Positions 1 through 64,000 are shown, counted from the stretch's first letter. The stretch: 64,000 bases of DNA from Alphaproteobacteria bacterium (GCA_021413445.1 JAIOQI010000043.1:10594-74593); one strand, 5' to 3'. Numbers and translations: made by a program. The notes: generated from the sequence alone by a model not told the origin.

Positions 1-69
1 GCCGCCTTCGCCGCGGCCTTCGCAGAAGCGCAGAAGCAACTGGTGAGCAAATTGAGACGGCGCTCCTAA
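1..69 (+). CDS. 3' end of an unidentified CDS entering the window
   Basis: Frame 1 open from base 1 (AAFAAAFAEAQKQLVSKLRRRS) to TAA at 67-69, GC-rich codon usage. Confidence 0.5.
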   Translation, partial: AAFAAAFAEAQKQLVSKLRRRS

Positions 70-80
70 ATTTCCTGACC

Positions 81-151
81 TGTCATCCTGAGCCGAAGGC
101 GAAGGATCTCATTGATGTAGCAGGAGATTCTTTGCTTCGGTCAGAACGGCA
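81..151. repeat. REP-like imperfect palindromic element
   Basis: TGTCATCCTGAGCCGAAGGCGAAGGATCTC ... GAGATTCTTTGCTTCGGTCAGAACGGCA forms an imperfect inverted repeat in intergenic DNA. Confidence 0.6.
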
Positions 152-170
152 AAATTAAGGAAAGTATCTA

Positions 171-200
171 TTGACATAACAACAAAGAATCGCTTACACT
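171..200 (+). promoter_or_regulatory. sigma70-type promoter
   Basis: TTGACA-N18-TACACT upstream of the ankyrin gene. Confidence 0.55.
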
Positions 201-218
201 CACCGGATTACAGCCATT

Positions 219-1169
219 ATGAACGGAATTTATCCGATGAAGTTTTTTGACAGCCTTAAGGCAAAATTCAACCGCGTTTCCGACAAAATCTACTACGCCT
301 GCTCGAATACGGCTAACCTGTCGGACGCGGAGAAGCTGGATGCTGAAATGCGCCGGAGAAATCCCAACATCCGGCGCGTGCTGCAATTGCACGATAAAGG
401 CGTGGTAACAACCAACCACGAAAATACACCGCTGGAGCTGGCCGCGATCTATGGGCATTCGGCAGTTGTCACCGCCCTGTTGGATCACGGCGTTGATGTC
501 AATCAAAGGTCTCAGCACAAGGATGGACATGGCGCCCTGATACCAAAGTTTTCTACGGCGTTCAGCATTGCCATCCTTAATAGACATCCCAAGACGGCGA
601 AAATCTTCGCGCAACGCGGCGCCACGTTTGACCTCACTGACGGCGCCGGCAACAAAAACGCCTATGCAAAGGAATGTCAGGAAATTCTCGCCTGGGAGTC
701 GTTCGCGGAAGTGGCGGAAATACTCAATCCCAGCGGGAATAATCTGGTTGCTGCGAAACGGCTGACGCAGGAAATGACGAAGAAAAATCCCGACATCCGG
801 CGCATCCTGCAATGGTCCGATCAGGTCGTAAAAACCTACGACGGCTATACGCCCCTTACCTACGCTGTGAATTACGGACGGCCAGAAATTGTCACTGCCT
901 TGCTGGATCACGGCGTTGACGTCAATCAGCGGGATACAAAGGGGCGCACCGCCCTCTTTTACGCCGTTCATTCCGAACCCAGGCACCCCGGAATGGCAAA
1001 AGTTCTCGCCCAGCGCGGCGCTTTGGCGGATTTCACCTGTAACGGCGAGGAAGATATCCTGACAAGATATGCCCAACAATATTTGGCCAAGGATAAATTC
1101 AAGGAAGTGGCGGCAATCCTCAAGGCTCGCGGGAACAATCAAGCCACGCCAAAACCACCCGCCATGTAA
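219..1169 (+). CDS. Ankyrin-repeat protein with internal duplication
   Basis: TPLELAAIYGHSAVVTALLDHGVDVN, TPLTYAVNYGRPEIVTALLDHGVDVN, GRTALFYAV motifs. Confidence 0.9.
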   Translation: MNGIYPMKFFDSLKAKFNRVSDKIYYACSNTANLSDAEKLDAEMRRRNPNIRRVLQLHDKGVVTTNHENTPLELAAIYGHSAVVTALLDHGVDVNQRSQHKDGHGALIPKFSTAFSIAILNRHPKTAKIFAQRGATFDLTDGAGNKNAYAKECQEILAWESFAEVAEILNPSGNNLVAAKRLTQEMTKKNPDIRRILQWSDQVVKTYDGYTPLTYAVNYGRPEIVTALLDHGVDVNQRDTKGRTALFYAVHSEPRHPGMAKVLAQRGALADFTCNGEEDILTRYAQQYLAKDKFKEVAAILKARGNNQATPKPPAM

Positions 1170-1187
1170 ATTGCAGCCTGCAGGCCG

Positions 1188-2288
1188 TTAAAGCTTGAAA
1201 ATCTTCGTCACCGGCTTGATGCCTGCCGTGCCGAGAACTTCGAGGCGGCCCTTCGATGCGTTGGCAACCGTAGCCACCCGGCTGAATTCGCAGCGGATGG
1301 GAGGCTGGAACCAGGTGAAGTTGCTGTCAAGATGCTCCACCGGCAGCGCCCGGGCGTATTCCACGCGGGTCAGGCCCTCGGCGCGCGACATCCAGCCGTC
1401 GCCGGTGCCGTTGAGGCTGGTTTCGAAGTGATTGGAGGCGCAGACCCGGCCATCCTGCATTTCGCGAATCCTGACTTGGGTATCGGTGCGCTCAATGACG
1501 CAGCCTTCGCCCTTGTTGACTCCCGCCAGGATATAGATCACCGGCATGGAGACCGGCTCCGTTGACAGCATTTTTTTGGCTTCCTGATAGTTCGCCGCGG
1601 TTTCGAAAGCCTTGCGCAGCAGATGCGCGGGCGGCAGGGCATTGCCTTTGTTGACCAGGTGGCGGTCGCGGAACCAGTCTTTGACGGCCCCTCTGTGGGT
1701 ACGGCGCAGGGGCGCCTTGTTAATCGCCGCCGAAAACCGGCCCTCGGCCGTCGCCTGCAGGACGCCGCTGTAGCCGGGCCAGGTCACGTTGTGAAAATCG
1801 CCGGCCGGGCCGCGCTGATGCGCGACGACGATGTTCTCGCCCAGCGCCGGGAAAGGCCAGTCCAGCACGCGCGTCAGCACCGGGCCGTTGTCGGTATTGT
1901 AAACGCCGCTGGTGCAGCCCCATTCATAGGTGAGGTTGAGCATATGGACGCCTTTTTTGCCGATGATTTTCGCGTTCTGCTCTATTTCGTCGCGGTAGGG
2001 ATTGTCCGATTTTTCCAGCCAGCGCTTCGAGAAAAAATCCGACACCGGCATAAAAGCCGGACTGACCGCCTTGGAGATCCAGCCGAAAGTGGAACGGCTC
2101 TTTTTGACCACGTCCGTGGCCTTGTCCTTGAAATCCCGCGTCAGGCCAACGAGACCTATGGTGCGGGCATCGATATAGGGAATCTCGATGTCGCCTTCCT
2201 GCGGTTGGGACTGCTGCTTTTTGCGAAACAACCCGGCGACTTTTTGTTTACTGTTGTTGACCCATTGGCGAATTTTTTTCCGTGCCAT
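1188..2288 (-). CDS. Ntn-hydrolase, acid ceramidase/NAAA/peptidase C45-like
   Basis: WGCTSGV (candidate nucleophile Cys), TRVLDWPF, VTWPGYSGVL, GCVIER, SNHF motifs; start taken at MARKK after GAGG. Confidence 0.75.
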   Translation of the reverse strand: MARKKIRQWVNNSKQKVAGLFRKKQQSQPQEGDIEIPYIDARTIGLVGLTRDFKDKATDVVKKSRSTFGWISKAVSPAFMPVSDFFSKRWLEKSDNPYRDEIEQNAKIIGKKGVHMLNLTYEWGCTSGVYNTDNGPVLTRVLDWPFPALGENIVVAHQRGPAGDFHNVTWPGYSGVLQATAEGRFSAAINKAPLRRTHRGAVKDWFRDRHLVNKGNALPPAHLLRKAFETAANYQEAKKMLSTEPVSMPVIYILAGVNKGEGCVIERTDTQVRIREMQDGRVCASNHFETSLNGTGDGWMSRAEGLTRVEYARALPVEHLDSNFTWFQPPIRCEFSRVATVANASKGRLEVLGTAGIKPVTKIFKL

Positions 2289-2511
2289 ATCGTCCTCACC
2301 CTTGAAATAAAAACCATTGCTATAAGAAAATTCCATTTTTAAGTAACCTGTTTTCCAACAATATGCAAGGCGGGATGATAATTGAAATTATTGTATAATA
2401 TTATGTATTTAATAGCCGGAATCGCCGCAAAACGCGATTGCCTTGACTCTGCCCATAAAAATACCCTATAAATCTTGCAGTTTTACCGAGGCAAACTCTC
2501 CAGCAATCATT

Positions 2512-2575
2512 GGGAAGTTGAGCGCTCTGCGTCCCCCCGTCAGCGAAATTACGCCCACGGGGGTGAAATTGTTTT
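2512..2575 (+). ncRNA. Candidate ffh leader RNA motif (alphaproteobacterial)
   Basis: GC-rich structured segment GGGAAGTTGAGCGCTC...CCCCCGTCAGCG...CGCCCACGGGGG directly upstream of ffh; boundaries approximate. Confidence 0.5.
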
Positions 2576-2628
2576 GACACATAACCGCGTCATCCCCTAC
2601 CGGGATGACGGGGAAAGATGGGATAGAG

Positions 2629-4083
2629 ATGTTTGAAAGTCTGGCGAATAAATTAGGCGGCGTTTTTGATTCGCTCAAGAAACGCGGCGCCCTCAAGGAA
2701 GAAGATGTCATCATCGCGCTGCGCGACATCCGCGTCGCGCTGCTGGAAGCCGACGTCGCGCTTTCCGTCGCCAAGGATTTCATCGACAAGGTGCGCGTCG
2801 AGGCCATTGGCGAAAAGGTGCTGCGCTCGATATCGCCCGGCCAGCAGGTGGTCAAGATCGTCCATGACACGCTGGTCGAAACCCTCGGCCATGAGAATTC
2901 TGAACTGAACCTGAACGCCGCGCCGCCCGCCGTGATCCTGATGGCGGGGCTGCAGGGCTCCGGCAAGACCACCAGCGCCGGCAAGCTGGCTAAATTCCTC
3001 AAGGACAAGCAGCGCAAGAAAGTCCTGCTCGCCTCGCTCGACATCTACCGTCCGGCGGCGCAGGAGCAACTGGAAATTCTCGCCAAACAGGTTTCCGTCA
3101 GCGCCCTGCCGATCGTCCCCGGCGAAAAGCCGCTGCAGATCGCCAGGCGCGCCCTCGACACCGGTCGGCGCGAAGGCTACGACATTATCATCCTCGACAG
3201 CGCGGGCCGTTTGTCGATTGACGACGCATTGATGACGGAACTTGCCGAAGTCCGCGACTTCGCCAAACCGGTGGAGACCCTGCTGGTCGCCGACGCGATG
3301 ACCGGCCAGGACGCCGTCACCACCGCGCAGAACTTTAACGAAAAAATCGGCATCACCGGCATCATCCTCACCCGTGTCGATGGCGACGCCCGCGGCGGCG
3401 CGGCGCTGTCCATGCGCGCCATCACCGGCAAACCGATCAAGTTCATCGGCGTCGGCGAACAGATGGACGCGCTGCAGGCTTTCGATGCCCAGCGCATCGC
3501 CGGGCGCATCCTCGACATGGGCGATATCGTCAGCCTGGTTGAAAAAGCCGCCGAAAACATCGAGATCGAGGACGCCCGGCGCGCCGCCGAAAAAATGGCC
3601 AAGGGCAAGTTCGACCTCGGCGATTACCTCGGCCAGCTGCGCCAGATGCAGAAAATGGGCGGGCTGTCCGGCCTGATGGGCCTGATGCCGGGCATGGGCA
3701 AGATCAAGGGCGCGATGCAGAACGCCAATATCGACGACAAGATTTTAAAGCACCAGGAGGCGATCATCCTCTCCATGACATCGCAGGAGCGCGTCAAGCC
3801 GGAAGTGCTGAACGCCTCGCGCCGCAAGCGCATCGCCGCCGGCTCCGGCACCACGGTGCAGGACGTCAACCGCCTGCTGAAGCAGTTCCAGGACATGCAG
3901 ACGATGATGAAGCGCATGGCGAAGCTGGGCGGCAAAGGCATGATGCGCAGCCTGACCGGCATGCTCGGCGGCGGCGCGATGGGTGAAATGGAAGAAATGG
4001 CCAAGAATATGCAGGCGCCAGGCGGCGCGATAGGCGGCGGCATCCTGGGCCCCAACCCGTTTCCGCTGAACGACAAGAAATAG
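2629..4083 (+). CDS. ffh: Signal recognition particle protein Ffh
   Basis: MFESL start, GLQGSGKTT, DSAGR, DGDARGGAALS, Met-rich M domain. Confidence 0.98.
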   Translation: MFESLANKLGGVFDSLKKRGALKEEDVIIALRDIRVALLEADVALSVAKDFIDKVRVEAIGEKVLRSISPGQQVVKIVHDTLVETLGHENSELNLNAAPPAVILMAGLQGSGKTTSAGKLAKFLKDKQRKKVLLASLDIYRPAAQEQLEILAKQVSVSALPIVPGEKPLQIARRALDTGRREGYDIIILDSAGRLSIDDALMTELAEVRDFAKPVETLLVADAMTGQDAVTTAQNFNEKIGITGIILTRVDGDARGGAALSMRAITGKPIKFIGVGEQMDALQAFDAQRIAGRILDMGDIVSLVEKAAENIEIEDARRAAEKMAKGKFDLGDYLGQLRQMQKMGGLSGLMGLMPGMGKIKGAMQNANIDDKILKHQEAIILSMTSQERVKPEVLNASRRKRIAAGSGTTVQDVNRLLKQFQDMQTMMKRMAKLGGKGMMRSLTGMLGGGAMGEMEEMAKNMQAPGGAIGGGILGPNPFPLNDKK

Positions 4084-4161
4084 GATTTGAGACGTAAAGG
4101 TTGCAGTCTCATAAGAAATTAACAAGCAGCCGTGTAAACTTTGAGTGAATGGAGAAATAAA

Positions 4162-4530
4162 ATGATTAAAATCCGTATGGCCCGCGCCGGCGCCAAGAAA
4201 AAGCCCTACTACAATATCGTCGTGGCCGAATCCCGCGCCCCGCGTGACGGCAAGTTCCTGGAAAAGCTCGGCACCTACAACCCGATGCTGCCCCGCGACA
4301 ACGCCAACCGCGTGGTCCTGAAGGCTGACCGCATCAAGTTCTGGATAGCCAAGGGCGCGCAAGTGTCCGACCGCATCGCGATCTTCCTCGGCAAGGCCGG
4401 CATCGCCGCCATGCCCGCGCGCAAGAACAACCCGCAAAAGGCTGTCGCCAAGGTCAAAATGACCGACCGCAAGAAAGCCAAGGCCGAAAAAGCCGCCGCA
4501 GCCGCAGCTCCGGCTGAAGCTCAGGGTTAA
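4162..4530 (+). CDS. rpsP: 30S ribosomal protein S16
   Basis: [17 protein letters not shown]...[17 protein letters not shown]; follows ffh. Confidence 0.97.
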
Positions 4531-4538
4531 TTCCGATC

Positions 4539-5066
4539 GTGCAAAGCAAAGAGGCTGTATCATCCCCCGCCCTGATTCTCATGGCGGAGATTGTCGGCGT
4601 ACACGGCGTCAAGGGCATGCTGAAAGTGAAAGTTTTCGGCGATGACCCCGGCAAGCTGGTGGATTACCAGCCTCTTTGCGATGCCAGCGGAAAGAAGTTC
4701 AGCTTCCTGACCTTCCAGCCGCACCAGAATATCTATCTGGCGGCGCTGGAAGGTGTTTCCGACCGCACCGCCGCCGAAAAACTGCGCGGCACCAAACTGT
4801 ATGTCCCCCGGGAAGCTCTGCCCCAGATCAAGGACAAGAACACCTACTACCACGTGGACCTGATCGGGCTCACCGCCAAAGATGCTGATGGCGCCATCAT
4901 CGGAAAAATCATCCAGGTGGCGAACTTCGGCGCCGGCGACCTGCTGGAAATAAAACCGCTTCAGGGCGCCAGCTATTACGTGCCCTTCACCAAAGCCGTC
5001 GTGCCCAACGTGGATATGGCGGCGCGGGAAGCCACCGTCATCGTGCCGCACGGTTTGCTGGACTAG
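4539..5066 (+). CDS. rimM: Ribosome maturation factor RimM
   Basis: HGVKGMLKV, YYHVDLIGL, NFGAGDLLEI, VPFT; follows rpsP. Confidence 0.95.
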   Translation: MQSKEAVSSPALILMAEIVGVHGVKGMLKVKVFGDDPGKLVDYQPLCDASGKKFSFLTFQPHQNIYLAALEGVSDRTAAEKLRGTKLYVPREALPQIKDKNTYYHVDLIGLTAKDADGAIIGKIIQVANFGAGDLLEIKPLQGASYYVPFTKAVVPNVDMAAREATVIVPHGLLD

Positions 5067-5093
5067 ACCCCTGTTTTCGTGTATCAAAGTCGA

Positions 5094-6251
5094 ATGCCCC
5101 TGATTACTACCACAAAAGACCTCAAAGCCTTCTGCACCCGCCTGAAAAAGGCGGAGTTCATCACCGTGGACACGGAGTTCATCCGCGAGCGCACCTATTG
5201 GGCGCGGCTGTGCCTGATTCAGGTGGCGGGACCGGACGAGGCCTTCGCCATCGACCCGCTGGCGGAGGGTATCGACCTTTCCCCCCTCTATGAACTCTTC
5301 CTGAACAAAAAAATCCTCAAAGTTTTCCATGCCTGCCGCCAGGACCTGGAAATCTTCTTCAAGGAGATGGACGGCAAGCTGCCGACCCCGGTTTTTGACA
5401 CCCAGATCGCGTCGATGGTCTGCGGCTTCGGCGAGCAGGTCAGCTACGAGATGCTCGTCAACGCGCTACTCAAAAAACAGCTCGACAAGTCCAGCCGCTT
5501 CACCGACTGGGCGCAGCGCCCCCTCTCCGCCAAGCAAATGAAATACGCCATCTCCGACGTCACCTTCCTGCGCCCCATATACGAGAAGCTGGTGGCGAAA
5601 ATCGAAAAACAGAAGCGCGGTTCGTGGATCAAGGATGAATTCAAGAACCTCATCGACAAGGAAAACTTCATTTTCCGCCCCGCAGAGGCCTGGGAGCGCA
5701 TCAAGGTGCCCTCCAACAAGCCGCGCGTGCTGGGCGTGCTGAAGGAAATCGCCGCCTGGCGCGAACAGACCGCGCAGAATGCCGATGTGCCGCGCGGACG
5801 GATTTTAAAGGACGAGGCCCTGGTCGAAATCGCCCTGCACATGCCGCCCTCGAAGGAGGCGCTCGGCAAGATGCGCAGCATGCAGCACGGCTTTGCCGAA
5901 AGCGAAAAGGGCCAGCAGCTGCTGGAAGCCGTCAGGCGCGGCATGGAGATGCCTGAAAAGGACCTGCCCCAGCGGGAAGCGCGCCCGCACTTCCCGCCCG
6001 GGCTCGCCCCCACTATCGACCTGCTGCGGGTGCTGCTGAAACTGAAATGCGAGGAAAGCCAGGTCGCCAGCAAGCTGCTGGCCAATGCCGCCGACCTCGA
6101 GCTGATTGCCGCTTACGGGGAAAAGGCCGAGGTCGCCGCCCTGTCGGGCTGGCGTTTCAAGGTCTTCGGCAAGGAAGCGCTGGAGCTGCGCGACGGCAAG
6201 CTGGCGCTGGCCATTCAGGACAACAAACTCAAACTGGTTGAAGCGTCCTAG
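5094..6251 (+). CDS. rnd: Ribonuclease D
   Basis: VDTEFIRERTY, KVFHACRQD, FDTQIA, TDWAQRPL, YAISDV, HRDC region. Confidence 0.95.
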   Translation: MPLITTTKDLKAFCTRLKKAEFITVDTEFIRERTYWARLCLIQVAGPDEAFAIDPLAEGIDLSPLYELFLNKKILKVFHACRQDLEIFFKEMDGKLPTPVFDTQIASMVCGFGEQVSYEMLVNALLKKQLDKSSRFTDWAQRPLSAKQMKYAISDVTFLRPIYEKLVAKIEKQKRGSWIKDEFKNLIDKENFIFRPAEAWERIKVPSNKPRVLGVLKEIAAWREQTAQNADVPRGRILKDEALVEIALHMPPSKEALGKMRSMQHGFAESEKGQQLLEAVRRGMEMPEKDLPQREARPHFPPGLAPTIDLLRVLLKLKCEESQVASKLLANAADLELIAAYGEKAEVAALSGWRFKVFGKEALELRDGKLALAIQDNKLKLVEAS

Positions 6252-6257
6252 ATTCCA

Positions 6258-7721
6258 CTATAAAATTTCCGCCGCTTTGCCCAGGCTGGCCGCCAAATCC
6301 TTCAGGGCATCACCGATCACATCGGCATGAAGCGCCGCGGTTTTTCCGCCCAGCTTCAAAACCAGCTTTTTCGGCGTCACTTTGAACCCCGCCTGCCGCA
6401 GCAAACCCAGCGCGCCGCCGGTCAGCAAGTAACCCAATCGCTGTGCCAAACCCACCGTCACCGCCAGATCAATCATCTTATTATCGAGAAGTTTTTGCGC
6501 CACCGCGGCAACATCATCATCCAACTGCCCCTCATAGCGCACATACTGCGACAACGCCAGGAAGGCGCGCCCGGCATGGTCGATCCCGTAGAGCGGCATC
6601 ACCAGGATGCGCCGGAAAGCATACTCGGCCCGATAGTCTTCATGTTCAAGAGTGCTGACATCGCTTAAGAGGCAGCTCGCCTCCAGCAGTTTCAAAAATT
6701 CCGCGTCCTGCCCGGCGAACAGGGGCGCCAGCCAACGGTGCAAAATCTTTGAATCGCCCGCATGCGCGGCGATTTTTGCGCAGGAAGCCAGCAGCGCATT
6801 CTGCTTCAGCACCGCGGGTTTCAATTGATCGAACATCACCCCCTCGCGCAGGCCAGTGCCGGAAAAGATCAGCCGGCGCGGGCGAATTTTCCTGAAAAGA
6901 ATTTCCATCGCCAGCGCCGCGACGCCCATATCCCCGATGCGCTTGCCGGACATGCCGCTGGTTTTTTCCAGCCGGGCCGCGCTTTGCCGCGCGATCAGCC
7001 TCGCAAAGGCCGCCGCCTTTTCCCCCTCGAGCTGATAATGATCGAGCAGTTGCAGCGGATACTGCGACAGGTGCATATGCGCCTTGGCCATCGACCGCCA
7101 CGCCCCGCCCATGGCGTAAAAATCCAGGCCGCTGTATTCTTTTAAAAATCCAGCGCGGTCCAGATGAGTTTCAATCATCTTCACCCGCGCGGTGCGGCTT
7201 TTTTCCGCCAGCAGGCGGTGCGAACCCAGAGGCAAACTGACCTTATGCCGCACGCGGTAGTTTTTAACCACGATCAGCTCCAGCGAGCCTCCGCCATAGT
7301 CCCCGATCACGCCCGAACCGCCGAAGCCATTGGCCAGCACGCCCAGCGCCGCCAGCCGCGCCTCCTCCTCCCCGCCGATGACGGCGATGGTCAGGCCGAA
7401 GTCCTTTTTTACCTTGGCGATGAAAACCTTGCCGTTTTTGGCGTCGCGCAGCGCCGCCGTCGCCACGGCCCGCACGTTTTTAATCTTCATTTCCGCCAGC
7501 AGCCCGGAAAAACGGCGGAGAGAAGTCATAGCCTTTTTCACCGCCGCCGGGTTCAGGTCGCCAGTCGTGGCCAGGTCGGCGCCGAGATTGCAGATGGCCC
7601 GTTCGGTATAAACCTTGAACGGCGCGCGGTTCAGCCCGTCATAAACCACCAGGCGCACCGCATTGGAGCCAATATCGATAACAGCGACATAATCTTTTGT
7701 GGCAGCCTGATGATCGGACAT
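6258..7721 (-). CDS. ppx: Exopolyphosphatase Ppx/GppA family
   Basis: IDIGSNAVRL, ATAALRDA, GEEEARL, DYGGGSLEL, GLREG. Confidence 0.93.
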   Translation of the reverse strand: MSDHQAATKDYVAVIDIGSNAVRLVVYDGLNRAPFKVYTERAICNLGADLATTGDLNPAAVKKAMTSLRRFSGLLAEMKIKNVRAVATAALRDAKNGKVFIAKVKKDFGLTIAVIGGEEEARLAALGVLANGFGGSGVIGDYGGGSLELIVVKNYRVRHKVSLPLGSHRLLAEKSRTARVKMIETHLDRAGFLKEYSGLDFYAMGGAWRSMAKAHMHLSQYPLQLLDHYQLEGEKAAAFARLIARQSAARLEKTSGMSGKRIGDMGVAALAMEILFRKIRPRRLIFSGTGLREGVMFDQLKPAVLKQNALLASCAKIAAHAGDSKILHRWLAPLFAGQDAEFLKLLEASCLLSDVSTLEHEDYRAEYAFRRILVMPLYGIDHAGRAFLALSQYVRYEGQLDDDVAAVAQKLLDNKMIDLAVTVGLAQRLGYLLTGGALGLLRQAGFKVTPKKLVLKLGGKTAALHADVIGDALKDLAASLGKAAEIL

Positions 7722-7777
7722 GACAACTCCGTTCGGTTCTTTTATAGTCTAAAGAGTTTTTAAAAAGCAGCAAGATC

Positions 7778-8272
7778 ATGAAAACACTTTATTTACTGCG
7801 CCATGCTCATACCTTCGCCGCCGCGCCGCCTCTGATGAGCGACCATGAGCGGATTTTGTCGCCGCGGGGCACCGAAGAAGCCCTGCAGGTCGGCAAGTTC
7901 ATGCAGGCGCATGAGTTTTATCCGGATTTTGTCCTCAGCTCATCGTCGGTGCGCACCATCCAGACGGCGCGGCTGATTTTCGGCGTCCTGTTCAGCCAGG
8001 TCGGCGTCAAAGTGGCCAGCCATTTCGACCGCCGCCTGTACCACGCCCCGGTCGAGACGATGCTGTCGGAAATCCGGCAGATCGACAAGTCCATCCAGCG
8101 CCTGCTGATGGTGGGCCACAACCCCGGCATCGCCGAACTGGCGATGCAATTGGGCGACATCGACCATTACGCCCCCGCCACGCTGGCGATCTTCAGGGCC
8201 GATTGCCGGGAGTGGTCCGACTTTTCCCCGGAGACCGCCAAACTGGAGCAGGTTTTTATTCCCGAGGTTTAG
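7778..8272 (+). CDS. sixA: Phosphohistidine phosphatase SixA
   Basis: LLRHA, VLSSSSVRTIQT, VGHNPG. Confidence 0.88.
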   Translation: MKTLYLLRHAHTFAAAPPLMSDHERILSPRGTEEALQVGKFMQAHEFYPDFVLSSSSVRTIQTARLIFGVLFSQVGVKVASHFDRRLYHAPVETMLSEIRQIDKSIQRLLMVGHNPGIAELAMQLGDIDHYAPATLAIFRADCREWSDFSPETAKLEQVFIPEV

Positions 8273-8275
8273 GCC

Positions 8276-10312
8276 TTAAAAAAAACTCTGCGGATCAATA
8301 TCGATTTTTAATTGAATGGAGCTGGGCACCTTGACCGTGGCCAGCCAGTCCGTCAGGAATTTCTGAATCGCCACCGACTTACCCGCCTTCACCAGAAACC
8401 GGCGGCGATGCTTGTCGCGAAGAAAAGCGATCGGTGCGGGCGCGGGCCCGAGGATGCGGATGTCGTCGAAACGCGGTGCTTTCTGCGCCAGGGCGCGGCA
8501 GAACTGGTCAAGCTTCATTTCATCGGCACCGGATAAAATCAACGCGGCCAGCCGGCCATAGGGCGGCATGGAGGATTTTTCGCGCTCCTTCGCCTCGACA
8601 TCGAGGAAGCTGTCGCGGTCGTTATCCGCGAGGGCCTGAATGACCGTCTGCTCGGGCATAAAAGTCTGGATATACACCCGCCCCGGCTTCTCGCCGCGGC
8701 CGGCGCGGCCGGAGACTTGGTGCAACAGCTGAAAAGTGCGCTCGCCGGCGCGCAGGTCGCCGCCCGCCAATCCCAGATCCGCATCGACCACGCCGACGCA
8801 GGTCAGGGACGGGAAATGATGCCCCTTGGCGATCATCTGCGTGCCGACAATCACATCGACCTCATGATCCTCGATCTGGCGCACCGCCTCGTTAATCATC
8901 TTCGGACTGGCCGTCACATCGCTGGCGAGAATCAATGTCCGCGCATCGGGCAGCAGGTTTTGCACCTCTTCCTGAATGCGCTCGACGCCGGGGCCGCAGG
9001 CGGCCAGGCTGCCCTCCGCCTGGCATTCCGGACAGTGCTTCGGCATCGGCTGGCTATGGCCGCAGTGGTGGCATTGCAGGCGCGTATGTTTCCGGTGCTC
9101 CACCAGCCACGCCGCGCAGGACGGGCACTGAAAGCGGTAACCGCAAATGCGGCACAGCGTCAACGGCGCGTAGCCGCGGCGGTTGAGGAACAGCAGCGAC
9201 TGTTCCTTGGCGGCAAAAGTCTCCCGCAGCGCTTTTTGCAACAGCGGCGAAAGAAACTGACCGCGCGCCGGCGCCTTCGCGCGCAGGTCGATCACGCTCA
9301 CCTCGGGCATTTTCGCCCCGGCATGACGCGCCGACAAATGCAGGTAATGATATTTGCCCTGCTTGACATTGTGCAGGGTTTCCAGCGACGGCGTCGCCGA
9401 GGCGAGAACGATGGGGATGCCCCCGAGATGCGCCCGCACAATCGCCATGTCCCGCGCATGATAGAGCACGCCATCTTCCTGCTTGTAGGAAGCCTCATGC
9501 TCCTCGTCCACCACCACCAGACCCAGGTCGGCGTAAGGCAGGAACAACGCCGAGTGCGCGCCGACGACAACCCGTGTCTTGCCGGAAGCCACGCCCGCCC
9601 ATACATTGCGCCGCTGCGCCGGCGTCACTTCAGAATGCCACAGCGCGGGCAGGACGCCGAAGCGCCGCTCGAACCGCTCCAGAAACTGCGCCGACAATGA
9701 AATCTCCGGCAGCAAAACCAGCGCCTGCCGCCCCTGCCGCAAGGCTTCGGCGACGGCTTCGAAATAAACTTCGGTCTTGCCCGAGCCGGTCACGCCGTCC
9801 AATAAAACAGCACTATACTTTTTATCATCCACAATCTGCTTCAGCGCATCGGCGGCCTGCTGCTGGGACTTCGAAAAAGTCAGGGTATTGTCCAGCACTG
9901 CCGCGATCTGGCAAGGCGGCTCTGAAACCCGCGCCCGTTTCGGCGGCTGCAGGGCATCCGGCGCGCTGAGGGCCATTTTCAAGACCGCGCCCATGTCCGA
10001 CATCGTGTAACGCGCCACCCATTCGACGAAATGCCGCTGCACTTCCCCCATCGGCGCGACATCATATTTTTTCTGCACTGTCTTCAGCCTGGCCGGATCG
10101 AGTTCTTCATCCCCTGCCAGCGCCCAGACCACGCCGACAACCTCTTTTTTACCCCACGGCACGCTGACATAATCCCCGAGGCCAAGCGACATCCCCTCCG
10201 GAATCCGGTAATCATAGGCCCGCGCCAAAGGATAAGGCACCAGCACCTGCGCCCGCGGCGCAAAGTCAGGCAAAAGAATCCCCTGTTTTGGACTGGATTG
10301 AGACATGCTCAT
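8276..10312 (-). CDS. priA: Primosomal protein N' (replication restart helicase)
   Basis: DGVTGSGKTEVY, VVDEEHE, LNRRGYAP, four CxxC pairs, HQVSGRAGR, IDIDPQSF. Confidence 0.97.
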   Translation of the reverse strand: MSMSQSSPKQGILLPDFAPRAQVLVPYPLARAYDYRIPEGMSLGLGDYVSVPWGKKEVVGVVWALAGDEELDPARLKTVQKKYDVAPMGEVQRHFVEWVARYTMSDMGAVLKMALSAPDALQPPKRARVSEPPCQIAAVLDNTLTFSKSQQQAADALKQIVDDKKYSAVLLDGVTGSGKTEVYFEAVAEALRQGRQALVLLPEISLSAQFLERFERRFGVLPALWHSEVTPAQRRNVWAGVASGKTRVVVGAHSALFLPYADLGLVVVDEEHEASYKQEDGVLYHARDMAIVRAHLGGIPIVLASATPSLETLHNVKQGKYHYLHLSARHAGAKMPEVSVIDLRAKAPARGQFLSPLLQKALRETFAAKEQSLLFLNRRGYAPLTLCRICGYRFQCPSCAAWLVEHRKHTRLQCHHCGHSQPMPKHCPECQAEGSLAACGPGVERIQEEVQNLLPDARTLILASDVTASPKMINEAVRQIEDHEVDVIVGTQMIAKGHHFPSLTCVGVVDADLGLAGGDLRAGERTFQLLHQVSGRAGRGEKPGRVYIQTFMPEQTVIQALADNDRDSFLDVEAKEREKSSMPPYGRLAALILSGADEMKLDQFCRALAQKAPRFDDIRILGPAPAPIAFLRDKHRRRFLVKAGKSVAIQKFLTDWLATVKVPSSIQLKIDIDPQSFF

Positions 10313-10392
10313 CTGACTACACCAAGGCGTTTTGAAAGGACAGGGGTTAAGGCTTTGAACTGACTTTGTTTTTCATATTTACAGGAAATTTA

Positions 10393-10421
10393 TTGACATA
10401 AAATATTTTTCTGTTTACACT
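10393..10421 (+). promoter_or_regulatory. sigma70-type promoter
   Basis: TTGACA-N17-TACACT followed by AAGGAG RBS. Confidence 0.6.
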
Positions 10422-10452
10422 CTGCTCACGTTATACATAAAAGGAGAAAACG

Positions 10453-10728
10453 ATGATAAGCAAAATTTTTAACGAAGCCGGCGTAAAAGAGTTCAAGGCC
10501 ATAGCGGAAGCTTTGGGGCTGCCTTCTGCAGACGCGGCGCTCTTCCATGCTTTTTGCCTGCTTGACCTGGCGAAAAAGGCAAAAGAGCAAGGCAAAGTAC
10601 TGGGCGTCCTTACGGTAAAAGACGATAAGGTTACGTCGGTGGACGCGGTTGTCACGCCGTTGGAAAGCGGCACCGGCAACATAAAAGTTACCTACACTGC
10701 GGGCAGCACCTTTAAGCTGAACCCCTGA
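10453..10728 (+). CDS. Small hypothetical protein
   Basis: 91 aa ORF with strong AAGGAG RBS and its own promoter. Confidence 0.75.
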   Translation: MISKIFNEAGVKEFKAIAEALGLPSADAALFHAFCLLDLAKKAKEQGKVLGVLTVKDDKVTSVDAVVTPLESGTGNIKVTYTAGSTFKLNP

Positions 10729-10809
10729 TTTTCGCCGTCAACGCAGTAGATTATTAGCCCCTCTTTCGCTAGACTGAAAACAGTCTTAATGCGAAGAGGG
10801 CTTAACATC

Positions 10810-11478
10810 ATGAAATTCTTTGTCGATACCGCGGATTTAGCTGAAATCAAGGACTTAGCCTCGACCGGCTTGCTGGATGGCGTGACCACCAACCCCTCGC
10901 TGGTGGCGCAATCGGGCGCCAAGAGCTTCATCGCCCTGATCGAGGAAATCTGCAAGGTGGTCAAGGGCCCGGTCAGCGCCGAAGTCGCCGCCACCGATTA
11001 TGCCACCATGCTCAAGGAAGGCCAGCGCCTCGCCAAGATCGCCAAGAACGTCGCGGTCAAGGTGCCGCTGACGCCGGACGGGCTGAAAGTGTGCAAGGCG
11101 CTCAGCGACGGCGGCACGATGGTGAACGTCACGCTCTGCTTCTCCGCTTCGCAGGCCATTCTCGCCGCCAAGGCGGGGGCGAGTTTCATCTCGCCGTTTA
11201 TCGGCCGCCTCGACGATATTTCCACCGACGGCATGCAGCTGGTCCGCGACATCGTGCAGATCTACAAAAACTATCCGGCCTTCAAGACCGAGGTGCTGGT
11301 CGCCTCCATCCGCCACCCGCTGCATCTGGTCGATGCTGCAAGGATCGGCGCCCATGTCGCGACCATCCCGCCCAAGGTCATCCGCCAGCTCTATTCCCAC
11401 CCGCTGACCGACAAGGGCCTCGCCGCCTTCGTCGCCGACTGGCAGAAAACCGGGCAAAGCATACTGGACGCGGCGTAA
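10810..11478 (+). CDS. fsa: Transaldolase / fructose-6-phosphate aldolase
   Basis: [40 protein letters not shown]. Confidence 0.95.
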
Positions 11479-11479
11479 C

Positions 11480-12172
11480 ATGAAAGAATCCGTCATGGCA
11501 AAAGCCCCGAAACAACTCGATGACGTCGGCGTGCTGGCCTACCTGAAAGCAAATCCGGATTTTTTCAACGCGCATCCGGATGCGCTCCCCGGCGCGCCGC
11601 AGGGCAAGGGTGTGGTCGATTTCCAGCAGCGCATGCTGGAAAAGCTGAAAAGCGACAAATCCAACGCCCAGCGCCTGCAAAAGGAACTGGTCGAGAACGT
11701 CCGTGCCAACATGGACAACCTGAACCGCATCCAGATGGCGGTGCTGGTGATCCTGGAAGCGGAAAGCTTCGAGGAATTCGTCGAGACCGTCACCCAGGAC
11801 CTGCCGATGCTGCTGGATGTCGATACCGTCAACCTGGTCATCGAATCCACTTCCAAGGAAATCCCCTTCATCAACCAGGCCGGCATCCGCTTAGCCAAGC
11901 CGGGCACGGTGAAGAAATGGCTCAGCACCGGCGACGCCCTGCTGCAGAACAACATCAACGGCGCGGAAGAAATTTTCGGCCCCGGCGCCGGGCTGGTCAA
12001 AAGCCACGCGCTGGTGCGGCTGGAGATCAGCCAGAGCACACCCGCCGGCATCATCGCCTTCGGCTCGCGCGACCCGGAGGCCTTCCAGCCGCATCAGGCC
12101 GTGGACCAGATCGGCTTCCTGGCGCCAGTGGTAGAACGCTGTTTCCGCATATGGCTGGGCCTTCAGGTATAG
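11480..12172 (+). CDS. DUF484 (YigA-like) protein
   Basis: VLAYLKANPDFF, VVDFQ, GSRDPEAF; usual position upstream of xerC. Confidence 0.85.
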   Translation: MKESVMAKAPKQLDDVGVLAYLKANPDFFNAHPDALPGAPQGKGVVDFQQRMLEKLKSDKSNAQRLQKELVENVRANMDNLNRIQMAVLVILEAESFEEFVETVTQDLPMLLDVDTVNLVIESTSKEIPFINQAGIRLAKPGTVKKWLSTGDALLQNNINGAEEIFGPGAGLVKSHALVRLEISQSTPAGIIAFGSRDPEAFQPHQAVDQIGFLAPVVERCFRIWLGLQV

Positions 12173-13113
12173 CCGCCGCCCCTCCCTCCGCCGCCGCCGA
12201 TCTGGCGGCGCGTTTCGACGCCTGGTTGCGTTTCCTGCAACATGAAAAGCATTTCTCGCGCCATACGCTGCGCGCCTACAGCAAGGACATTCTGTATTTT
12301 TTCGACTTCCTGACGCAGCACCTCGGCAAGCCGCCTTCCCTCAACGACCTCGGCGCCGCCTCCCTGCGCGATTTCAGGAGCTGGCTGACCCAGCGCGTGG
12401 TCGATGGCGTCAGCAACGCGACCCGCGCGCGCCAGTTGTCCAGCATCCGCAGCTTTCTCAAGTGGCTCGACAAACAGGGCATCCTGCACAATGCCGCCAT
12501 CGGCTGCGTGCGGACGCCGAAACTGCCGAAAAAACTGCCGCGCAGCCTGCCGGTCAAACAGGCAAAAATTTTAACGGACAACATGGATGGCATTCACAAT
12601 CAGGAGCCGTGGATCGCCCACCGCGACCGGGCGCTGTTCACCCTGCTTTACGGCTGCGGCCTGCGCATCGACGAAGCGCTGCAGCTCAACTACGGCACCC
12701 GCCCGCAGAACGGCGAATTGCGCGTGATGGGCAAGGGCCGCAGGGAACGGCTGGTTCCCGTCCTCGACGTCGTCCAGAAGATGCTCGACGACTATATCGC
12801 CCACTGCCCCATCCCTTTTGAAAAAGATACGCCGCTGTTCCTCGGCAGCCGCGGCGGGCGGCTGAATCAGGGCGTCGCGCAACGGCAGCTGCGCATTCTC
12901 AGGAAGACCCTCGGCCTGCCGGAAAGCCTGACGCCGCATGCGCTGCGCCACAGCTTCGCCACGCATATCCTGGCGAACGGCGCCAACCTGCGCGTGATTC
13001 AGGAATTGCTCGGCCACGCCTCGCTGCGCAGCACCCAGCGCTACACCGACTTTGACGACGCGCAGCTCATGGCGATTTACATGAAGTCACATCCGCGCGC
13101 CCGCAGCGACTGA
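12151..13113 (+). CDS. xerC: Tyrosine recombinase XerC
   Basis: RDRALFTLLYGCGLRIDE, GKGRRER, HALRHSFATH, QELLGH, TQRYT; DUF484-xerC synteny; start taken at ATG 12151. Confidence 0.92.
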   Translation: MAGPSGIAAAPPSAAADLAARFDAWLRFLQHEKHFSRHTLRAYSKDILYFFDFLTQHLGKPPSLNDLGAASLRDFRSWLTQRVVDGVSNATRARQLSSIRSFLKWLDKQGILHNAAIGCVRTPKLPKKLPRSLPVKQAKILTDNMDGIHNQEPWIAHRDRALFTLLYGCGLRIDEALQLNYGTRPQNGELRVMGKGRRERLVPVLDVVQKMLDDYIAHCPIPFEKDTPLFLGSRGGRLNQGVAQRQLRILRKTLGLPESLTPHALRHSFATHILANGANLRVIQELLGHASLRSTQRYTDFDDAQLMAIYMKSHPRARSD

Positions 13114-13695
13114 CGGTTTCCGGCTTAAGTCATTAAACCTTTTTTCAAGCCGCTTGCGGCTTTGCCAGTAATCCCATTGAGTAATGTCCTGATAGCTCCT
13201 GATCCCCAGCGGCTGCTTCACCTCGGCCCAGAGGGCGGCGTGGGTGGCATACGGATCCAGCTCCACGATACGCTGCACCATCGCCTTCAGTTCCGCCTGC
13301 TGCTCCTTGTTGATTTTCTGATGACTGACCCCCCAGGCCATCAGCGGCAAGACCATCACCATGACCGCGATGGCGAGTGTTGCCAGCCTGCGTTTTCCGC
13401 CGCCGCCGGCATGGTCATACAACTGTGATTTGTCCAGCACCGCCTTGATTTCCATGCGCACGGAGGTCGGGTCCTCCATATCCACTTCCTGCTGCCCTGA
13501 ATAATGGTTGAGGAAAGAGAGCATCAACTGGTCCGTCACCTCGTCTTCATGGTGAAAGTAACGCGCCATCAGCGCGGCGGCGCGCTGCTTTTGCCTGGCC
13601 GTCAGGAAACGCTTCTCCGACTTCAGCCACGTCTCCAGGCAGCGCGACGCCTGTTCAATCGGCGCCAGAATAGCCAGTTTCTTTTCCCATCGCAT
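13087..13695 (-). CDS. Hypothetical single-pass membrane protein with ORF6C-like C-terminal domain
   Basis: GGGAGG RBS; TM LATLAIAVMVMVLPLMAWGV; C-terminal QQAELKAMV...LWAEVKQPLGIRSYQDI. Confidence 0.65.
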   Translation of the reverse strand: MRWEKKLAILAPIEQASRCLETWLKSEKRFLTARQKQRAAALMARYFHHEDEVTDQLMLSFLNHYSGQQEVDMEDPTSVRMEIKAVLDKSQLYDHAGGGGKRRLATLAIAVMVMVLPLMAWGVSHQKINKEQQAELKAMVQRIVELDPYATHAALWAEVKQPLGIRSYQDITQWDYWQSRKRLEKRFNDLSRKPSVAAGARM

Positions 13696-13806
13696 GAGCA
13701 CCCTCCCGAGTACGACTGAATGTAGATACAACCTATAGATGAAAAATTAATTACTTGCAACTAAAAATTGCATATGCTATCCTTGGGGAAGAATGAAGGG
13801 GTCAGC

Positions 13807-14256
13807 ATGAATAAGCTTTATCGCCTTGCATACCTTATAATATTGTTATCATTGACTTTTTCCGCCGCCGAAGCCTCTCCCCGCCAGGAGGTGCTGCAGG
13901 GGCCGATGACGGGGGAGGTCCTTAACGTCCTCGACGGGGACACCGTCAACGTCAAAATCCGCGTCTGGATCGGGCAGGAAATCGAGACCAGCCTGCGCAT
14001 CGAAGGCATCGACGCGCCGGAAATCAAGGGCAAGTGCGAAAAAGAACGCACGCTGGCCGAAGCGGCGCGGCAGGAAGTCGAGCGCCTGCTGAGCGACAAC
14101 CTGATCCGGGTTTACAACGTCCGCCTGGAAAAATACGCCGGCCGCGTGATGGCGGAAGCGCAGACCACGCAAGGCATCGACATCGGCAAACACATGATCG
14201 AAAAAGGCCTGGCCCGCCCCTACCACGGGGAAAAGCGCCAGCCGTGGTGTTCTTAA
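13807..14256 (+). CDS. Secreted thermonuclease (SNase) family protein
   Basis: Signal peptide, VLDGDTV, LRIEGIDAPE, KYAGRVMA, MIEKGLARPY. Confidence 0.9.
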   Translation: MNKLYRLAYLIILLSLTFSAAEASPRQEVLQGPMTGEVLNVLDGDTVNVKIRVWIGQEIETSLRIEGIDAPEIKGKCEKERTLAEAARQEVERLLSDNLIRVYNVRLEKYAGRVMAEAQTTQGIDIGKHMIEKGLARPYHGEKRQPWCS

Positions 14257-14897
14257 GGCTTGAAGCCTTTAAAACCGGTCCCTTTATGTTTTTCTTTCAG
14301 CGTCATCTGATGATAGGCCGCCTGCACGACGGCGAAATCAACGCCTAAAAATTCCTTGCCGTCCTCCGGCACTTTTTGCCACACCGCCTGCATCTCCTCC
14401 AGCCGCCCGCGCCAGAGGGCCGGTTTCAGGATGTGCTGCAGCTGCAGGCTCCCGACCGCCAGATCCAGAAGGTCGCGCCTGCCCTCGTGTTCCCTGAACT
14501 GCGACAAATCCCGCAAAGTCAGGCGATCTCCCGCCGCGATCATCTTCTCCGTAACTTTACCCAGACATCCCATCTTGCAGGCGCGCACCAGCGCCACCTC
14601 GTCGGTGTCCCCATATTCCTGCCGCAGCCAGTTTTTAATATCAGCCTGCGCCGCCATATCTGCAAAAAACGCCGCTTTCTCCGCACCGATGGCTTCCTGC
14701 AAAAGAGCCGCCACTTCGTGATGGCCGTCGAACAGCGCCAGGTTCAAAGCGGCGCCGTTCCTGCCAAAAGGGTCGGCGCCTTGCTCCAACAGCGTTTTCA
14801 CCGCCTCCAGATGCCCTGCGAAGGCAGCCGTGCTCAGGGCATCATCCATGTCCCTGTGAAACATGGCATTCTTTCTTGAGTTTTCGTCACCGGTCAT
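14253..14897 (-). CDS. Ankyrin-repeat protein with C-terminal WxGRxxEM module
   Basis: ALSTAAFAGHLEAVKTLLEQGAD, ALNLALFDGHHEVAALL. Confidence 0.8.
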   Translation of the reverse strand: MTGDENSRKNAMFHRDMDDALSTAAFAGHLEAVKTLLEQGADPFGRNGAALNLALFDGHHEVAALLQEAIGAEKAAFFADMAAQADIKNWLRQEYGDTDEVALVRACKMGCLGKVTEKMIAAGDRLTLRDLSQFREHEGRRDLLDLAVGSLQLQHILKPALWRGRLEEMQAVWQKVPEDGKEFLGVDFAVVQAAYHQMTLKEKHKGTGFKGFKP

Positions 14898-15708
14898 TTT
14901 TCACTCCTGCGTCAAGCTTCAAGTCCAGCACCACCGGCGCGTGGTCGCTGGGCCTTTCCCAGCCGCGCACGTCGCGCAATATCTGGTGTTTTTTCAAGGC
15001 CGGCTTCAGGTCCTTGGTCACCCAGATATGGTCGAGGCGGCGGCCCTTGTCCGCCCTATCCCAGTCTTCGGCGCGGTAGCTCCACCATGAATAGAGCTTT
15101 TCCTCCCCGGGGACGAAATGGCGGATGGCATCGACCCAGCCGGCGGAGCGGTAGAATTTTTCGAACTTCTCGATTTCCATCGGCGTGTGCGACACCACAT
15201 TCCGCATCTTCTCATGGTCCCAGACATCATTCTCCAGCGGCGCGATATTCAGGTCGCCGACCACGATCATCGAATTTTTAGCTGATCTTTCCTCGGCGAA
15301 CCACTGCGTCAGCTCATCGACAAAAGCGAGCTTGTGCCGGAATTTATCGGACTCCATATCCGGCTCATAGCCGCCGGCGGGAATATAAATATTGTGCAGC
15401 TCGAAGGTTTTTCCCGGCGCCTTGACCTTGACCGAGATGTGGCGGCAGTCGTTTTTTCCGCAGCGCTGGTACACCTCCGGCTCGGCCAGCGGCAGTTTTG
15501 AGAACACCGCCACGCCGTTATAGCCCTTCATGCCGGCAAAGTGATAATGCGCAAAGCCTTTGGCCACCAGCGCCTCCACCGGAAAAAATTCGTCCGGGGT
15601 CTTGGTCTCCTGCAGGCAAAAAACGTCCGGCTTCTGCGCATCGATCAGCTGTGTCAGCAGGTCGAGCCGCAGGCGGACAGAATTGATGTTCCAGGTGATA
15701 AGGCGCAT
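14887..15708 (-). CDS. xth: Exodeoxyribonuclease III
   Basis: ITWNINSVR, CLQETK, GYNGVA, GDLNIAP, YSWWSYR, RLDHIW, SDHAPV. Confidence 0.95.
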   Translation of the reverse strand: MRLITWNINSVRLRLDLLTQLIDAQKPDVFCLQETKTPDEFFPVEALVAKGFAHYHFAGMKGYNGVAVFSKLPLAEPEVYQRCGKNDCRHISVKVKAPGKTFELHNIYIPAGGYEPDMESDKFRHKLAFVDELTQWFAEERSAKNSMIVVGDLNIAPLENDVWDHEKMRNVVSHTPMEIEKFEKFYRSAGWVDAIRHFVPGEEKLYSWWSYRAEDWDRADKGRRLDHIWVTKDLKPALKKHQILRDVRGWERPSDHAPVVLDLKLDAGVKNDR

Positions 15709-15830
15709 GCCTCTTTCCATACCCCTTATCTCCATGATTATAAAGATAAAATTATTGGTATTCCGTCGTTGACATATTCTCCTTGTTTACGTACCATAAC
15801 CTCGGAATCACATAATACCTGGAGAAACAC

Positions 15831-16448
15831 ATGAGAAAACTTCCCTCCCTTATCCTGCAATTCGCTGCCGCCGCCACGCTGGCTTTCTCCGGTTGCACGG
15901 TTTTCCCCAAGACCTCAAAGCTGCATAACGTCAAGATCGGCTCCGTGCAGGAAAACAGCGATGTTTTTGTCGGCGTCGATGACCTAGCCGCGCGCCTCAC
16001 CAAGATAAAAAAGGGCATGAGCGACACGGCGGTCTATGACACGCTCGGCGTTTCCCCAAAACGGTTTTATACCATCCCCGACGACCAGAAGATGAAATAC
16101 GTCGATGGCCCGCAGGTCGCGCAGCCGCACACCGCCGAAGAGCAGGACAAGATCAAGGCCCGCGCCGACAGCTACACGGTCCGTGAGCTGGTTTACAGGA
16201 GCGTCACCACAAAAGCCGGCGTCAACCTGGTCCTGACCAAGGAAACCCAGACCACCGGCTACGACCTCAGGCTGCAGGTCACCTTCAAGGACGGCATTCT
16301 CGACAAGGTCACCCTTGCCGGCATCCAGGAAATCAACCGCTACAACAAGGAGACGATTATCTCCCTGATCAGCACCGCCGCCCGAGGCGGCGGCGCGGAC
16401 GCCCTGCAGCTCATCATCAAGAACTCGGTCAAGGTTCCCGGGCTCTGA
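15831..16448 (+). CDS. Putative lipoprotein (SmpA/BamE-like motif)
   Basis: Lipobox-like LAFSGC; IKKGMSDTAVYDTLG; GGAG RBS; TTGACA-N17-TACCAT promoter at 15769-15797. Confidence 0.7.
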   Translation: MRKLPSLILQFAAAATLAFSGCTVFPKTSKLHNVKIGSVQENSDVFVGVDDLAARLTKIKKGMSDTAVYDTLGVSPKRFYTIPDDQKMKYVDGPQVAQPHTAEEQDKIKARADSYTVRELVYRSVTTKAGVNLVLTKETQTTGYDLRLQVTFKDGILDKVTLAGIQEINRYNKETIISLISTAARGGGADALQLIIKNSVKVPGL

Positions 16449-16474
16449 CGTCTTGGCCGTTTACACCCTGAAAT

Positions 16475-16507
16475 AAAAAGGCCCGTGAAATTCACTGGCC
16501 TTTTTTT
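16475..16507. terminator. Bidirectional intrinsic terminator
   Basis: AAAAAGGCCCGTGAAATTCACTGGCCTTTTTTT between convergent genes. Confidence 0.8.
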
Positions 16508-16521
16508 ATCTCTTATCGCCG

Positions 16522-17124
16522 TTACGGCTGCGGCGGCTTAGGGCCCTTTTTTGCAGGGTTGTCCAGCGCCTCCAGCGCCGCGCGGGATTTCACCAGCGCC
16601 TCGCCGAAAATCTTGTCGAGGCCGGGATTCTGCCCCTTCACGGTGGCAAAACTCTGTTCGAGGCCTTTCAGGATATTCCAGCGCACCTGATGATGCTTGT
16701 CTATTTTGGCGCGGCCGATCAGCTGGTCGTTCATGGTGGAAAGCCCCTCGACCAGGAACAGGCGGGTCGCATCAGCCGGCATGCCGTTGTCGAATTTCAC
16801 GGCGCTCATGCCGGACAGGTACTTCATCAGTTCCACGGTCCGCTCGCCAAACAGGTTGCGGGATACGTCCATGGCATTTTGGTCGGCGAGCACATTGCCT
16901 TTGGAAGGGCCCATCAGGGTCAGCGTGATTAATTCTTCCGAGCAATCCGAACAGTTGGCGATCAGCAGTTTTGCGGCGGCGATCGGCTGGTGCAGCATGA
17001 AGCTCTCGATGCGCTCCGGTCCAAACATGCTCATGTTGCGGGTGAGCCAGCCGTAGCACATGTTGAGGGACTTTTCCCACTTGGGGTTCGCGGGCAGTCC
17101 TGATTTTGAATAATCGAAAGGCAT
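16522..17124 (-). CDS. Hypothetical protein, degenerate HD/Mesh1-like fold
   Basis: AAGGAG RBS; LHQPIAAAKLL, SEELITLTLMGP, FGERTVELM spacing resembles the SpoT-type HD domain without the HD residues. Confidence 0.65.
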   Translation of the reverse strand: MPFDYSKSGLPANPKWEKSLNMCYGWLTRNMSMFGPERIESFMLHQPIAAAKLLIANCSDCSEELITLTLMGPSKGNVLADQNAMDVSRNLFGERTVELMKYLSGMSAVKFDNGMPADATRLFLVEGLSTMNDQLIGRAKIDKHHQVRWNILKGLEQSFATVKGQNPGLDKIFGEALVKSRAALEALDNPAKKGPKPPQP

Positions 17125-17160
17125 TTTTTTCTCCTTAGGGGTTATACTTGGGGTTAAAGG

Positions 17161-17484
17161 TTAAAAGGGCAGTTCCAGACCGGCGGGAAGACCCATTTCG
17201 GTCATGATTTTCTGGGTTTCATCTCCCATTAGTTTTTCCACCTTGCGGCGGGCGTCATTGACGGCGGCAATCACCATGTCTTCCAGCACTTCCGCTTCCT
17301 GCGGATTGATGAGGGACGGGGCGATCTTCAGGGTCTTGAGCTCGAAGCGGCCGTTAAGGCAGCAGCGGACCAGGCCGCCGCCCGCCTCGCCGGTCACTTC
17401 CGTCTGCTTGACCCGCGCCTGCAGCTCCTGCATCTTCTGCTTCATCTGCGAGGCTTTTTGCATCATCTGCACGATATTGGCCAT
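17161..17484 (-). CDS. ybaB: Nucleoid-associated protein YbaB/EbfC
   Basis: GEAGGGLV, LEDMVIAAVNDA; directly downstream of dnaX. Confidence 0.93.
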   Translation of the reverse strand: MANIVQMMQKASQMKQKMQELQARVKQTEVTGEAGGGLVRCCLNGRFELKTLKIAPSLINPQEAEVLEDMVIAAVNDARRKVEKLMGDETQKIMTEMGLPAGLELPF

Positions 17485-17487
17485 GGC

Positions 17488-19143
17488 TTATTTCCTCTCG
17501 CGAATGTCGATGATTTTGGCGCCGGGAAAAGATTTCAGCGCCTCGGCCACCACGGGATGCGCCTTGATGTCGTTCATCACTGTCTGCTGCTGTCCCTGCT
17601 TCACCTCGGCCAAGGTCGGCTCGCCGGCTTCGCGCGACAGGCTGACCACCCAGCGCTGACCCGTCCATTCGCCAAGCTTGTTGGAGATTTGCCCGGCGAG
17701 GTTGTGCGGCGCGCCCTCTTTGAGGCGGAGGGACAGATGCCCCTGCTCGAACTTCACCAGATGGACGAAATTCATCAGCTGCGATTGCAGGATCGCTTCG
17801 CGGCGCTGGCCGAACAGGGCCACCACATCGTTAAAACCGTTCACACAGGCCTGGACGCCGGCATCGAGATCGCCCAGCGCGGCAGGCGCCGCCGCCGTGC
17901 GCGACATGATCGTCGGCCGGGAAGACCCGCCCCCGGGCGACCCCAGCGGCCCCCCGCCCATGCTCACCGTGCCGCCGTCTTTCAATTGTTTCAGGACATC
18001 CCCCGGCGTCGGCTGGTCCGACACATACATCAGGCGGATCATCAGCATTTCCAGCGCCAACTGCGGGTGCGGCGCCTGCTGGACTTCCTGCGCGCCCTTG
18101 AGCAGCATCTGCCAGGCGCGGGTCAGCACCGGAATCGGCAAGCCCTGCGCCAGCTCCAGGCCGCGCACGCGCTCGGCCTCCGGCAGGGCCATATCCTTCG
18201 CCAGTTCCGGCGCCACCTTGACCTTGGTCAGGTAATGGGTGAGATCGAGCAGGTCCTGCAGCACCATCGCGGCATCGGCGCCGCCTTTATAAAGGCTGTC
18301 GAGCAACGCCAGCGCGGGCTGGCTGCTCCCCTTCATCACCGCCTCGAACAAATCGAGCGTGACGGAGCGGTCCACCAGCCCCAGCATGTCGCTGACCTGC
18401 TGCGCAGTGATTTTTTTCGGCTCGCGGGAAATCGCCTGGTCGAGCAGGCTGAGGCCGTCCCGCGCCGAACCGTCGGCGGCGCGCGCGATCATGGCGACGG
18501 CGGAGGCATCCGCCGCCACTTTTTCCAGCGCCAGCAATTCGGTGAAATATTTCTCCAGCACACCGGAATCGATGCGGCGCAGGTCAAAGCGCTGGCAGCG
18601 CGAGAGGATGGTCACCGGCACCTTGCGGATCTCGGTGGTGGCGAAAACGAACTTCACATGCTCCGGCGGCTCTTCCAGCGTCTTGAGCAGCGCGGCGAAG
18701 GCCGACTTGGACAGCATGTGCACTTCGTCAAGGACGAAGATCTTGTAGCGGCCGGCCACCGGCGCATATTGCACGGAATCGATCAGGGTGCTGATTCCCT
18801 CGACGCTGGTGTTCGAGGCGGCATCCATCTCCAGCACGTCGATGTTGCGGTCCTCGGCGATGGCGCGGCATTGTTCGCATTGGCCGCAAGGCGTGATGGT
18901 CGGGCCTTTTTCGCAATTGAGCGCCCGGGCGATGATCCGCGCCGTGGTGGTCTTGCCCACCCCGCGCACGCCGGTCAGCATGAAGGCATGGGCGATGCGC
19001 CCGGACTGGATGGCATTGGTCAGGGTGCGCACCAGCGCTTCCTGACCCTTGAGCTCGGAGAAATTCTGCGGACGGTACTTCCGCGCCAGAACGCGGTATT
19101 CGGCGGAAACGGCTTCAGGTGCGGATGACGCTTTTTTGGCCAC
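17488..19143 (-). CDS. dnaX: DNA polymerase III subunit gamma/tau
   Basis: YRVLARKYRPQ, GVRGVGKTT, CGQCEQC, DEVHMLS, SRCQRF; GTG start at 19143 chosen because the longer ORF runs through the SRP RNA. Confidence 0.96.
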   Translation of the reverse strand: MAKKASSAPEAVSAEYRVLARKYRPQNFSELKGQEALVRTLTNAIQSGRIAHAFMLTGVRGVGKTTTARIIARALNCEKGPTITPCGQCEQCRAIAEDRNIDVLEMDAASNTSVEGISTLIDSVQYAPVAGRYKIFVLDEVHMLSKSAFAALLKTLEEPPEHVKFVFATTEIRKVPVTILSRCQRFDLRRIDSGVLEKYFTELLALEKVAADASAVAMIARAADGSARDGLSLLDQAISREPKKITAQQVSDMLGLVDRSVTLDLFEAVMKGSSQPALALLDSLYKGGADAAMVLQDLLDLTHYLTKVKVAPELAKDMALPEAERVRGLELAQGLPIPVLTRAWQMLLKGAQEVQQAPHPQLALEMLMIRLMYVSDQPTPGDVLKQLKDGGTVSMGGGPLGSPGGGSSRPTIMSRTAAAPAALGDLDAGVQACVNGFNDVVALFGQRREAILQSQLMNFVHLVKFEQGHLSLRLKEGAPHNLAGQISNKLGEWTGQRWVVSLSREAGEPTLAEVKQGQQQTVMNDIKAHPVVAEALKSFPGAKIIDIRERK

Positions 19144-19168
19144 GAAATGATCCTGTCCCGGTGAAAAA

Positions 19169-19269
19169 GGTGGAAGGCTGGAAACGACCCGGATGTAAAA
19201 CTCGTTACGGTTGCTGCCTCTCGGCCCTGGCCGGATTGGCGAGACATTCGCCCGCCCCAGCCTTCCGCC
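19169..19269 (-). ncRNA. ffs: Small SRP RNA (4.5S)
   Basis: Terminal stem GGAAGGCTGG/CCAGCCTTCC; helix-8 CAGG-GCC-GAGA-GGC-AGCA; upstream of dnaX. Confidence 0.9.
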
Positions 19270-19408
19270 CAGGATATTGTCAGATTCGCACTCCGCTGTC
19301 CACTTCAGAGTTAACAGCATGAAATCATGGGCAATTATAAAGGGCTAACCTTCGAATCAAGACGCTTGAAAACCCGGACAATTTACCCTATTCTGCGCCC
19401 TAGCTTTT

Positions 19409-19484
19409 GCTGTTGTAGCTCAGTTGGTAGAGCACCGCATTCGTAATGCGGGGGTCGTAGGTTCGAATCCTATCAACAGCACCA
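19409..19484 (+). tRNA. tRNA-Thr(CGT)
   Basis: Cloverleaf, anticodon arm CCGCA-TTCGTAA-TGCGG, GTTCGAATC, CCA end. Confidence 0.96.
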
Positions 19485-19570
19485 TTTCCCTTAGTTTGTG
19501 AGTGTTTCCAGATGGATGGATGCGCTTCGCTAGCAAAGCTTTGTGTTTTGTTACAGCGTGGAGCACCTCT

Positions 19571-19603
19571 AAAAAAAAAGCACCCGGTTTTATCCGGGTG
19601 CTT
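19571..19603 (-). terminator. Intrinsic terminator
   Basis: AAGCACCCGG/CCGGGTGCTT hairpin with poly-U on the minus strand, after the OM barrel gene. Confidence 0.8.
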
Positions 19604-19625
19604 CAAGAGATTTTCCGCGATATTT

Positions 19626-20447
19626 TTAATCGCCAGAGTCAGTAGAGCCGAACTTATAGCTCAACTGAATGCCATAGGCGCTGTTCGGCGCTGCATCCGT
19701 AAAGCCCGTCGCGCCGTAAACCTGCGTAGCCCAGCTGTCTGACAGATCATAAGTGATGAAAGCCGTCGCCTGGCTGAAGTTTTTGCTGGTTGCCGTGGCG
19801 CCCTGACGGAAGTCATACATCGCGCCCGCCGTCAAATCCGGCGTAAACTTGTAGCCGCCGCCGGCGGAATATTTCCACACGTCGTCAAGCCGGAAGCGCG
19901 CTGAAGACCCGTTGAATTTACGCCCGACGTTAGCGGTGACAAAGGCGTCGCCGATCGGATGCGTCAAACCGAACTGCAGGGTGTAATCGGTATTCCCGGT
20001 GCCGAGGTTTTTGTCTTCATCCGCCGTCGGAAGCTTTACCTTCCCGGTCAGATCGGCGGCGGTGCCTTGTGTGTTCAGTTTGTACTTATAAGCCAGGCTG
20101 GCAATGATATCGCCGAGACCGCTCTCCGTGCCGACAGCGCCGGCCGCGCCCAAGGGGTCTCCGCCGTCACCACCGACAACGACGCCGGGGCCGGTGATTT
20201 TCAGGTAAGGGATGGTCAGCTTTGCCGTCCAGTCGTCGTATTTGGCCTTTGCCGTCACCGGAACATAGGTGATCTTCGTATCATTAACCTGGCCGTAATC
20301 GCCTATACTGTAGTTATAGCTGGTCGAAAGGGTCACTTTCATCTTGTCCTGGCTATCGGGTGTCTCAGCCTGCGCAGCCGGCGCGGCCAAGAGAGAAAAA
20401 CCGCAAACAGTCGCCAGCAATGTGAGAGTTAGTTTTGTGTTATTCAT
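19626..20447 (-). CDS. Outer-membrane beta-barrel protein
   Basis: Signal peptide (AQA-E), YNYSIGDYG, GLGDI, KLPTAD...LGTG.TDY, alternating beta strands, near-terminal YKF. Confidence 0.8.
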   Translation of the reverse strand: MNNTKLTLTLLATVCGFSLLAAPAAQAETPDSQDKMKVTLSTSYNYSIGDYGQVNDTKITYVPVTAKAKYDDWTAKLTIPYLKITGPGVVVGGDGGDPLGAAGAVGTESGLGDIIASLAYKYKLNTQGTAADLTGKVKLPTADEDKNLGTGNTDYTLQFGLTHPIGDAFVTANVGRKFNGSSARFRLDDVWKYSAGGGYKFTPDLTAGAMYDFRQGATATSKNFSQATAFITYDLSDSWATQVYGATGFTDAAPNSAYGIQLSYKFGSTDSGD

Positions 20448-20509
20448 TATTCTGTGTCTCCTGTTGTTTTTTTTATTGCACATGTTTTATCACTACCATA
20501 TTCAAGAAA

Positions 20510-20540
20510 GAGAGGGTAGGAGAAAAATCCCTACCCTCTC
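20510..20540 (-). terminator. Intrinsic terminator/hairpin between secreted repeat gene and barrel gene
   Basis: GAGAGGGTAGG/CCTACCCTCTC 11-bp stem followed by TTTCTT on the minus strand. Confidence 0.65.
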
Positions 20541-20569
20541 AGAGGTTATTAGTCCTGTTTTTATTTTTT

Positions 20570-21112
20570 TTAGTCATCGATCTCCGGCAACTCGACCTCA
20601 GGAGTTTCCACTTCCGGCGTCTCTATTTCCGGAGTTTCGATCTCTGGCGTCTCAATCTCAGGAGTTTCTATTTCCGGAGTTTCAACCTCTGGCGTCTCGA
20701 TCTCGGGGGTCTCTACTTCTGGAAGTTCATTCTCAATTTCCGGAGTCTCTATTTCCGGCGCTTCATTTTCAATTTCCAGAGCCTCTATTTCCGGCGCCTC
20801 GTTCTCGACCTCGAGGGCTTCTACTTCCGGCGATTCATTTTCTGTTTCGATTGCTTCCGTTTCGGGCGCCTCATTCTCAACCTCCGTAGCATCCTGCCCG
20901 CTATCGCCTAAATCAGCGGCATCCTTCGCGCTATCCTGTATTTCTACTGTGCTCCCATCTTTAGTGGTTGTACCGCCGGAAGACAGAACAGCTCCCGATT
21001 CAGCTACCGTCCCTCCCTGGAATAAATCCAGTATCCCCGCTTTGGCGGGTGGGATCCCTATCATCAAGGCAACGGCGCTGACTGCCGCCAATAATATGAT
21101 TTTATTTTTCAT
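20570..21112 (-). CDS. Secreted acidic protein with pentapeptide repeat tail
   Basis: AAGGAG RBS, signal peptide (AKA-G), C-terminal (PE[IV]ET)n and E[VI]ENEAPE repeats. Confidence 0.85.
   Translation of the reverse strand: MKNKIILLAAVSAVALMIGIPPAKAGILDLFQGGTVAESGAVLSSGGTTTKDGSTVEIQDSAKDAADLGDSGQDATEVENEAPETEAIETENESPEVEALEVENEAPEIEALEIENEAPEIETPEIENELPEVETPEIETPEVETPEIETPEIETPEIETPEIETPEVETPEVELPEIDD
20576..20885 (-). repeat. Degenerate 15-bp coding tandem repeat (PE[IV]ET)
   Basis: Roughly 20 pentapeptide units with synonymous variation. Confidence 0.85.
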
Positions 21113-21196
21113 GACGTTTCTCCTTTGGTTGTTTTACCCTGCCGCCGCTGCGTAATAACCCGAATCGCGAGATATTACACCCTATACCTCCATAGT

Positions 21197-21217
21197 ACGT
21201 GGGAAATTTTACCACGT
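21197..21217. promoter_or_regulatory. Palindromic putative operator 1
   Basis: ACGTGGGAAATTTTACCACGT near-perfect inverted repeat in the divergent intergenic region. Confidence 0.6.
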
Positions 21218-21311
21218 CAATAACTATTTTTTCTGCTAGTAAAATTGCTAACATATTGTTTTAATTGTATAGTTAAAATTAAACTCACATTTATTAACGA
21301 TAAATAACAGT

Positions 21312-21338
21312 AATAAATGTGATATTTTCACATTTATT
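21312..21338. promoter_or_regulatory. Palindromic putative operator 2
   Basis: AATAAATGTGA-TATTT-TCACATTTATT with perfect 11-bp arms. Confidence 0.65.
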
Positions 21339-21404
21339 GTGATAGAATGAAAGTATATGGCCTGAAGAAATTTCGCCATAAAGAATTTAAAGAGCTGGAA
21401 ACAA

Positions 21405-22232
21405 ATGACGACACCGAACAAAACCCTGCTTCAGTCCCTCAGGCGCATCCTGCGGCCTTTGGTGCGGCTGTTTATCAGGAATGGCGTCACCCTTCAAATG
21501 ACGTCCGACCTGTTCAAGGAATTGTACGTCAACGCAGCCGAAGAAAGCCTGCAAAAAGAAACGGGCAAAGCGACGGACAGCCACATCAGCCTGATGACCG
21601 GCGTGCACAGAAAAGACGTCAAGAAATACCGCAACCTCCGCCTTGATATGGGCGAAGCCCCTCCCCACGTCTCCGTCGGGGCGGAATTGCTGGGCAAATG
21701 GCTGGGCCTTCCGGAATTCCTCGACCCGCAGGGAAACCCCGTCCCCCTTCCCTATCAGAACAAGGAAGATCCCGAACGGAGTTTCTGCGCGCTGGCGGAA
21801 AGCGTTTCGAAGGATATCCGCCCGCGCGCCATGCTGGATGAATTCATCCGCCAGGGCATCGCCGTTCACGATCCCCTCAACAACACGGTCGCCCTGCAAC
21901 AGGACGCCTTTGTGCCCAGGGACGGAATCGAGGAGAAGCTGTATTACTTCGGCCGCAACAGCGGCGACCATATGGAAGCCTCCGTGCATAACCTCTTGGG
22001 ACAGCAACATCCCTTCTTTGACCGCTCCGTTTATTATGATGAGCTCACTGAGGAATCCGCGCAGGAATTGCAAAAACTGGCGAATGACAGCGGCATGAAG
22101 ACGCTACGTACCATCAATCGCAAGGCGCTCGAGCTGTCGGAACGGGATAAAAACAAACCGGGCGCGCTGTGGCGGATCAATTTCGGCGCCTTTTTCTTTT
22201 CTTCAGGGGAAAATGACAAAAATGAAAAATAG
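21405..22232 (+). CDS. DUF6502-like protein (possible HTH regulator)
   Basis: LRPLVRLFIRNGV, TDSHISLMTGVHRKDV, SKDIRPRAMLDE, DHMEASVHNL, FFDRSVYYDELT. Confidence 0.8.
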   Translation: MTTPNKTLLQSLRRILRPLVRLFIRNGVTLQMTSDLFKELYVNAAEESLQKETGKATDSHISLMTGVHRKDVKKYRNLRLDMGEAPPHVSVGAELLGKWLGLPEFLDPQGNPVPLPYQNKEDPERSFCALAESVSKDIRPRAMLDEFIRQGIAVHDPLNNTVALQQDAFVPRDGIEEKLYYFGRNSGDHMEASVHNLLGQQHPFFDRSVYYDELTEESAQELQKLANDSGMKTLRTINRKALELSERDKNKPGALWRINFGAFFFSSGENDKNEK

Positions 22233-23535
22233 GCGGGAACAGGATATTCCGGGCATTTTTACAACACCTGCGGCAGCAATGCTGTTTGCCCTGCTTCTTG
22301 CCTGCACCCTGATTCCATCACCGGCAGTAGCGGCAAGAATGTGCCAAACCCCGGACGGTTATGTTTTTCAAAATAAAAAAGACCCCTCGCCGTCAAATGA
22401 AAAGACAAAAGGCGGCAAGGGAATGGGGGGCACCGGCATCCAAAGCGCCGACAAAGGCATCGGCGGCACCGGCATCAAGTTCGCTGACAGGGGTATCGGC
22501 GGCACCGGCATTTCCGCGCACGGCAGCATCGGCGTTTACGGCCGCATCACCGGCTTCGGCAGCGTCTGCGTGAACGGCATGGAGATATTCTACGGCAAGA
22601 ACACCCACGTCCTGGATAACAGCAAGCAGACCTCCTCCAGCGAACTGAAGATCGGCCAGATGGTCTCCGTCATCGCGGACAGCGTCAACAACCGGTCCGT
22701 CGCGCGGCAAATCGAGGTGCAGAGCATCCTGAAGGGCCCAGTTGACAGCGTCGATGCGCAAAAGGGCGCCCTGCATGTCATGGGCCAGCTCGTCCAGATG
22801 AATAATCCGGAGGGCGTCAAGTCCATTCACGCCGGCGACTTTGTCGCGGTGGGTGGCTTCAGGGACGCTGCCGGCCACGTCATTGCAAGCTCGGTTGAAA
22901 AAATCCCGCCGCAGGAAGAACAGAGGCATTCCTCCCCTGACGTCCGCTTCTCCAGCGACGTCAGGCACATCTCCATCCAGGGGTATGCGGAAATGACCGG
23001 CGATAAAGGAGAACTGCGGCTGAACGATCGCACGACCGTCGAAATTTCGGATAATGCCGAAATCAAGGGCGGAAAACTGGAAGATATTTCCAACGGCGAC
23101 AGAGTGATCGTTTTTGGCGATGTCGGAGAGAACGGCAAGCTCAGCGCCGACACGATCTTCATCGAAAAGTCGGACATTCCCACGCAGGTTATCGAAGGCG
23201 ACCTTGAGTCAAGAGGCCACCCTGGCGGCAGCCTTGAGCAGGAAAAAGGGCATCATGCAAATGAAGATCTCAAAGAAAATGAAAAAGATGGCGGCCATGA
23301 ACATTCGGGCTCTGGAGAAGGCCACGACAGGCCCGAGACGGAATCTCCTGGGATAGACTCCCCTGAAACGGAAAGCCCCGAAGTCGAATCTCCTGAGGTA
23401 GAAACTCCTGAAGTAGAAACTCCTGAAGTAGAAACCCCTGAAGTCGAAACTCCTGAGGTAGAAACTCCTGAGGTAGAAACTCCGGAAGTAGAAACTCCTG
23501 AAGTTGAGCCGCCTGAACTTCCGGAAGGCGGCTAG
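22213..23535 (+). CDS. DUF5666-like exported protein with GIGGTG repeats and PEVET tail
   Basis: Signal/TM segment, three G[IM]GGTGI motifs, GRITGFGSVCVNG, LKIGQMVSV, C-terminal (PEVET)n. Confidence 0.8.
   Translation: MTKMKNRREQDIPGIFTTPAAAMLFALLLACTLIPSPAVAARMCQTPDGYVFQNKKDPSPSNEKTKGGKGMGGTGIQSADKGIGGTGIKFADRGIGGTGISAHGSIGVYGRITGFGSVCVNGMEIFYGKNTHVLDNSKQTSSSELKIGQMVSVIADSVNNRSVARQIEVQSILKGPVDSVDAQKGALHVMGQLVQMNNPEGVKSIHAGDFVAVGGFRDAAGHVIASSVEKIPPQEEQRHSSPDVRFSSDVRHISIQGYAEMTGDKGELRLNDRTTVEISDNAEIKGGKLEDISNGDRVIVFGDVGENGKLSADTIFIEKSDIPTQVIEGDLESRGHPGGSLEQEKGHHANEDLKENEKDGGHEHSGSGEGHDRPETESPGIDSPETESPEVESPEVETPEVETPEVETPEVETPEVETPEVETPEVETPEVEPPELPEGG
23332..23526 (+). repeat. 15-bp coding tandem repeat (GAAACTCCTGAAGTA; PEVET)
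   Basis: About 12-13 pentapeptide units, several near-identical at DNA level. Confidence 0.85.
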
Positions 23536-23591
23536 AAAAAGCCTCTCATATTACGAACACCCAGACCACAAGCAAAAATTTATACGGCTAT

Positions 23592-24713
23592 CTAAATCCG
23601 CTGGCACCACGCCAATACCTCGGCTCTGTTTCCCCTGAAAACGATGCGGTTTTCGTTCAGGGATAAGTGGTAGTCGTACATGGGGTCGTAATAACGGGTC
23701 AGCAGGTCGCCAATCCACTGCCGGTGCAGGGATTCATCGGCGGTGGCCTGCTGAACGCCCAGCGCATTCTCCATCGCCGCCAAAATATCCTTATACCGCT
23801 CGGAGCCAAGCCGTTTGCGGATGCGGAACAGGCTGTCGCGCAGGAAATCCGAGAACCTGGCAAAGCCCTGGTCGCCATAGGCCGCCTGGTGCTCCGCGAG
23901 CATATCCGTCACATAATCTTTCAGCACGGCGGAGATCCGGTTTTCCAGGCTCTCTTCCAGCACGACGGTCGGCCACTCCTTCATTTTGGCGAGCAGGTTC
24001 AGCGGCAGGGCGCAACGGCCCACCACACGGCTTTCATCCTCGATGAACAGCGTTTTTTCAGTGCTATGGGCCAGCTTCAGCAGCCTGACCGCAAGGGCGT
24101 TCTCAAAGTCGATCTGGCTGGGCTGCGGAGTTATTCTCCTGCCGAAGCTCGAGCCGCGATGCCGGGCGATCCCTTCCAGATCGACCGCATGGGGCAGTTG
24201 ATGAATAAGGAGGGTTTTGCCGATGCCGGTGCGCCCGCTGATGATGACAAAATTCCGCCGCGAGACGATGTCGTCAAGCGCATCAATCAGGAAACGCCGC
24301 AGGGCCTTGTAGCCGCCTTTGACAAGCGGATAATGGATGTTTGCATCCCTGAGCCATTCCTGCACGATATGGGAGCGCATGCCGCCCCGGAAGCAAAAGA
24401 GATAGCCTGCGGGATTTTGCCGCGCAAAAGCCTGCCATTGCCGGAGGCGTTCGGCCTTGACCTCGCCGCTGACCAGTTGATGCCCGAGGCTGATCGCGGC
24501 CTCCGCTCCCTCTTTTTTATAAATTGTGCCAATGGCCTGACGTTCTTCATCATTCAGCAGGGGGAGATTGACGGCCGAGGGAAATGACCCCCGGCTGAAT
24601 TCCACCGGCGCCCGCACATCCAGCAGCGGCACATCATTCAGGAATAAACGGAGGAAATCATCCGCGTCATTTCCGGTTTTGCGCTCAGAGAGCATGATCC
24701 CACGACCTCCCAT
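23592..24713 (-). CDS. mnmH: tRNA 2-selenouridine synthase
   Basis: DVRAPVEF, CFRGGMRS rhodanese motif, GRTGIGKT, DLEGIARHRGSSFG, QPSQIDFEN, YYDPMY. Confidence 0.93.
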   Translation of the reverse strand: MGGRGIMLSERKTGNDADDFLRLFLNDVPLLDVRAPVEFSRGSFPSAVNLPLLNDEERQAIGTIYKKEGAEAAISLGHQLVSGEVKAERLRQWQAFARQNPAGYLFCFRGGMRSHIVQEWLRDANIHYPLVKGGYKALRRFLIDALDDIVSRRNFVIISGRTGIGKTLLIHQLPHAVDLEGIARHRGSSFGRRITPQPSQIDFENALAVRLLKLAHSTEKTLFIEDESRVVGRCALPLNLLAKMKEWPTVVLEESLENRISAVLKDYVTDMLAEHQAAYGDQGFARFSDFLRDSLFRIRKRLGSERYKDILAAMENALGVQQATADESLHRQWIGDLLTRYYDPMYDYHLSLNENRIVFRGNRAEVLAWCQRI

Positions 24714-24956
24714 GAAATACCCTACAGCACTGTCCTTCCCCGCAACAGCCTTAATTTTTCCTATCCAAAATCGGGCATTCCCGGCATCTGCATCATAAAA
24801 TAACGCACAAAATAACGTCTATTTCGTCCAGTCCAAGAGTTTTATTGACGGCCCTGGCGCCAGCGTCTATAAAACACGGCAAGACTCTGCTCCCGGCTAA
24901 AATTAAGTTGGGTCATAGAAGCGCCTTTAATATTTTCCACTATGGACATTATCACC

Positions 24957-25271
24957 ATGACCTGGATCCACTGCCCTTCACCGATCGTCGCCGATGTCAT
25001 CCGTTGGCATGAGCCGATATGGGCCGCGCCGACCAAGAAGCGCGGCAAGCCCGATCAGATCGGCGAACAGGTTGTTACAGCTGAAGTAAAGGCTCTTGGC
25101 GACTTTTTGCAGCTGCAGGTCCGGACGGTCGAGGTTCTCTCCCTTGATGACGGGGCAAAGCCCCCGCCCGGCGTAAAGGTTGGCGACAGTCTCCGCCGCA
25201 AGAAATCCACGATCGACCGCGGCGACTGCCATCGCCTGCTTTGGAGCGACGAGAGCGCCCGCGCGCCCTGA
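24957..25271 (+). CDS. Hypothetical protein
   Basis: ORF with coding-like composition (ADVIRWHEPIW...RLLWSDESAR); start uncertain (24942 or 24957). Confidence 0.6.
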   Translation: MTWIHCPSPIVADVIRWHEPIWAAPTKKRGKPDQIGEQVVTAEVKALGDFLQLQVRTVEVLSLDDGAKPPPGVKVGDSLRRKKSTIDRGDCHRLLWSDESARAP

Positions 25272-25308
25272 GCATCCGGAAGGCGGCTGGAAAAAGCCTC
25301 TCATATTT

Positions 25309-25794
25309 TTATGGGTGGATGGCCTTGTGGATAGTATCCAGGCACACCGGCTTCAGAATATATCCGCTGACCTGCAACTGACGGGCTTCCTCAACGCGTT
25401 TACTTGAGGTGTCGCCGGTAATCACGATCATCGGTATGTTTTGCGTCATGGGATGCGCTTTCAAATCCCGCAAAATTTCCAGGCCATCGACGCCCGGCAG
25501 ATGGATATCCATCAGGATCAACAGCCGCATCTTGCGCGCCGCGCCGCTGCTATAGTACCCTTCGTTGACAAAATACGTCACGAGGTCAGCGCCTTTTTCA
25601 AAGCAGTGCACGTTATAGACATAGGGGGACTTTTCGAGGGTATTCAGAATCTGTTCCCGGTCGTCAATATTATCTTCGATCAAAAAAACGGTATATTGGT
25701 CCCGCTTCCGTCTTTTCTTTTCCGACACCTGCCTGTGCAGATAAGCCTTCTGCTGCGCGCCCTGGCTCGTATTTTTTCGAGTAGTGGAAAACAT
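25309..25794 (-). CDS. Single-domain response regulator
   Basis: LIEDN, LMDIHLPGVDG, ITG, YILKP; GAGGAGG RBS. Confidence 0.88.
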   Translation of the reverse strand: MFSTTRKNTSQGAQQKAYLHRQVSEKKRRKRDQYTVFLIEDNIDDREQILNTLEKSPYVYNVHCFEKGADLVTYFVNEGYYSSGAARKMRLLILMDIHLPGVDGLEILRDLKAHPMTQNIPMIVITGDTSSKRVEEARQLQVSGYILKPVCLDTIHKAIHP

Positions 25795-25923
25795 CTTCCC
25801 CTCCTCTTTTTTAAAACAGTCCCGCCGGATCCAAAATATCCGGCAACAACTTTGCCTTGTTAAAAATATCCTAAAATTTTTGGTCCCATCTTCTATTATA
25901 CCCCGCAGCCTGTGAGTAAATGT

Positions 25924-25938
25924 TTAAAAATACATTAA
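25924..25938. promoter_or_regulatory. CtrA-type box
   Basis: TTAA-AAATACA-TTAA (TTAA-N7-TTAA); a near match also at 25860-25874. Confidence 0.45.
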
Positions 25939-25977
25939 ATTATCTGTAACCCCTTACAAAAACTGGCTAAAAATAAA

Positions 25978-26439
25978 TTATTCGGGGGTATAGCCGTTTT
26001 TAGGCAGCAGGGCCGTTTCAAACCAGTAATTCTTGATGCTTTCAGCGACGCGTATCATGTCCTGAAAACTGCTCGGTTTTTGTATGTAGGCATTGGCGCC
26101 CATCTGGTAACAGCCCTGGACATCCCGTTCATTGGATGAGGTCGTGAAGATGACGACGGGTATGCGCTTCAGCGTGGCGTCCTCCTTGATCGCCTGAAGG
26201 GTCTGGCGGCCGTCCAGCCCCGGCATATTGAGATCCAGCAAAATAAGCCCCAGCAACGGTTTTTTATTGTCGGAAGGTCCTGCGCGCCTGAGAAAATCCA
26301 GCACTTCCTGACCCGACTTGCACCAGAAGATCGGGTTGGGGAGATGGACCTTTTTAAAAGCGCGTGTTATCGCTTCATAATCTTCTTCGTTATCCTCCAC
26401 GATCAGGAGGATTTGCGATTCTGATGGACGATCACTCAT
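25978..26439 (-). CDS. Single-domain response regulator (Rcp1-like)
   Basis: VEDNEED, LLDLNMPGLDG, IPVVIFTTS, GANAYIQKP; start overlaps the kinase stop. Confidence 0.92.
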   Translation of the reverse strand: MSDRPSESQILLIVEDNEEDYEAITRAFKKVHLPNPIFWCKSGQEVLDFLRRAGPSDNKKPLLGLILLDLNMPGLDGRQTLQAIKEDATLKRIPVVIFTTSSNERDVQGCYQMGANAYIQKPSSFQDMIRVAESIKNYWFETALLPKNGYTPE

Positions 26440-28492
26440 GTACGCCGCCTTTGGGGTGAAGGATAAAATAAAAGGTCGTGCCTTTTCCCGGCGCCGATTC
26501 AACCCAGATGCGCCCGCCATGCCTTTCGACGATTTTCTTGACGAAGCTCAGCCCCATGCCGGTGCCCGTCTCCCTTTCGCCGTCCGGCGTGGCGATCCTC
26601 CTGAAAATGCGGAAGATCTCCTGATGATGCCTGTTTTCAATGCCGATACCGTTATCCCTGACATAGAACACGCCGTGCTCTTGCCCCTGGGGCGTCTCCA
26701 CGGCGTCAAGGAACCCCACCTCCACCAGCGGCTTCGGCTTGTCATTATATTTCACCGCATTGGTGATAAGGTTGCGAAACACTTCCGTGATCTTGGTTTT
26801 GTCGCAAACAATCTTCGGCAGCGGCTGCGGCATGACGATGCGCGCTTTGTGCTCACTGAGGAAAGTTTCCATCATTTGCTGGACGTCCCTGACGAGGATA
26901 TTGGGGTCGACTTCCTGCACGGCCATCTCCGTGCGTCCCAGCCCCGAGAAATGGAGAAGATCGTTGACAAGGCGCTCCATGCGCTGGCTCAGCTGCGTCA
27001 GGCGGGTCAGCCGGCGCAGCCCCTCAGGGCCCAGCTTGTCCTTGAAATCCTCCATCAGGAACCCGGATTGGATATTCAGCCCGCGGAGCGGCTCTTTCAG
27101 GTCGTGGGACGCGATATGGGCGAAGTCTTCGAGCTCCTGGTTGCTGCGCTCAAGCTCTTTGGTGTATTTCAGGAGCTGCGCCTCGGTTTTCTTGAGGTCC
27201 GTGATATCCCGGATAACCCCCACCAGGAATGGCTCCCCCTCCTCGTTCCGGAAGGCCACTTTTTTGGTGGACAAGATATGCCGCTCGCCCCTGAAGTCGG
27301 TGAAGGATTCCTCGTTGACATCCACCTCGCCGGAATCAAAGACCTTGTTGTCCTTCTCCCAGAAAACATCGGCTTCTTCCTTGGGGAAAAACTCATAGTC
27401 GCTTTTGCCGAGAAACTTCTCCGGCGGCCCGTGCATGAGGTCCCAGAAAGATTTGTTGCCGTCGATCCAGCGGTGCTGCTTGTCTTTCATGAAGATCGGG
27501 TCGGGGATATTGTCCAGCATGTTTTTCAGGTACTGGTGCGTCGCCTGCAGTTTCTTTTCGGTTTCCCCGCGTTCAGCGATGATGGCGCCCAGGAACAGGC
27601 CCGTCGCCGCCACGATCATCATGAAGATTTGCAGCACCAGCAGGTTCTCCCCCAACAGGGCGCTGCCGAAAGAGCCGGCGCCGCCCGTCAGGGCCCAGAT
27701 GGCCAGGGCCGAAGCGATGAACGTCACCAGCGTCGTGCCGCACTGCCCGAAACGCAGCGCCGCCCAGATGGTGAAAGGAAAGATGATGAATTTCCATTCG
27801 CTGTGCGCTTCACGCAGCCCCATAAAAATGCCGGCATAGGCGGCCGCCAGCGCCCCCAGCAGAAGCGGCCCCTCCAGCAGCATGCCCGGTCTCAGGCGGG
27901 GGCAGGGCCTGTTCAGCCACACCAGCAGCAGCGGCGCCACAATCAGGGCGCCCGCCGCATCGCCCAGCCACCAGTCCCGCCAGAGCGGAAGAAAAAGCGC
28001 CCATTTCTGGACGCCGCCGAGACACAGGCTTGTCACGCCGAGAGTGGCGCCGATCATCGTGCTCAGGACCGCGGAAAACAGGATCAGGCCCAGCACGTCC
28101 CGCTGGCGGTTCAGGTCGTTCCTGAACCCGACGAATCGCTGCAGGGCCCAGGCGCCGAAGAGGGCTTCGAGAGTATTGCCGACGCCGATCCCCAGCGCCG
28201 TCAGGACGGGTTCGGCTGCGGTGACGTTGGCGAGAAAAGCGCCTAAAAAAATAGCGGGCAGGACACGGTATCCGGACAACAGCAAGGCCGCCAGCGCGAT
28301 GCCCGTCGGCGGCCAGGCCAGCGTGACCTGTTTGGCCGTCAGGGCCAGCGACAATCCCAGCTTGGCTGAGATGATATAAAGACCCGCCACGATGAAGAGA
28401 ATAACGGCAAGCCTGAGCTTGCCCGTTGATGCCGTCAGGCGAAGATCCAGCGGCTTCTCAAAAGGATCATGCGGGGGAAGAAGGGGGAGCAC
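26432..28492 (-). CDS. MASE1-PAS sensor histidine kinase
   Basis: WPPTGIALA and WWLGD (MASE1), PAS (IPDPIFMKD), ASHDLKEPLR H-box, NAVKY, DNGIG, GTGMGL. Confidence 0.92.
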   Translation of the reverse strand: MLPLLPPHDPFEKPLDLRLTASTGKLRLAVILFIVAGLYIISAKLGLSLALTAKQVTLAWPPTGIALAALLLSGYRVLPAIFLGAFLANVTAAEPVLTALGIGVGNTLEALFGAWALQRFVGFRNDLNRQRDVLGLILFSAVLSTMIGATLGVTSLCLGGVQKWALFLPLWRDWWLGDAAGALIVAPLLLVWLNRPCPRLRPGMLLEGPLLLGALAAAYAGIFMGLREAHSEWKFIIFPFTIWAALRFGQCGTTLVTFIASALAIWALTGGAGSFGSALLGENLLVLQIFMMIVAATGLFLGAIIAERGETEKKLQATHQYLKNMLDNIPDPIFMKDKQHRWIDGNKSFWDLMHGPPEKFLGKSDYEFFPKEEADVFWEKDNKVFDSGEVDVNEESFTDFRGERHILSTKKVAFRNEEGEPFLVGVIRDITDLKKTEAQLLKYTKELERSNQELEDFAHIASHDLKEPLRGLNIQSGFLMEDFKDKLGPEGLRRLTRLTQLSQRMERLVNDLLHFSGLGRTEMAVQEVDPNILVRDVQQMMETFLSEHKARIVMPQPLPKIVCDKTKITEVFRNLITNAVKYNDKPKPLVEVGFLDAVETPQGQEHGVFYVRDNGIGIENRHHQEIFRIFRRIATPDGERETGTGMGLSFVKKIVERHGGRIWVESAPGKGTTFYFILHPKGGVHE

Positions 28493-28670
28493 TTTAGTTC
28501 CTTAAATTGGAATTTATAAAAAACAGTCCGGTTGTATATTAGCTAAAAAAATCATTTTTTATTAACAAATATAGGAAGGCCCGTCAAAATAATGTATGGA
28601 TGCGGCGGCACTATGGCAAAAATCGCCTCCATGGCAGGTTTACTCAAGTGTATTTATAGATATTCTTCTG

Positions 28671-31600
28671 CTATTGCCCCGCGCAGGGCTTGCCGTCGAG
28701 GAACGCGTTCGCACAAGAAGCGTCGTCGCCGGGCTCACCGCCTGCTGCGGGCTCGATATTCGGCAGGTCGCCAAGGTTCAGACCCGGCGGCAGGAACCTG
28801 ATGCTGATATTGCCATTCATCGTCAGTGTCTCAATCCGTTCGAACGGTGAATCCAGGACGATTTTCTGGTTGGCAAGAGAAATAATCGGACGCCCCAGGA
28901 CATCAATACCGAAAGACGGTCCTAAATTGGTTATCCCCGACCCCGGAACAGGGAAGATCACAAAACCGCCCTCGGCGCCATAAATCAGGTTCAGGATATA
29001 GTTGCCGCCCGCCGTCAGCGTGCCGAGGCCGATCTCGTAAGTACCAATGTTCTCACCCTCCAGCCGGCTTAAGCTGCCGTTGAATACACCATCACTGTCG
29101 CCGTTGCGCAATCCGCCGTGGCTGAAGGTCAGCTCGGGATCGGGATCACCGTAAATCTTGCCCGCCGCATTCGTCGTCAGCGTCAGCTCATAGGGCGTGA
29201 TGGTGAAGCCGCCCGCGCCGTCACGGTTGAGGTTGAGCAGGTAGTTGCCCCCCGCCGTCAGCGTGCCGAGGCCGATCTCATAAGCGCCGACGTTCTCGCC
29301 GTCCAAGCGGTCGAGCGCGCCACTGAACACCTTGTCGCTGTCGCCGTTGCGCAAGCCGCCGTGGCTGAAGGTCAGCTCGGGATCGGGATCGCCGTAAATC
29401 TTGCCTGCCGCGTTCGTCGTCAGCGTCAGCTCATACGGCGTGATGCTGAGGGTGCTGCCGGTGTAACTGATACTGTAGTTGCCGCCTGCGTCCAGCGTGC
29501 CCTGCGTGATCGCGTAGTCGCCGACGTTATTGCCGGCGTCGCGGGCCAGCGCGCCGCTCAGCTTGTCGTCATACTGCAGCGCGGTCTTGCCCAGGCCGTA
29601 CGTCAGCGCCGGGTCGGTGTCGCCATAGACCTTGCTCAGCGCATTGGCGGCCACGGTCAGCTCATAAGGCGTGATCGACAAGGTGCTGCCGGTGTAAGTA
29701 ATAGTATAGACGTAATAATCACCATTGACCGTGAGCGTGCCCAAAGTGATCGCGTAATCGCCAACGTCAGTGCCGGCGTCACGCGCCAGCACGCCGGTAA
29801 ACGCATCAGTACCCTCGAGGGCGCCGTTATAGGTGTAAGTCAGGAGCGGATCATCAGAACCGTAAACCTTGTTTTGCGCGTCCGCCACGACGGTCAGGCT
29901 GATCGCGGGCAGCGGATCATCGACCGCTCCGCAAGCCAAAGTGCCGCCGGCATTAAAACAGTCACTGTTGCCGCCGACCTTCTTGCCTTTGACGGTGATC
30001 TTGCCTCCGAACTGGGAGCTGTCAAAATGGTTTTGCGAGTTGCCAAAAAAATTGGCTTTATCGGCATCCGTTCCCGTGACATGCGGGGTGCCGTCAAGCT
30101 TGAGCAAATCGATCCCCCCTGCCGTAAGGCCGCCGCTCGCATCAATACTGGATTTATTAATGGAAACGGCGTCTCCGCCGAAGGTGCTGGTCGCAGAAAT
30201 ATCAACATTTCCGCCGCCGGTCCCGATGGCGGAGGCATTCATGGAAACCGTGTCTCCCGTCAGGCTGATAAAGCCTCCGCGGGTGTATAATGTTGAATTA
30301 TTGATGCTGACAGCCCCAGTGGTGTTAAAAGTGAGGCCACCGCCATTGGTGCGGATATAATTGTTATCAATATTAATCCCGCCGCCGCCGGCCGTCGCGG
30401 AAAGGTTAATGCCCCCCGCCTTCCTGACACTGATATCCGCCGCGAAAGTCAGCGCATCGGAAGTAACAAGGCTGACATCCGCACCGGACGCGCTGATCGT
30501 CTCCGCCAGGGCGGCATCAACCGTCAGGGTCGTCGGGTCCAGCAGCCATAGGCCGAGAGCGCCGAAGGGGGCGGTCGCATCAACTGTCGTGCCCGCCACG
30601 TCCAGCACACCTTTGGAAGATGTTTCTACCAACCCTCCATTGCCGCCGCTGGCGCCGCCCCTGGCATAAAAACTGCCCCTGCTGGTCGTGTTCTTTTCAG
30701 ACCACACGACGATGGAGCCGCCATTGCCGTTGTCGGCCGCATTCGCGCTGATAACAGCGTCATCGGCGATTTTAACCGTATCCGCCTTTTCAAGGGCGCC
30801 CGCGCCCTGCGCGTCGCCGCCAATTTTAATGGTACCGCCGTTGACACCGGAAACATCGACCGTGCCGCTGACTTTTACAGCAGCGCCACCGCCGGTCAGG
30901 ATGATTTCGCCGTTACGGCTGACCAGCCCGCGCGCCTGAATGATGCCGGAGTTGTTGATTGCCGAATTCACCATGTCGCTGGCGGCCGCCGCCGTCATCA
31001 GGACTTTGCCGCCATCCGTCACGATGGAGCCGCTGTTTTCCGCTGAAATATTGCGGGCAGAGGAGCCTTTCGGCTCCGCCACGGCCAGATGGATCAGCCC
31101 GTCGCCATACAAATCGACGCCAAAGGTATCGCCGGCGCCAAGCTGGATTTTGGCGAGATTGCCCTCGATCACCCCGCTGTTACGCACGACCGGCGCGACA
31201 AAAGCCGCCAGGCCTTCGTTCTGAACGGTGACATACCCCCTGTTCTCGACAACAGCATTCGGATTGCCCGGGATATTGAACTCATAAACCCCGCTTGATC
31301 CCATGAAGGCGGCATCGGCAATGCCTGCCGAAGAGGCGATGAAACCCGCCGTATCGACATGGGCACCGCCGCCGATCAGGATCCCGTTGGGGTTGATGAT
31401 GAAGACATGGCCGTTGGCCAGCAGGTTACCGTTGATCGCGCTGAGCTGGGTGCTGTTGACAACCCGGTTAAGCGCCACCGCGCTGGAACTGGGCTGGTAA
31501 AAATGCGTCGTTTCGCCGGTGGCGATGTCAAAGGATTTCCAGTCGATAATGGCGCGGCTGCTGCTCTGGTTAATCTGCAGCTCCGCCGCCGTGCTGGTGA

Positions 31601-31790
31601 TGGTCGCCGCCCCCCCTGTCACAACCCCGTCAAGCGGATTTGCCAGGGCGACGCCGGACAGGCCGGAAGAAACACCGCACAACAAAACCATGCGCGTGCA
31701 GATGTTCAGGACCTGCTTGCCCTTTTTCTGGAAGCTCCAGCGAAATTCATCCTTGACGAGGCGATGATCGACCATGACTGCATACTCCAA
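28671..31790 (-). CDS. TpsA filamentous-haemagglutinin-family exoprotein with MBG-type repeats
   Basis: VALA-NP signal, IIDWKSF, NPNGI TPS motif, GGLVETS, WLLDP, four KVYGD.DP repeats; start uncertain. Confidence 0.9.
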   Translation of the reverse strand: MEYAVMVDHRLVKDEFRWSFQKKGKQVLNICTRMVLLCGVSSGLSGVALANPLDGVVTGGAATITSTAAELQINQSSSRAIIDWKSFDIATGETTHFYQPSSSAVALNRVVNSTQLSAINGNLLANGHVFIINPNGILIGGGAHVDTAGFIASSAGIADAAFMGSSGVYEFNIPGNPNAVVENRGYVTVQNEGLAAFVAPVVRNSGVIEGNLAKIQLGAGDTFGVDLYGDGLIHLAVAEPKGSSARNISAENSGSIVTDGGKVLMTAAAASDMVNSAINNSGIIQARGLVSRNGEIILTGGGAAVKVSGTVDVSGVNGGTIKIGGDAQGAGALEKADTVKIADDAVISANAADNGNGGSIVVWSEKNTTSRGSFYARGGASGGNGGLVETSSKGVLDVAGTTVDATAPFGALGLWLLDPTTLTVDAALAETISASGADVSLVTSDALTFAADISVRKAGGINLSATAGGGGINIDNNYIRTNGGGLTFNTTGAVSINNSTLYTRGGFISLTGDTVSMNASAIGTGGGNVDISATSTFGGDAVSINKSSIDASGGLTAGGIDLLKLDGTPHVTGTDADKANFFGNSQNHFDSSQFGGKITVKGKKVGGNSDCFNAGGTLACGAVDDPLPAISLTVVADAQNKVYGSDDPLLTYTYNGALEGTDAFTGVLARDAGTDVGDYAITLGTLTVNGDYYVYTITYTGSTLSITPYELTVAANALSKVYGDTDPALTYGLGKTALQYDDKLSGALARDAGNNVGDYAITQGTLDAGGNYSISYTGSTLSITPYELTLTTNAAGKIYGDPDPELTFSHGGLRNGDSDKVFSGALDRLDGENVGAYEIGLGTLTAGGNYLLNLNRDGAGGFTITPYELTLTTNAAGKIYGDPDPELTFSHGGLRNGDSDGVFNGSLSRLEGENIGTYEIGLGTLTAGGNYILNLIYGAEGGFVIFPVPGSGITNLGPSFGIDVLGRPIISLANQKIVLDSPFERIETLTMNGNISIRFLPPGLNLGDLPNIEPAAGGEPGDDASCANAFLDGKPCAGQ
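28985..29450 (-). repeat. Two near-identical ~243-bp coding repeats in TpsA
   Basis: GTGGCTGAAGGTCAGCTCGGGATCGGGATC recurs at 29118 and 29361. Confidence 0.85.
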
Positions 31791-31904
31791 GAGACTTCCT
31801 GAAGAAAGATGAAGCTTTAACTCACATAACCCGAATCTTTTAATTCTAACATTAGCTTAAGGAAAATAAAAAGCGCTTACTATGTAAATTATCTCTTAAC
31901 TTTA

Positions 31905-33626
31905 TTAAAATCTGCTTAACATGCTTAAAAATAACCGATAGCCGTCATTCCCCTCAGAAGTAACGTCTTTATTCAAGGGCTTATCCAATTCTACGTAGCC
32001 TGAGAAGTTCTGCACCCCGTTGAAACGGATACCGAGTCCCGCCGAGGTCAGCGAATCCCTGGATTTTTCGCCCACGGCGGGGTCTTTGTTGTTCACCCGG
32101 CCGTAATCGATGTTGCCGTAGGCCTGATAGGACTCGATGAAACGATTGCTGACGGCGGCGCCATAGCGCAGTTCCACCACGCCCGCCCAGCCGCCGTCGC
32201 CTGTAATCTCGCCGGAATCATAGGCGCGGCCATAGGACTGCCCGCCGACCGTAAATTCCTCAGAGGACAGCAAAGGATCGCGGGAGACCTGGCCGGTCCC
32301 GGACAACATCAGGGCGTAGTGATCCGACAAGGTCTGAACCCGCGTGGCCGTCACGGCGCCTTTCAGGAACCGGTGCGCGCCGTTTGCGCGGGAACGGCCC
32401 GGGCCGTCCTCGGTCGCGCCCAGGATGTCCAGACCCTGAGTCGCCGTCAGGTCAACCTTGCTGACGCCATTGAAGGAATCGGCATAGTCGAATTGGGCGG
32501 TGGCGTGCAGGGTGCGCACGCGGTCATTGGCCGTCTTGATGCCCTGAATATCCGTCACCGAATTGAGCGCCTCCAGCCCGCCGAGAAGATTCAGGTTGTA
32601 ACGGCGGTTGCGCATCATGGGATAGTTGCCTTCCAGGGCATACGTCTGGCTGTCTCCCTGGATGCCCAGCGCCGCGATGTTGCCGCCCGGCTCGGAGCCG
32701 GTGAGCGTCACCTGACCTTTGATTTTAAATCCCTCGGAGCCGATTTGCTCTTCATGCGTGATTTCGCCGAACTTCAGTTCCTTCGTCTCTCTTGTCACAA
32801 TGCCGCGGAGGGTCGTGCGGTCATGGATGCCGAGCGTTGAACTGAAGGCGCCCACCAGCGTTCCCTTATAAGGGCCGATATATTTTGAACTGCGGTTGTC
32901 GATACTGGCGGCCCCCTCGAAAAGATCTTCCTCGATGTTGATAATCAGGTCGCCGCCGCCCACAGTGCCGGACGGCTTGATAAAGCTTTTGGCGGTGATG
33001 CCCGGCAGGTCGTCGATGAGGAGCAGATAACGCTCCATCTCCCTGGTATTGGCGACGCCCGCCGCCTTGATCTTATCGGCGAATGCCGCGATGAGTCCGT
33101 CTTTATCGCGGAATTTCCCCACCAGCCTGACGTCGGAAATGCGGCCCTCAACGGCGCGCAAGTGGACGACGCCGCCGGAGATTTTTTGCGGCGACAGGAC
33201 CGCCCGCGAGAAAATATACCCGTCTTCGCGGTATTTTTTGGTGACGCGTTGCGCAATGATGTTCAGGTCGGCAAAGGAAACTTTGCTGTCCAGCATGCCT
33301 TTGTACAAAGGGGCCAGGGCGGCATCCTTATAAACGGATGTTCCGTCCAGAACGATTTTCTTGAGAACAAAAACTTTTTCCGTGCTGAGGCCCTTGCCGG
33401 CAGCCTCTTCCCGGGGGACCACGACCCCCTCTTCGAGGCGGGACGGCGCGCGCTTTTCCTCTTCCAGGCTCCGCAGGATGATGCCGGGCTGGGCGGGAGA
33501 GGGTATCGACTGCGCCGGGGACGCTTCCGGCAAAGCCAGCACGAAAAACGCCACGGCCGCCAAAGCCTTAAAACTCCGCGTATCAGGGCGATGTCGCATG
33601 ACCTTGTATTTCCTGTTAGGCTTCAA
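31905..33626 (-). CDS. TpsB (ShlB/FhaC/HecB) outer-membrane transporter
   Basis: POTRA (YREDGYIFSRA, VEGRI), DLPGI, GG..YGRAY, C-terminal Phe; upstream of TpsA. Confidence 0.92.
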   Translation of the reverse strand: MKPNRKYKVMRHRPDTRSFKALAAVAFFVLALPEASPAQSIPSPAQPGIILRSLEEEKRAPSRLEEGVVVPREEAAGKGLSTEKVFVLKKIVLDGTSVYKDAALAPLYKGMLDSKVSFADLNIIAQRVTKKYREDGYIFSRAVLSPQKISGGVVHLRAVEGRISDVRLVGKFRDKDGLIAAFADKIKAAGVANTREMERYLLLIDDLPGITAKSFIKPSGTVGGGDLIINIEEDLFEGAASIDNRSSKYIGPYKGTLVGAFSSTLGIHDRTTLRGIVTRETKELKFGEITHEEQIGSEGFKIKGQVTLTGSEPGGNIAALGIQGDSQTYALEGNYPMMRNRRYNLNLLGGLEALNSVTDIQGIKTANDRVRTLHATAQFDYADSFNGVSKVDLTATQGLDILGATEDGPGRSRANGAHRFLKGAVTATRVQTLSDHYALMLSGTGQVSRDPLLSSEEFTVGGQSYGRAYDSGEITGDGGWAGVVELRYGAAVSNRFIESYQAYGNIDYGRVNNKDPAVGEKSRDSLTSAGLGIRFNGVQNFSGYVELDKPLNKDVTSEGNDGYRLFLSMLSRF

Positions 33627-33928
33627 TGGTATGTGTCGATTTCAATGGAAGGGTTCTGAAAGAATAAGGAACGAATTCTTACTACGTGGCGTAGGGGAAG
33701 TAAATATATGCATTGCATTGTATGCAAATATTTATCCCCTTCATCCTGAAGGGGGAATCCGCCCCTGTCCTGGAGAGGCTGTTTTGCAGAATTATCACAG
33801 CCCGGAGCTTGCGGATACTTTATTTCCATAGGTAATAACTATTGGTTAATTTTTATATGTTACAAATTAAAGGATAGGGGTATCTGCGACTCTGTCGCTT
33901 TAACGTGTTTCATTCAGAGGGATTATTC

Positions 33929-34618
33929 ATGAAAAAATATATCGTGGCGGCGGCTTTGGCGGTGGTTTTGAGTGCGGCTGTTTTTACATCGGCATGGGCT
34001 TTGACTCTGTGCACCAACAAGGCTGGCGTCGTGGTAAAGTGTAGCCTAGGTTCAATTCCGATGGATGCAGCGCGTGTGGACAATCCGGCAGATGCGCCAT
34101 TTCAAGCCAGTATTAATCCCGGGATACTTCATGCCCGCGCAAAGGCCATAAGCGACTATTTCACAACGCGGCAAATTCGTGTTGATTTAGATTGGCAACA
34201 GCTTGGCCTCAAAGATCAGAATGATTTTCTTGCCTTGGCACGGGATGCAGAACAATTCTTCAGCATGCGCCAACGCGTCCTGACAGGTTACAAGTTAGGG
34301 GCTACAATGCCCAATTTTGACACTATCTACGGGCAACTTGGTTTCGCTACCCCGGATGCAGCGTGGAGGTGGTATGGTGGGTATACCAATTATATCCTTG
34401 GCCTGGAATCCTCTTTCCCCGGAAACGAGCGGGGTGATTTGATATTCTATCCGCGTACTGTGCGTGATGAGATAATCAAGAGATCCCTGCAACAGAGTGG
34501 TGATGTCCCTTTCTCCGCAACTGTAACATGCAACTACGGATACGCTTATAGTAATGAAAAAAAGAAATGCGTGCCGAATCCGCGGTTGCCGGATGCAGCG
34601 AACATCTCTCCGAGATAA
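33929..34618 (+). CDS. Hypothetical secreted protein
   Basis: MKKYIVAAALAVV...SAWA signal peptide, paired Cys at both ends, AT-richer codon usage. Confidence 0.7.
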   Translation: MKKYIVAAALAVVLSAAVFTSAWALTLCTNKAGVVVKCSLGSIPMDAARVDNPADAPFQASINPGILHARAKAISDYFTTRQIRVDLDWQQLGLKDQNDFLALARDAEQFFSMRQRVLTGYKLGATMPNFDTIYGQLGFATPDAAWRWYGGYTNYILGLESSFPGNERGDLIFYPRTVRDEIIKRSLQQSGDVPFSATVTCNYGYAYSNEKKKCVPNPRLPDAANISPR

Positions 34619-34639
34619 TAATCTCGCACTATCAAGATA

Positions 34640-34680
34640 AAAAAAACGGCGACCGCCTTTTAAGGGCTGGTCGCCGTTTT
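34640..34680. terminator. Bidirectional intrinsic terminator
   Basis: AAAACGGCGACC/GGTCGCCGTTTT stem between convergent genes. Confidence 0.8.
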
Positions 34681-34700
34681 AATTCATCAGCCCGACAAGC

Positions 34701-34880
34701 TTAGTGCTTGGGGGTGTTGTCTTGCTGTTGCTTGGCTTTCGGATGGTTGGCCGGATAGTTAATCGGCAGGCCTTCAACGTAGTTGATAAATCCGGTAAAG
34801 GGGCCGTCAAAACGAGCCCTGTCAACGGCACCGGCAACGGCATTATAAACGGTGGTCAGTATGTTTTTCGTGTTCTTCAT
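34701..34880 (-). CDS. Small hypothetical protein (59 aa, absent from the ORF track)
   Basis: GAAGGAGA RBS, ATG...TAA, MKNTKNILTTVYNAVAGAVDR...DNTPKH, upstream TTGACA-N18-TATAAC and downstream terminator. Confidence 0.7.
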   Translation of the reverse strand: MKNTKNILTTVYNAVAGAVDRARFDGPFTGFINYVEGLPINYPANHPKAKQQQDNTPKH

Positions 34881-35134
34881 GGTGATCTCCTTCAGGGGTT
34901 AATCGTTGTAACTTTATGTGTTATACATATCGTTGTAACAATCTGTCAACACCTATTTTGACTATTCTGGTATTAAATGCAGGGGTTCAAGCTGATGGCC
35001 TATAAATATAATATATTATTATCAATACCTTATAAGTGTTTTTACATATTTATTTGACATATAACAAGAACTCGATTAGTATTTATTCTGTTATTTTATA
35101 GAATCGCCCAAAGAATCTGAAAAAAGGAGAGACC

Positions 35135-35503
35135 ATGACCGAATACACACAATTAGACGATTACACCCTGCTGGCCACCCAAAACCTGCCGACCGGCGGC
35201 ACGCTCAGCCGCTATTTCAACTTCGCCGCCGGGCAGATCGTGACCCTTTTCACCCAGCGGTCGGAGATGAAGGATAGCGCTGAAAAAAGCACCTACTCTT
35301 CCGAAGGCGGCGTTGCCGTTTCCGTTGCCGTTTCCACCGCTCTCACCTCGCAGATGCAGATCCAGAATTTCAGCAGCCTGGATTCTACGGTGGAGCTCGA
35401 GCAGATGCACGCCATCCTGAAACAAAAAGGCGGCAACCCTCCCCCGCTCGATGAAAAACTGACCGGCAAAATCGACAAGCCTTCTAAAAACCACCTGGGA
35501 TAA
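35135..35503 (+). CDS. Hypothetical protein
   Basis: AAGGAG RBS; TTGACA-N17-TAGTAT promoter at 35054-35082. Confidence 0.75.
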
Positions 35504-35508
35504 AATCC

Positions 35509-36498
35509 GTGGGATTCTCCATCGGCCCCATCAGGATTGAAGACCCGGTTTTCCTCGCGCCGATGTCCGGCGTGACGGATTTGCCGTTCCGCCGCCTCGT
35601 CAAGCGCTACGGCGCGGGGCTGGTGTTTTCGGAGATGATCGCCAGCCGCTCGATGATCGAGGAATGGCGCAGCCCTTCAAAAATAAAACCCGACTACGCC
35701 GAAGAATTCCCGATGGCGGTGCAGCTCGCCGGCTGCGAGCCCGAGATCATGGCCGAGGCGGCGCGCATCAACGTCGGGCGCGGCGCGGCGATCATCGACA
35801 TCAATTTCGGCTGCCCGGTCAAGAAAATCGTCAACACCTACGGCGGCTCCGCCCTGATGAAGGACGAACGGCTCGCCGCAAAAATCATGGCAGAGACTGT
35901 CAAAGCTGTCGGCGTTCCGGTCACTGTCAAGATGCGCCTCGGTTGGGATGAGGCCAGCCTCAACGCGGCGCGGCTGGCCAAAATCGCCGAGGAAGTCGGC
36001 ATCCAAATGATTACCGTCCACGGCCGCACCCGCAACCAGCTGTTCAGCGGCAGCGCCGATTGGGAGGCGGTCCGCGCCGTCAGGCAAGCCGTGCAGATTC
36101 CTGTCGTCGTGAATGGCGACATCCTAACGCCCGAGGATGCCGCACGGGCGCTGAGCATCTCCGGCGCCGACGGCGTGATGATCGGCCGCGGCTGCTACGG
36201 CAAGCCCTGGCTTTTACGCCAGACCATCGACTTTCTCCGCAGCGGCATCATCAGCGCAACGCCGCCATTGGCGGAAATATCATCTCTCATCCGGGAACAC
36301 TATGACGCGATGCTGGCGCACTACGGCAGCGGCGAGCGGCAGGGCGTCGCCATCGCGCGCAAGCATATTTCCTGGTATTGCCAAGACCTGCCGGGGTCGG
36401 CGGAATTCCGCGCCGAGGTCAACAGAATCGGCGACCCCGAAATCGTCAAAGAAAAGCTGCGCGGCTATTTCTCTAATATCACCTCCCGCGCTGCTTAA
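35509..36498 (+). CDS. dusB: tRNA-dihydrouridine synthase B
   Basis: [39 protein letters not shown]. Confidence 0.95.
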
Positions 36499-36696
36499 GT
36501 TATGTATTCGGCGGCGCACGCATTGAATCAATTCTATTTTTTCACCGCCGTTTTCAGAAACGACGGATGATTCTGAATAGCAAAAATTTATTTTAAAAAC
36601 GGGATAGACACACCCCGTTTTGCCTATATTCTTACACACGGGCCTCAACAGCCTTTTTTACTTCACCGTCGTTTCAACATTCAGGGAGAAAAAAAT

Positions 36697-37086
36697 ATGA
36701 AGACCATTACCAGCCAGGAAATCAAAAAATACATCGACAACGGCGTTAAAGTCGCCTTCGTCGAAGCCATGCAGGAAAAATATTTCACCGAAGGCCACCT
36801 GCCGGGCGCCTTCTCGATCGCTCCGGAAAAAATCAAGGAACTCGCTCCCAAGTTCCTGCAGGACAAGAACCAGACCATCGTCACCTACTGCGCAAACACC
36901 AACTGCCAGAACTCCAAGACGGCGGCGGAAGCCCTCTTCGGCCTCGGCTACAAGAACGTGGTTGTGTATGCCGGCGGCAAGGAAGACTGGAAAAAATCCG
37001 GCTTCAAGTTTGAAGGCAACGTCAGCAACGGCGATGTCAAGACCGGCGCCTGCGGCACGAAAAAATCCGGCGGCAGCTGCAGCTAA
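36697..37086 (+). CDS. Rhodanese-like protein
   Basis: GHLPGA, YCANTNCQNS, GYKNV..YAGGKEDW; Cys-containing tail GACG...GGSCS. Confidence 0.85.
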   Translation: MKTITSQEIKKYIDNGVKVAFVEAMQEKYFTEGHLPGAFSIAPEKIKELAPKFLQDKNQTIVTYCANTNCQNSKTAAEALFGLGYKNVVVYAGGKEDWKKSGFKFEGNVSNGDVKTGACGTKKSGGSCS

Positions 37087-37103
37087 TCGACAATAACTTC
37101 CCG

Positions 37104-37138
37104 AAAAAGGGGCCGGGCGCAAGTCCGGCTCTTTTTTT
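37104..37138. terminator. Bidirectional intrinsic terminator
   Basis: AAAAGGGGCCGGGC-GCAA-GTCCGGCTCTTTTTT. Confidence 0.8.
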
Positions 37139-37149
37139 ATGCGCTCACA

Positions 37150-38103
37150 TCACATCTTCATTTTCGACGGCGTCGTCTTGTTCGCCTGGGGCGTCACCGG
37201 CGCCACAGACGACCCTTTCTGGAGCGTCGTCAGCCCCTTCTGGGCAGCGGCCAGCTTGACAGCCTCTTGGGCGGCGGTGCTGCCGACTTCCCCGGCGCCC
37301 AGGCCTAAGCTTTCGGCATTCATCACCATATTATCGTGCCGCTTCACGCTCTTCTTGTCGCCTTCGTCGGGCACGATGTCGCCGAGGTCATAGGTGCCGA
37401 CCTTCCCCCCCGGAAAGACGCAGAGGTTGGCGGGGTTGTGGTCGAGGCTGATGTATCCCTGCGGCAGGTCCTTGTAGAATTGCTTATAGGCCTCATTCGT
37501 GAAATTGGAAACGTCCGCCTCGGCAAGCTGGCCGGTGCTGACCAGGTATTTCGCGACCTGCCCCAGCGACACCACTTCCGGCAGCACGTCGATGCGCGCG
37601 CCGCTGGCCAGCCGCTCTCCCGTCACGTCATCCTTCTTGGGCGTCGGCGTGAGCGGGTCGGCCACGATCTCTCCCGCCGCATTGACGAATGTGCTGTCAT
37701 AGGGCTGCAGGACGATCGGCGTATTGACGGCTTTCCCCTCCCTTTGGGAATCGGTGATGCGCACGACGCAGCCATTGGGATAGTCCGGGCCATAGCCCCG
37801 CAGCACGGTCGCGCCCGCCCCCTCGGTGGACAGCATCTCCAGCGAGGTGATGCCCATCTGCTGCAGCGAGGCATTGATACCCTCGGCCAGCGGCGAGAGC
37901 TTTTTGGCTTTTTCAGGGGTGCTGCTGTCCTGGCTCTCTTCCATCATGGCCAGCACCTGGCTGAAGTCGGCGAATTTCTCCGGCATCACACCGGCGAACT
38001 TCGACTCCTCCACTCCCTTTTTCTGCGGAAAACCGTTCTGCTGATAACAGCCGGCGGCAGCTTCGGCGAGCAGTTCCTGCACTTTATTGATGTCAAAGCT
38101 CAC
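37150..38103 (-). CDS. Hypothetical protein with protein-kinase-like motifs
   Basis: EGAGATVLRG, CVVRI, LDHNPANL, TYDLG in canonical kinase order. Confidence 0.6.
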   Translation of the reverse strand: MSFDINKVQELLAEAAAGCYQQNGFPQKKGVEESKFAGVMPEKFADFSQVLAMMEESQDSSTPEKAKKLSPLAEGINASLQQMGITSLEMLSTEGAGATVLRGYGPDYPNGCVVRITDSQREGKAVNTPIVLQPYDSTFVNAAGEIVADPLTPTPKKDDVTGERLASGARIDVLPEVVSLGQVAKYLVSTGQLAEADVSNFTNEAYKQFYKDLPQGYISLDHNPANLCVFPGGKVGTYDLGDIVPDEGDKKSVKRHDNMVMNAESLGLGAGEVGSTAAQEAVKLAAAQKGLTTLQKGSSVAPVTPQANKTTPSKMKM

Positions 38104-38225
38104 ACCCGCACCTGTCCCTGTTTAAAAAAACGGTTATTTACAGATTACAGGAGATTGGTTAAATTTTTGTGAATATCCGGGGCAGCGGGGGTATTTATCT
38201 GCTCCTGTCCTAACTATACGGCCAC

Positions 38226-39419
38226 TCAATCCCCATCCATAAACTTCTTTAAGGGGCCTTCAACAAAGTGATTAGGTTTCCATCCCTTAAGAACCTTATC
38301 TAATAAAAGAGCATCCGCAGCGCCCGCCGTAAAGCCAATAAGTGGATGTGCCAGTGACCCAATTAACGAGAAAATAGAAAATCGGATAATTTTTTCTGGC
38401 AGCCTATCCACCCAAGTTTCGGCCGTGGCGGCCTTATAATACTCAGTGACTAACTTTTCATCAGGACCGATCTTCTCAAGATGACCCTTAAACTTCTTAG
38501 CCTGATCTAATAATTGGCGAAAATCTGAGAAGGTTTTTTCGCCCTTATTGAGTGTGTTACGGATCGAATTGCCCTTTAGAATTAGGTCCTGAAACGATTT
38601 TATTTCGTTTGCATTTCGGTCACGCTTTATTAACAAATAGTCGAATTGACTCTCCAGTAACGAATCAACCTCTGGCGAGGTCACAAGCTCTGATAGATAA
38701 TGTGCCGATAAGAACATCTCTCCTCGAGCAGAAAGAAGTCTCGAGAGAATAAAAGCATTATTAATACTAGCAACGCTTGGGGGGATACTTCGGTGGAATT
38801 CTTTATTTGCAAGCGCATAATCAATGTTATGCATTGCAACAATGCCGTTATCAGTTTTTACAACACGGAATTGGAGATCAATTGATTGTGAGTAGTTAGG
38901 AACATATAGATCTAATAAAGCTTTTGCTGCTGACTTGGCATAGCGCTCATTATCCAGGTCATCATAAGCGACACCAGTTACTCCCTTTTTGTGGCGGCAC
39001 ATCTGGTTAATTTTAAGAACAGGAGCTTTCTCTACAATCTTTTTTAAAACTCTCTTCGCTTGTACCTTGTCGGGAACGGCCTTCTCAATTAGCTCTTGAA
39101 GTATTTCTTCACGCGACATGTTCCCTTTGGAGATATGCCCAGAAACCTCAAATGCAATAAAGTTATGCGTCTCTATGCCACTTCTTCCTGTATTGGTACT
39201 GACCCCCAATGAATCTTCTAAAACGCTGACTGAAATGTGTCCATCATCCATAAGCCCAATAAAATCATCAGGGCCTATACCCTTCAGTAAGGAAACGAGC
39301 TGTCCCCTATCTGCCGCAATGATCACCTGCTGATAAAAAAGTAAAGTTTCAGCCAGAAGCCCAACATCAGCAGCCCGTGACAAGCTATCAACAGGGCGAA
39401 ATAAAATAGACTCAAACAT
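38226..39419 (-). CDS. AT-rich hypothetical protein (islet at tRNA-Lys)
   Basis: 397 aa ORF, AGGAG RBS, clearly lower GC than its flanks. Confidence 0.8.
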   Translation of the reverse strand: MFESILFRPVDSLSRAADVGLLAETLLFYQQVIIAADRGQLVSLLKGIGPDDFIGLMDDGHISVSVLEDSLGVSTNTGRSGIETHNFIAFEVSGHISKGNMSREEILQELIEKAVPDKVQAKRVLKKIVEKAPVLKINQMCRHKKGVTGVAYDDLDNERYAKSAAKALLDLYVPNYSQSIDLQFRVVKTDNGIVAMHNIDYALANKEFHRSIPPSVASINNAFILSRLLSARGEMFLSAHYLSELVTSPEVDSLLESQFDYLLIKRDRNANEIKSFQDLILKGNSIRNTLNKGEKTFSDFRQLLDQAKKFKGHLEKIGPDEKLVTEYYKAATAETWVDRLPEKIIRFSIFSLIGSLAHPLIGFTAGAADALLLDKVLKGWKPNHFVEGPLKKFMDGD

Positions 39420-39666
39420 TCAGAAACTCCTATATTGGGCAAACACAAGTCGAGAATCACAACTTGGCTATCCGAATAATTTGGCTCAGCACGGGTTGTT
39501 CTTAAGTGACCCACTGATGGGTTGTCAGTGGGTCGAATTGCTTTAAATTGTTGGAATACAATGACTAACCACTAAAGCGTACTACAAAAATCGAGTGTTT
39601 TAATAGTACACTTGAGATTCTATAGTACAGTTGCACATTTCAAAATGTACTAAGCCCTCGAAAAAA

Positions 39667-39742
39667 TGGTGGTCCCTGTTGGATTTGAACCAACGACCTA
39701 CTGATTAAGAGTCAGCTGCTCTACCAACTGAGCTAAGGAACC
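39667..39742 (-). tRNA. tRNA-Lys(CTT)
   Basis: Reverse complement GGTTCCTTAGCTCAGTTGGTAGAGC...CTGA-CTCTTAA-TCAG...GTTCAAATC...CCA. Confidence 0.96.
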
Positions 39743-39822
39743 ACAGCGAAGTGAGGGGGAGATTACGGTATTTGCCGGGTCGCTGTCAAGGGGGACATAT
39801 CCCCTTGTTTCCCTTCACAAAT

Positions 39823-39853
39823 AAAAAAGCCTGGCGCAGATAGCGCCAGGCTT
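39823..39853 (-). terminator. Intrinsic terminator of cspA
   Basis: AAGCCTGGCGC/GCGCCAGGCTT stem with poly-U on the minus strand. Confidence 0.85.
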
Positions 39854-39875
39854 GATTACGTCGGCAACCTAAGAG

Positions 39876-40079
39876 TTAGGCCGCCTTCAGATTCGTGGCA
39901 GAGTTCTTGCCGCGTTCGGAAGTGATGTCAAAAGTAACCTTTTGACCTTCGTTCAGGCCGCGCATGCCAGCACCTTCAACGGCGCTGATGTGAACAAACA
40001 CATCTGCATCGCCGCTATCGGGCTGGATGAAACCGAAACCTTTTTGAGCGTTGAACCATTTAACTGTACCTTGAGCCAT
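39876..40079 (-). CDS. cspA: Cold-shock protein
   Basis: [23 protein letters not shown]; GGAGG RBS; long 5' leader. Confidence 0.96.
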
Positions 40080-40595
40080 CTTGGCCTCCTTTAAGAAACG
40101 CACTCTCGTGCATGAAGCCCGCACACCATTGCGCGAACTTTATCCGAAAATAGCGATGTCTTGGGGGAAAGCCGCGTAACGGCGAACAAACAAGTCAGAA
40201 CTTAAAAATCTCGAATATGACCAACGTAGGCCTTTGGCGCGGAATAGCAAGAACTATCTCATTTATATTTTTTTGACCCTGACATTGTTCATCTTTTTGT
40301 CCGTCGTGTGATCGCTTTGCGCGGAATCGTTTATAGCCTGAGCGTGATTCCATATAAATTGACATAGCCCAGGTTATATGTAATACTCCCTCTTCGTAAG
40401 GATATAAAGTCCTGCATCTTTCTTTGTCGCAAGTACCGTTTGAAGCCGTGGCAATGTGACCTGCAAAAATTTTGTTTCTTTGAAAGACCGCCGCTGACAA
40501 CCCAGCCGGCGCACATGCTTTTTATCAGCTTTGATCAATAGTGGTCATCGCACCGCAGCATTATCTGCACCGCCGCCACTTGAAAGAACGTAACA

Positions 40596-40862
40596 ATGAA
40601 CAGTGAAACAAAACGCGGAAAAGCGCAGTTGCGCGACATGAGCGCGGCGCAGGGGATATACGACGTCGATTACATGGTGCATGTCAACACCCGGACAATT
40701 AAAAATATCGGCGTGCCGGTCGTCACGCAAAAAATGGTCACCGCCTACGTTCAATCCATCAACGGCTATGTCCTCAAAAACGGGAAATATGTCCTGGAGG
40801 AGAACGGCGAGTCCCTTTATCAGCTGGAAAAAGCCGGGACGACCTGGCGCGTTATTTCCTGA
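40596..40862 (+). CDS. Small hypothetical protein
   Basis: 88 aa ORF with coding-like composition. Confidence 0.55.
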   Translation: MNSETKRGKAQLRDMSAAQGIYDVDYMVHVNTRTIKNIGVPVVTQKMVTAYVQSINGYVLKNGKYVLEENGESLYQLEKAGTTWRVIS

Positions 40863-40877
40863 AACTCCCGTCAAAAT

Positions 40878-41933
40878 TTACGGAGAGGGTGCGCCGGGAG
40901 AGGGCGGCGTGTTTTTTGCAGGAGGAGCGACCGGGGCATCCCCGGCCTTGTCGTTAAAGGTTTTACCCAGCTCCAGGCTGCCGGCCTTCGCGGCGGAACC
41001 TGAGTCTGGCGGCGGCGGAGAATTCCCCGCCGGTTTTTTCTTCCGCTGCGCCTGAAAATATTTGAGCCGGGCCATATAAAATTCCGGCGACGTCTTTTCA
41101 GCGATTTCGCCAAAAAACTTTTCGACGTAGGTGGAGGGCCTCCACCCGGTCGGCGGCTTTTGCTCCCGGGGCCGGGCGCGCATCTTGCTGTTAAACTGAT
41201 AAGCGATGCCCTGCGCGATTTTTGTCGATTTCAGCGCCTGCCGCGCCGCGGCGAGAGCCGGGACGGCCATAAACTGCGTCGCCGCCAGCACGCCCGACAA
41301 AACGGGATGGAGCACGGTTTGCTTGATGATCCTGATAAAACGGGGCGCTTTATCGGTGAGCGCGGACTGCGCGATCTGGGCGTGCCATACTTTCGCCATG
41401 ACTTCCACCCAGGTCAGCGCCGCCGACAGGCCGATGAAGGCGCAGACGCCGATGCCGGTGCCGATGATTTTATTGACCGTTTCATGGCCGAAGAGCGGCT
41501 TTCCGGAGCGGCGGCGGGGGTTTAAAAGCCACGCCGTGGCGCGATAGACGCTCAAGGCGCAGTAGTATTCGAAGAACTCACCCGCCTTCTTCGCGCCAGC
41601 GGTGAATTTTCCTTTTATGGTCCGCCAGCGCTGGCTGAATTTTGAGTCCGGGTTTTTATAAGCGCCGAACTTGAAACGCTGGGCGAGCGGGTTCCATGCC
41701 TTCATCGCCAAAGGCTTTACGGCGTTGGCGGGAATCGCGACCAGGATATTGAACAGCCAATCGGCGCCGCCCATGACCGCCTTGCCCGCGGCGGCAAGGC
41801 CATCAAAACAGTCATATCCGAACTTTGCAAAGAAAACCGCCGTGCGCTGCTGCCCGGGACTCAGGACATTGAAAGCGACCGCGTCTTTTTCAAACTGCGC
41901 TTGCTTCTCTTCAACTACGCCCGGAGCGTGCAT
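40878..41933 (-). CDS. Hypothetical membrane protein
   Basis: 351 aa, hydrophobic segments, Pro/Lys-rich tail. Confidence 0.7.
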   Translation of the reverse strand: MHAPGVVEEKQAQFEKDAVAFNVLSPGQQRTAVFFAKFGYDCFDGLAAAGKAVMGGADWLFNILVAIPANAVKPLAMKAWNPLAQRFKFGAYKNPDSKFSQRWRTIKGKFTAGAKKAGEFFEYYCALSVYRATAWLLNPRRRSGKPLFGHETVNKIIGTGIGVCAFIGLSAALTWVEVMAKVWHAQIAQSALTDKAPRFIRIIKQTVLHPVLSGVLAATQFMAVPALAAARQALKSTKIAQGIAYQFNSKMRARPREQKPPTGWRPSTYVEKFFGEIAEKTSPEFYMARLKYFQAQRKKKPAGNSPPPPDSGSAAKAGSLELGKTFNDKAGDAPVAPPAKNTPPSPGAPSP

Positions 41934-42003
41934 GCTGAAACATCTTTCAATGAGACTTCAGAAGTCTCGATTATGTACGTATAAAGGGGACGGCACAAGC
42001 CCC

Positions 42004-42210
42004 TCAATCGGAAAGCATGGACAATGCCGCCTGACGGTGCCCCGGTTTCAATTTAAGAAACAGCGTGTGCGCCTTCTTGATGTCCTGCGCGGAACCGCTC
42101 TCGGCGGCCTTCTTCAGCGCGACGGTCGTCGGGTCATCCGCTCCGCAGATGAACGCCAGCGCCTTGGCCAGCTTCCCCATGGTCTCGCGGTCAATCTTTG
42201 TTTCGGCCAT
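42004..42210 (-). CDS. Small hypothetical protein
   Basis: 68 aa, GC3-rich codons, overlaps the upstream gene. Confidence 0.7.
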   Translation of the reverse strand: MAETKIDRETMGKLAKALAFICGADDPTTVALKKAAESGSAQDIKKAHTLFLKLKPGHRQAALSMLSD

Positions 42211-42568
42211 TATCGTGTTTTTCCTTTTCCCTTTTTTCTTCCAAAAGCTTCATCGCCGCCCTGAAACCGGTTTTCCCCGCCTGGATCCCCGCATCCAGCA
42301 GCATATCCTGCATCATACCCATGAGGACAATCTGCGCCAGGAAGAATCCCGCCAGCCCGCCCGTCATGACGCCCGCCAATGCGCATACGGCGCCGATCCA
42401 GGCATTATACCCGAAATGCACCGCCCCCCAGTACCCGCCGATACCCCCCAAAATAAAACCGAGCGCGGCTAAAGCGGCATATAAAATCCCCGCCTTGACG
42501 GCAAGGCGAAAGCCGATTTTGCCATAGTCAACAGCCTGCGCCGTGATCTTTTCTTTATCGAGCTTCAT
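42191..42568 (-). CDS. Small membrane protein
   Basis: MKLDKEK start coupled (ATGA) to the GIY-YIG stop; two Gly-rich TM segments. Confidence 0.7.
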   Translation of the reverse strand: MKLDKEKITAQAVDYGKIGFRLAVKAGILYAALAALGFILGGIGGYWGAVHFGYNAWIGAVCALAGVMTGGLAGFFLAQIVLMGMMQDMLLDAGIQAGKTGFRAAMKLLEEKREKEKHDNGRNKD

Positions 42569-42825
42569 CCGTTTTCCCCCGATGAAGAGCGGGTGAGTTG
42601 CAGTTTTTGCTCTCTCCCCAGCGACTTGATCTCGGCTTCCCGTTTTAAAGCGCGTCCCCTGGTCGGGTGCAATTCGGTATAAAATATTTTGTAAGGCCCG
42701 CGCCCCCGCGTGTATTTGGCGCCGGTGCCCTGCGCATGTTTGGAGAGGCGGCTCTCCATGTCGTTCGTGATCCCGGTATAAAGGGTCTTGTCCGCGCACT
42801 CTAAAATGTAAACTGTCCAGGGCAA
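42565..42825 (-). CDS. GIY-YIG nuclease family protein (UPF0213)
   Basis: VYILECADKTLYTGITND..RL..H..G.GAKYTR, ALKREAEIK. Confidence 0.9.
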   Translation of the reverse strand: MPWTVYILECADKTLYTGITNDMESRLSKHAQGTGAKYTRGRGPYKIFYTELHPTRGRALKREAEIKSLGREQKLQLTRSSSGENG

Positions 42826-43000
42826 CGCTTTTCTCCGCCAGCTTTCCCCACTATACCCGTTATCGCCGCTTTATTCCAGAAACTCTTCCCGGATCTGTTC
42901 CGGATTATTTTTATATGTTTGACGCCGGAGCCGTGCTTTAATGAGCGCAGGTCGTCAGAAACGATCCTTTGCTTAACCTTGTCATCAGGAGACAACTCAC

Positions 43001-43099
43001 ATGGCCAAATCACACGACGCCAAAAAATCCACAAAAAAAGCCCCCCTTAAAACCCCCGCAGAAAAACGGCAAGCCAAGCGCGATAAAAAGAATAAGTAA
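43001..43099 (+). CDS. Very small Lys-rich protein (32 aa, absent from the ORF track)
   Basis: AGGAGA RBS; MAKSHDAKKSTKKAPLKTPAEKRQAKRDKKNK. Confidence 0.65.
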   Translation: MAKSHDAKKSTKKAPLKTPAEKRQAKRDKKNK

Positions 43100-43105
43100 G
43101 CGCCG

Positions 43106-43789
43106 TCAGCGGCTTTTATTCGGTAATGCCCAAAGCCAGTTAAATACTGCGGTGGCAAGGATGCTGCCCCATACCTGCGCTATAACGAACCCCGGGACAT
43201 CGTCCGGCCTGATGCCCGAGAACGAATCGGTCAGCGAACGGGCAATCGTCACCGCCGGATTTGCAAAAGACGTCGATGACGTGAACCAGTAACCGGCAGC
43301 GATAAACAAACCGACGGCATAAGGCACGGCTTCCGGGCGTGTGCGCAGGCAGCCTATGATCGTCGCCAGCAGGCCGAAGGAAGCCACAACCTCGCCCGTC
43401 CATACCCCCACGCCGGTGCGCACATGCGTCGATGCCTCAATCAGCGGCAGGCTAAACATGGCGTGTGCCAACAGAGTACCGGCGACAGCTCCCGTGACCT
43501 GCAAGGCCGCATAAGCCAGGCATTCGATCCACGGCAGTTGACGCCGCAAAGCAAAGGACAAGCTGACCACCGGGTTGAAATGCGCGCCGGAGACGGGGCC
43601 GAAAATAAGGATCAGCACCACCAATGCCGCGCCCGTCGCCAGTGTATTGCCGAGCAGCGCGAGGGCGGCGTTCCCGCCCGCAAGCTGGTCCCCCATGATG
43701 CCCGAGCCGACGACGACGGCAACCAGCAGCGCGGTGCCGAGAGCTTCCGCAAAGAGCCGCCGCGTCAGGTCAAATTTATGCGTGGTCAT
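43106..43789 (-). CDS. MIP/aquaporin family channel (AqpS-like)
   Basis: SGAHFNPV, YWFTSSTSFANPAVT, AEALGT. Confidence 0.9.
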   Translation of the reverse strand: MTTHKFDLTRRLFAEALGTALLVAVVVGSGIMGDQLAGGNAALALLGNTLATGAALVVLILIFGPVSGAHFNPVVSLSFALRRQLPWIECLAYAALQVTGAVAGTLLAHAMFSLPLIEASTHVRTGVGVWTGEVVASFGLLATIIGCLRTRPEAVPYAVGLFIAAGYWFTSSTSFANPAVTIARSLTDSFSGIRPDDVPGFVIAQVWGSILATAVFNWLWALPNKSR

Positions 43790-43848
43790 TGATTAAATCC
43801 TCCGTCAAATAGTATCCGGGATTTGCAAACGGTCGCGTGTCGTGGAAA

Positions 43849-43925
43849 TGGCGTGCCCGGAGAGATTTGAACTCCCGACCTGATGCTTAGAAGGCACCTG
43901 CTCTATCCAGCTGAGCTACGGGCAC
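43849..43925 (-). tRNA. tRNA-Arg(TCT)
   Basis: Reverse-complement cloverleaf, anticodon loop CTTCTAA, CCA end. Confidence 0.96.
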
Positions 43926-43946
43926 GTATCCAGGGGGAATTATAGC

Positions 43947-44249
43947 TTATTTTTCTTCTGCGTCAGGGCGGTATTTGAAGTTGTCGATATAATTGCGCGG
44001 CGTGATCCGGCGGGCGCGCGGTTCGTCCACTTCATATTCCCAGCCCTCGCCCTCGGCGAAGGCGACCGCCGCGTCCTTGCTGGCGAAATTCATCCGCACC
44101 TGGTTCAGGGTGTCATTGGCGGAAGTCCAGCCCATCACCGGCTCGGGACGGCGCGGCGCTTCCAGTTCATATTCCAGAACCCATCTGGCCGAACTGGCGC
44201 GCCCGGATTGCGTGGCGCTTTTAGCGGGTTTGTAAATTTTGACTTTCAT
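43947..44249 (-). CDS. ETC complex I subunit (NDUFS4-like)
   Basis: IYKPAKSATQSG, PVMGWTS, Y.DNF. Confidence 0.9.
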   Translation of the reverse strand: MKVKIYKPAKSATQSGRASSARWVLEYELEAPRRPEPVMGWTSANDTLNQVRMNFASKDAAVAFAEGEGWEYEVDEPRARRITPRNYIDNFKYRPDAEEK

Positions 44250-44280
44250 AGCTCGCGAACACCATTCTCTTTAATTTAAG

Positions 44281-44357
44281 TGGTCGGAGCGGAGGGATTT
44301 GAACCCCCGACATCCTGCTCCCAAAACAGGCGCGCTACCGGACTGCGCTACGCTCCG
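44281..44357 (-). tRNA. tRNA-Pro(TGG)
   Basis: Reverse complement CGGAGCGTAGCGCAG..., anticodon loop TTTGGGA, CCA end. Confidence 0.96.
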
Positions 44358-44458
44358 ACTGTACTAAGTGTCTTAATTTATAGAGGATTTCAGGACTTAA
44401 AGCAAGGCTGCTTTTATACATAATTATCCCGGTTGTTTCCCTGTGGGTATTCAATGAG

Positions 44459-44944
44459 TTAGGGTTGGGAACCCTTGAAATAGGGGTGGATAACCCGATC
44501 CCCCGCCCGGATTCCCAATTCCCGGGCCCGGCCGCCATTGATTTCCAGCACGGCGGCCACCGGCACTCCTGAGCTGAGCGGCTCCAGGGATTTCGGCACG
44601 GCATTTTCATGGATCGTCTTGATCTCGCCGTCGGCGGCGATAAACAGCATATCCAGCGGGATGAGGGTGTTCTTCATCCAGAAGCTGGTCTTTGCCGTCC
44701 GGCCCATCTCGAAGAGCATGCCGTGATCCGGCGCCATCTGCTCGCGGAACATCAGCCCGATTTCCTCTTCTGCCGGCGTACTGGCGATTTCGACCTCGAA
44801 GCTATGCCGGCCGCCGAGCTTGCCCTCAATGACCAGCGTTTCAAGGCGGGCCCCTTTTTGCGCAACGCTCGAAAAATAAAAACCCGCCACCAGCACGATG
44901 GCCGCCGCGATCAGAAACAACATGAAGGATTTGTGCAGATTCAT
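44459..44944 (-). CDS. DUF192 domain protein
   Basis: GLMFRE, GMLF, FWMKNTLIPLDMLFI, VLEINGG. Confidence 0.92.
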   Translation of the reverse strand: MNLHKSFMLFLIAAAIVLVAGFYFSSVAQKGARLETLVIEGKLGGRHSFEVEIASTPAEEEIGLMFREQMAPDHGMLFEMGRTAKTSFWMKNTLIPLDMLFIAADGEIKTIHENAVPKSLEPLSSGVPVAAVLEINGGRARELGIRAGDRVIHPYFKGSQP

Positions 44945-45759
44945 GGGACCTCCGGTAAAGCTTGCGACAATTTCCCGCCGATGCGCAACGGCTCGATCCG
45001 CGTGCACAGCCCCGTCCTGGGGTCGATGTCCGCCATCGTGCCGCAGAGGGTGACCGGCCCTTCCGCCGGGCGCAGCTTTTCGCCCGGAACCTTGCGCACA
45101 AAGCGGTTCACCGCCATCATCGTGTCCATGCCGATCACGCTGTCATAGCTGCCGCACATGCCGGCATCAGTCTGAAAGCCGGTGCCCTGCGGCAGGATCT
45201 GCGCGTCCGCCGTCGGCACATGGGTGTGCGTGCCGACCACCAGCGAAGAACGCCCGTCGCAATAATAACCAATCGCCTGCTTTTCGCTGGAAGCCTCGCC
45301 GTGCACGTCGATGATAATGGCATTGACATCCTTGCCGAGCTTGTATGCCTTGCACAGCTTGTCCATCGCCGCAAAGGGGTCGTCCAGCGCGTCCATGAAC
45401 AGCCGGCACATCACGTTGGTCACCAGGATTTTATGCCCCTGCGCGGTCTGGATGATGTAGGCGCCCTTGCCGGGCGCCGTTTCAGGGTAATTGATGGGCC
45501 GCAGCAGCTTCGGGTCGCTGCCGATGTAGGGGATGATCTCGCGCTGATCCCAGATGTGGTTGCCGGTGGTGATGCAATCGACCCCCGCTTTATAAAGATC
45601 GTTGCAGATCTGCGCGGTGATGCCGAAGCCGCTCGCCGCGTTCTCGGCATTCACGATCACCGCGTCCAGCTTGTAATTTTTGCGCAGGTCGGGGAGCCGC
45701 GCGATGATCTCATCCCGCGGATTGCGCCCCACCACATCGCCCAGAAAAAGAACTTTCAT
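44941..45759 (-). CDS. ymdB: YmdB-family metallophosphoesterase (TIGR00282)
   Basis: LFLGDVVG, NAEN, TGNH, DVHGEASSEK, GTHTHV. Confidence 0.92.
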   Translation of the reverse strand: MKVLFLGDVVGRNPRDEIIARLPDLRKNYKLDAVIVNAENAASGFGITAQICNDLYKAGVDCITTGNHIWDQREIIPYIGSDPKLLRPINYPETAPGKGAYIIQTAQGHKILVTNVMCRLFMDALDDPFAAMDKLCKAYKLGKDVNAIIIDVHGEASSEKQAIGYYCDGRSSLVVGTHTHVPTADAQILPQGTGFQTDAGMCGSYDSVIGMDTMMAVNRFVRKVPGEKLRPAEGPVTLCGTMADIDPRTGLCTRIEPLRIGGKLSQALPEVP

Positions 45760-46325
45760 TTATAAATATTCCCGTCGGTCACGATCATGTCCATCCTGAT
45801 GTCGCCTTCCTCCACCGGCAGCCCGGCGCACAGTTGCATTTCATAGCCCAAGCCAATGGCCAGCAGGGGCCTGTTTTCCTTCAGCCGCGCAATCGTCGCG
45901 TCATAAAAACCGCCGCCATAGCCCAGCCGGTGACAATTTGCATCAAAAGCGGCCAGCGGCACAAGGACAATATCAGGAACCACCGCCGGTGCGGCCGCCG
46001 GCTCCATGATGCTGTACTTGCCGGCCGTCATGGGCGTGGCCTCGTCCCAGAGGTGAAACTCCAGCGGCAGCGTCGCCCCCGCCACATGCGGCAGGGCGCA
46101 GGAACAGCCGCGCCGCAATAACTCGCGCAGGATCGGCATATCGTCCAGCTCGTTGCGGATCGGCCAATAGCCGGCGACCACCGCGCCGGCCGGCACCGGC
46201 ACGTTCTTAAAAAAAAGCTCGCAGACTTTGGCGGCAGACTCTTTGCGCGCCGCGGGGGGAATCAGCGCCCGCCGCTCCAAGAACATCTGGCGCAAAACTG
46301 ATTTTGAGGGGGGCTGGCCGGTCAC
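45756..46325 (-). CDS. 5-formyltetrahydrofolate cyclo-ligase
   Basis: VPLAAFD...RLGYGGGFYD; directly downstream of 6S RNA. Confidence 0.93.
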   Translation of the reverse strand: MTGQPPSKSVLRQMFLERRALIPPAARKESAAKVCELFFKNVPVPAGAVVAGYWPIRNELDDMPILRELLRRGCSCALPHVAGATLPLEFHLWDEATPMTAGKYSIMEPAAAPAVVPDIVLVPLAAFDANCHRLGYGGGFYDATIARLKENRPLLAIGLGYEMQLCAGLPVEEGDIRMDMIVTDGNIYK

Positions 46326-46348
46326 GCAGTTCTCCGGAAAAAAAAAGT

Positions 46349-46509
46349 GGAAGGCGCCACCTGAGCCGTGGACGGGGATTATCCGCTAGGCCCTGTAAAA
46401 CAGGTGGGCACCATGTAATCAGACCACGGCCTGATCAGCGACAGCACCCAATCTAACGATCATCGGCCTCTGGGACAGTGCTGTCTCACGCACTCCGCAG
46501 CAACCTTCC
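46349..46509 (-). ncRNA. ssrS: 6S RNA
   Basis: ~160 nt with terminal GGAAGG/CCTTCC stem, between zapA and the cyclo-ligase (conserved synteny). Confidence 0.85.
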
Positions 46510-46554
46510 GGAAATCAATCTAGGCTATTATTGAAATTTAAGCAACCTAAACTA

Positions 46555-46911
46555 TCAGGAGGCCTGCTGGATGCGGGTGGCGATGCCGTCGATGCGCTCA
46601 GCCAGGTGGTCGAGGATCCGTGCCACGGCCAGTTCGTCCTCCTTGCCGAAGGAGGCCTTCTGCGGCGCCGAAGCGGCCCCGCGCGCGGGTTTCGGGGTGG
46701 TTGCGGCCTCGCGGGTGTCAAACAACTCGTCCGCCAGCACGATGGCCGTCAGCACCATCAGGTGCGCGTCGTTATAGGCGGCGCCGGAGCGGGAAATCTG
46801 CTGCAGCTTCTGGTCGATGAAGGCGGCAAGGTCAACGACTCGGCCTTCCTGGCCGCTGTCGCAGGAAATATCATAGGTGCGACCATTGATGTAAATTTTC
46901 ACTTCAGCCAC
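46555..46911 (-). CDS. zapA: Cell division protein ZapA
   Basis: INGRTYDISCDSGQE, LTAIVLADEL. Confidence 0.9.
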   Translation of the reverse strand: MAEVKIYINGRTYDISCDSGQEGRVVDLAAFIDQKLQQISRSGAAYNDAHLMVLTAIVLADELFDTREAATTPKPARGAASAPQKASFGKEDELAVARILDHLAERIDGIATRIQQAS

Positions 46912-46915
46912 AGCA

Positions 46916-47134
46916 TTACTCCTCGGTTAAAAGCATTTCGAGACGGTTGATGGTCTGGTCGAGTTTCGCCGCGATTTTGCGGTTGACCTCGCGTTCGTTA
47001 TTCGCGCCCAGGTCGAGCTTCGGCTCTTCTTTAAGTTGTTTCTTGGGGGGAGTGAAGCGTTTTTCGACGGCTGTTTCGAGCCGCTGCAGCGCTTTATCCA
47101 GGTTTTCAAAGGCGGGCTTTAATGAAGAATTCAT
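46916..47134 (-). CDS. Small coiled-coil protein upstream of zapA (DUF4164-like)
   Basis: LDKALQRLE...KLDQTINRLEMLL; conserved position. Confidence 0.7.
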   Translation of the reverse strand: MNSSLKPAFENLDKALQRLETAVEKRFTPPKKQLKEEPKLDLGANNEREVNRKIAAKLDQTINRLEMLLTEE

Positions 47135-47250
47135 GAAAAATCCTTGTTTATTTTGGTGGGCTATTTTGACGATAGAATGAGCATAAAATCCCTGAAGGCT
47201 TTCGTCAATATAAACCCCTACTCCCATGAATCTTTTCAGCAAATCCGCCG

Positions 47251-47265
47251 TTAACGGCTTTTTAA
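47251..47265. promoter_or_regulatory. CtrA-type box
   Basis: TTAA-CGGCTTT-TTAA between the zapA operon and the cysQ-like gene. Confidence 0.55.
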
Positions 47266-47288
47266 TGATATGTCAATACAATGGCGTT

Positions 47289-48122
47289 ATGAAAGAAGTG
47301 GATTTAAAAACGCTGCTTCCTGCTGTGGAAGATATTGCGCGCCAGGCAGGCGCCGAGATCATGAAGCATTACGCCGGCACCGGCATCTATACCAAGGCCG
47401 ATGGCAGCATGGTCACGGATGCCGACCATGCGGCCGAAAACCTCATCCTGCCTGCGCTGAAAGCGCTGACGCCGCAGATCCCGATTGTTTCCGAGGAGCG
47501 CGTCGCCGCCGGCGAAGTGCCGGATATCAGCGGCGGCACCTTCTGGACGGTCGATCCGCTGGACGGCACGAGTGAATTCATCAACAAAACCGGGGGCTTT
47601 GTGGTGGCGATTGCGCTGATCGTCGATAACCAGGCCGTCATGGGCATCATTTACCACCCGACGCAGGGCCTGATGTACTCCGGCATGGGTCCCGGCACGG
47701 CCACCAAAACCGGCAGCGACGGCATCCGCACGCCCCTCACGGCGAATGAAACGGCCACCGAGCAGATGCGCGTCCTGGTCAAGTCCAACGCCAATATCGA
47801 CGGCATCAGGGGCTACCTGACCAAACAGTTCGACAGGGCCGCCCACATCGACACCAAAGGCGGCGCCGTACTGACCAATTATGTGGCTGAAAATATGGCC
47901 GATATGGCCGTCGTCTATCCCTTGCGGCGCCAGGGGCGGACCTATTGGTGGGATGTCGCCCCTGGCCACGCCATCGTCGAATCAGCCGGCGGGAAAGTGG
48001 AAACGCTGGAAGGCCAGCCGCTGCGCTATGATGCCGCCGACCTGCAGGTGCCGCCGCACGTGATTATCTCGCCGCGTCAGGCGCAGCCCGGCGCACAGAA
48101 CAAGCCTCCGAAGATTTCTTGA
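47289..48122 (+). CDS. CysQ/inositol-monophosphatase family phosphatase
   Basis: VTDAD, VSEE, DPLDGTSEF, WDVAPGHAI. Confidence 0.85.
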   Translation: MKEVDLKTLLPAVEDIARQAGAEIMKHYAGTGIYTKADGSMVTDADHAAENLILPALKALTPQIPIVSEERVAAGEVPDISGGTFWTVDPLDGTSEFINKTGGFVVAIALIVDNQAVMGIIYHPTQGLMYSGMGPGTATKTGSDGIRTPLTANETATEQMRVLVKSNANIDGIRGYLTKQFDRAAHIDTKGGAVLTNYVAENMADMAVVYPLRRQGRTYWWDVAPGHAIVESAGGKVETLEGQPLRYDAADLQVPPHVIISPRQAQPGAQNKPPKIS

Positions 48123-48124
48123 AA

Positions 48125-48517
48125 TTAAACCGGCTTGAACAGCTTGGCCAGGTTTTGCGCCTTGTTGACGGCGAAAAGGTCGCTCATGGCCTGGGTGCGC
48201 CCGTCTTGCGGGACAAGGGCGGACACGTCGCCTTCCTTCATCACCCGCAGGGAAATAGCGGCGTAAAAATCGACTAATTGGACAAGCAAGGCCGCGCGCG
48301 GCGCCTGAACCGCGTCATCATTTCCGCCCTTATCATGGGGAATATTTTCGAACAGGATCTCCGCGATTTTTTTCATCTCGCCGAGTTCCTGCTGTGTGGC
48401 GGCCTTGCGGAAGGCATCGACCAGGCCGGGATTGGCTTTTACTTTTCTTTCCACGGCTGCCTGGAATTCGCTGGCCAGATAGGCGATGGTGAAAATATCC
48501 GGTTTCTTCGGCGTCAT
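48125..48517 (-). CDS. Hypothetical protein (last gene of the vWA/AAA operon)
   Basis: 130 aa; ATG 1 nt after the previous stop. Confidence 0.7.
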   Translation of the reverse strand: MTPKKPDIFTIAYLASEFQAAVERKVKANPGLVDAFRKAATQQELGEMKKIAEILFENIPHDKGGNDDAVQAPRAALLVQLVDFYAAISLRVMKEGDVSALVPQDGRTQAMSDLFAVNKAQNLAKLFKPV

Positions 48518-48518
48518 C

Positions 48519-50030
48519 TCATTGCCCCTTCGGCGGTTGCTTGGGCTGGATCTTGAAGCCGCCTTTTTTCTGCTTCAGCGTCGCCTGCTTGGCATTGACT
48601 TCCGCCTGGGCGAAATCCACCTGATGGCGCTGCGACACGCTGACCTGCGCCCACAGGGTTTTCATCTCGGAAACGCGGCCCGCCCAGAGATCCGGCGCGA
48701 AAGCCAGCGTCAGCTGGTTTTTTTCCGCCAGGATGCTCAGCAGCGTATTGCCGTGGCGGTCCTTGGAGAGGAAATCGCCCAGCGTGACAAGGTCGCCGCC
48801 CTGCTTGGAAATCGCGAGCACTTTGTCGAAATGGCCGAACTTCACGGCGCACATCAGGCAGGAATTCTCCATCTGGCCCGTGGGCGCGCGCAAATCGGCG
48901 ATCGTCAGTTTCTCTCCCCGCTGGGAGAGCGCCGCCTGCACGGAATCAAATTTGTCCCATACCGCCTTGAGCCCCAGCGGCAGCACGGCCTTTTCCGCCG
49001 GAGTGGCTTCATTGAGGGGTTTCAGCAGGTCGGCCTTGCCCGTCACGGTCAGCGCCTGAAAGCGCGACGCATAGGTCAGGCTTTCCGCTTCGGCATAGGC
49101 GTTGTCGAAATCGCGCGTCGTCATGGAGGCGGTTTTCCAGCCGTCGAGGACATGCGACCACAGGGTCAGCATGTCCGGCAGGCGATCGACCCAATGGGCG
49201 GCCGTGAAAACCTTGGCGAGCGCCCCGTGCTCTGCGGCGCGCGCGAGGATATTCTTGGCATAGGAAACCTGCTTGATGAAGTCCACGATCTCAAAACGCT
49301 CGCCATGGTCCTTGAGGGTCTTGACCACCGCGTCATATTTGCCCCACGCCGAGCTGCCGTCGAAAACGGTGTCGCCGGAACCGTCCATCATCAGGACGTA
49401 TTCCTTGCGCAGATAATCGCCGGCCAGCGCCAGCTTGGCCGTAAACTCGTCGAATTCGCCGCGCCACGAGAAGGCCTGGCGGACGTCGTAGGGCGTCAGG
49501 CGCGCCTTGGCCAGGCTGTCCTCGGGGGTGGTCTTGCCTTCCGCCGCGAACAGCTTGCGTTTCAGGCTGGCGGGAGTCAGGCCCTGGGACTTGAAAATAT
49601 CCTTGCGGTTGGGCACCGGCACCTTGTACCACAGGCGCTCCATCTCCTCGTAACGGCCCTGCCAGACTTCAAAAGTGAACACGTTGCCGAGGCCCTTGCA
49701 TTCCACGGCGCTGTCGAGAAGCGTCTTGTTCGGGTCTTTGCCCAGCGGCTTCATGAAGTCGTCATAGCTGAAGGTGTCGCCGTTGGCCTGCACGATCTTG
49801 GCGATCTTCTCAAAGTTTTTCCAGGCGCCTTCGCTGTCGATGATGAACTTGCCCTCGTCGTCCGGCGCCAGGAAATCCGCCTTGGTCAGCGTTTGCAGCT
49901 GCTGCGACATCGCTTCCATCGTCTTCGCCAGGTTGTCGCCGGAAAAGGCGCGCTGGCGGTACTTCTCGGCTTCCGGGTGCTCGCAGAGGGAGGCGATGAT
50001 CGCCTGTTTGATGTACTTGCCGCTGCTCAT
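48519..50030 (-). CDS. Degenerate ankyrin-like repeat protein
   Basis: About seven LTxxDF...GxxLL repeats and three WxGRxxEMxxLW-type modules; ATGA overlap with the upstream gene. Confidence 0.8.
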   Translation of the reverse strand: MSSGKYIKQAIIASLCEHPEAEKYRQRAFSGDNLAKTMEAMSQQLQTLTKADFLAPDDEGKFIIDSEGAWKNFEKIAKIVQANGDTFSYDDFMKPLGKDPNKTLLDSAVECKGLGNVFTFEVWQGRYEEMERLWYKVPVPNRKDIFKSQGLTPASLKRKLFAAEGKTTPEDSLAKARLTPYDVRQAFSWRGEFDEFTAKLALAGDYLRKEYVLMMDGSGDTVFDGSSAWGKYDAVVKTLKDHGERFEIVDFIKQVSYAKNILARAAEHGALAKVFTAAHWVDRLPDMLTLWSHVLDGWKTASMTTRDFDNAYAEAESLTYASRFQALTVTGKADLLKPLNEATPAEKAVLPLGLKAVWDKFDSVQAALSQRGEKLTIADLRAPTGQMENSCLMCAVKFGHFDKVLAISKQGGDLVTLGDFLSKDRHGNTLLSILAEKNQLTLAFAPDLWAGRVSEMKTLWAQVSVSQRHQVDFAQAEVNAKQATLKQKKGGFKIQPKQPPKGQ

Positions 50031-50344
50031 GATGATTTCTTTACCTCTTTAAAAAGCGTCTTGGTGATCGCATTTCTCTGGCACAGCTTTTCAATATCGC
50101 CCTCGGTCATCGCGGCGTCAAGCGGGATGAAAATGACCTTGTTTTCCGGATTGCGCAGGGCGGCTTCCAGCGTCAGCAGGGTATCGGCCACGGCCACCCC
50201 CTTGTCTTTGGAGATGATGGCGCTTTCCCACCCCTGCTCGACCGTGAACAGCCGGCTGCCGTGGGGCAAAAATTTGCACCCACGCTCCATCGCGTTCTGG
50301 TGCGCGACTTCCACGGCAACCTTGTTCATGAGCTCAGATGACAT
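50027..50344 (-). CDS. Hypothetical protein (105 aa)
   Basis: In operon; stop overlaps the next start. Confidence 0.75.
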   Translation of the reverse strand: MSSELMNKVAVEVAHQNAMERGCKFLPHGSRLFTVEQGWESAIISKDKGVAVADTLLTLEAALRNPENKVIFIPLDAAMTEGDIEKLCQRNAITKTLFKEVKKSS

Positions 50345-50386
50345 GACGCCCCCTTTTCAACCGGGATGACCCCCGGCAAGAACTCC

Positions 50387-53032
50387 TTACATGGCCTTCT
50401 TGCTGGCCTTGATGAGATACTTGCCGTACATCATATCAATATTGCCATCGACCAGCAACTCCGCCAGTTGGGGGTTTTTGCCCTTCAGGTGCTCCGCATC
50501 GACGTCGTTCCGGTACTTGAAGGCTTCCGCCAGGCGGCCCCTCACCGATTCCGGCATGTTGCGCGTCAGGTCGTTCAGCGCCGCCTCGACCTTGCCGATC
50601 GCGTTCGGGTCGTTGCGATCGACATGGGTGATGCCCGCTTCACGGAAGGCGGCCAGCAGCTTGGACGGCACTTTCTCGCCCACGATCAGGGTTTTGCCGC
50701 GCGCTTCGTTGCGGACGATATGGATCGAAACGTCGCAGGGCGCGCCGCTGGCATCGTTGAACAGCACGCGCAGCGTGGTGGTCGCCAGCTTCTGGGCCGA
50801 ACGGTTCTCAGCGATGTGCAGGGCTTCGTCAAGATCAGCAGTAGCACCCTTGGCCCCGGCATCCGGCGTGTTCTGGTTGGCCGGAGCGGTGTTCTGGTCT
50901 TCCGTCAGCGGGCGGATGTTGGCGTCCCAGATCGCGGCGATATTCTTGCCGCTGATCGTCGGCAACGCCAGCGACGCCATGAAATCATCATGATGCACCA
51001 GGTCGTCGTAGCTGAGGTCCAGCTCCTTCTTCGCCAGGGTATAGGCCGCCACGTCCTCGATCTTCGCACCCGTCAGAGGCGACGCCCCCAGGGTTTCGTG
51101 GTCGCGGTTGACGATGAAGAGTTCCTTGGTCTCGGCGGTATTTTTCTGGCCGACTTTTTCCAGGGCATCATGCACCTTTTTCATGGTGACGATCTGGTCG
51201 TCTTCCGCCGTGATCTCGGGGGAGATCTGGCGGATATAGTCGCAGAACACCTTGCGGGCGAGCTGCGCCTGCTTGCCAAGATCGCGGTCGGCGAAAGAGC
51301 TGATGTTCAGCGCCTCCTCGACCGATTTCTGGCCGCTGTGCGCGCCTTCCAGCAGGTGCACGTCGTGCAGGCCGAACTCGTCCATCGCCTTGCTCAGCTT
51401 GGCGTAGAGCTTTTCCTTGCCGATGGCGGCGGATTTCTCATAGACCATGCGCTCCAGGAACTCAACCAGGCGGGTGCCGAAGAAGAGCGCCGGATTTTCG
51501 TCATCCTGCTCGCTCAGCACCGGCTGCTTCATGAAATCCTTGAAGTTGATGAACGCCGGCGCCTCGGCCGGCTCCATGCGCGGGCGGATGGCGGCAGCCT
51601 CTTCGAGGTGCTGCTTGATCTTGCGGAAATCGACGCCTTCTTTCTTGGAATACTCTTCGTCCACTTCCTCGACCAGGTCGGCATGGCCCTGCATAATCTT
51701 TTCGGCATCGGTCAGGGTCGCCCACTTGTCGTAGAACTGGGCGAGCTTCTCGGACGCGCTCACCACGTTCTTCCAGTTCATCAGCAACGCTTCCTGTAGC
51801 GCCGGAATAGCGACGCCTTCGATCTGGGCTTTTTCCTTGCGGAGCGCCATCAGCCACGCGCCGAAGGCATCCGGGTCCTTGTTGGCCTGGTCCTTGAACA
51901 CGGTGTAGAGCGTCGATACCGGCAAACCCACCATCATCTGGCAGATGCGGTGCTGCCAGTCGATCACATCCGGATCGGGCAGGGTTTGCGGCGAAAGGCG
52001 GGAATAAACCGACTTGTTCAGGCTGCGGGTGGTGACGCCGTCTTCGGTCTTGTTGCCGGTCAGGGTGACGAAGAAGCCGATGCCCATGTCTTCGCGCTTG
52101 AAGGTGAAGGAGCTGGGGCCCGACGTCGTGTCCTTGTTCTTGAGCGGGTTTTCAACGGTGCACTGGTCGATTTCGCCGTTGAGGAACTGCCAGACGGTCT
52201 GCAACGCGTTGTCGGAGCCTTCGCGCGACTTGTTGTACTCGTCGAGCACGCCTTCGCGGTTCTCCTTGAACCAGCGGATCAGCGGGCCGTACTGGGAATT
52301 CATGCCCAGCGCGTTGCCGCCGGCATTGTCGAGGCCTTCGATATGGCTGACTTCCTTCATGATCTTGTAGGCCGCATCGACTTCCTCGGGCTTGGCCTTA
52401 CCCTTGAAGTAATTCCAGTCGATGGACTTCACTTCATCTTTTTCAATGGAGACGCCCGGCAGGGATTTCAGTTTCGCCAGGGACAGGGCCTGCAGCGTGC
52501 CGGCTTTCAGGCGCTTGTCGATCGCGGAGGGCAGAGCGTCGCCGGAGCCGAAATCGAGGACCATTTCGAACAGCAGTTCGTTCATGTTCTTGCCGCCGCA
52601 GTCGAATACTTCGACCGACTTCTTGCTGCGCAGCCGGCCTTGCAGGGCGCCCATGAAGGACTTGCCGTGGCCGGGGTTGCCGATCAGCATCTGGGTGCGG
52701 TTTTTGCTTTCCGGCTTGCGTCTTTCCAGGCCGTCAAAGAACAGCTGCAGCATCGAAGGCACAGGCATGTCGCAATAAGCCAGCGCCATAACCTCCTGAT
52801 AGGAGCGTTCGGTATAAATTTTCATCGGACGGGCGTCGCTGGCGATGACGGACAGGACCTGCTCCAGCTCCGAGTTGCCCTTGTACTCGACGCGCTGCGA
52901 GCCCCACATCGGGAAAGGGCGGTCGGCGGTGCCGAGCGGCTTTTCCAGCTGCGCCAGAATCTCAGGGGTCAAATCCTTGATTTTGGTGGCGAGGAGGTCT
53001 GTAGCGGGGAGGTTTTTTGCGTCTTTTTTCAT
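50387..53032 (-). CDS. Large AAA+ ATPase, MoxR/CbbQ/midasin-like
   Basis: Walker A GNPGHGKS, Walker B GVLDEYN, sensor-1 TLTGN, Arg finger LNKSVYSRL. Confidence 0.8.
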   Translation of the reverse strand: MKKDAKNLPATDLLATKIKDLTPEILAQLEKPLGTADRPFPMWGSQRVEYKGNSELEQVLSVIASDARPMKIYTERSYQEVMALAYCDMPVPSMLQLFFDGLERRKPESKNRTQMLIGNPGHGKSFMGALQGRLRSKKSVEVFDCGGKNMNELLFEMVLDFGSGDALPSAIDKRLKAGTLQALSLAKLKSLPGVSIEKDEVKSIDWNYFKGKAKPEEVDAAYKIMKEVSHIEGLDNAGGNALGMNSQYGPLIRWFKENREGVLDEYNKSREGSDNALQTVWQFLNGEIDQCTVENPLKNKDTTSGPSSFTFKREDMGIGFFVTLTGNKTEDGVTTRSLNKSVYSRLSPQTLPDPDVIDWQHRICQMMVGLPVSTLYTVFKDQANKDPDAFGAWLMALRKEKAQIEGVAIPALQEALLMNWKNVVSASEKLAQFYDKWATLTDAEKIMQGHADLVEEVDEEYSKKEGVDFRKIKQHLEEAAAIRPRMEPAEAPAFINFKDFMKQPVLSEQDDENPALFFGTRLVEFLERMVYEKSAAIGKEKLYAKLSKAMDEFGLHDVHLLEGAHSGQKSVEEALNISSFADRDLGKQAQLARKVFCDYIRQISPEITAEDDQIVTMKKVHDALEKVGQKNTAETKELFIVNRDHETLGASPLTGAKIEDVAAYTLAKKELDLSYDDLVHHDDFMASLALPTISGKNIAAIWDANIRPLTEDQNTAPANQNTPDAGAKGATADLDEALHIAENRSAQKLATTTLRVLFNDASGAPCDVSIHIVRNEARGKTLIVGEKVPSKLLAAFREAGITHVDRNDPNAIGKVEAALNDLTRNMPESVRGRLAEAFKYRNDVDAEHLKGKNPQLAELLVDGNIDMMYGKYLIKASKKAM

Positions 53033-56000
53033 CGTTTTTTATCCATCTTGTTATGAGCTTTTTTCATGGCCCGACGTTTCTGGGTATTTGGAACGGCGAT
53101 AAAACTACCGCATTTCCTGATTTTATCGAGCAGCAGCCCGACGATCGCCATTGGCACTTTGTTCGGATCGCTCCCGAGAACGACGCCCATTTCCTGGGAC
53201 GGTTTCCGCGACTTCATGCTGTTGGCCATTTTTTCCATCGGCGTGCCCCGGTTCGCGGTGATGATCGCGACATCGAACGTCACCTTGTCGGAGTACTCGA
53301 ACATGGTATGCATCTTTTCCTTGGCTTCGGAGACATCGAACATGTCGCCGTCGGAAATGATCAGTACGTGCGTGAACCCGCTGAGGGTCCCGCTCTTGCC
53401 CCGCTGTTCGCCGATGGTCTCGGCGGTCTTAACGACAGCAGGCGCAAAATCCGTTCCGGAATTGAGGCCGCCGCGCATTTTCTCCATGGCCTTGCCGACC
53501 GTGATGCGGTCGTCGCCGGGCTTAATCAGGATCGGCGGGTCGGAATCACCCCACATGCCGACATAGACGTTCATCTTCATGTCCTTGCCGGCCGCGGCCT
53601 CATAAAGGATGGCGGCGGACTGCAGGGCGCTTTGCAGCGGCGACGGCCCGCTGCCCATGGCCGAGCCCATGCTGCCCGAACCGTCGATCAGGATGACAAT
53701 GTCGATCTCGGTCGGGACCATCTTGTTTTCATCTTTGTTGAAGCGCTTGAGGTCGTTTTCCTCGACGCCGCCCGCCAGCTTCTTGATCGTCAGGTTGCGG
53801 TGGGCTTCCATGTTGAAACGGTCCTTGACCTCGCCGTTTTCCGGCAGGATGTCCAGCGATTTCGACTGGACGACCTTACGCTGCAGCTGGCGCTTCTGGA
53901 TTTCCTTGAAAACCTTGCGCACCTGCTGGATCGGCTCGCTCAACTCGGCGATCCGCCGCGGGTAATCCTTCCAGTCCTGCTTGGCGAGATCCGCCAGGGA
54001 ACGGCCGTCGCCATGGCCGGCGCCCTTGCCTTTACCCTTGCCCTTGCCGTTCTTCTTGCCTTTTTTCTTTCCGTCCGCGTCTTCGCCGTCGGCATCCTCG
54101 CCATCGGCATCGGCGTCATCGCCGTCTTCATCGGCGTCTTCGGCTTCTTTTTCCAGCTCTTCCATGGTTTTGGCGTCTTCGTCGGCATCGGCATCGTCGC
54201 CATCAGCGTCCTTGCCTTCGCCGTCGGCATCCTTGCCGTCCGCGCCGGGATCGGTTTCATCGGCGGGCACTTCGGAAGCGTTTTTCGACTTCGGCATATC
54301 GCCGGCGCCCTCGACGGGAACCGTTTCCTCGCCGTCCGCGCCGAGCTTGCCTTCAGCGCCTTCGGCTTTTTCGCCGTCCTTGTCGCCGTCCTGTTTCTCG
54401 CCGTCTTCGGCTTTATCGCCTTTATCGCCCTTGTCTTTTTTGTCGCCTTTTTTGCCGTCTTTCTTGTCGCCCTTCTTGCTCTCGCCGTCTTTTTGCGGGT
54501 CGCCTTGCTGGTCGTCAGACGGCTCGCCGTCCTCGTCAATCTCGTCGGCATCCTGGGGATCGCCCTGCTGCTGGCCGCGCTGCGGCTTGCCTTTGCCCTT
54601 CCCTTTGCCTTTACCCTTGCCTTGACCTTGGCCCTGGCCGTCGGAAGGATCGCCCTCCTGGCCGTCATCACCGTCTTGTTCCTGGCCGTCGTCGCCGTCC
54701 TGATCCTGCTCGTCGCCTTTTTCCTGCTGCTTTTCCTTGGCTTCTTTCAGCTGCTGGTCGATCTGGTCATTGGCCTGGGTGAGGATTTTCTGGATCAGGT
54801 CCTCGGCATACAGCTTCCAGATTTCCTCGATGATCGCCTTGCGGTCCTGGTCGGCCCGCGCCACGCGGCCCATCAGGTTGTTCCAGCCGTACAGCCGCTC
54901 GTGCTGTTTCGGCTGCAAATTCTCCAGCCCCTTGGGGCCGCCGCACAGCTCGCGCAGGTGCTGGAAGTCGGCGTGAGAAACGCCGTCCTGGTCGTCCTTG
55001 GCGGCGTCCGGGCGGCCGGCCAGCGTCGCCGTCTTGCGCACCATGTTCGGATCGACGCCGACGCGGAACCAGCCGTCGTCGGTATTGTCGAACAGGCCGT
55101 TGTTCTGGAAGAAGTTCAACTGCACGGCGTTGCAAAGGTTCATATAGCGGCGCAGTTCCTCGGAGGCGTTCTTGTCCGCCGGCAGGCGCGTCAGGCCGAT
55201 CGCGCGCTGCGTGACCGCCGTGTTGTTGAGCGACACGCTGTAATCCTGCAGCATCTGCAGGCCCATGTTGGCGACAAACCGGTTGGCGACGTTTTCTTCC
55301 GCCGCCATGAACATCATCCGGCGCAATTGCCATTCCGTGCTCAGCATCTGCAATTTCTTGTATTCTTCGGGCGTCAGCTTGGGGCCTTTTTTAGCAGCGG
55401 CCTTGTTCTCCTTCAGCATCAGCGGGCGCATCTCGCTGTAAAGATGCTGCATGCGCTTGGGGTAGCTGACCGACAGCAGCGCGTGGCCGATTTCGCGGTA
55501 AACGTCGGCGCGGGCGTGCTCGAAGCCGACGATCATCGTCTGCATCAGGTCAACGTCGATGATGTTCTTCTGGCGGTTGAAGCTGAAGCCGGTGCCCGGC
55601 TCGCCCCAGGAATACTTGGTGTCCTTGTCGCGCAGCGCTTCGCGGATATGGTGGGCGTGGGAGAGAAGCTCCTGATACGCGCCCTTGGTGCCGATCACCT
55701 GTTTCCACAGCTCCGTCTCGCTCAGGGAGACAGGCTCGGCGACGGGCTTTTTCCACGTCTTCTGCGCATCGGGATTCAGCTTGAGGTAGGCAAAAGCGGC
55801 GCCCCAGACCAGTTGTTTTTCCGGCGTGTCGAACTGCGGCGTCTTCGGCGCCAGGCCGTTCTCGACCGCTTCAACGGCGTTCAGCACTTCCTGCTTGAAA
55901 TCCTGCGCGTTGCCGGGCAACGCGGCATAAAAAGCCTTTAAATCTTCCAGTGTGAAAGGCTGCGGGTTTTCGGCAGCCTGCGCAGCGCGAATCTTGCCGT

Positions 56001-56073
56001 TCAGGGAAAACCTGTGGCGCGTCAGGGGCTCGCGGAGAATACTCTCTATTTTCCTTCGGTCTTTATTGCTCAT
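53029..56073 (-). CDS. Large vWA (MIDAS) domain protein with acidic linker, CobT/CbbO-like architecture
   Basis: IVILIDGSGSM (DxSxS), SGTD, ISDGD; ~250-aa D/E/G/K/Q low-complexity region; REIGH motif in the N-terminal domain. Confidence 0.85.
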   Translation of the reverse strand: MSNKDRRKIESILREPLTRHRFSLNGKIRAAQAAENPQPFTLEDLKAFYAALPGNAQDFKQEVLNAVEAVENGLAPKTPQFDTPEKQLVWGAAFAYLKLNPDAQKTWKKPVAEPVSLSETELWKQVIGTKGAYQELLSHAHHIREALRDKDTKYSWGEPGTGFSFNRQKNIIDVDLMQTMIVGFEHARADVYREIGHALLSVSYPKRMQHLYSEMRPLMLKENKAAAKKGPKLTPEEYKKLQMLSTEWQLRRMMFMAAEENVANRFVANMGLQMLQDYSVSLNNTAVTQRAIGLTRLPADKNASEELRRYMNLCNAVQLNFFQNNGLFDNTDDGWFRVGVDPNMVRKTATLAGRPDAAKDDQDGVSHADFQHLRELCGGPKGLENLQPKQHERLYGWNNLMGRVARADQDRKAIIEEIWKLYAEDLIQKILTQANDQIDQQLKEAKEKQQEKGDEQDQDGDDGQEQDGDDGQEGDPSDGQGQGQGKGKGKGKGKGKPQRGQQQGDPQDADEIDEDGEPSDDQQGDPQKDGESKKGDKKDGKKGDKKDKGDKGDKAEDGEKQDGDKDGEKAEGAEGKLGADGEETVPVEGAGDMPKSKNASEVPADETDPGADGKDADGEGKDADGDDADADEDAKTMEELEKEAEDADEDGDDADADGEDADGEDADGKKKGKKNGKGKGKGKGAGHGDGRSLADLAKQDWKDYPRRIAELSEPIQQVRKVFKEIQKRQLQRKVVQSKSLDILPENGEVKDRFNMEAHRNLTIKKLAGGVEENDLKRFNKDENKMVPTEIDIVILIDGSGSMGSAMGSGPSPLQSALQSAAILYEAAAGKDMKMNVYVGMWGDSDPPILIKPGDDRITVGKAMEKMRGGLNSGTDFAPAVVKTAETIGEQRGKSGTLSGFTHVLIISDGDMFDVSEAKEKMHTMFEYSDKVTFDVAIITANRGTPMEKMANSMKSRKPSQEMGVVLGSDPNKVPMAIVGLLLDKIRKCGSFIAVPNTQKRRAMKKAHNKMDKKR

Positions 56074-56360
56074 CGAAAGACTTTCATAAAAACTTGATTG
56101 AGACTCAAGAACGGCGCTTTTGAACGAGCGCCAGCGTAACATTTCTGAAGAATAGGTAAAAGGGTAAAAATGAAATACAACGTAAAATTATGGACAATTT
56201 TTCGGCTGTAAACTTCAGCATATAAACATGCTTTGTATTTTTATTTCTCAGTTTTTTAATTATGGATAGTTATACATTTCCAGAATTCCCATCAATTCTG
56301 CAACGCAAAAGCGCCTGCCGGGCCGAAGAGATAGTTTGTGAAAAATTACCGAAGGGGCGA

Positions 56361-56804
56361 TCAGTCGCGCATATCGCGCTGCGTGCGTTCCTTGCGCTCG
56401 TGACGCTCCTGCGCCTCGAGACTTAAGGTGGCGATGGGGCGTGCTTCGAGGCGGGCGATGGAAATCGGCTCGCCGGTCTCTTCGCAATAGCCGTAGGTGC
56501 CTTCATCGATTTTTTCCAGCGCGCTGTTGATCTTGGAGATCAGCTTGCGTTCGCGGTCGCGGGTGCGCAGTTCCAGCGCATGGTCCGTTTCAGCGGAGGC
56601 GCGGTCGGCAATATCCGGCTTTTGCAGGTTTTCTTCCTGCAGTTCCTTGATGGTCTCGTTCGACTCGACCAGCAGCTCGGAGCGCCAGTGCAGCAGTTTC
56701 TGGCGGAAATATTCCACCATCACCGGATTCATAAACTTCTCTTTTTCCGAGGGTTTATAATCAGGCGGCAGAATGGTCGGTGATGTTTCCTGTCCTAAAT
56801 TCAT
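56361..56804 (-). CDS. dksA: RNA polymerase-binding transcription factor DksA
   Basis: PDIADRAS, RTRDRERKLI, YGYCEETGEPI..RLEARP. Confidence 0.96.
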   Translation of the reverse strand: MNLGQETSPTILPPDYKPSEKEKFMNPVMVEYFRQKLLHWRSELLVESNETIKELQEENLQKPDIADRASAETDHALELRTRDRERKLISKINSALEKIDEGTYGYCEETGEPISIARLEARPIATLSLEAQERHERKERTQRDMRD

Positions 56805-56963
56805 AGCTGCTTACCTAAGTTAATGTGCGAATGCGTGGATCATTGTAATGCCCGGAAAACAAATGCACAACCCAGTACATTATCCAAACAGCGCTAAAAC
56901 TCCAGAGAAAAGGCGTTATTTTACCTAATGCGCAGCCGTTTCAGCCTCCGCCAAAAATCCGCT

Positions 56964-57779
56964 TTACTTCTTTTTGGCCCCCGTCTTCTCCAGGAGCCGT
57001 TCGACGTCCGCCTTGATGTCATTCAGCACCTGCATCTGCGCCTCGTGAATGCGGGACCTTTCATTTTTCGGATTCGTGTCATGCACGATGTTCAAGGCAT
57101 CCACGATGATGCCAATAAAAAGATTCAGCACGGCGAAACTTGTAATAATAATGAACGCGGCAAAAAACAGCATGGCATTGGGAAAATGCACCATCGTCAC
57201 GGCGGCGATGCCTGTGACCCAGTTATCCATCGTCATCAGCTGAAACAGGGTAGACATGGAATTTCCGATCGTGCCGTAAAGTTCGTACATTTTCGGATCA
57301 TCAACAACCCCGAAAATCTGCGTGGTCATGACCGACGACACGTAAAATACCAGAAACAGGATGGACAACACCGACGCCATGCCGGGAATGGAGATCAACA
57401 AGGCGGACACGACTTTGCGCAGCGTCGGCACCGTGGAGATCAGGCGGAAGACCCGCAGTATCCGCAGGGTGCGGAGCATGGAGAACGGCCCCACGTGCGG
57501 AATCAATGAAATGCCGACGATGACGAAATCAAAAACATTCCAGCCGCTGCGGAAGAAGGGCCCGCGCAGGACATAGATGCGCAGCGCCAATTCAACGACG
57601 AAGATCCACAACACGGCGCGATCGATCGTGTGCATCAAGCCGGCATGGGACGCCATCAGGGCCCTGTCCGTTTCCAGTCCCAGGGTGACGGCGTTGAATA
57701 AAATCAGGGCTATGACCGCGTTGGTGAAGTATTTATTGTTAACAATCACGGCAAGTCTGGCGCGGCAATCGGTCATCAT
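56964..57779 (-). CDS. Voltage-gated ion channel, BacNav/NaChBac family
   Basis: FVVELALR, WNVFDF, S4 LRTLRILRVFRL, pore TLFQLMTMDNW, S6 LNLFIGIIVDA. Confidence 0.9.
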   Translation of the reverse strand: MMTDCRARLAVIVNNKYFTNAVIALILFNAVTLGLETDRALMASHAGLMHTIDRAVLWIFVVELALRIYVLRGPFFRSGWNVFDFVIVGISLIPHVGPFSMLRTLRILRVFRLISTVPTLRKVVSALLISIPGMASVLSILFLVFYVSSVMTTQIFGVVDDPKMYELYGTIGNSMSTLFQLMTMDNWVTGIAAVTMVHFPNAMLFFAAFIIITSFAVLNLFIGIIVDALNIVHDTNPKNERSRIHEAQMQVLNDIKADVERLLEKTGAKKK

Positions 57780-57838
57780 GGTCTCCAAAGAATCGAGCTG
57801 TATTTCATTCTGAGCGCGGATTTAAGGGCAGTATAGGG

Positions 57839-58267
57839 CTATCGCCCCAGTTTTGCGAGTTCGACCTGCGCCCGCAGGTCGATCTCATCGAGAATTTCGG
57901 CCAGCCCGGGATCGACCGCCTTTTCCCGGTGGGAGGCAATGATCTGCGCCAATTGCTGAAGGGTGCTTTGCGGCAGCTCGCCGGAGAGCAGGCCGGCCCT
58001 GATTTTATCCAGCTGATCCAGCAGGTCGGTGGCGCGTTTTTTGGCCTTTTTGGCCGCCTCCTCCGAGAGGGCGCTGTCCGCGCCCTGCAGCGCCAGCAGC
58101 GCATCCAGAACCCCCACCGACGCCGTGCGGGCCACCGGAACGGAACTATCCGCCCCTCCGGTTTCATCCAGCAGGGCGCCGAACGCGCCGTCGGCACCGT
58201 CCTTTTTTGCGCCGGTTTTAGAAGCGCCCTTGACGCCGGAGGGTTTGTGGGGACCTTCAACTTTCAT
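57839..58267 (-). CDS. fliX: Flagellar regulator FliX
   Basis: LDALLALQ, LLDQLDKIRAGLL, LDEIDLRAQVELAK; divergent from flgI. Confidence 0.9.
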   Translation of the reverse strand: MKVEGPHKPSGVKGASKTGAKKDGADGAFGALLDETGGADSSVPVARTASVGVLDALLALQGADSALSEEAAKKAKKRATDLLDQLDKIRAGLLSGELPQSTLQQLAQIIASHREKAVDPGLAEILDEIDLRAQVELAKLGR

Positions 58268-58301
58268 ACATACATATAAACATCATTAACGCGCCAAACA
58301 A

Positions 58302-58318
58302 CCGGCAATATTTGCCCG
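58302..58318. promoter_or_regulatory. ftr-like (FlbD) enhancer
   Basis: CCGGCAATATTTGCCCG about 70 bp upstream of a sigma54 promoter. Confidence 0.6.
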
Positions 58319-58388
58319 ATCTGCCCCAAATGGCCTGCCTTAACTTGCAGATCATATTTTAACATATTGATAAATATTGGCTTTTTTG

Positions 58389-58404
58389 TGGCACGGTTCT
58401 CGCA
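58389..58404 (+). promoter_or_regulatory. sigma54 promoter of flgI
   Basis: TGGCAC-GGTTC-TCGCA. Confidence 0.75.
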
Positions 58405-58444
58405 TCTCTTATGGGGATACGTAACCCTGGAGACGGGAGTAACC

Positions 58445-59593
58445 ATGAAAACGATTTTAAAGAAACTGCCGAAAGCCTTCCTGATGGCCGTTATCGCCAC
58501 AGGCCTGGCCGCCGCCACTTTCATTGCCTCGGCGCAGGCCGACGGCACGGCGCGCATCAAGGATATTGTCGATATCGAAGGCGTCCGCGATAACATGCTG
58601 GTCGGCTACGGCCTCGTCGTCGGCCTGAACGGCACGGGCGACACGCTCAACGGCTCGCCCTTCACCGAACAAAGCATCATCGGCATGCTGGAGCGTCTGG
58701 GCGTCAACATCCGCGACGAATCCATGAAGACCAAGAATATCGCGGCGGTGATGGTCACCGCCACCCTGCCCCCTTTCACCAATCAGGGCTCCCGCATTGA
58801 TGTCACCATATCGACCCTCGGCGATGCCAAGAGCCTGCAGGGCGGCACCCTGCTGGTCACGCCGCTGCTCGGCGCCGACAGCCAGGTGTATTCCGTCGCG
58901 CAGGGCTCAGTCTCCGTTGCCGGCTTCAGCGCCGGCGGCGAGGCGGGTGGCGGCGTCACGCAGGGCACGCCCACTGCCGGGCGCATTTCCTCCGGCGCGA
59001 TTGTCGAGCGCGAGATTCCTTTTGAACTGGCCGCCATGACCTCGACGCGCCTGGCCCTGCGCAACCCGGACTTCACCACGGCGCGGCGCATCGCGGCCGC
59101 CATCAACGACCACCTGAAAATCCAGGCCGCTTCTGCCGAAAACCCGGCCTCCGTCTCCATCAACCTGCCCGACGGATACCAGACGAACATGGTCAACCTG
59201 CTCACGGACATCGAGCAGCTGAAAGTGCATCCCGACCAGATCGCCCGCGTCGTGATTGACGAGCGCTCCGGCGTCATCGTGATGGGCGACGACGTGCGCA
59301 TCTCGACCGTGGCGCTCGCCCAGGGCAACCTGACGATCCGCGTCACCGAAACGCCGCAGGTTTCGCAGCCGGAAGCCTTCTCGCAAGGCGGCACCACCGT
59401 GGTCGTTCCGCGCAGCGATGTCCAGGTCGATGCCGACAGCAACAGGAAAATCGCCATGCTCCCCGAGGGCGTCAGCCTGCAGGCGCTGGTTTCGAGCCTC
59501 AATGCGCTGGGCGTCGGGCCGCGCGACATCATCACCATCCTGCAGTCCATCAAGGCTTCCGGCGCGCTGCAGGCCGATATAAAGGTGATGTAA
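58445..59593 (+). CDS. flgI: Flagellar P-ring protein
   Basis: RIKDI, GVRDNMLVGYGLVVGLNGTGD, GDAKSLQGGTL, GALQA. Confidence 0.97.
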   Translation: MKTILKKLPKAFLMAVIATGLAAATFIASAQADGTARIKDIVDIEGVRDNMLVGYGLVVGLNGTGDTLNGSPFTEQSIIGMLERLGVNIRDESMKTKNIAAVMVTATLPPFTNQGSRIDVTISTLGDAKSLQGGTLLVTPLLGADSQVYSVAQGSVSVAGFSAGGEAGGGVTQGTPTAGRISSGAIVEREIPFELAAMTSTRLALRNPDFTTARRIAAAINDHLKIQAASAENPASVSINLPDGYQTNMVNLLTDIEQLKVHPDQIARVVIDERSGVIVMGDDVRISTVALAQGNLTIRVTETPQVSQPEAFSQGGTTVVVPRSDVQVDADSNRKIAMLPEGVSLQALVSSLNALGVGPRDIITILQSIKASGALQADIKVM

Positions 59594-59594
59594 C

Positions 59595-59900
59595 ATGATC
59601 GGCGTTCCTGTCATTCCCCCCTCATCTTCCAATCCGGCGACAGCGGGAGGCGCTGGCCCGCAGCAGGTCGATGACCAAACAAAAGCGGCGGCCAAGGATT
59701 TTGAGGCCGTCTTCCTTTCGCAAATGATGTCGCACATGTTCGACGAAGTCGAAACCGACACGGCTTTCGGCGGCGGCCAGGGCGAAGAGATGTTCCGCGG
59801 CATGCTGGTCCAGGAATACGGCAAGATGATGGCCAAAGGAAACGGTATCGGCATCTCCAGTCAGCTGCAAAAAATGCTGATCCAGATGCAGCAACGATAA
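59595..59900 (+). CDS. flgJ: Rod-binding protein (single-domain FlgJ)
   Basis: AAKDFEAVFLSQM, GGGQGEEMFRGML. Confidence 0.85.
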   Translation: MIGVPVIPPSSSNPATAGGAGPQQVDDQTKAAAKDFEAVFLSQMMSHMFDEVETDTAFGGGQGEEMFRGMLVQEYGKMMAKGNGIGISSQLQKMLIQMQQR

Positions 59901-59902
59901 GG

Positions 59903-60394
59903 GTGGACGCCGTGCAGAAAGACCCCGTAAAAAGCGTGACCAAAGGGACTGACAAACTTCCCCTGACTTCCCAATTACAGGAGGTCAGGAATATCATCGC
60001 CGGTTTCTCGGCCTTGCTGCTCAAGGAAACCGAAGCCCTGAAAAAAGCCGATTTCAAGACCGTGGACACCCTGCAGGCCGGCAAGAAAATCTTTGCCCGG
60101 CAGTACCACGACAAGGTCAAGGAGCTTTCCATCCGCAAAGAAGACTTCCGGGGGCTTGATCCCGCCCTTCGCGAGAGGCTGCTCGAGGAGCGGAACCGCT
60201 TCACCACCATCTTAAGCGATAACGCCTATGCCCTTGAACGGGCGCAGAACAGCGTCAAGCGCCTGGTGAACAATATCCTGGATGCCGCCCGCCGCAACGT
60301 GCTGGAAAACCAGCAGACCAATTATTCCCGCGCGGGAAAAGCGATGTCCTGTAAATCTTCATCCCTGTCGCTGGCGACAGACCAAAGTTTGTAA
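59903..60394 (+). CDS. FlgN-like flagellar chaperone
   Basis: Helical protein (LLKETEALK...K..F) after flgJ. Confidence 0.6.
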   Translation: MDAVQKDPVKSVTKGTDKLPLTSQLQEVRNIIAGFSALLLKETEALKKADFKTVDTLQAGKKIFARQYHDKVKELSIRKEDFRGLDPALRERLLEERNRFTTILSDNAYALERAQNSVKRLVNNILDAARRNVLENQQTNYSRAGKAMSCKSSSLSLATDQSL

Positions 60395-60398
60395 CGAT

Positions 60399-60414
60399 TG
60401 GCACGATCTATGCA
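60399..60414 (+). promoter_or_regulatory. sigma54 promoter of fliK
   Basis: TGGCAC-GATCT-ATGCA. Confidence 0.7.
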
Positions 60415-60450
60415 GAGCTGGCCACATAAACCCATTTCAGAGGCGCCGCG

Positions 60451-62106
60451 GTGAATGACTTGGCCAACATAGTGTCCCTGAACAGAGCAGGGATCCCCCC
60501 TCTCCCGCAGGCTCCGGCAGAAAGCGTCCGGGAGCCGCAGGATGCGTCCGGTTTCGGCCTCCCGCCGGCAGACCTTAAAAACCTGACGGCAGAAATTGCC
60601 GCCCTGCTGCAAAAAGACGGAAATCCGCCGGAGACGCCGCCAGCCGCGTCCCTGGAAGACCTGATGGCAAAAATTGCCGCCCTGTTGCAGAAGACAGGGG
60701 CGCCCCCCGGCGACAGCAAGATCAGGCCGGCGCTCATCAGCGACCTGGTGGGGAAACTCTCCCTGCAGATTCAGGATCAGGCCCCCGTGGCGGACAATGA
60801 TCTTTACCAGGCGATCGCCGGTCTCCTGCAAAAAGACGGGACGGCCCCGGCGCCGGAACTGACGACGTTGCTGGACAAAATCCAGTCCGGAAGCGGCGAT
60901 ATGGGGGATATTGCAAAAGTCCTGGCCCGGCTTCAGTCTCAAGCACAAAATCAAACCCTGGCGCAAAACATCGCCGCTGCGCCCGATCCCGCCGTTCTGC
61001 AGCTTTTGAAAGACGCGGCAGCCCGGCTGCAGGCGTCCGGGGACGAAACAGGCAATGACGCCCTTGCCAAATTCAAAACCGAACTTGGCAAAACCCTGAA
61101 AGACCAGGGGTTGGACCAGCCTGCCGTCGAAGTCTATCTGGCGGCGCTCGCCGGGTTCGTGAAGCATATTCCCCCTGCTGAATTATCAGGCCAGCCGGAT
61201 GCCGTCGCTGTCATGGAACAGCCGCTCATTCCACCGGCCGCCGCCGCCACCGCACCTGCGGGGGAAGTTTCCTCCCGGCCAATGGCGCCCCCGCAAATAC
61301 CGGCGCCGTCCGATATCGCGGGGAATGCCGGCCCTGCGAAAGAAACACCCCGGCCTGACGCACCGCAGAGCACCGCCGGCCCTTCCCTGCCCCAAAAGGA
61401 TGAACAGGCGCCGCGCCTGAAATCAGCCACCGCCGAAGCGCCGCCGCCCGCTCCCCCGCAAAGCGCGAACGCCAGGACCGCCGCCGTTCACCTCGCCACG
61501 AACATGGTGAATATGCTGGCCAATAGCGATGGCGGCCTTGACTTCGACGGTTTCGGCGCAGGAAGCGACGGCCAATCCCGGAATATGACGGACAGCGCCG
61601 TCTTCCTGAAGCCCGCCGATGTCCTGACCGCCCAAAGCTTTACCAATTACCTGGCCGCCGCCCGCAACCTGCCGGGGGCCGTGACGCAGATGATCGGCAT
61701 CCAGCTGCAGCGCAATATCAGCGCCAAAATCAGCACGATGACCCTGCAACTGGAGCCGGCCGACCTGGGGCGCCTGGATATCAAGCTGAAGTTCGACAAG
61801 GAAGGCGGCGTCAAGGCGCACCTCAGCGTCGAAAAGCCGGAAACCCTGGCGCTGCTGCAAAGGGATTCGCATCATCTTGAAAAGATTTTGCAGCAAACCG
61901 GGCTCGACTTTGACGAAAATGCGCTCAGCTTCGACCTGCGCCAGCAAAACCAGCGGCAGAATCTGGAAGGCTTCAGCGGCAGCGACAAAGGCAATGCGGA
62001 TGAATTTTCCGCCCACATCAACGGCACTGAAAAAACACTGCAGGCAAAAATTGCCGTGCAGGCCAACGGCTACATCACGCAAAACGGCGTGAACATCATG
62101 GTTTAA
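60451..62106 (+). CDS. fliK: Flagellar hook-length control protein
   Basis: Pro/Ala-rich body, LQLEPADLGRLDI, VEKPETLALLQRD; upstream of flgD. Confidence 0.9.
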   Translation: MNDLANIVSLNRAGIPPLPQAPAESVREPQDASGFGLPPADLKNLTAEIAALLQKDGNPPETPPAASLEDLMAKIAALLQKTGAPPGDSKIRPALISDLVGKLSLQIQDQAPVADNDLYQAIAGLLQKDGTAPAPELTTLLDKIQSGSGDMGDIAKVLARLQSQAQNQTLAQNIAAAPDPAVLQLLKDAAARLQASGDETGNDALAKFKTELGKTLKDQGLDQPAVEVYLAALAGFVKHIPPAELSGQPDAVAVMEQPLIPPAAAATAPAGEVSSRPMAPPQIPAPSDIAGNAGPAKETPRPDAPQSTAGPSLPQKDEQAPRLKSATAEAPPPAPPQSANARTAAVHLATNMVNMLANSDGGLDFDGFGAGSDGQSRNMTDSAVFLKPADVLTAQSFTNYLAAARNLPGAVTQMIGIQLQRNISAKISTMTLQLEPADLGRLDIKLKFDKEGGVKAHLSVEKPETLALLQRDSHHLEKILQQTGLDFDENALSFDLRQQNQRQNLEGFSGSDKGNADEFSAHINGTEKTLQAKIAVQANGYITQNGVNIMV

Positions 62107-62116
62107 GGAGATAAAA

Positions 62117-62809
62117 ATGACCATCAGCGTATCAGCAACCCCGGCCACGACCTATCCCGCCTCTGCCGCACCGCCGGCCGCCGCGACGGGGACGGTATCG
62201 GACGGGAAGCAGCTCAACCAGAATTTCGACCAGTTCCTGCTGCTGCTCACCGCCCAGCTCAAGAACCAGGACCCGCTCTCGCCGATGGATTCCACGCAGT
62301 TCACCAACCAGCTGGTCAGCTTCTCCGGCGTCGAGCAGCAAATCAAGATGAACAGCCGCCTGGAAAAACTTCTGGCCCTGTCGGCCGCCAGCCAGACCAC
62401 GCTGGGGCTCAGCTATATCGGCCTCAATGTGGATATGCAGGGCAGCGACTTCAAGTACTACGGCGCCGGCGACGCCAAAATGTCCTACAATCTTCCTGCC
62501 GACGCCGCCATCAACACGGTCAGCATCATCGACCAGGACGGCCATACGGTCTATTCGCAAGGCGGCGTGCTGGCCGGCGGGGCGCATGAATTTACCTGGA
62601 ACGGGAAAGACCAGGAAGGCAATCCGGTTCCCGCCGGAACCTATCATTTCCGCGTCGATGCGCTCGACACGCAGCAAAAAAACATGACGGTGACGACGGT
62701 GGTTCCGGGCCTCGTCGAGGGCATCCAGACGGCCGATGACGGCAGCATCATGCTGATCGTCAACGACCAGGAAGTCCCGATGTCGGATATCCGCAAGGCA
62801 ACCCTGTAA
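62117..62809 (+). CDS. flgD: Flagellar hook-capping protein
   Basis: FLLLLTAQLKNQDPLSPMD, FTWNGKD..G..VPAGTY. Confidence 0.95.
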   Translation: MTISVSATPATTYPASAAPPAAATGTVSDGKQLNQNFDQFLLLLTAQLKNQDPLSPMDSTQFTNQLVSFSGVEQQIKMNSRLEKLLALSAASQTTLGLSYIGLNVDMQGSDFKYYGAGDAKMSYNLPADAAINTVSIIDQDGHTVYSQGGVLAGGAHEFTWNGKDQEGNPVPAGTYHFRVDALDTQQKNMTVTTVVPGLVEGIQTADDGSIMLIVNDQEVPMSDIRKATL

Positions 62810-62824
62810 GGCCGTGAACCCAAC

Positions 62825-62840
62825 TGGCATGAGTATTGCA
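62825..62840 (+). promoter_or_regulatory. sigma54 promoter of flgE
   Basis: TGGCAT-GAGTA-TTGCA. Confidence 0.75.
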
Positions 62841-62887
62841 ACAAACATTCCGAGTTTTAATTTCAACCTTAAAGAAGGAGACTAAGT

Positions 62888-64000
62888 ATGAGCGTTTTCG
62901 GTTCCCTGTTCACGGCGGTTTCGGGCCTTGCATCGCAGAGCGATTCCATCAGCATGATCTCGAACAACATCGCCAACGTCAGCACCATCGGCTATAAAAG
63001 AACCGATGCCGCCTTCTCAAGCCTGGTGACCAGCTCCGGCCGCTCCACCGCCTACAGCTCCGGCTCCGTGCGCTCGGTGCAGAACGCGCGTATCGACCAG
63101 CAGGGCATTTTGCAGCAAAGCACGTCCAGCACCGACATCGCCCTCTCCGGCAACGGTTTCTTCATTGTCAAATCATCGGCGACCGACCCGCTCTCGGAAC
63201 CCCTTTATACCCGCGCCGGCTCCTTCTCCGAGGATTCCAGCGGCGTCCTGAGAAATGCCTCAGGGTTCTTCCTGCAAGGCTGGCCGGTTGACCAGAACGG
63301 AAACCTGCCCGCCTCCCAGGCCGATATTTCCTCGCTTTCCCCGGTCGATGTCGCCTTCGTCGGCGGGTTGACCCTGCCCACGACCACCGCCGCTCTGGCG
63401 ATGAACCTGAAATCAAGCGAAACGCAGTCTGCCTATCCCATCGCGGACGGTTTTACGGCGGACTTCTCCCGCAGCATCAAGGTGTATGACTCGCTCGGCG
63501 CCGGTCATGACCTGACCGTGAACTTCAAGAAGATGACCAGCCCCACTGCAACGGTAACCGGCACTTTCGACATCGGTTCCATTGTCGGGCCGTTGTCAAA
63601 CACGGCGCCCTTCACCGGCCTGGAAACCTTCGACATCACCATCGGGGCCGTCGGGCCGACGACCATCACCCTCGACGGGGGCGTTGCCAAACTGCTGGCT
63701 GACATTAACGCCATCGTCGATCCCCTGACCCTCAAGCCCCTGGCCTATGCCCAGATCGACGCCAACGGCTTTCTTTCAATCAAGACCAGGGAGACCGGCT
63801 CAAACATCACGCTGGCCGACGGCGTGGGAACCCCCCTTGCAACCGCCAACAAGCTCGGCCTCCTCGCCAACATCGGGGTCACGGCGGCGCCGACAGCCCC
63901 CACGCTCCTGACCCCGCTGAGCACAAACGACACCATCAGCACCGAAGGGTGGTGGACGGTCGATTTCAGGACTCCGTCAGGCGCCATCATCAAAACGGGC
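62888..64000 (+). CDS. flgE: Flagellar hook protein (partial, runs off the window)
   Basis: AAGGAG RBS; MSVFGSLFTAVSGL...SNNIANVSTIGYK, DIALSGNGFF, YTRAGSF. Confidence 0.93.
   Translation, partial: MSVFGSLFTAVSGLASQSDSISMISNNIANVSTIGYKRTDAAFSSLVTSSGRSTAYSSGSVRSVQNARIDQQGILQQSTSSTDIALSGNGFFIVKSSATDPLSEPLYTRAGSFSEDSSGVLRNASGFFLQGWPVDQNGNLPASQADISSLSPVDVAFVGGLTLPTTTAALAMNLKSSETQSAYPIADGFTADFSRSIKVYDSLGAGHDLTVNFKKMTSPTATVTGTFDIGSIVGPLSNTAPFTGLETFDITIGAVGPTTITLDGGVAKLLADINAIVDPLTLKPLAYAQIDANGFLSIKTRETGSNITLADGVGTPLATANKLGLLANIGVTAAPTAPTLLTPLSTNDTISTEGWWTVDFRTPSGAIIKTG

Follow-up and report, generated by a model that had tools for sequence, protein, structure and literature searches.

Downstream of a tRNA-Thr gene in an alphaproteobacterial genome lie four genes, for an outer-membrane barrel, a small secreted acidic protein, a DUF6502 protein and an exported DUF5666 protein (below termed the partner), and the question they raise is what such a set does. 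The initial annotation of the whole 64,000-nucleotide stretch of DNA under study (termed the window) read them as a self-regulated sensing or uptake system with an acidic, possibly cation-binding, secreted member. The reading we prefer, that the locus is a self-repressed unit exporting proteins tail first, is put forward tentatively, its four steps together falling just short of an even call.

LAYOUT AND GENOMIC SETTING

The four open reading frames stand where they had been placed, two leftward and two overlapping rightward, and the tRNA edge and AT-rich intergenic region were likewise as first described:

19409-19484, + strand: tRNA-Thr(CGT), left edge of a ~16 kb variable region containing the module
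19577-19604, - strand: terminator-like hairpin 3′ of the barrel gene (11 pairs with a T run, by consensus match alone)
19626-20447, - strand: barrel gene, ATG at 20447 behind AGGAG
20510-20540, - strand: terminator-like hairpin (12 pairs, 7 G-C) in the gap between the small secreted protein gene and the barrel gene
20570-21112, - strand: small secreted acidic protein gene (180 aa; mature part 34% D+E)
21113-21404: intergenic region, 292 bp, 32.5% GC versus 57% for the window
21405-22232, + strand: DUF6502 gene (Pfam)
22213-23535, + strand: DUF5666 partner gene, overlapping the DUF6502 stop

Three features go beyond the initial annotation: the ETPE(V/I) repeat that closes both the partner and the small protein, a pair of operator-like palindromes in the intergenic region, and the hairpin at 20510-20540. 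In one genome of the same genus (G009) the tRNA is followed, ~1.5 kb on, by DNA matching window 35520-35993, and DUF6502 was found in none of 11 same-genus genomes. A second copy of the tRNA 3′ end was sought elsewhere in the genome and not found, so a classical att-bounded island is not supported. Rfam gave only the tRNA and an SRP RNA in 15000-30000, no NCBIfam model scored above its cut-off for any of the four genes, and no paralogues of the module genes were found in the 87%-complete genome.

THE PREDICTED REGULATOR AND ITS CANDIDATE OPERATOR

Pfam confirmed the DUF6502 call (PF20112; 97.4 bits against a gathering cut-off of 27, E 8e-28). In the AF2 model (pLDDT 83.5) a helical N-terminus with a helix-turn-helix (HTH) comes first, then a winged helix and, C-terminally, a region of helices and strands. 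In the segment TDSHISLMTGVHRKDVKKYR, singled out as HTH-like by the initial annotation, the model places helices 58-65 and 69-76, which form the HTH and resemble those of TetR and sigma factors. A resemblance of DUF6502 to DUF4423/TIGR02147 is conceivable; no Pfam match of that type was obtained among 59 DUF6502 members.

The top Foldseek match of the model is HetR (E about 0.01), which is also its sole whole-length fold match (VIA: Z 7.0-8.1, 204-219 residues aligned, rmsd 11-12). The parts appear to follow the DBD-flap-hood order of HetR, and the hood strands are absent from the DUF6502 monomer model. No HetR family appeared among the Pfam matches of the 59 members at E 0.1, the DUF6502 profile had no match in the PDB at E 1, single-sequence PDB searches gave nothing significant and an Atlas search with the regulator gave no usable match outside DUF6502. 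The structure prediction that had been called for upholds the HTH, and the match to HetR is modest. Literature searches found no paper on DUF6502, in line with the initial annotation, to which no assigned function of the gene set was known, and returned unrelated papers only for HetR-like proteins in proteobacteria.

A de novo motif search upstream of DUF6502 genes brought out a 21-bp palindrome, with GGG-N7-CCC as the predicted site. It was recovered at 77/85 loci in a leave-one-out scan (0/1700 shuffles) and at 81/87 loci outside the training set (0/1740 shuffles). Two candidates lie in the intergenic region, each on a promoter-like site:

21197-21217, no strand: candidate operator O1, 29.1 bits, the best site in the 2.1-Mb genome with a matrix built without the window locus
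-35 at 21220-21215 and -10 at 21197-21192, - strand: leftward sigma70-like promoter, its spacer filled by O1
21315-21335, no strand: candidate operator O2, 17.2 bits, second-best site in the genome
21319-21348, + strand: rightward extended -10 promoter-like site, its -35 covered by O2

The promoter call alone is weak, because the scan found 7 promoters where 4.2±1.9 were expected. No further operator above 16.4 bits was found in the genome at its present completeness. Elsewhere some operators stand before cytochrome c genes. Convergent barrel genes carry the operator in 5 of 29 cases, so the barrel often lies outside the regulon. By comparison across loci, DUF6502 is very probably a DNA-binding repressor, predicted to act through this conserved palindrome.

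THE EXPORTED PROTEINS AND THEIR TAILS

The small protein consists of a signal peptide, a low-complexity acidic body and a C-terminal tail of (E-T-P-E-I/V)n at ~20573-20735. The partner begins with a signal peptide and a Cys and continues, through the parts below, with a His/acid-rich linker (13 His) ahead of a tail with the same ETPE(V/I) repeat:

22416-22511, + strand: three GxGGTG units, partner N-terminal part
~22540-23157, + strand: three DUF5666 domains (Pfam PF18914, 62.7 bits, E 4e-17)
23326-23532: partner tail, (ETPEV)n

Both the DUF5666-like call and the exported glycine-motif repeat protein of the initial annotation are borne out here. In the gene following DUF6502, GxGGTG was present at 79/86 and 64/73 loci, compared with 3/890 background ORFs, irrespective of what else the partner contains and even where it lacks DUF5666. 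The last GxGGTG copy directly abuts the strand that opens the first DUF5666 domain. Cysteines in pairs occur in 50 partners and in 0/22 of lipobox type; abutment and cysteines speak for a tethered loop over a free peptide. Apart from low-complexity matches, the partner profile had just weak ones to CcmE, a haem chaperone (E 0.02-0.06). A transmembrane anchor of anti-sigma type is unlikely for the partner, most signal peptides being cleavable or of lipoprotein kind by inspection.

Among 702 signal-peptide-like ORFs in the genome, the two with at least four tail motifs are the small protein and the partner. Across 24 loci (33 before dereplication), the secreted protein nearest the operator has a tail resembling that of the partner in its own locus (dipeptide cosine 0.369 versus 0.145±0.030 permuted), with 0.197 versus 0.176 for the folded-region control. 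The cognate tail ranked in the top 3 for 13/24 loci, and about half have no close tail match. The motif goes with the barrel: it was present at 57/61 loci with a barrel versus 1/8 without in one set, and at 27/37 versus 2/19 in another. The small proteins are mostly of low complexity, with unrelated N-termini. One locus (L253) has two tailed proteins ahead of one barrel, and in another (L248) the same tail sits on a helical protein of 910 aa.

THE BARREL AND ITS LUMEN

The AF2 model of the barrel (pLDDT 85, pTM 0.81) has 12 strands. Its best Foldseek and profile match is FapF (Foldseek E 2e-12; profile E 2e-6; VIA Z 23.8, rmsd 2.4, 221 aligned), and its best VIA match is Pput2725 (4rl8; Z 24.5, rmsd 2.3). 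DUF3187 barely exceeds its Pfam cut-off (25.4 bits versus 24); PF13557 has no match on the window barrel, matches 19/48 relatives and is found in 37-55% of members of the barrel's Atlas clusters. Counted from a heuristic cleavage site, ~8 residues precede strand 1 in the window, and the median over the barrels compared is 3 (10 or fewer in 50/58). On its model, then, the barrel is a plug-less pore of FapF/COG4313 type, with neither N-terminal plug nor coiled coil.

Lumen-facing positions were assigned from hydropathy alternation on predicted strands rather than from 3D coordinates, with the parity of one strand ambiguous, and on this basis the window lumen has a net charge of +8. Over barrel loci, the lumen charge so predicted runs opposite to that of the last 30 residues of the tailed protein: rho was -0.74 (n=61), -0.84 in an independent set (n=31), -0.77 in mostly regulator-free loci (n=17) and, with all of these together, -0.80 (n=109). 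When the lumen columns were left out of the barrel tree, contrasts on it gave r -0.62 (60 negative versus 22 positive). The control with lipid-facing residues gave -0.02, and extending the tail segment to 80 residues weakened the correlation (rho -0.23, p 0.08); barrel loops against the last 30 residues gave -0.48. Since the charge of the tail mirrors that predicted for the lumen in many bacteria, it is likely that proteins are taken into the pore by the tail, and from this covariation the tails probably enter the lumen from the periplasm.

Ancestry or habitat could in principle produce such a correlation, and gene conversion or compositional drift the tail likeness, among envelope genes that are co-regulated or merely co-located and whose products never touch. 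The two window tails are 70-80% complementary as DNA, the cognate tail came ahead of non-cognate tails of like GC in no more than 149/220 comparisons, and a strict test on independent pairs, which had no power, was not significant (2.2 pairs one way, 0.1 the other, 3.7 with no difference). Yet the window tails share no DNA stretch longer than 14 nt and differ in codon use, on which grounds recent gene conversion was rejected, and the same tails are also present at loci that have no partner to act as donor. Acidic tails require at least nine changes on the tree. In the second of the two sets scored for the motif, no relation to the tail was seen for GC, for the charge of the regulator or for that of lipid-facing residues, and a habitat effect should give charges of the same sign, as seen between the lumen and the DUF5666 region (+0.36), rather than opposite ones. 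We regard the absence of contact as quite improbable.

Uptake of a small molecule or cation in the COG4313 manner, close to the initial annotation, would have the barrel admit a ligand, the acidic protein or DUF5666 bind it and DUF6502 sense it directly, as in SphR/SphA. The barrel is as close to COG4313 uptake channels as to FapF, Pput2725 heads its matches and PF13557 is common among its kin; the His-rich linker, the weak CcmE matches and the operators before cytochrome c genes point the same way. Against this, net tail charge ranges from -21 to +13 across loci and follows the lumen; charge being unconserved, general cation binding is rejected as the role of the acidic protein. Neither catabolic nor transport genes turn up repeatedly in the neighbour families of 87 loci, and the lumen-inserted N-terminus of COG4313 channels is absent. 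Uptake thus appears improbable, and handling of a polypeptide tail is the likelier role of the barrel.

All of the covariation fits docking equally well, in which the tails would lodge in the barrel as an in-trans plug or anchor and nothing is released, the proteins staying tethered to the outer membrane to gate the pore or sense envelope state, with repressor and operator unchanged. The barrel lacks a plug of its own, the small gene often lies directly upstream, where FapF has linker and plug in cis, and folded or lipidated partners (22 of lipobox type) and the 910-aa protein would be hard to export whole. Docking nonetheless seems rather unlikely: low-complexity small proteins with unrelated N-termini are what is expected of cargo sharing a common signal, the hairpin at 20510-20540, between cargo and pore genes, would yield cargo in excess of pore, and L253 has two tailed proteins for its barrel.

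CO-OCCURRENCE AND DISTRIBUTION

The initial annotation had staked its self-regulated module on the co-occurrence of these genes elsewhere. At 87 loci of the closest DUF6502 relatives the barrel was present in 61 (48/62 where at least 3 kb of flank was available on each side) and the DUF5666 partner in 60, and a module made up of a regulator with its exported partner, a secreted protein and a channel in the outer membrane is supported; of the sensing or uptake reading, self-regulation is retained and uptake is disfavoured. Among cultured hosts, Aromatoleum toluolicum T (L076) has regulator, partner, barrel and operator-proximal tailed protein; the pair of regulator and partner is present in Rhizobium johnstonii 3841 and Azospirillum lipoferum 4B. 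An Azospirillum partner carries RPDGP repeats, and no barrel gene is annotated in its 5-kb flanks.

Wider samples separate the genes. A strong barrel match was found in 3/19 DUF6502 genomes of a random alphaproteobacterial sample, and in a phylum sample, 7 of whose 18 loci come from one family, 17/18 barrel loci had no DUF6502 within ~5 kb. An exported protein was adjacent at 16 of those 18, nine with the tail motif, and the sample includes ETPEV tails without nearby DUF6502. By these two samples the four genes as an indivisible unit are rejected; the locus is a union of two separable pairs.

PROPOSED MECHANISM

In the export reading that we prefer, DUF6502 on two palindromes over divergent promoters would keep both operons down, and the shared repetitive C-terminal tails of small protein and partner would enter the plug-less barrel. 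The small, unfolded, low-complexity protein might then leave the cell tail first through the barrel, and the folded DUF5666 domains might stall the partner as a captive substrate, a pair of proposals for which the balance tips slightly towards doubt. The weakest step, conceivable and no better than doubtful, is that the GxGGTG loop of the partner would be clipped in the periplasm and re-imported to release the HetR-like repressor, by analogy with PatX; pore state would therefore set the expression of pore and cargo. The genome holds three SBP_bac_5 genes. That the two-ended partner couples pore state to transcription, its tail competing for the pore and its GxGGTG peptide lifting the repressor, with no TonB, sigma factor or kinase, is a distinctly unlikely extension.

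The scheme proposes roles for DUF6502, DUF5666 and a barrel at the edge of DUF3187/PF13557, for which no functional paper was found in the literature searched. From the tail-lumen charge rule one would expect a minimal device of two genes, for export or anchoring, whose C-terminal signal is portable, and the pairing of pore and tail in a self-regulated export unit would be a novelty, not previously described.

COMPARISON WITH KNOWN SYSTEMS

FapF, the Fap channel of Pseudomonas functional amyloid (PDB 5o65/5o67/5o68), is the sole solved barrel relative found here known to pass polypeptides; as reported in PMC5557850, it exports unfolded polypeptides, and its N-terminal coiled coil and helical plug are both required for FapC secretion. 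Shared with FapF are the 12-stranded barrel, the neighbouring genes for exported low-complexity proteins and a twisted loop, with PTA/GTG here where FapF has two PTG motifs. The window barrel lacks the plug seen in both FapF and Pput2725, and the coiled coil of FapF. The locus differs from the Fap system in that fapA-E or a C39 protease are absent from the window neighbours and from the recurrent neighbour families of 87 loci, the cargo is rich in Pro and charge rather than an N/Q-rich amyloid, and its tail charge covaries with the lumen.

The COG4313/PF13557 channels (Pput2725, SphA, TcpY) have the same fold, and SphA has an adjacent regulator. In the COG4313 channel of PMC4493636 an N-terminus of ~14 residues sits in the lumen, whereas no such lumen-folded segment is present here, the lumen is charged and polar, and the neighbours are exported repeat proteins, not catabolic enzymes. 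RcsF, described as held in the lumens of outer-membrane proteins (PMC4942254), likewise offers a polypeptide segment in trans in a barrel lumen and envelope information relayed inward; here, however, a dedicated barrel is encoded alongside the proteins that bear the segment, the segment lies at their C-terminus, and the module has no IgaA or phosphorelay.

With HetR (4j00, 4hri, 4izz, 4yrv, 3qod) the regulator appears to share the order HTH, flap, hood along the whole chain and, as in the HetR-PatS/PatX/HetN system, has a palindromic GGG...CCC site at its own promoter and a linked Sec-exported protein whose signal peptide is followed by a short Gly-rich motif. PatX is described as Sec-exported and cleaved outside the cytosol before inhibiting HetR (PMC12756182), and the HetR site consensus is given as GGG-N5-CCC (PMC4649674), against GGG-N7-CCC here. 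Identity is 9-12% with no Pfam match, the motif GxGGTG is repeated inside a 400-600 aa protein where HetR has the peptide RG(S/T)GR, DUF6502 occurs in unicellular Proteobacteria and other phyla, and the position of the site indicates repression. The presence outside cyanobacteria of a HetR-like regulator and an exported precursor with a Gly motif is relevant to the origin of the HetR/PatX patterning switch, which, if the extended proposal is true, would be a specialised branch of a module for envelope monitoring that is itself widespread.

Gene content, distribution and co-occurrence

The module is real and conserved. Re-inspection bore out what the initial annotation had claimed, namely four ORFs, an AT-rich intergenic region of 292 bp (32.5% GC by our count) and a tRNA-Thr upstream of them. 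Features in and beside the locus are:

19168-19267, -, SRP RNA (ffs), upstream of dnaX
19626-20447, -, outer-membrane barrel
20570-21112, -, small secreted protein, predicted cargo
21405-22232, +, DUF6502 regulator
22213-23535, +, exported DUF5666 partner with GxGGTG units

A long dnaX ORF call from 19320 runs over the SRP RNA. By Pfam, DUF6502 and three DUF5666 stretches score well over cut-off; the DUF3187 match of the barrel is marginal. Repeats of E-T-P-E-V/I form the C-terminal end (the tail) of both the small secreted protein and the partner, the only two among 702 signal-peptide-like ORFs of the genome with at least four such motifs.

The module is single-copy and patchily distributed, with DUF6502 in 8 of 61 relatives (own genome counted), 0 of 11 same-genus genomes and 20 of 401 genomes of the class; the closest relative bearing a name is an uncultured Micavibrio. 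It lies within a ∼16-kb stretch after tRNA-Thr that is absent from a same-genus genome (G009). Further along this variable region, at window 23592-33626, are mnmH, which encodes a tRNA 2-selenouridine synthase, a MASE1-PAS histidine kinase accompanied by two stand-alone response regulators, and genes for two-partner secretion (a protein having a TPS domain and MBG_2 repeats, and its ShlB-type transporter).

Set 1 comprised the window, six relatives (L014 removed as a duplicate) and the 80 best loci from GTDB, the closest relatives of the window DUF6502. The neighbourhood check proposed in the initial annotation finds the barrel family co-occurring in 61 of these 87 loci (48 of the 62 having at least 3 kb of flank on both sides) and the DUF5666 partner in 60. 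Barrel orientation varies (convergent 30, co-directional 19, divergent 12), so the link with DUF6502 outlasts rearrangement; barrel, partner and an operator-proximal signal-peptide ORF stand together in 26 loci. In a random class sample, with at most six barrel candidates scored per genome, a strong barrel match turned up in only 3 of the 19 other genomes with DUF6502, and 8 of 11 strong matches were in genomes without DUF6502. The four-gene locus is therefore made up of two pairs, regulator with partner and barrel with predicted cargo.

Operator

The predicted DUF6502 site, AcGTGGGAAaatTTCCCACgT, is the consensus that palindromic EM derived from 85 upstream regions. Leave-one-out scores reached at least 14 bits in 77 of 85 loci versus 0 of 1700 shuffles, and the test in set 2 (19 loci from the class sample and 80 from metagenomes, five duplicates and short flanks dropped) found 81 of 87 versus 0 of 1740. 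No site in the genome scores better than the two window operators (21197 and 21315), which overlap promoter-like hexamers of both directions, a predicted placement that points to repression; most likely DUF6502 would repress both operons.

Convergent barrels have their own operator in only 5 of 29 cases. The gene after the operator usually encodes an exported protein that is small and of low complexity, although some loci have cytochromes c or lipoproteins there; multi-haem cytochrome clusters follow it at L050, L066, L083 and L088, and small mono-haem c-type cytochromes, two with acidic tails, at L048, L084 and L098. At L030, L039 and L068, near 11000-12700, it separates the barrel from a divergent gene of a TPR-like outer-membrane family, found in nine loci and putatively Slam/DUF560-like. 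Secreted proteins with GRGADD-type repeats and no xP[ED] motif stand beside operator or barrel at L079, L254 and L330. In Rhizobium johnstonii 3841 pRL12 (L333) the regulator-partner pair is downstream of extra flgE/flgK/hook-associated genes and the sole operator found is after the partner; a Methylocystis plasmid (L335) has two operators ahead of a different, smaller outer-membrane barrel.

Regulator and partner

In the AF2 model of DUF6502 (pLDDT 83.5), an HTH (58-76) and a winged helix (∼90-165) precede a pair of long helices at the C-terminus. The top match to this model is HetR, both in Foldseek (E about 0.01) and, among 48,161 chains, in VIA (Z 7.7, 209 aligned, rmsd 11.3; Z 8.1 in a second comparison), where Z under 8 may be no more than a common arrangement; the remaining listed matches cover single domains only. 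The resemblance to HetR spans the whole chain, but no HetR sequence match was found by profile against PDB or Pfam of family members. On this modelling DUF6502 likely works like HetR, though we do not class it as HetR. A sensor histidine kinase gene adjoins DUF6502 at L022, L024, L027, L035 and L044; L024 and L027 have tandem DUF5666 lipoproteins, one GxGGTG apiece.

The gene after DUF6502 encodes GxGGTG in 79 of 86 and 64 of 73 loci versus 3 of 890 background ORFs. These counts take in Pseudomonadales-type partners without DUF5666, in which GxGGTG and the tail alone are kept, from which we read GxGGTG as accompanying the regulator and the tail as accompanying the barrel. Fifty partners, each with an upstream cysteine, carry a second one, as do 0 of 22 lipobox-type partners, which suggests a disulfide-closed loop; GxGGTG may be partly structural. 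A hexapeptide bound to the hood frees HetR from DNA (PMC4649674) and PatX activity requires Sec export and cleavage (PMC12756182), hence a precedent for a periplasmic precursor. Three solute-binding proteins of family 5 are encoded in the genome. Peptide signalling through GxGGTG is a tentative lead.

Barrel and tails

The barrel model has 12 strands (pLDDT 85); among solved structures, FapF and Pput2725, a channel of COG4313, tie as its nearest matches. Each of these is plugged by its own N-terminus, as described in PMC5557850 and PMC4493636, respectively, whereas a median of three residues precedes strand 1 in the window barrel family (at most 10 in 50 of 58, by a heuristic cleavage site), so the lumen has no cis plug. 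Gly/Asp/Ser-rich insertions of up to ∼200 aa occupy the loop after strand 3 at L328:4203, L194:3197, L254:6259 and L330:4622.

Tails are diverse between loci (ETPEV, VDVP, ERPEK, ERVDRSGS, poly-D, K/R-rich). Within loci, those of the operator-proximal secreted protein and the partner are alike (cosine 0.369 versus 0.145±0.030; 24 dereplicated of 33 loci), the cognate tail ranking in the top three in 13 of 24; the control, the partner folded region, gave 0.197 versus 0.176. Gene conversion was rejected as the source of the tail-pore pattern because the two window tails share at most 14 nt and differ in codons. A tail motif was defined by eye on set 1, where 57 of 61 loci with the barrel have it versus 1 of 8 without; in set 2 the counts are 27 of 37 versus 2 of 19. 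Loci that lacked the barrel and had less than 2.5 kb of flank were dropped.

Tail charge and the net charge of residues inferred to face the lumen are anti-correlated. Set 1 (n=61) gave rho -0.74 for the last 30 residues, -0.55 for the last 50 and -0.23 for the last 80; leaving out the three most acidic loci gave -0.69. Set 2 gave -0.84 (n=31; controls: lipid-facing 0.10, regulator 0.13, GC -0.12). Set 3, mostly regulator-free barrel loci with partners chosen by position, gave -0.77 (n=17, with one family supplying six rows). Left out of it were a cut barrel, two gappy ones, a partner found later and five loci without a usable neighbour. The pooled value was -0.80 (n=109). Contrasts on a tree without lumen columns gave r -0.62 (60 negative, 22 positive; lipid-facing residues, -0.02); a strict, underpowered independent-pairs test was not significant. 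K67, K76, K200 and D234 are among the most correlated lumen columns and, by standard barrel topology, would lie at periplasmic strand ends.

Among 18 barrel loci of a phylum sample, 17 lack DUF6502 nearby, 16 have an adjoining exported protein and nine the tail motif, in some as the ETPEV repeat of the window; regulator-free class-sample loci have the motif in 3 of 8. Three points count against the tail-pore link: lumen-facing residues were assigned by sequence alternation, loops correlate in the same direction, though more weakly, and RPDGP repeats occur in an Azospirillum partner that has no neighbouring barrel. At L248 (7177, +; G135) a 910-aa exported protein, very His/Glu-rich and repetitive with an ERP-repeat tail at its end, is divergent from a family barrel, and the search of that genome found no DUF6502; the protein is a candidate metal-storing cargo.

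Proposed mechanism and comparison with known systems

From the gene content, folds, motif and covariation observed here, we infer how the parts would interact. The barrel most likely takes tails in from the periplasm. Export of the small unfolded protein would then be a little less than an even bet; that it only docks, with no export, is unlikely. The partner would be a captive substrate, maybe reporting back through GxGGTG. The rival readings, uptake of a small ligand and genes with no physical link, are both improbable. A categorically new arrangement, a charge-matched tail-first export pore whose state reaches a HetR-like repressor via a PatX-like GxGGTG peptide, is unlikely as a whole.

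The module is undescribed in the literature searched (open full texts), in which no paper on DUF6502 was found and DUF5666 appears in table entries; a DUF5666 protein is listed there among the 20 most abundant in Dissulfuribacter during thiosulfate disproportionation (PMC13490349). Among the papers listed for DUF3187 and for PF13557/FapF-like proteins, none gives an account of barrel-tail pairing. Parts of the module resemble FapF and HetR/PatX but are not members of those systems.

Follow-up and report, generated by a model that had tools for sequence, protein, structure and literature searches.

A conserved four-gene module linking a divergent MoxR-class AAA+ ATPase to a vWA/MIDAS protein in small-genome Alphaproteobacteria, with a predicted role in protein remodelling

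Organization of the locus

Within a stretch of 64,000 nucleotides of alphaproteobacterial DNA (GCA_021413445.1 JAIOQI010000043.1:10594-74593, henceforth termed the window), five genes, here designated A to E, follow one another on the minus strand (Table 1). A preliminary description of the window had presented them as co-oriented genes with coupled junctions, and ORF coordinates together with a direct reading of the sequence confirm this layout and all four junctions. The stop codon of A overlaps the start codon of B in an ATGA (53029-53032), a second 4-nt ATGA overlap joins C to D (50027-50030), the ORF coordinates leave 42 nt between B and C (50345-50386), and a single intergenic base (48518) separates D from E. 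No terminator-like site was found on the minus strand inside the cluster, GC3 is of the coding type over all five genes (0.69-0.84), and membrane segments are predicted in none of the five proteins. The context is chromosomal, with housekeeping genes on the flanks: dksA, an ion channel gene, flgI and an inositol monophosphatase gene.

The longest-start ORF of A spans 53029-56142 and encodes 1037 aa. The start was judged on an alignment of 30 homologues; as none of the 29 aligned relatives conserves the 23 residues that precede M24, we prefer the start at M24 (position 56073), which yields the 1014-aa protein of the preliminary description.

Table 1. Genes, domains and motifs in the window (residue numbers refer to the encoded proteins)
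Feature	Position	Strand	Description
Gene A	53029..56073	-	1014-aa putative vWA/MIDAS co-chaperone: N-domain, acidic tether and vWA domain
A N-domain	54733..56073	-	447 aa; mostly helical, 3-stranded sheet followed by motif helix
A degenerate metal-site motif REIGH	55483..55497	-	in N-domain; column reads HExxH in paralogous copies
A tether	53863..54732	-	~290 residues, D/E/K/G-rich low complexity
A vWA domain	53032..53862	-	complete MIDAS (DGSGS ... SGT ... SDGD), conserved basic C-terminal tail
A DGSGS motif	53671-53685
Gene B	50387..53032	-	881-aa divergent MoxR-class AAA+ ATPase (predicted)
B AAA+ module	51365..52795	-	residues 80-556, with ~220 residues of insertions; aligns to 257/267 CbbQ2 residues
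B Walker A GNPGHGKS	52658-52681	-	residues 118-125
B Walker B VLDE	52238-52255	-	residues 262-265
B C-terminal extension	50390..51364	-	residues 557-881; two more alpha/beta regions, modelled with confidence
Gene C	50027..50344	-	105-aa conserved small protein
Gene D	48519..50030	-	503 aa; three ankyrin-linked modules, basic tail at end
Gene E	48125..48517	-	130-aa orphan, outside conserved unit
D-module paralogue	14253..14897	-	214 aa; true ankyrin repeats, one D-type module and basic tail

Conservation and linkage of the genes

Other genomes carry relatives of A, B, C and D, with 45-80% identity, in an unchanged order, and since all five genes of the window are also of coding-type GC3, we consider their grouping to exceed chance. 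Among 19 orthologue-centred loci, A is present in 18, B in 19, C in 17 and D in 16. Of a further 14 distant loci, all without the flanking genes of the window, 13 keep A-B, 9 have a detected C and 8 a full-length D. Paralogous triads, denoted A'-B'-C', were also found, with A' and B' at all 13 second-copy loci and C' at 12. The pairing of B with a vWA protein is accordingly kept at 18/19, 13/13 and 13/14 loci, and C comes after B in each of the three groups of paralogues analysed (17/19, 12/13 and 9/14). The order A-B-C-D is kept within the family, where the cluster retains its syntenic position amid housekeeping genes, and also in further families of the same order; D stays linked in families whose flanking genes differ. 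Within the genus, 3 of 11 genomes (83-93% complete) yielded no B, D is absent from three loci, and one locus (L042) carries a much diverged, shortened copy in which C and D are not detectable. The distribution of the module centres on Alphaproteobacteria with small genomes, Micavibrio-like ones among them.

The preliminary description had made its proposal depend on conserved linkage of the downstream genes in other genomes. Such linkage was found for C and D, whereas E was found at none of 33 related loci and in none of the 11 same-genus genomes; its one detected homologue, with 65% identity, is unlinked and lies in another genus. E (GC3 0.69) is genuine but occurs sporadically, and of the proposed five-gene unit it is A to D that are conserved together. 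That these four are mere neighbours devoid of a shared function is disfavoured and extremely unlikely: the absence of D from the three same-genus loci would fit such a view, but the 4-nt start/stop overlaps at A/B and C/D, the retention of the A-B-C-D order where all flanking genes differ and the repetition of the A'-B'-C' order in paralogous copies all speak against it.

Because A'-B'-C' triads exist and C' is present at 12 of their 13 loci, we assign C to the core; neither D nor E but C is the third component that occurs universally. The small protein gave no Pfam, PDB or Atlas lead. Its residue W39 is invariant, and H28, C88 and E100 are nearly so. The paralogous triads and the universal occurrence of C go beyond the preliminary description, as does a zincin-like motif in A described below.

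A divergent MoxR-class ATPase

B had been labelled an AAA+ ATPase at the outset, yet this identity is unreadable from any family HMM. Searches of Pfam, NCBIfam, PHROG and PADLOC returned no match for B at the thresholds used, whether to P-loop, AAA or other families, and AAA_3 and AAA_5 of Pfam gave none at E<=1. A six-frame scan of the genome placed AAA_5 matches at 17 other places and AAA_3 matches at 4 others, none of them in B. Since no family HMM recognises B, its class membership rests on predicted structure. In a VIA comparison of the AF2 model (pLDDT 87.7, pTM 0.82) with 48,161 chains, which like the other fold searches bears chiefly on residues 21-557 of the predicted model, the best match was CbbQ2 (Z 16.4, rmsd 3.8, 257/267 residues), followed by NorQ (Z 16.0, 251/254 residues), i.e., near-whole chains in both cases. 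Modules of dynein, Mdn1 and McrB came lower (Z 12-14), as did classical AAA, Lon and Clp proteins (10-12). AAA+, MoxR or CobS proteins come first in the Foldseek pdb and viral lists, phage CobS proteins taking ranks 2 and 10 of the viral search, and the ten best family-carrying Atlas neighbours are without exception members of the AAA_5 family or clan (top score 0.96).

The catalytic residues are conserved across 57 sequences of the B family down to 23% identity. G123 and K124 of Walker A, N327 of sensor-1 and R345 are invariant; G118 of Walker A, D264 and E265 of Walker B, R362 and R470 are nearly invariant. R345, R362 and R470 are candidates for the arginine finger and sensor 2. Fold and catalytic residues together support B as a MoxR-class AAA+ ATPase whose ATPase activity is predicted, and on these grounds the AAA+ label stands. 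At its N-terminus B also has a beta domain, and at its C-terminus an extension of 325 residues that is specific to the B family and mostly modelled at pLDDT 85-95 by AF2. Stand-alone proteins of ~250-300 aa match the extension only; ten of them were scanned and carry no Pfam family, bar one sub-threshold OVT1 match.

The resemblance to NorQ and CbbQ extends to gene context, as the ATPase gene adjoins one for a protein with a C-terminal vWA/MIDAS domain, in the case of A with a conserved tail. B differs from NorQ and CbbQ in its size (881 aa versus ~260-270 aa), in the ~220 residues inserted into its AAA+ module, in its N-terminal beta domain and C-terminal extension, and in escaping the AAA_3 and AAA_5 HMMs. 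A, in turn, differs from NorD and CbbO in having another N-domain and the 290-residue acidic tether. The cluster lacks an NO reductase or Rubisco client, and C and D are additional conserved genes; among clients of known MoxR systems, none is encoded near the cluster.

A vWA protein with a new N-terminal domain

As judged from its sequence, A holds a true vWA domain: it matches Pfam VWA_2 above the curated cut-off (28.6 bits, cut-off 27), as the sole VWA_2 match in the genome, and carries the DxSxS...T...D MIDAS motif. Across 21 sequences, D76, S78, S80, S186, D187 and G188 of this domain are invariant and S151, G152 and T153 nearly so. The proposed pairing of a MoxR ATPase with a vWA partner is supported by the fold and catalytic residues of B, the MIDAS of A and the overlap of the two coding sequences. 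The tether upstream of the vWA domain is 31% D+E, 16% K and 18% G, with a net charge of -37, and contains a conserved island, VPVEGxGDMP (ORF residues 608-617), which tblastn located at residues 607-632 in 13 of the 19 orthologue-centred loci.

The N-domain is a new domain, possibly zincin-like. Its AF2 model (pLDDT 89.5, pTM 0.87) found no Foldseek match at E<=1e-3. The best VIA Z is 7.5, and 7 of the best 50 rows, interspersed among helical bundles, are zincin-type peptidases or DUF885 chains of the M48, M13 and DUF885 groups (Ste24p, ZMPSTE24, BepA, 3c37, ECE-1 and two DUF885 chains, Z 6.0-7.4), all values that fall in the tool's "middling" range. The motif helix directly follows the small beta-sheet, in the manner of zincins. 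At the motif column, HExxH is present in 11 of 27 aligned A sequences, namely in all 11 second copies, one of which comes from another family and has 25% identity. The first His is absent from the other 16, the first-copy sequences (families f1, f8 and f4), none of which has HExxH; the protein of the window reads REIGH. Downstream, E247 is invariant and E259 nearly invariant, making them candidates for a third ligand. Because the first His of HExxH has been lost here and is kept in the paralogous copy, the N-domain of the window probably binds and does not cut.

These features raise the possibility of an ATP-gated protease, in which the N-domain would be a zincin-type metallopeptidase, the MoxR ring would deliver or activate substrates such as D-type proteins, and the copy in the window would be a dead-protease derivative confined to binding or regulation. 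The intact HExxH of the second copies, its position after the sheet, the peptidase chains among the VIA rows and the candidate third ligands are in line with this idea. We nevertheless regard it as unlikely in view of the REIGH and the HExxH-free first copies, the middling Z values and empty Foldseek result, and the lack of any Pfam peptidase match among the 27 members of the family. DUF2201_N/DUF2201 proteins embody the same idea: their genes lie next to one for a MoxR-type ATPase, and they join a zincin-like to a vWA-type domain. A differs from them in having no Pfam match to these families, and a profile-profile comparison (hhalign) against DUF2201_N gave a probability of 0.14 on a thin alignment of 6 sequences.

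The combination of a putative inactive peptidase-type domain with a vWA domain, a MoxR ATPase and a third conserved protein also recalls MoxR-vWA ternary conflict systems. According to the accessible part of Kaur et al. 2020 (PMC7159879), these comprise MoxR, vWA and a third protein; peptidase domains fused to the vWA are often catalytically inactive, paralogous systems within one genome carry different fused domains, and the VMAP-C core consists of 7 strands and 6-7 helices. Under such an explanation, the place of third component would fall to C or D, with the inactive peptidase domain in an effector-like position; the paralogues described here do carry an active-type and an inactive-type motif. 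Against this, the extra domain of A is N-terminal and not C-terminal to the vWA, C, at 105 aa, falls far short of the VMAP-C core in size, and the cluster holds a stable syntenic position between housekeeping genes across the family and not a variable island. Pfam detected no nuclease, TIR, caspase or trypsin domain. VMAP, iSTAND, FtsH, beta-propeller or effector domains were found in none of A to E by Pfam or PADLOC, of which VMAP-C may lack a library model, and the only PADLOC row, Cas8a for A (10.5 bits, E 0.058), is not credible. A conflict or defence role is therefore very unlikely.

Gene D and its repeated module

D carries three copies of a module with the motif W-x-GR-x-x-EM-x-x-LW. 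An HMM of its own third module returned three internal matches (1e-11, 3e-12 and 2e-50, the last being self-recovery). The protein had been described as ankyrin-like, for which its own sequence gives weak support: Pfam ankyrin reaches E 0.2, Ank_2 matches 2 of 15 relatives (best E 2e-4), and a profile of D against the PDB aligns ankyrin chains to residues 346-438 at E 0.0015-0.5. A further link to ankyrins comes from a module paralogue elsewhere in the window (Table 1), which was detected by tblastn (31% identity over 124 aa, E 3e-7) and by the module HMM (E 2.5e-21). In this protein the module is fused to true ankyrin repeats, the N-terminal part scoring 27.9 bits against Pfam Ank_2 (cut-off 27.3). 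Besides D, the genome encodes three proteins with this module.

Proposed mechanism

The A-D cluster most likely represents a protein-remodelling machine. Specifically, we think it probable, with room for doubt, that A to D are a conserved module of the cytoplasm, centred on the divergent MoxR-class AAA+ ATPase B and the vWA/MIDAS co-chaperone A, and that this module remodels a client. This reading draws on the predicted folds of B and of the A N-domain, on motifs, gene linkage and phyletic distribution, and is guided by the general working model of MoxR/vWA pairs as set out in the accessible parts of PMC13036017 and PMC9976466. From such pairs we infer, by analogy, ring formation, the contact between A and B, the roles of C and D and the existence of a client. 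As in NorQ-NorD and CbbQ-CbbO, B would assemble into a ring in which the vWA domain of A is held; in the NorQ-NorD case, the C-terminus and the vWA finger of NorD contact NorQ, according to the accessible part of PMC13036017. The client would be held by the MIDAS site of A, by its N-domain or by both, parts that the ~290-residue acidic tether would join. ATP hydrolysis in B may then pull or twist A and thereby remodel the client, e.g., by loading or releasing a cofactor or partner. C could serve as a small core subunit or regulator, and D, built of ankyrin-linked modules, as an accessory adaptor or as the client itself. The preliminary description had instead pictured a lineage-specific unfoldase that possibly handles secreted effectors. 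No result obtained favours this: the proteins have no predicted membrane segments, and characterised MoxR/vWA pairs, in the accessible text of PMC13036017 and PMC9976466, remodel folded clients or insert metals and do not unfold.

Like CobT and BchD, A has the layout of an N-domain, an acidic linker and a C-terminal vWA domain. A motor for metal or cofactor insertion of the CobS-CobT or BchI-BchD kind, with C as a small metal carrier acting through its conserved His, Cys and Glu, would accommodate this layout, the phage CobS proteins among the viral fold matches of B and the near-invariance of H28, C88 and E100; one source automatically annotates a homologue as "Mg-chelatase subunit ChlD", and metal insertion is frequent among MoxR/vWA pairs according to the accessible part of PMC13036017. 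This explanation is nonetheless quite unlikely. No CobS, CobT, CobT_C or Mg-chelatase Pfam match was obtained at E<=1, no CobN/ChlH-type catalytic subunit (CobN-Mg_chel) was found in the 87%-complete genome, the neighbourhood holds no target metalloenzyme, and A and B are much larger than the CobS-CobT and BchI-BchD proteins. A and B are not orthologues of CobS/CobT or RavA/ViaA either, an orthology that would have contradicted the preliminary description: neither protein gave a Pfam or NCBIfam match to these families at E<=1.

The remodelling machine proposed here also bears a likeness to midasin (Mdn1/Rea1), in which a D/E-rich region precedes the MIDAS domain. A likewise joins a long D/E-rich segment to its MIDAS domain, and B matches the AAA_5-type modules of Mdn1 and Rea1 with Z 12.2-12.8. 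Midasin differs in comprising six tandem AAA modules, compared with one per chain here, where the parts lie on two polypeptides; moreover, the cluster is bacterial, and no UBL-domain ligand was identified. A wider and doubtful reading, to which we attach little probability, regards the A-B-C core as a "split midasin", an unrecognised family of bacterial mechano-enzymes. In it, a MIDAS domain on its long acidic tether would be reeled in by a MoxR-type ring, which would thereby pull on proteins caught by the zincin-derived domain. The HExxH paralogue would cut the captured proteins, whereas the REIGH copy would only grip them, and D together with the three other proteins of the genome that share the ankyrin module and basic C-terminal tail would be dedicated substrates or adaptors. 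Given that the module occurs mainly in Alphaproteobacteria with small genomes, including Micavibrio-like ones, such a machine, if real, may serve a lifestyle-specific task, e.g., the preparation of proteins directed against prey or host cells.

Results

The cluster comprises five genes encoding a vWA/MIDAS protein (A), a putative AAA+ ATPase (B), a small protein (C), a three-module protein (D) and an orphan (E). The ORF coordinates and direct reading of the sequence agree with the preliminary description of five co-oriented minus-strand genes and of their junctions: ATGA start/stop overlaps at A/B and C/D and a single base between D and E were read directly, and the ORF coordinates leave a 42-nt gap between B and C. 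The start at 56073 assigned to A in that description (M24 of the longest frame, giving 1014 aa) also holds and is preferable, because the 23 residues ahead of M24 lack conservation when aligned with 29 relatives. The interval from the dksA stop codon to this start contains an AT-rich stretch. Promoter-like sites are no commoner than in shuffled sequence, and no terminator-like site was found inside the cluster on the minus strand. Among the sequencing runs listed, no RNA data set with this sequence was found. GC3 of the five genes (0.69–0.84) is similar to that of the neighboring genes, and none of the five proteins contains a hydrophobic stretch of membrane-helix strength. The flanks are housekeeping in character, with dksA, flgI, ymdB, tRNA genes and genes for an ion channel, an inositol monophosphatase and a 5-formyl-THF cyclo-ligase. 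The assembly amounts to 2.11 Mb in 87 contigs and is 87% complete.

Features of the cluster, the remaining window and related genes (window coordinates unless a genome and contig are named; G000, the window's own genome; G011, a further genome)
Feature	Position	Strand	Description
A	53029-56142	-	ORF, 1037 aa from longest start
B	50387-53032	-	ORF, 881 aa
C	50027-50344	-	ORF, 105 aa
D	48519-50030	-	ORF, 503 aa
E	48125-48517	-	ORF, 130 aa
D-module protein P0320	14253-14897	-	N-terminal true ankyrin repeats passing the Ank_2 cut-off, module behind
D-module proteins, tandem genes	G000:C23:4305-4994 and 5026-5679	+	one module each
Two-partner secretion pair	28671-33626	-	1039-aa exoprotein (TPS domain, four MBG domains) and 573-aa ShlB/FhaC-type transporter with POTRA domain
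Region around tRNA-Lys	37150-41933		ORFs of 317, 397 and 351 aa
tRNA-Lys	39667-39742		
Canonical MoxR	G000:C12:34062-34460		AAA_3 196 bits, 336-aa frame
Stand-alone relative of the B C-terminus	G011:C34:3624-4355		

Elsewhere in the window, a two-partner secretion pair fits a contact-dependent lifestyle. G+C is 0.44 at 38001–40000, against approximately 0.58 elsewhere, within a region around a tRNA-Lys gene; its three listed ORFs have no Pfam family, and the region may be an island beside that gene.

Searches with Pfam, NCBIfam, PHROGs and PADLOC returned no relevant match for B; the sole match of any of the five proteins in these libraries is the vWA domain of A. Six-frame scans of the genome placed AAA_5 at 17 other positions and AAA_3 at four others, B being recovered by neither. 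Every named homologue of B is a "hypothetical protein", none of 120 homologues among the matches listed carries a precomputed Pfam domain, and an exhaustive HMMER search of 1.84 billion representatives (50% clustering) yielded only 243 proteins at E<=1e-3. Against the PDB, the single sequence had no match and the profile recovered P-loop proteins only.

An AlphaFold2 model of B, built from an alignment of 57 diverse members, reached a pLDDT of 87.7 and a pTM of 0.82. In a structure superposition search of 48,161 chains (VIA-align), its best match was CbbQ2 (Z 16.4, rmsd 3.8, 257/267 residues), followed by NorQ (Z 16.0, 251/254 residues), then by dynein, Mdn1/Rea1 and McrB modules (Z 12–14) and by classical AAA, Lon and Clp proteins (Z 10–12); the aligned range covers residues 80–556, with the C-terminal extension outside it. 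The Foldseek list for the PDB consists of AAA+ proteins (E ~1e-4), again with CbbQ2 and NorQ giving the top target-normalised TM-scores (0.50–0.56), and phage proteins named "MoxR-like ATPase" and "CobS" lead the matches from its viral library. The nearest entries in the protein-language Atlas are AAA_5 clusters (0.96). In the 57-member alignment, invariant or nearly invariant positions include G118, G123 and K124 of Walker A, D264 and E265 of Walker B, N327, and the arginines R345, R362 and R470. Together, the superpositions, the Foldseek and Atlas neighbors and the conserved catalytic residues point to B being an active-looking MoxR-class AAA+ ATPase.

Insertions add approximately 220 residues to this predicted core, which has a small beta domain on its N-terminal side and an extension of 325 residues on its C-terminal side. 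The C-terminal domain also occurs as a separate gene, since stand-alone proteins of approximately 250–300 aa (P0251, P0253, P0257, P0261, P0267, P0269 and others) match only residues 610–880 of B, at 38–45% identity. Ten such relatives were scanned for Pfam families, and none was found save a sub-threshold OVT1 in P0261. A tblastn search of the window's own genome, at 87% completeness, found no paralogue of B. That genome has one canonical MoxR, for which no VWA_2-type partner other than A was found genome-wide.

Protein A is divided into an N-domain, an acidic tether and a vWA domain (residue numbers follow the 1037-aa frame). The vWA domain (residues 761–1037) passes the VWA_2 threshold (28.6 bits; cut-off 27), with no other VWA_2 match in the genome. 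Its MIDAS motif is complete and, like its basic tail, conserved. The profile of this domain had its best PDB match in a sporozoite surface protein, to the vWA domain (E 0.038), and the A sequence itself had none. The tether (residues 471–760) is rich in D, E, K and G, with a net charge of -37, and contains a single conserved island, VPVEGxGDMP, that tblastn recovered in 13 of 19 orthologue-centered loci.

The 447-aa N-domain was modeled with a pLDDT of 89.5 and a pTM of 0.87. Foldseek returned no match at E<=1e-3, and the profile search against the PDB gave nothing meaningful. The best superposition in VIA had a Z of 7.5; within this middling range, zincin-type proteins fill seven of the 50 listed rows (Ste24p 7.4, ZMPSTE24 7.3, DUF885 6.5 and 6.2, BepA 6.4, 3c37 6.1, ECE-1 6.0) and the others are helical bundles. 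An hhalign comparison with a thin DUF2201_N alignment (six sequences, 3 genomes) gave a probability of 0.14. The model and these searches suggest a new domain without a clear relative, possibly zincin-derived. Two larger alphaproteobacterial genomes (G306 and G348; loci L095, L096 and L099–L101) encode DUF2201_N proteins that, in parallel to A, have both a degenerate motif (ALKHH in place of HExxH) and an acidic low-complexity insertion.

A motif, GFEHxRAxxx(R/H)EIGH, lies on the helix after the small sheet of the N-domain. HExxH is present in all 11 A' sequences from a paralogous second copy of the cluster (A'-B'-C'), and the first His is lost in 16 of 16 first-copy sequences, the window's included (REIGH in nine, REIGR in three, REIGK in one, other in three). 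Judged from these residues, the N-domain of the window's A is probably non-catalytic. The same pattern is one ground for a less likely rival reading, an ATP-gated protease that would be live in the paralogue and dead in the window copy; none of 27 A-family members matched a peptidase family in Pfam.

The small protein C is well conserved, with an invariant W39 and with H28, C88 and E100 almost unchanging. Its profile returned no rows from the PDB, Pfam gave no match, and its look-alikes in the Atlas (best score 0.85) belong to no family. In 8000 candidates, no longer protein with a fused C was found, a result that carries little weight. A complex prediction combining the N-domain of A and residues 560–881 of B with C as partner scored 0.00 against a mark of 0.32, giving no verdict either way.

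One module occurs three times in D: the HMM made from the third copy recovers that copy (i-Evalue 2e-50) and finds the first and second at 1e-11 and 3e-12. Across the genome's 16,612 ORFs, this HMM detects three further proteins of approximately 215–230 aa, of which P0320 shares with D a basic C-terminal tail (FK.K/QP-like). The ankyrin signal of D itself is weak (E 0.2 in Pfam); two of 15 relatives have an ankyrin match, and with the D profile, PDB ankyrin chains come up at E 0.0015–0.5.

That these genes are merely adjacent is a rival explanation on which their linkage in other genomes bears. The order A-B-C-D is kept throughout the orthologue-centered loci, one of which is truncated by the end of its contig; three same-genus loci lack D. 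The f1 and f8 loci have the cluster between dksA and the ymdB side. The flanking genes of the window were found in none of the 14 distant loci. The single distant locus lacking A is a short contig, and a third paralogue group contributes three loci with a D-type-module gene downstream. The preliminary description had made conserved linkage of the three downstream genes one of its tests: C and D are retained in other genomes, and E is not, being found in 0/11 same-genus genomes and beside the cluster in 0/33 related loci. An E homologue of 65% identity sits on an unlinked contig of another genus, with weak ones elsewhere.

Occurrence of the four genes in three sets of loci
Set of loci	n	A	B	C	D
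Orthologue-centered (families f1, f8, f4)	19	18	19	17	16
Second-copy (A'-B'-C')	13	13	13	12	0
Distant (B at 22–50% identity)	14	13	14	9	8

The second copy, at 26–36% identity and without D, is found in 12 genomes of the family and one of another family. Downstream of C' in 11 of 13 loci (L030–L041) lies a same-strand gene for an ABC exporter (approximately 620 aa, ABC_membrane and ABC_tran), a linkage that may be plain synteny, since those loci all come from one family.

B was detected in 63 of the 301 genomes of the order (f1 36/41, f8 9/9, f4 3/3, f5 2/15, f6 12/218, f3 0/10, f7 0/3, f2 0/1) and, in a class-wide sample of 400 other genomes, in nine, each of 1.7–2.4 Mb; one of the nine, the unpublished G340, enters this tally alone. 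It was not found in three of 11 same-genus genomes (83–93% complete). At the orthologous position beside dksA and flgI in a further same-genus genome (L042, G001:C34), A is much more diverged and matches in three pieces at 35–48% identity, B is shortened and strongly diverged (738-aa frame), and C and D are undetectable, so that the cluster may be decaying there. From the distribution of B, the same-genus absences and this shortened copy, the module is common yet dispensable. A conflict system is a further rival account of the cluster, and an unlikely one.

Proposed mechanism

Our model of a MoxR–vWA machine builds on four observations: a predicted MoxR-class fold with intact catalytic residues, a coupled MIDAS vWA partner, a universal small third gene and an often-linked ankyrin-module gene. 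MoxR rings are described as holding one vWA protein via a pore finger and its C-terminus, and ATP hydrolysis as twisting or stretching the vWA linker to remodel a target, often in a metal-insertion step (PMC13036017, PMC9976466). By analogy, B would form a ring on which the vWA domain and basic tail of A would dock, with force passing along the acidic tether to the N-domain and/or a client bound at the MIDAS. C may be a core subunit or regulator, and D or its paralogues could act as adaptor or client. A chelatase-like metal-insertion motor is another rival, less likely than this scheme. No Rubisco, NO reductase or chelatase partner lies near the cluster, and CobN was not found in the genome (87% complete).

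Discussion

MoxR–vWA pairs are widespread and, to our knowledge, few have a known client, namely Rubisco, NO reductase, the cobalt and magnesium chelatases, and LdcI. On the models, the cluster appears to work like such a chaperone pair: structures and motifs agree with those of the class, and the class HMMs do not recognize B. The cluster differs from every characterized pair in size, in its inserted and appended domains, and in having a zincin-like adaptor domain, a long acidic tether and two extra conserved genes. In joining a D/E-rich tether and a MIDAS domain to modules of AAA_5 type, the cluster also resembles midasin, with the parts here spread over two chains; this is a resemblance only and not membership. 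No earlier description of the cluster was found in the available parts of the Micavibrio/Micavibrionales and MoxR–vWA–metallopeptidase literature (PMC7159879 included), supplements aside; the main text on the Micavibrio aeruginosavorus ARL-13 genome, in its available part, places a vWF domain only in the haemolysin-type GMV0107 (PMC3189940).

The B family provides a measure of MoxR-class divergence, with an 881-aa ATPase that every HMM library tried has missed and that, rare as it is, keeps a fixed gene order with its three partners in several families. The cluster would offer a compact, soluble four-protein system for studying what a MoxR ring does with a tethered MIDAS domain, and nature supplies its zincin-like adaptor in an "active-motif" and a "dead-motif" form. 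The cluster also adds four families of unknown function to the core genome of a little-studied group: the N-domain of A, the C-terminal domain of B, C and the D module.
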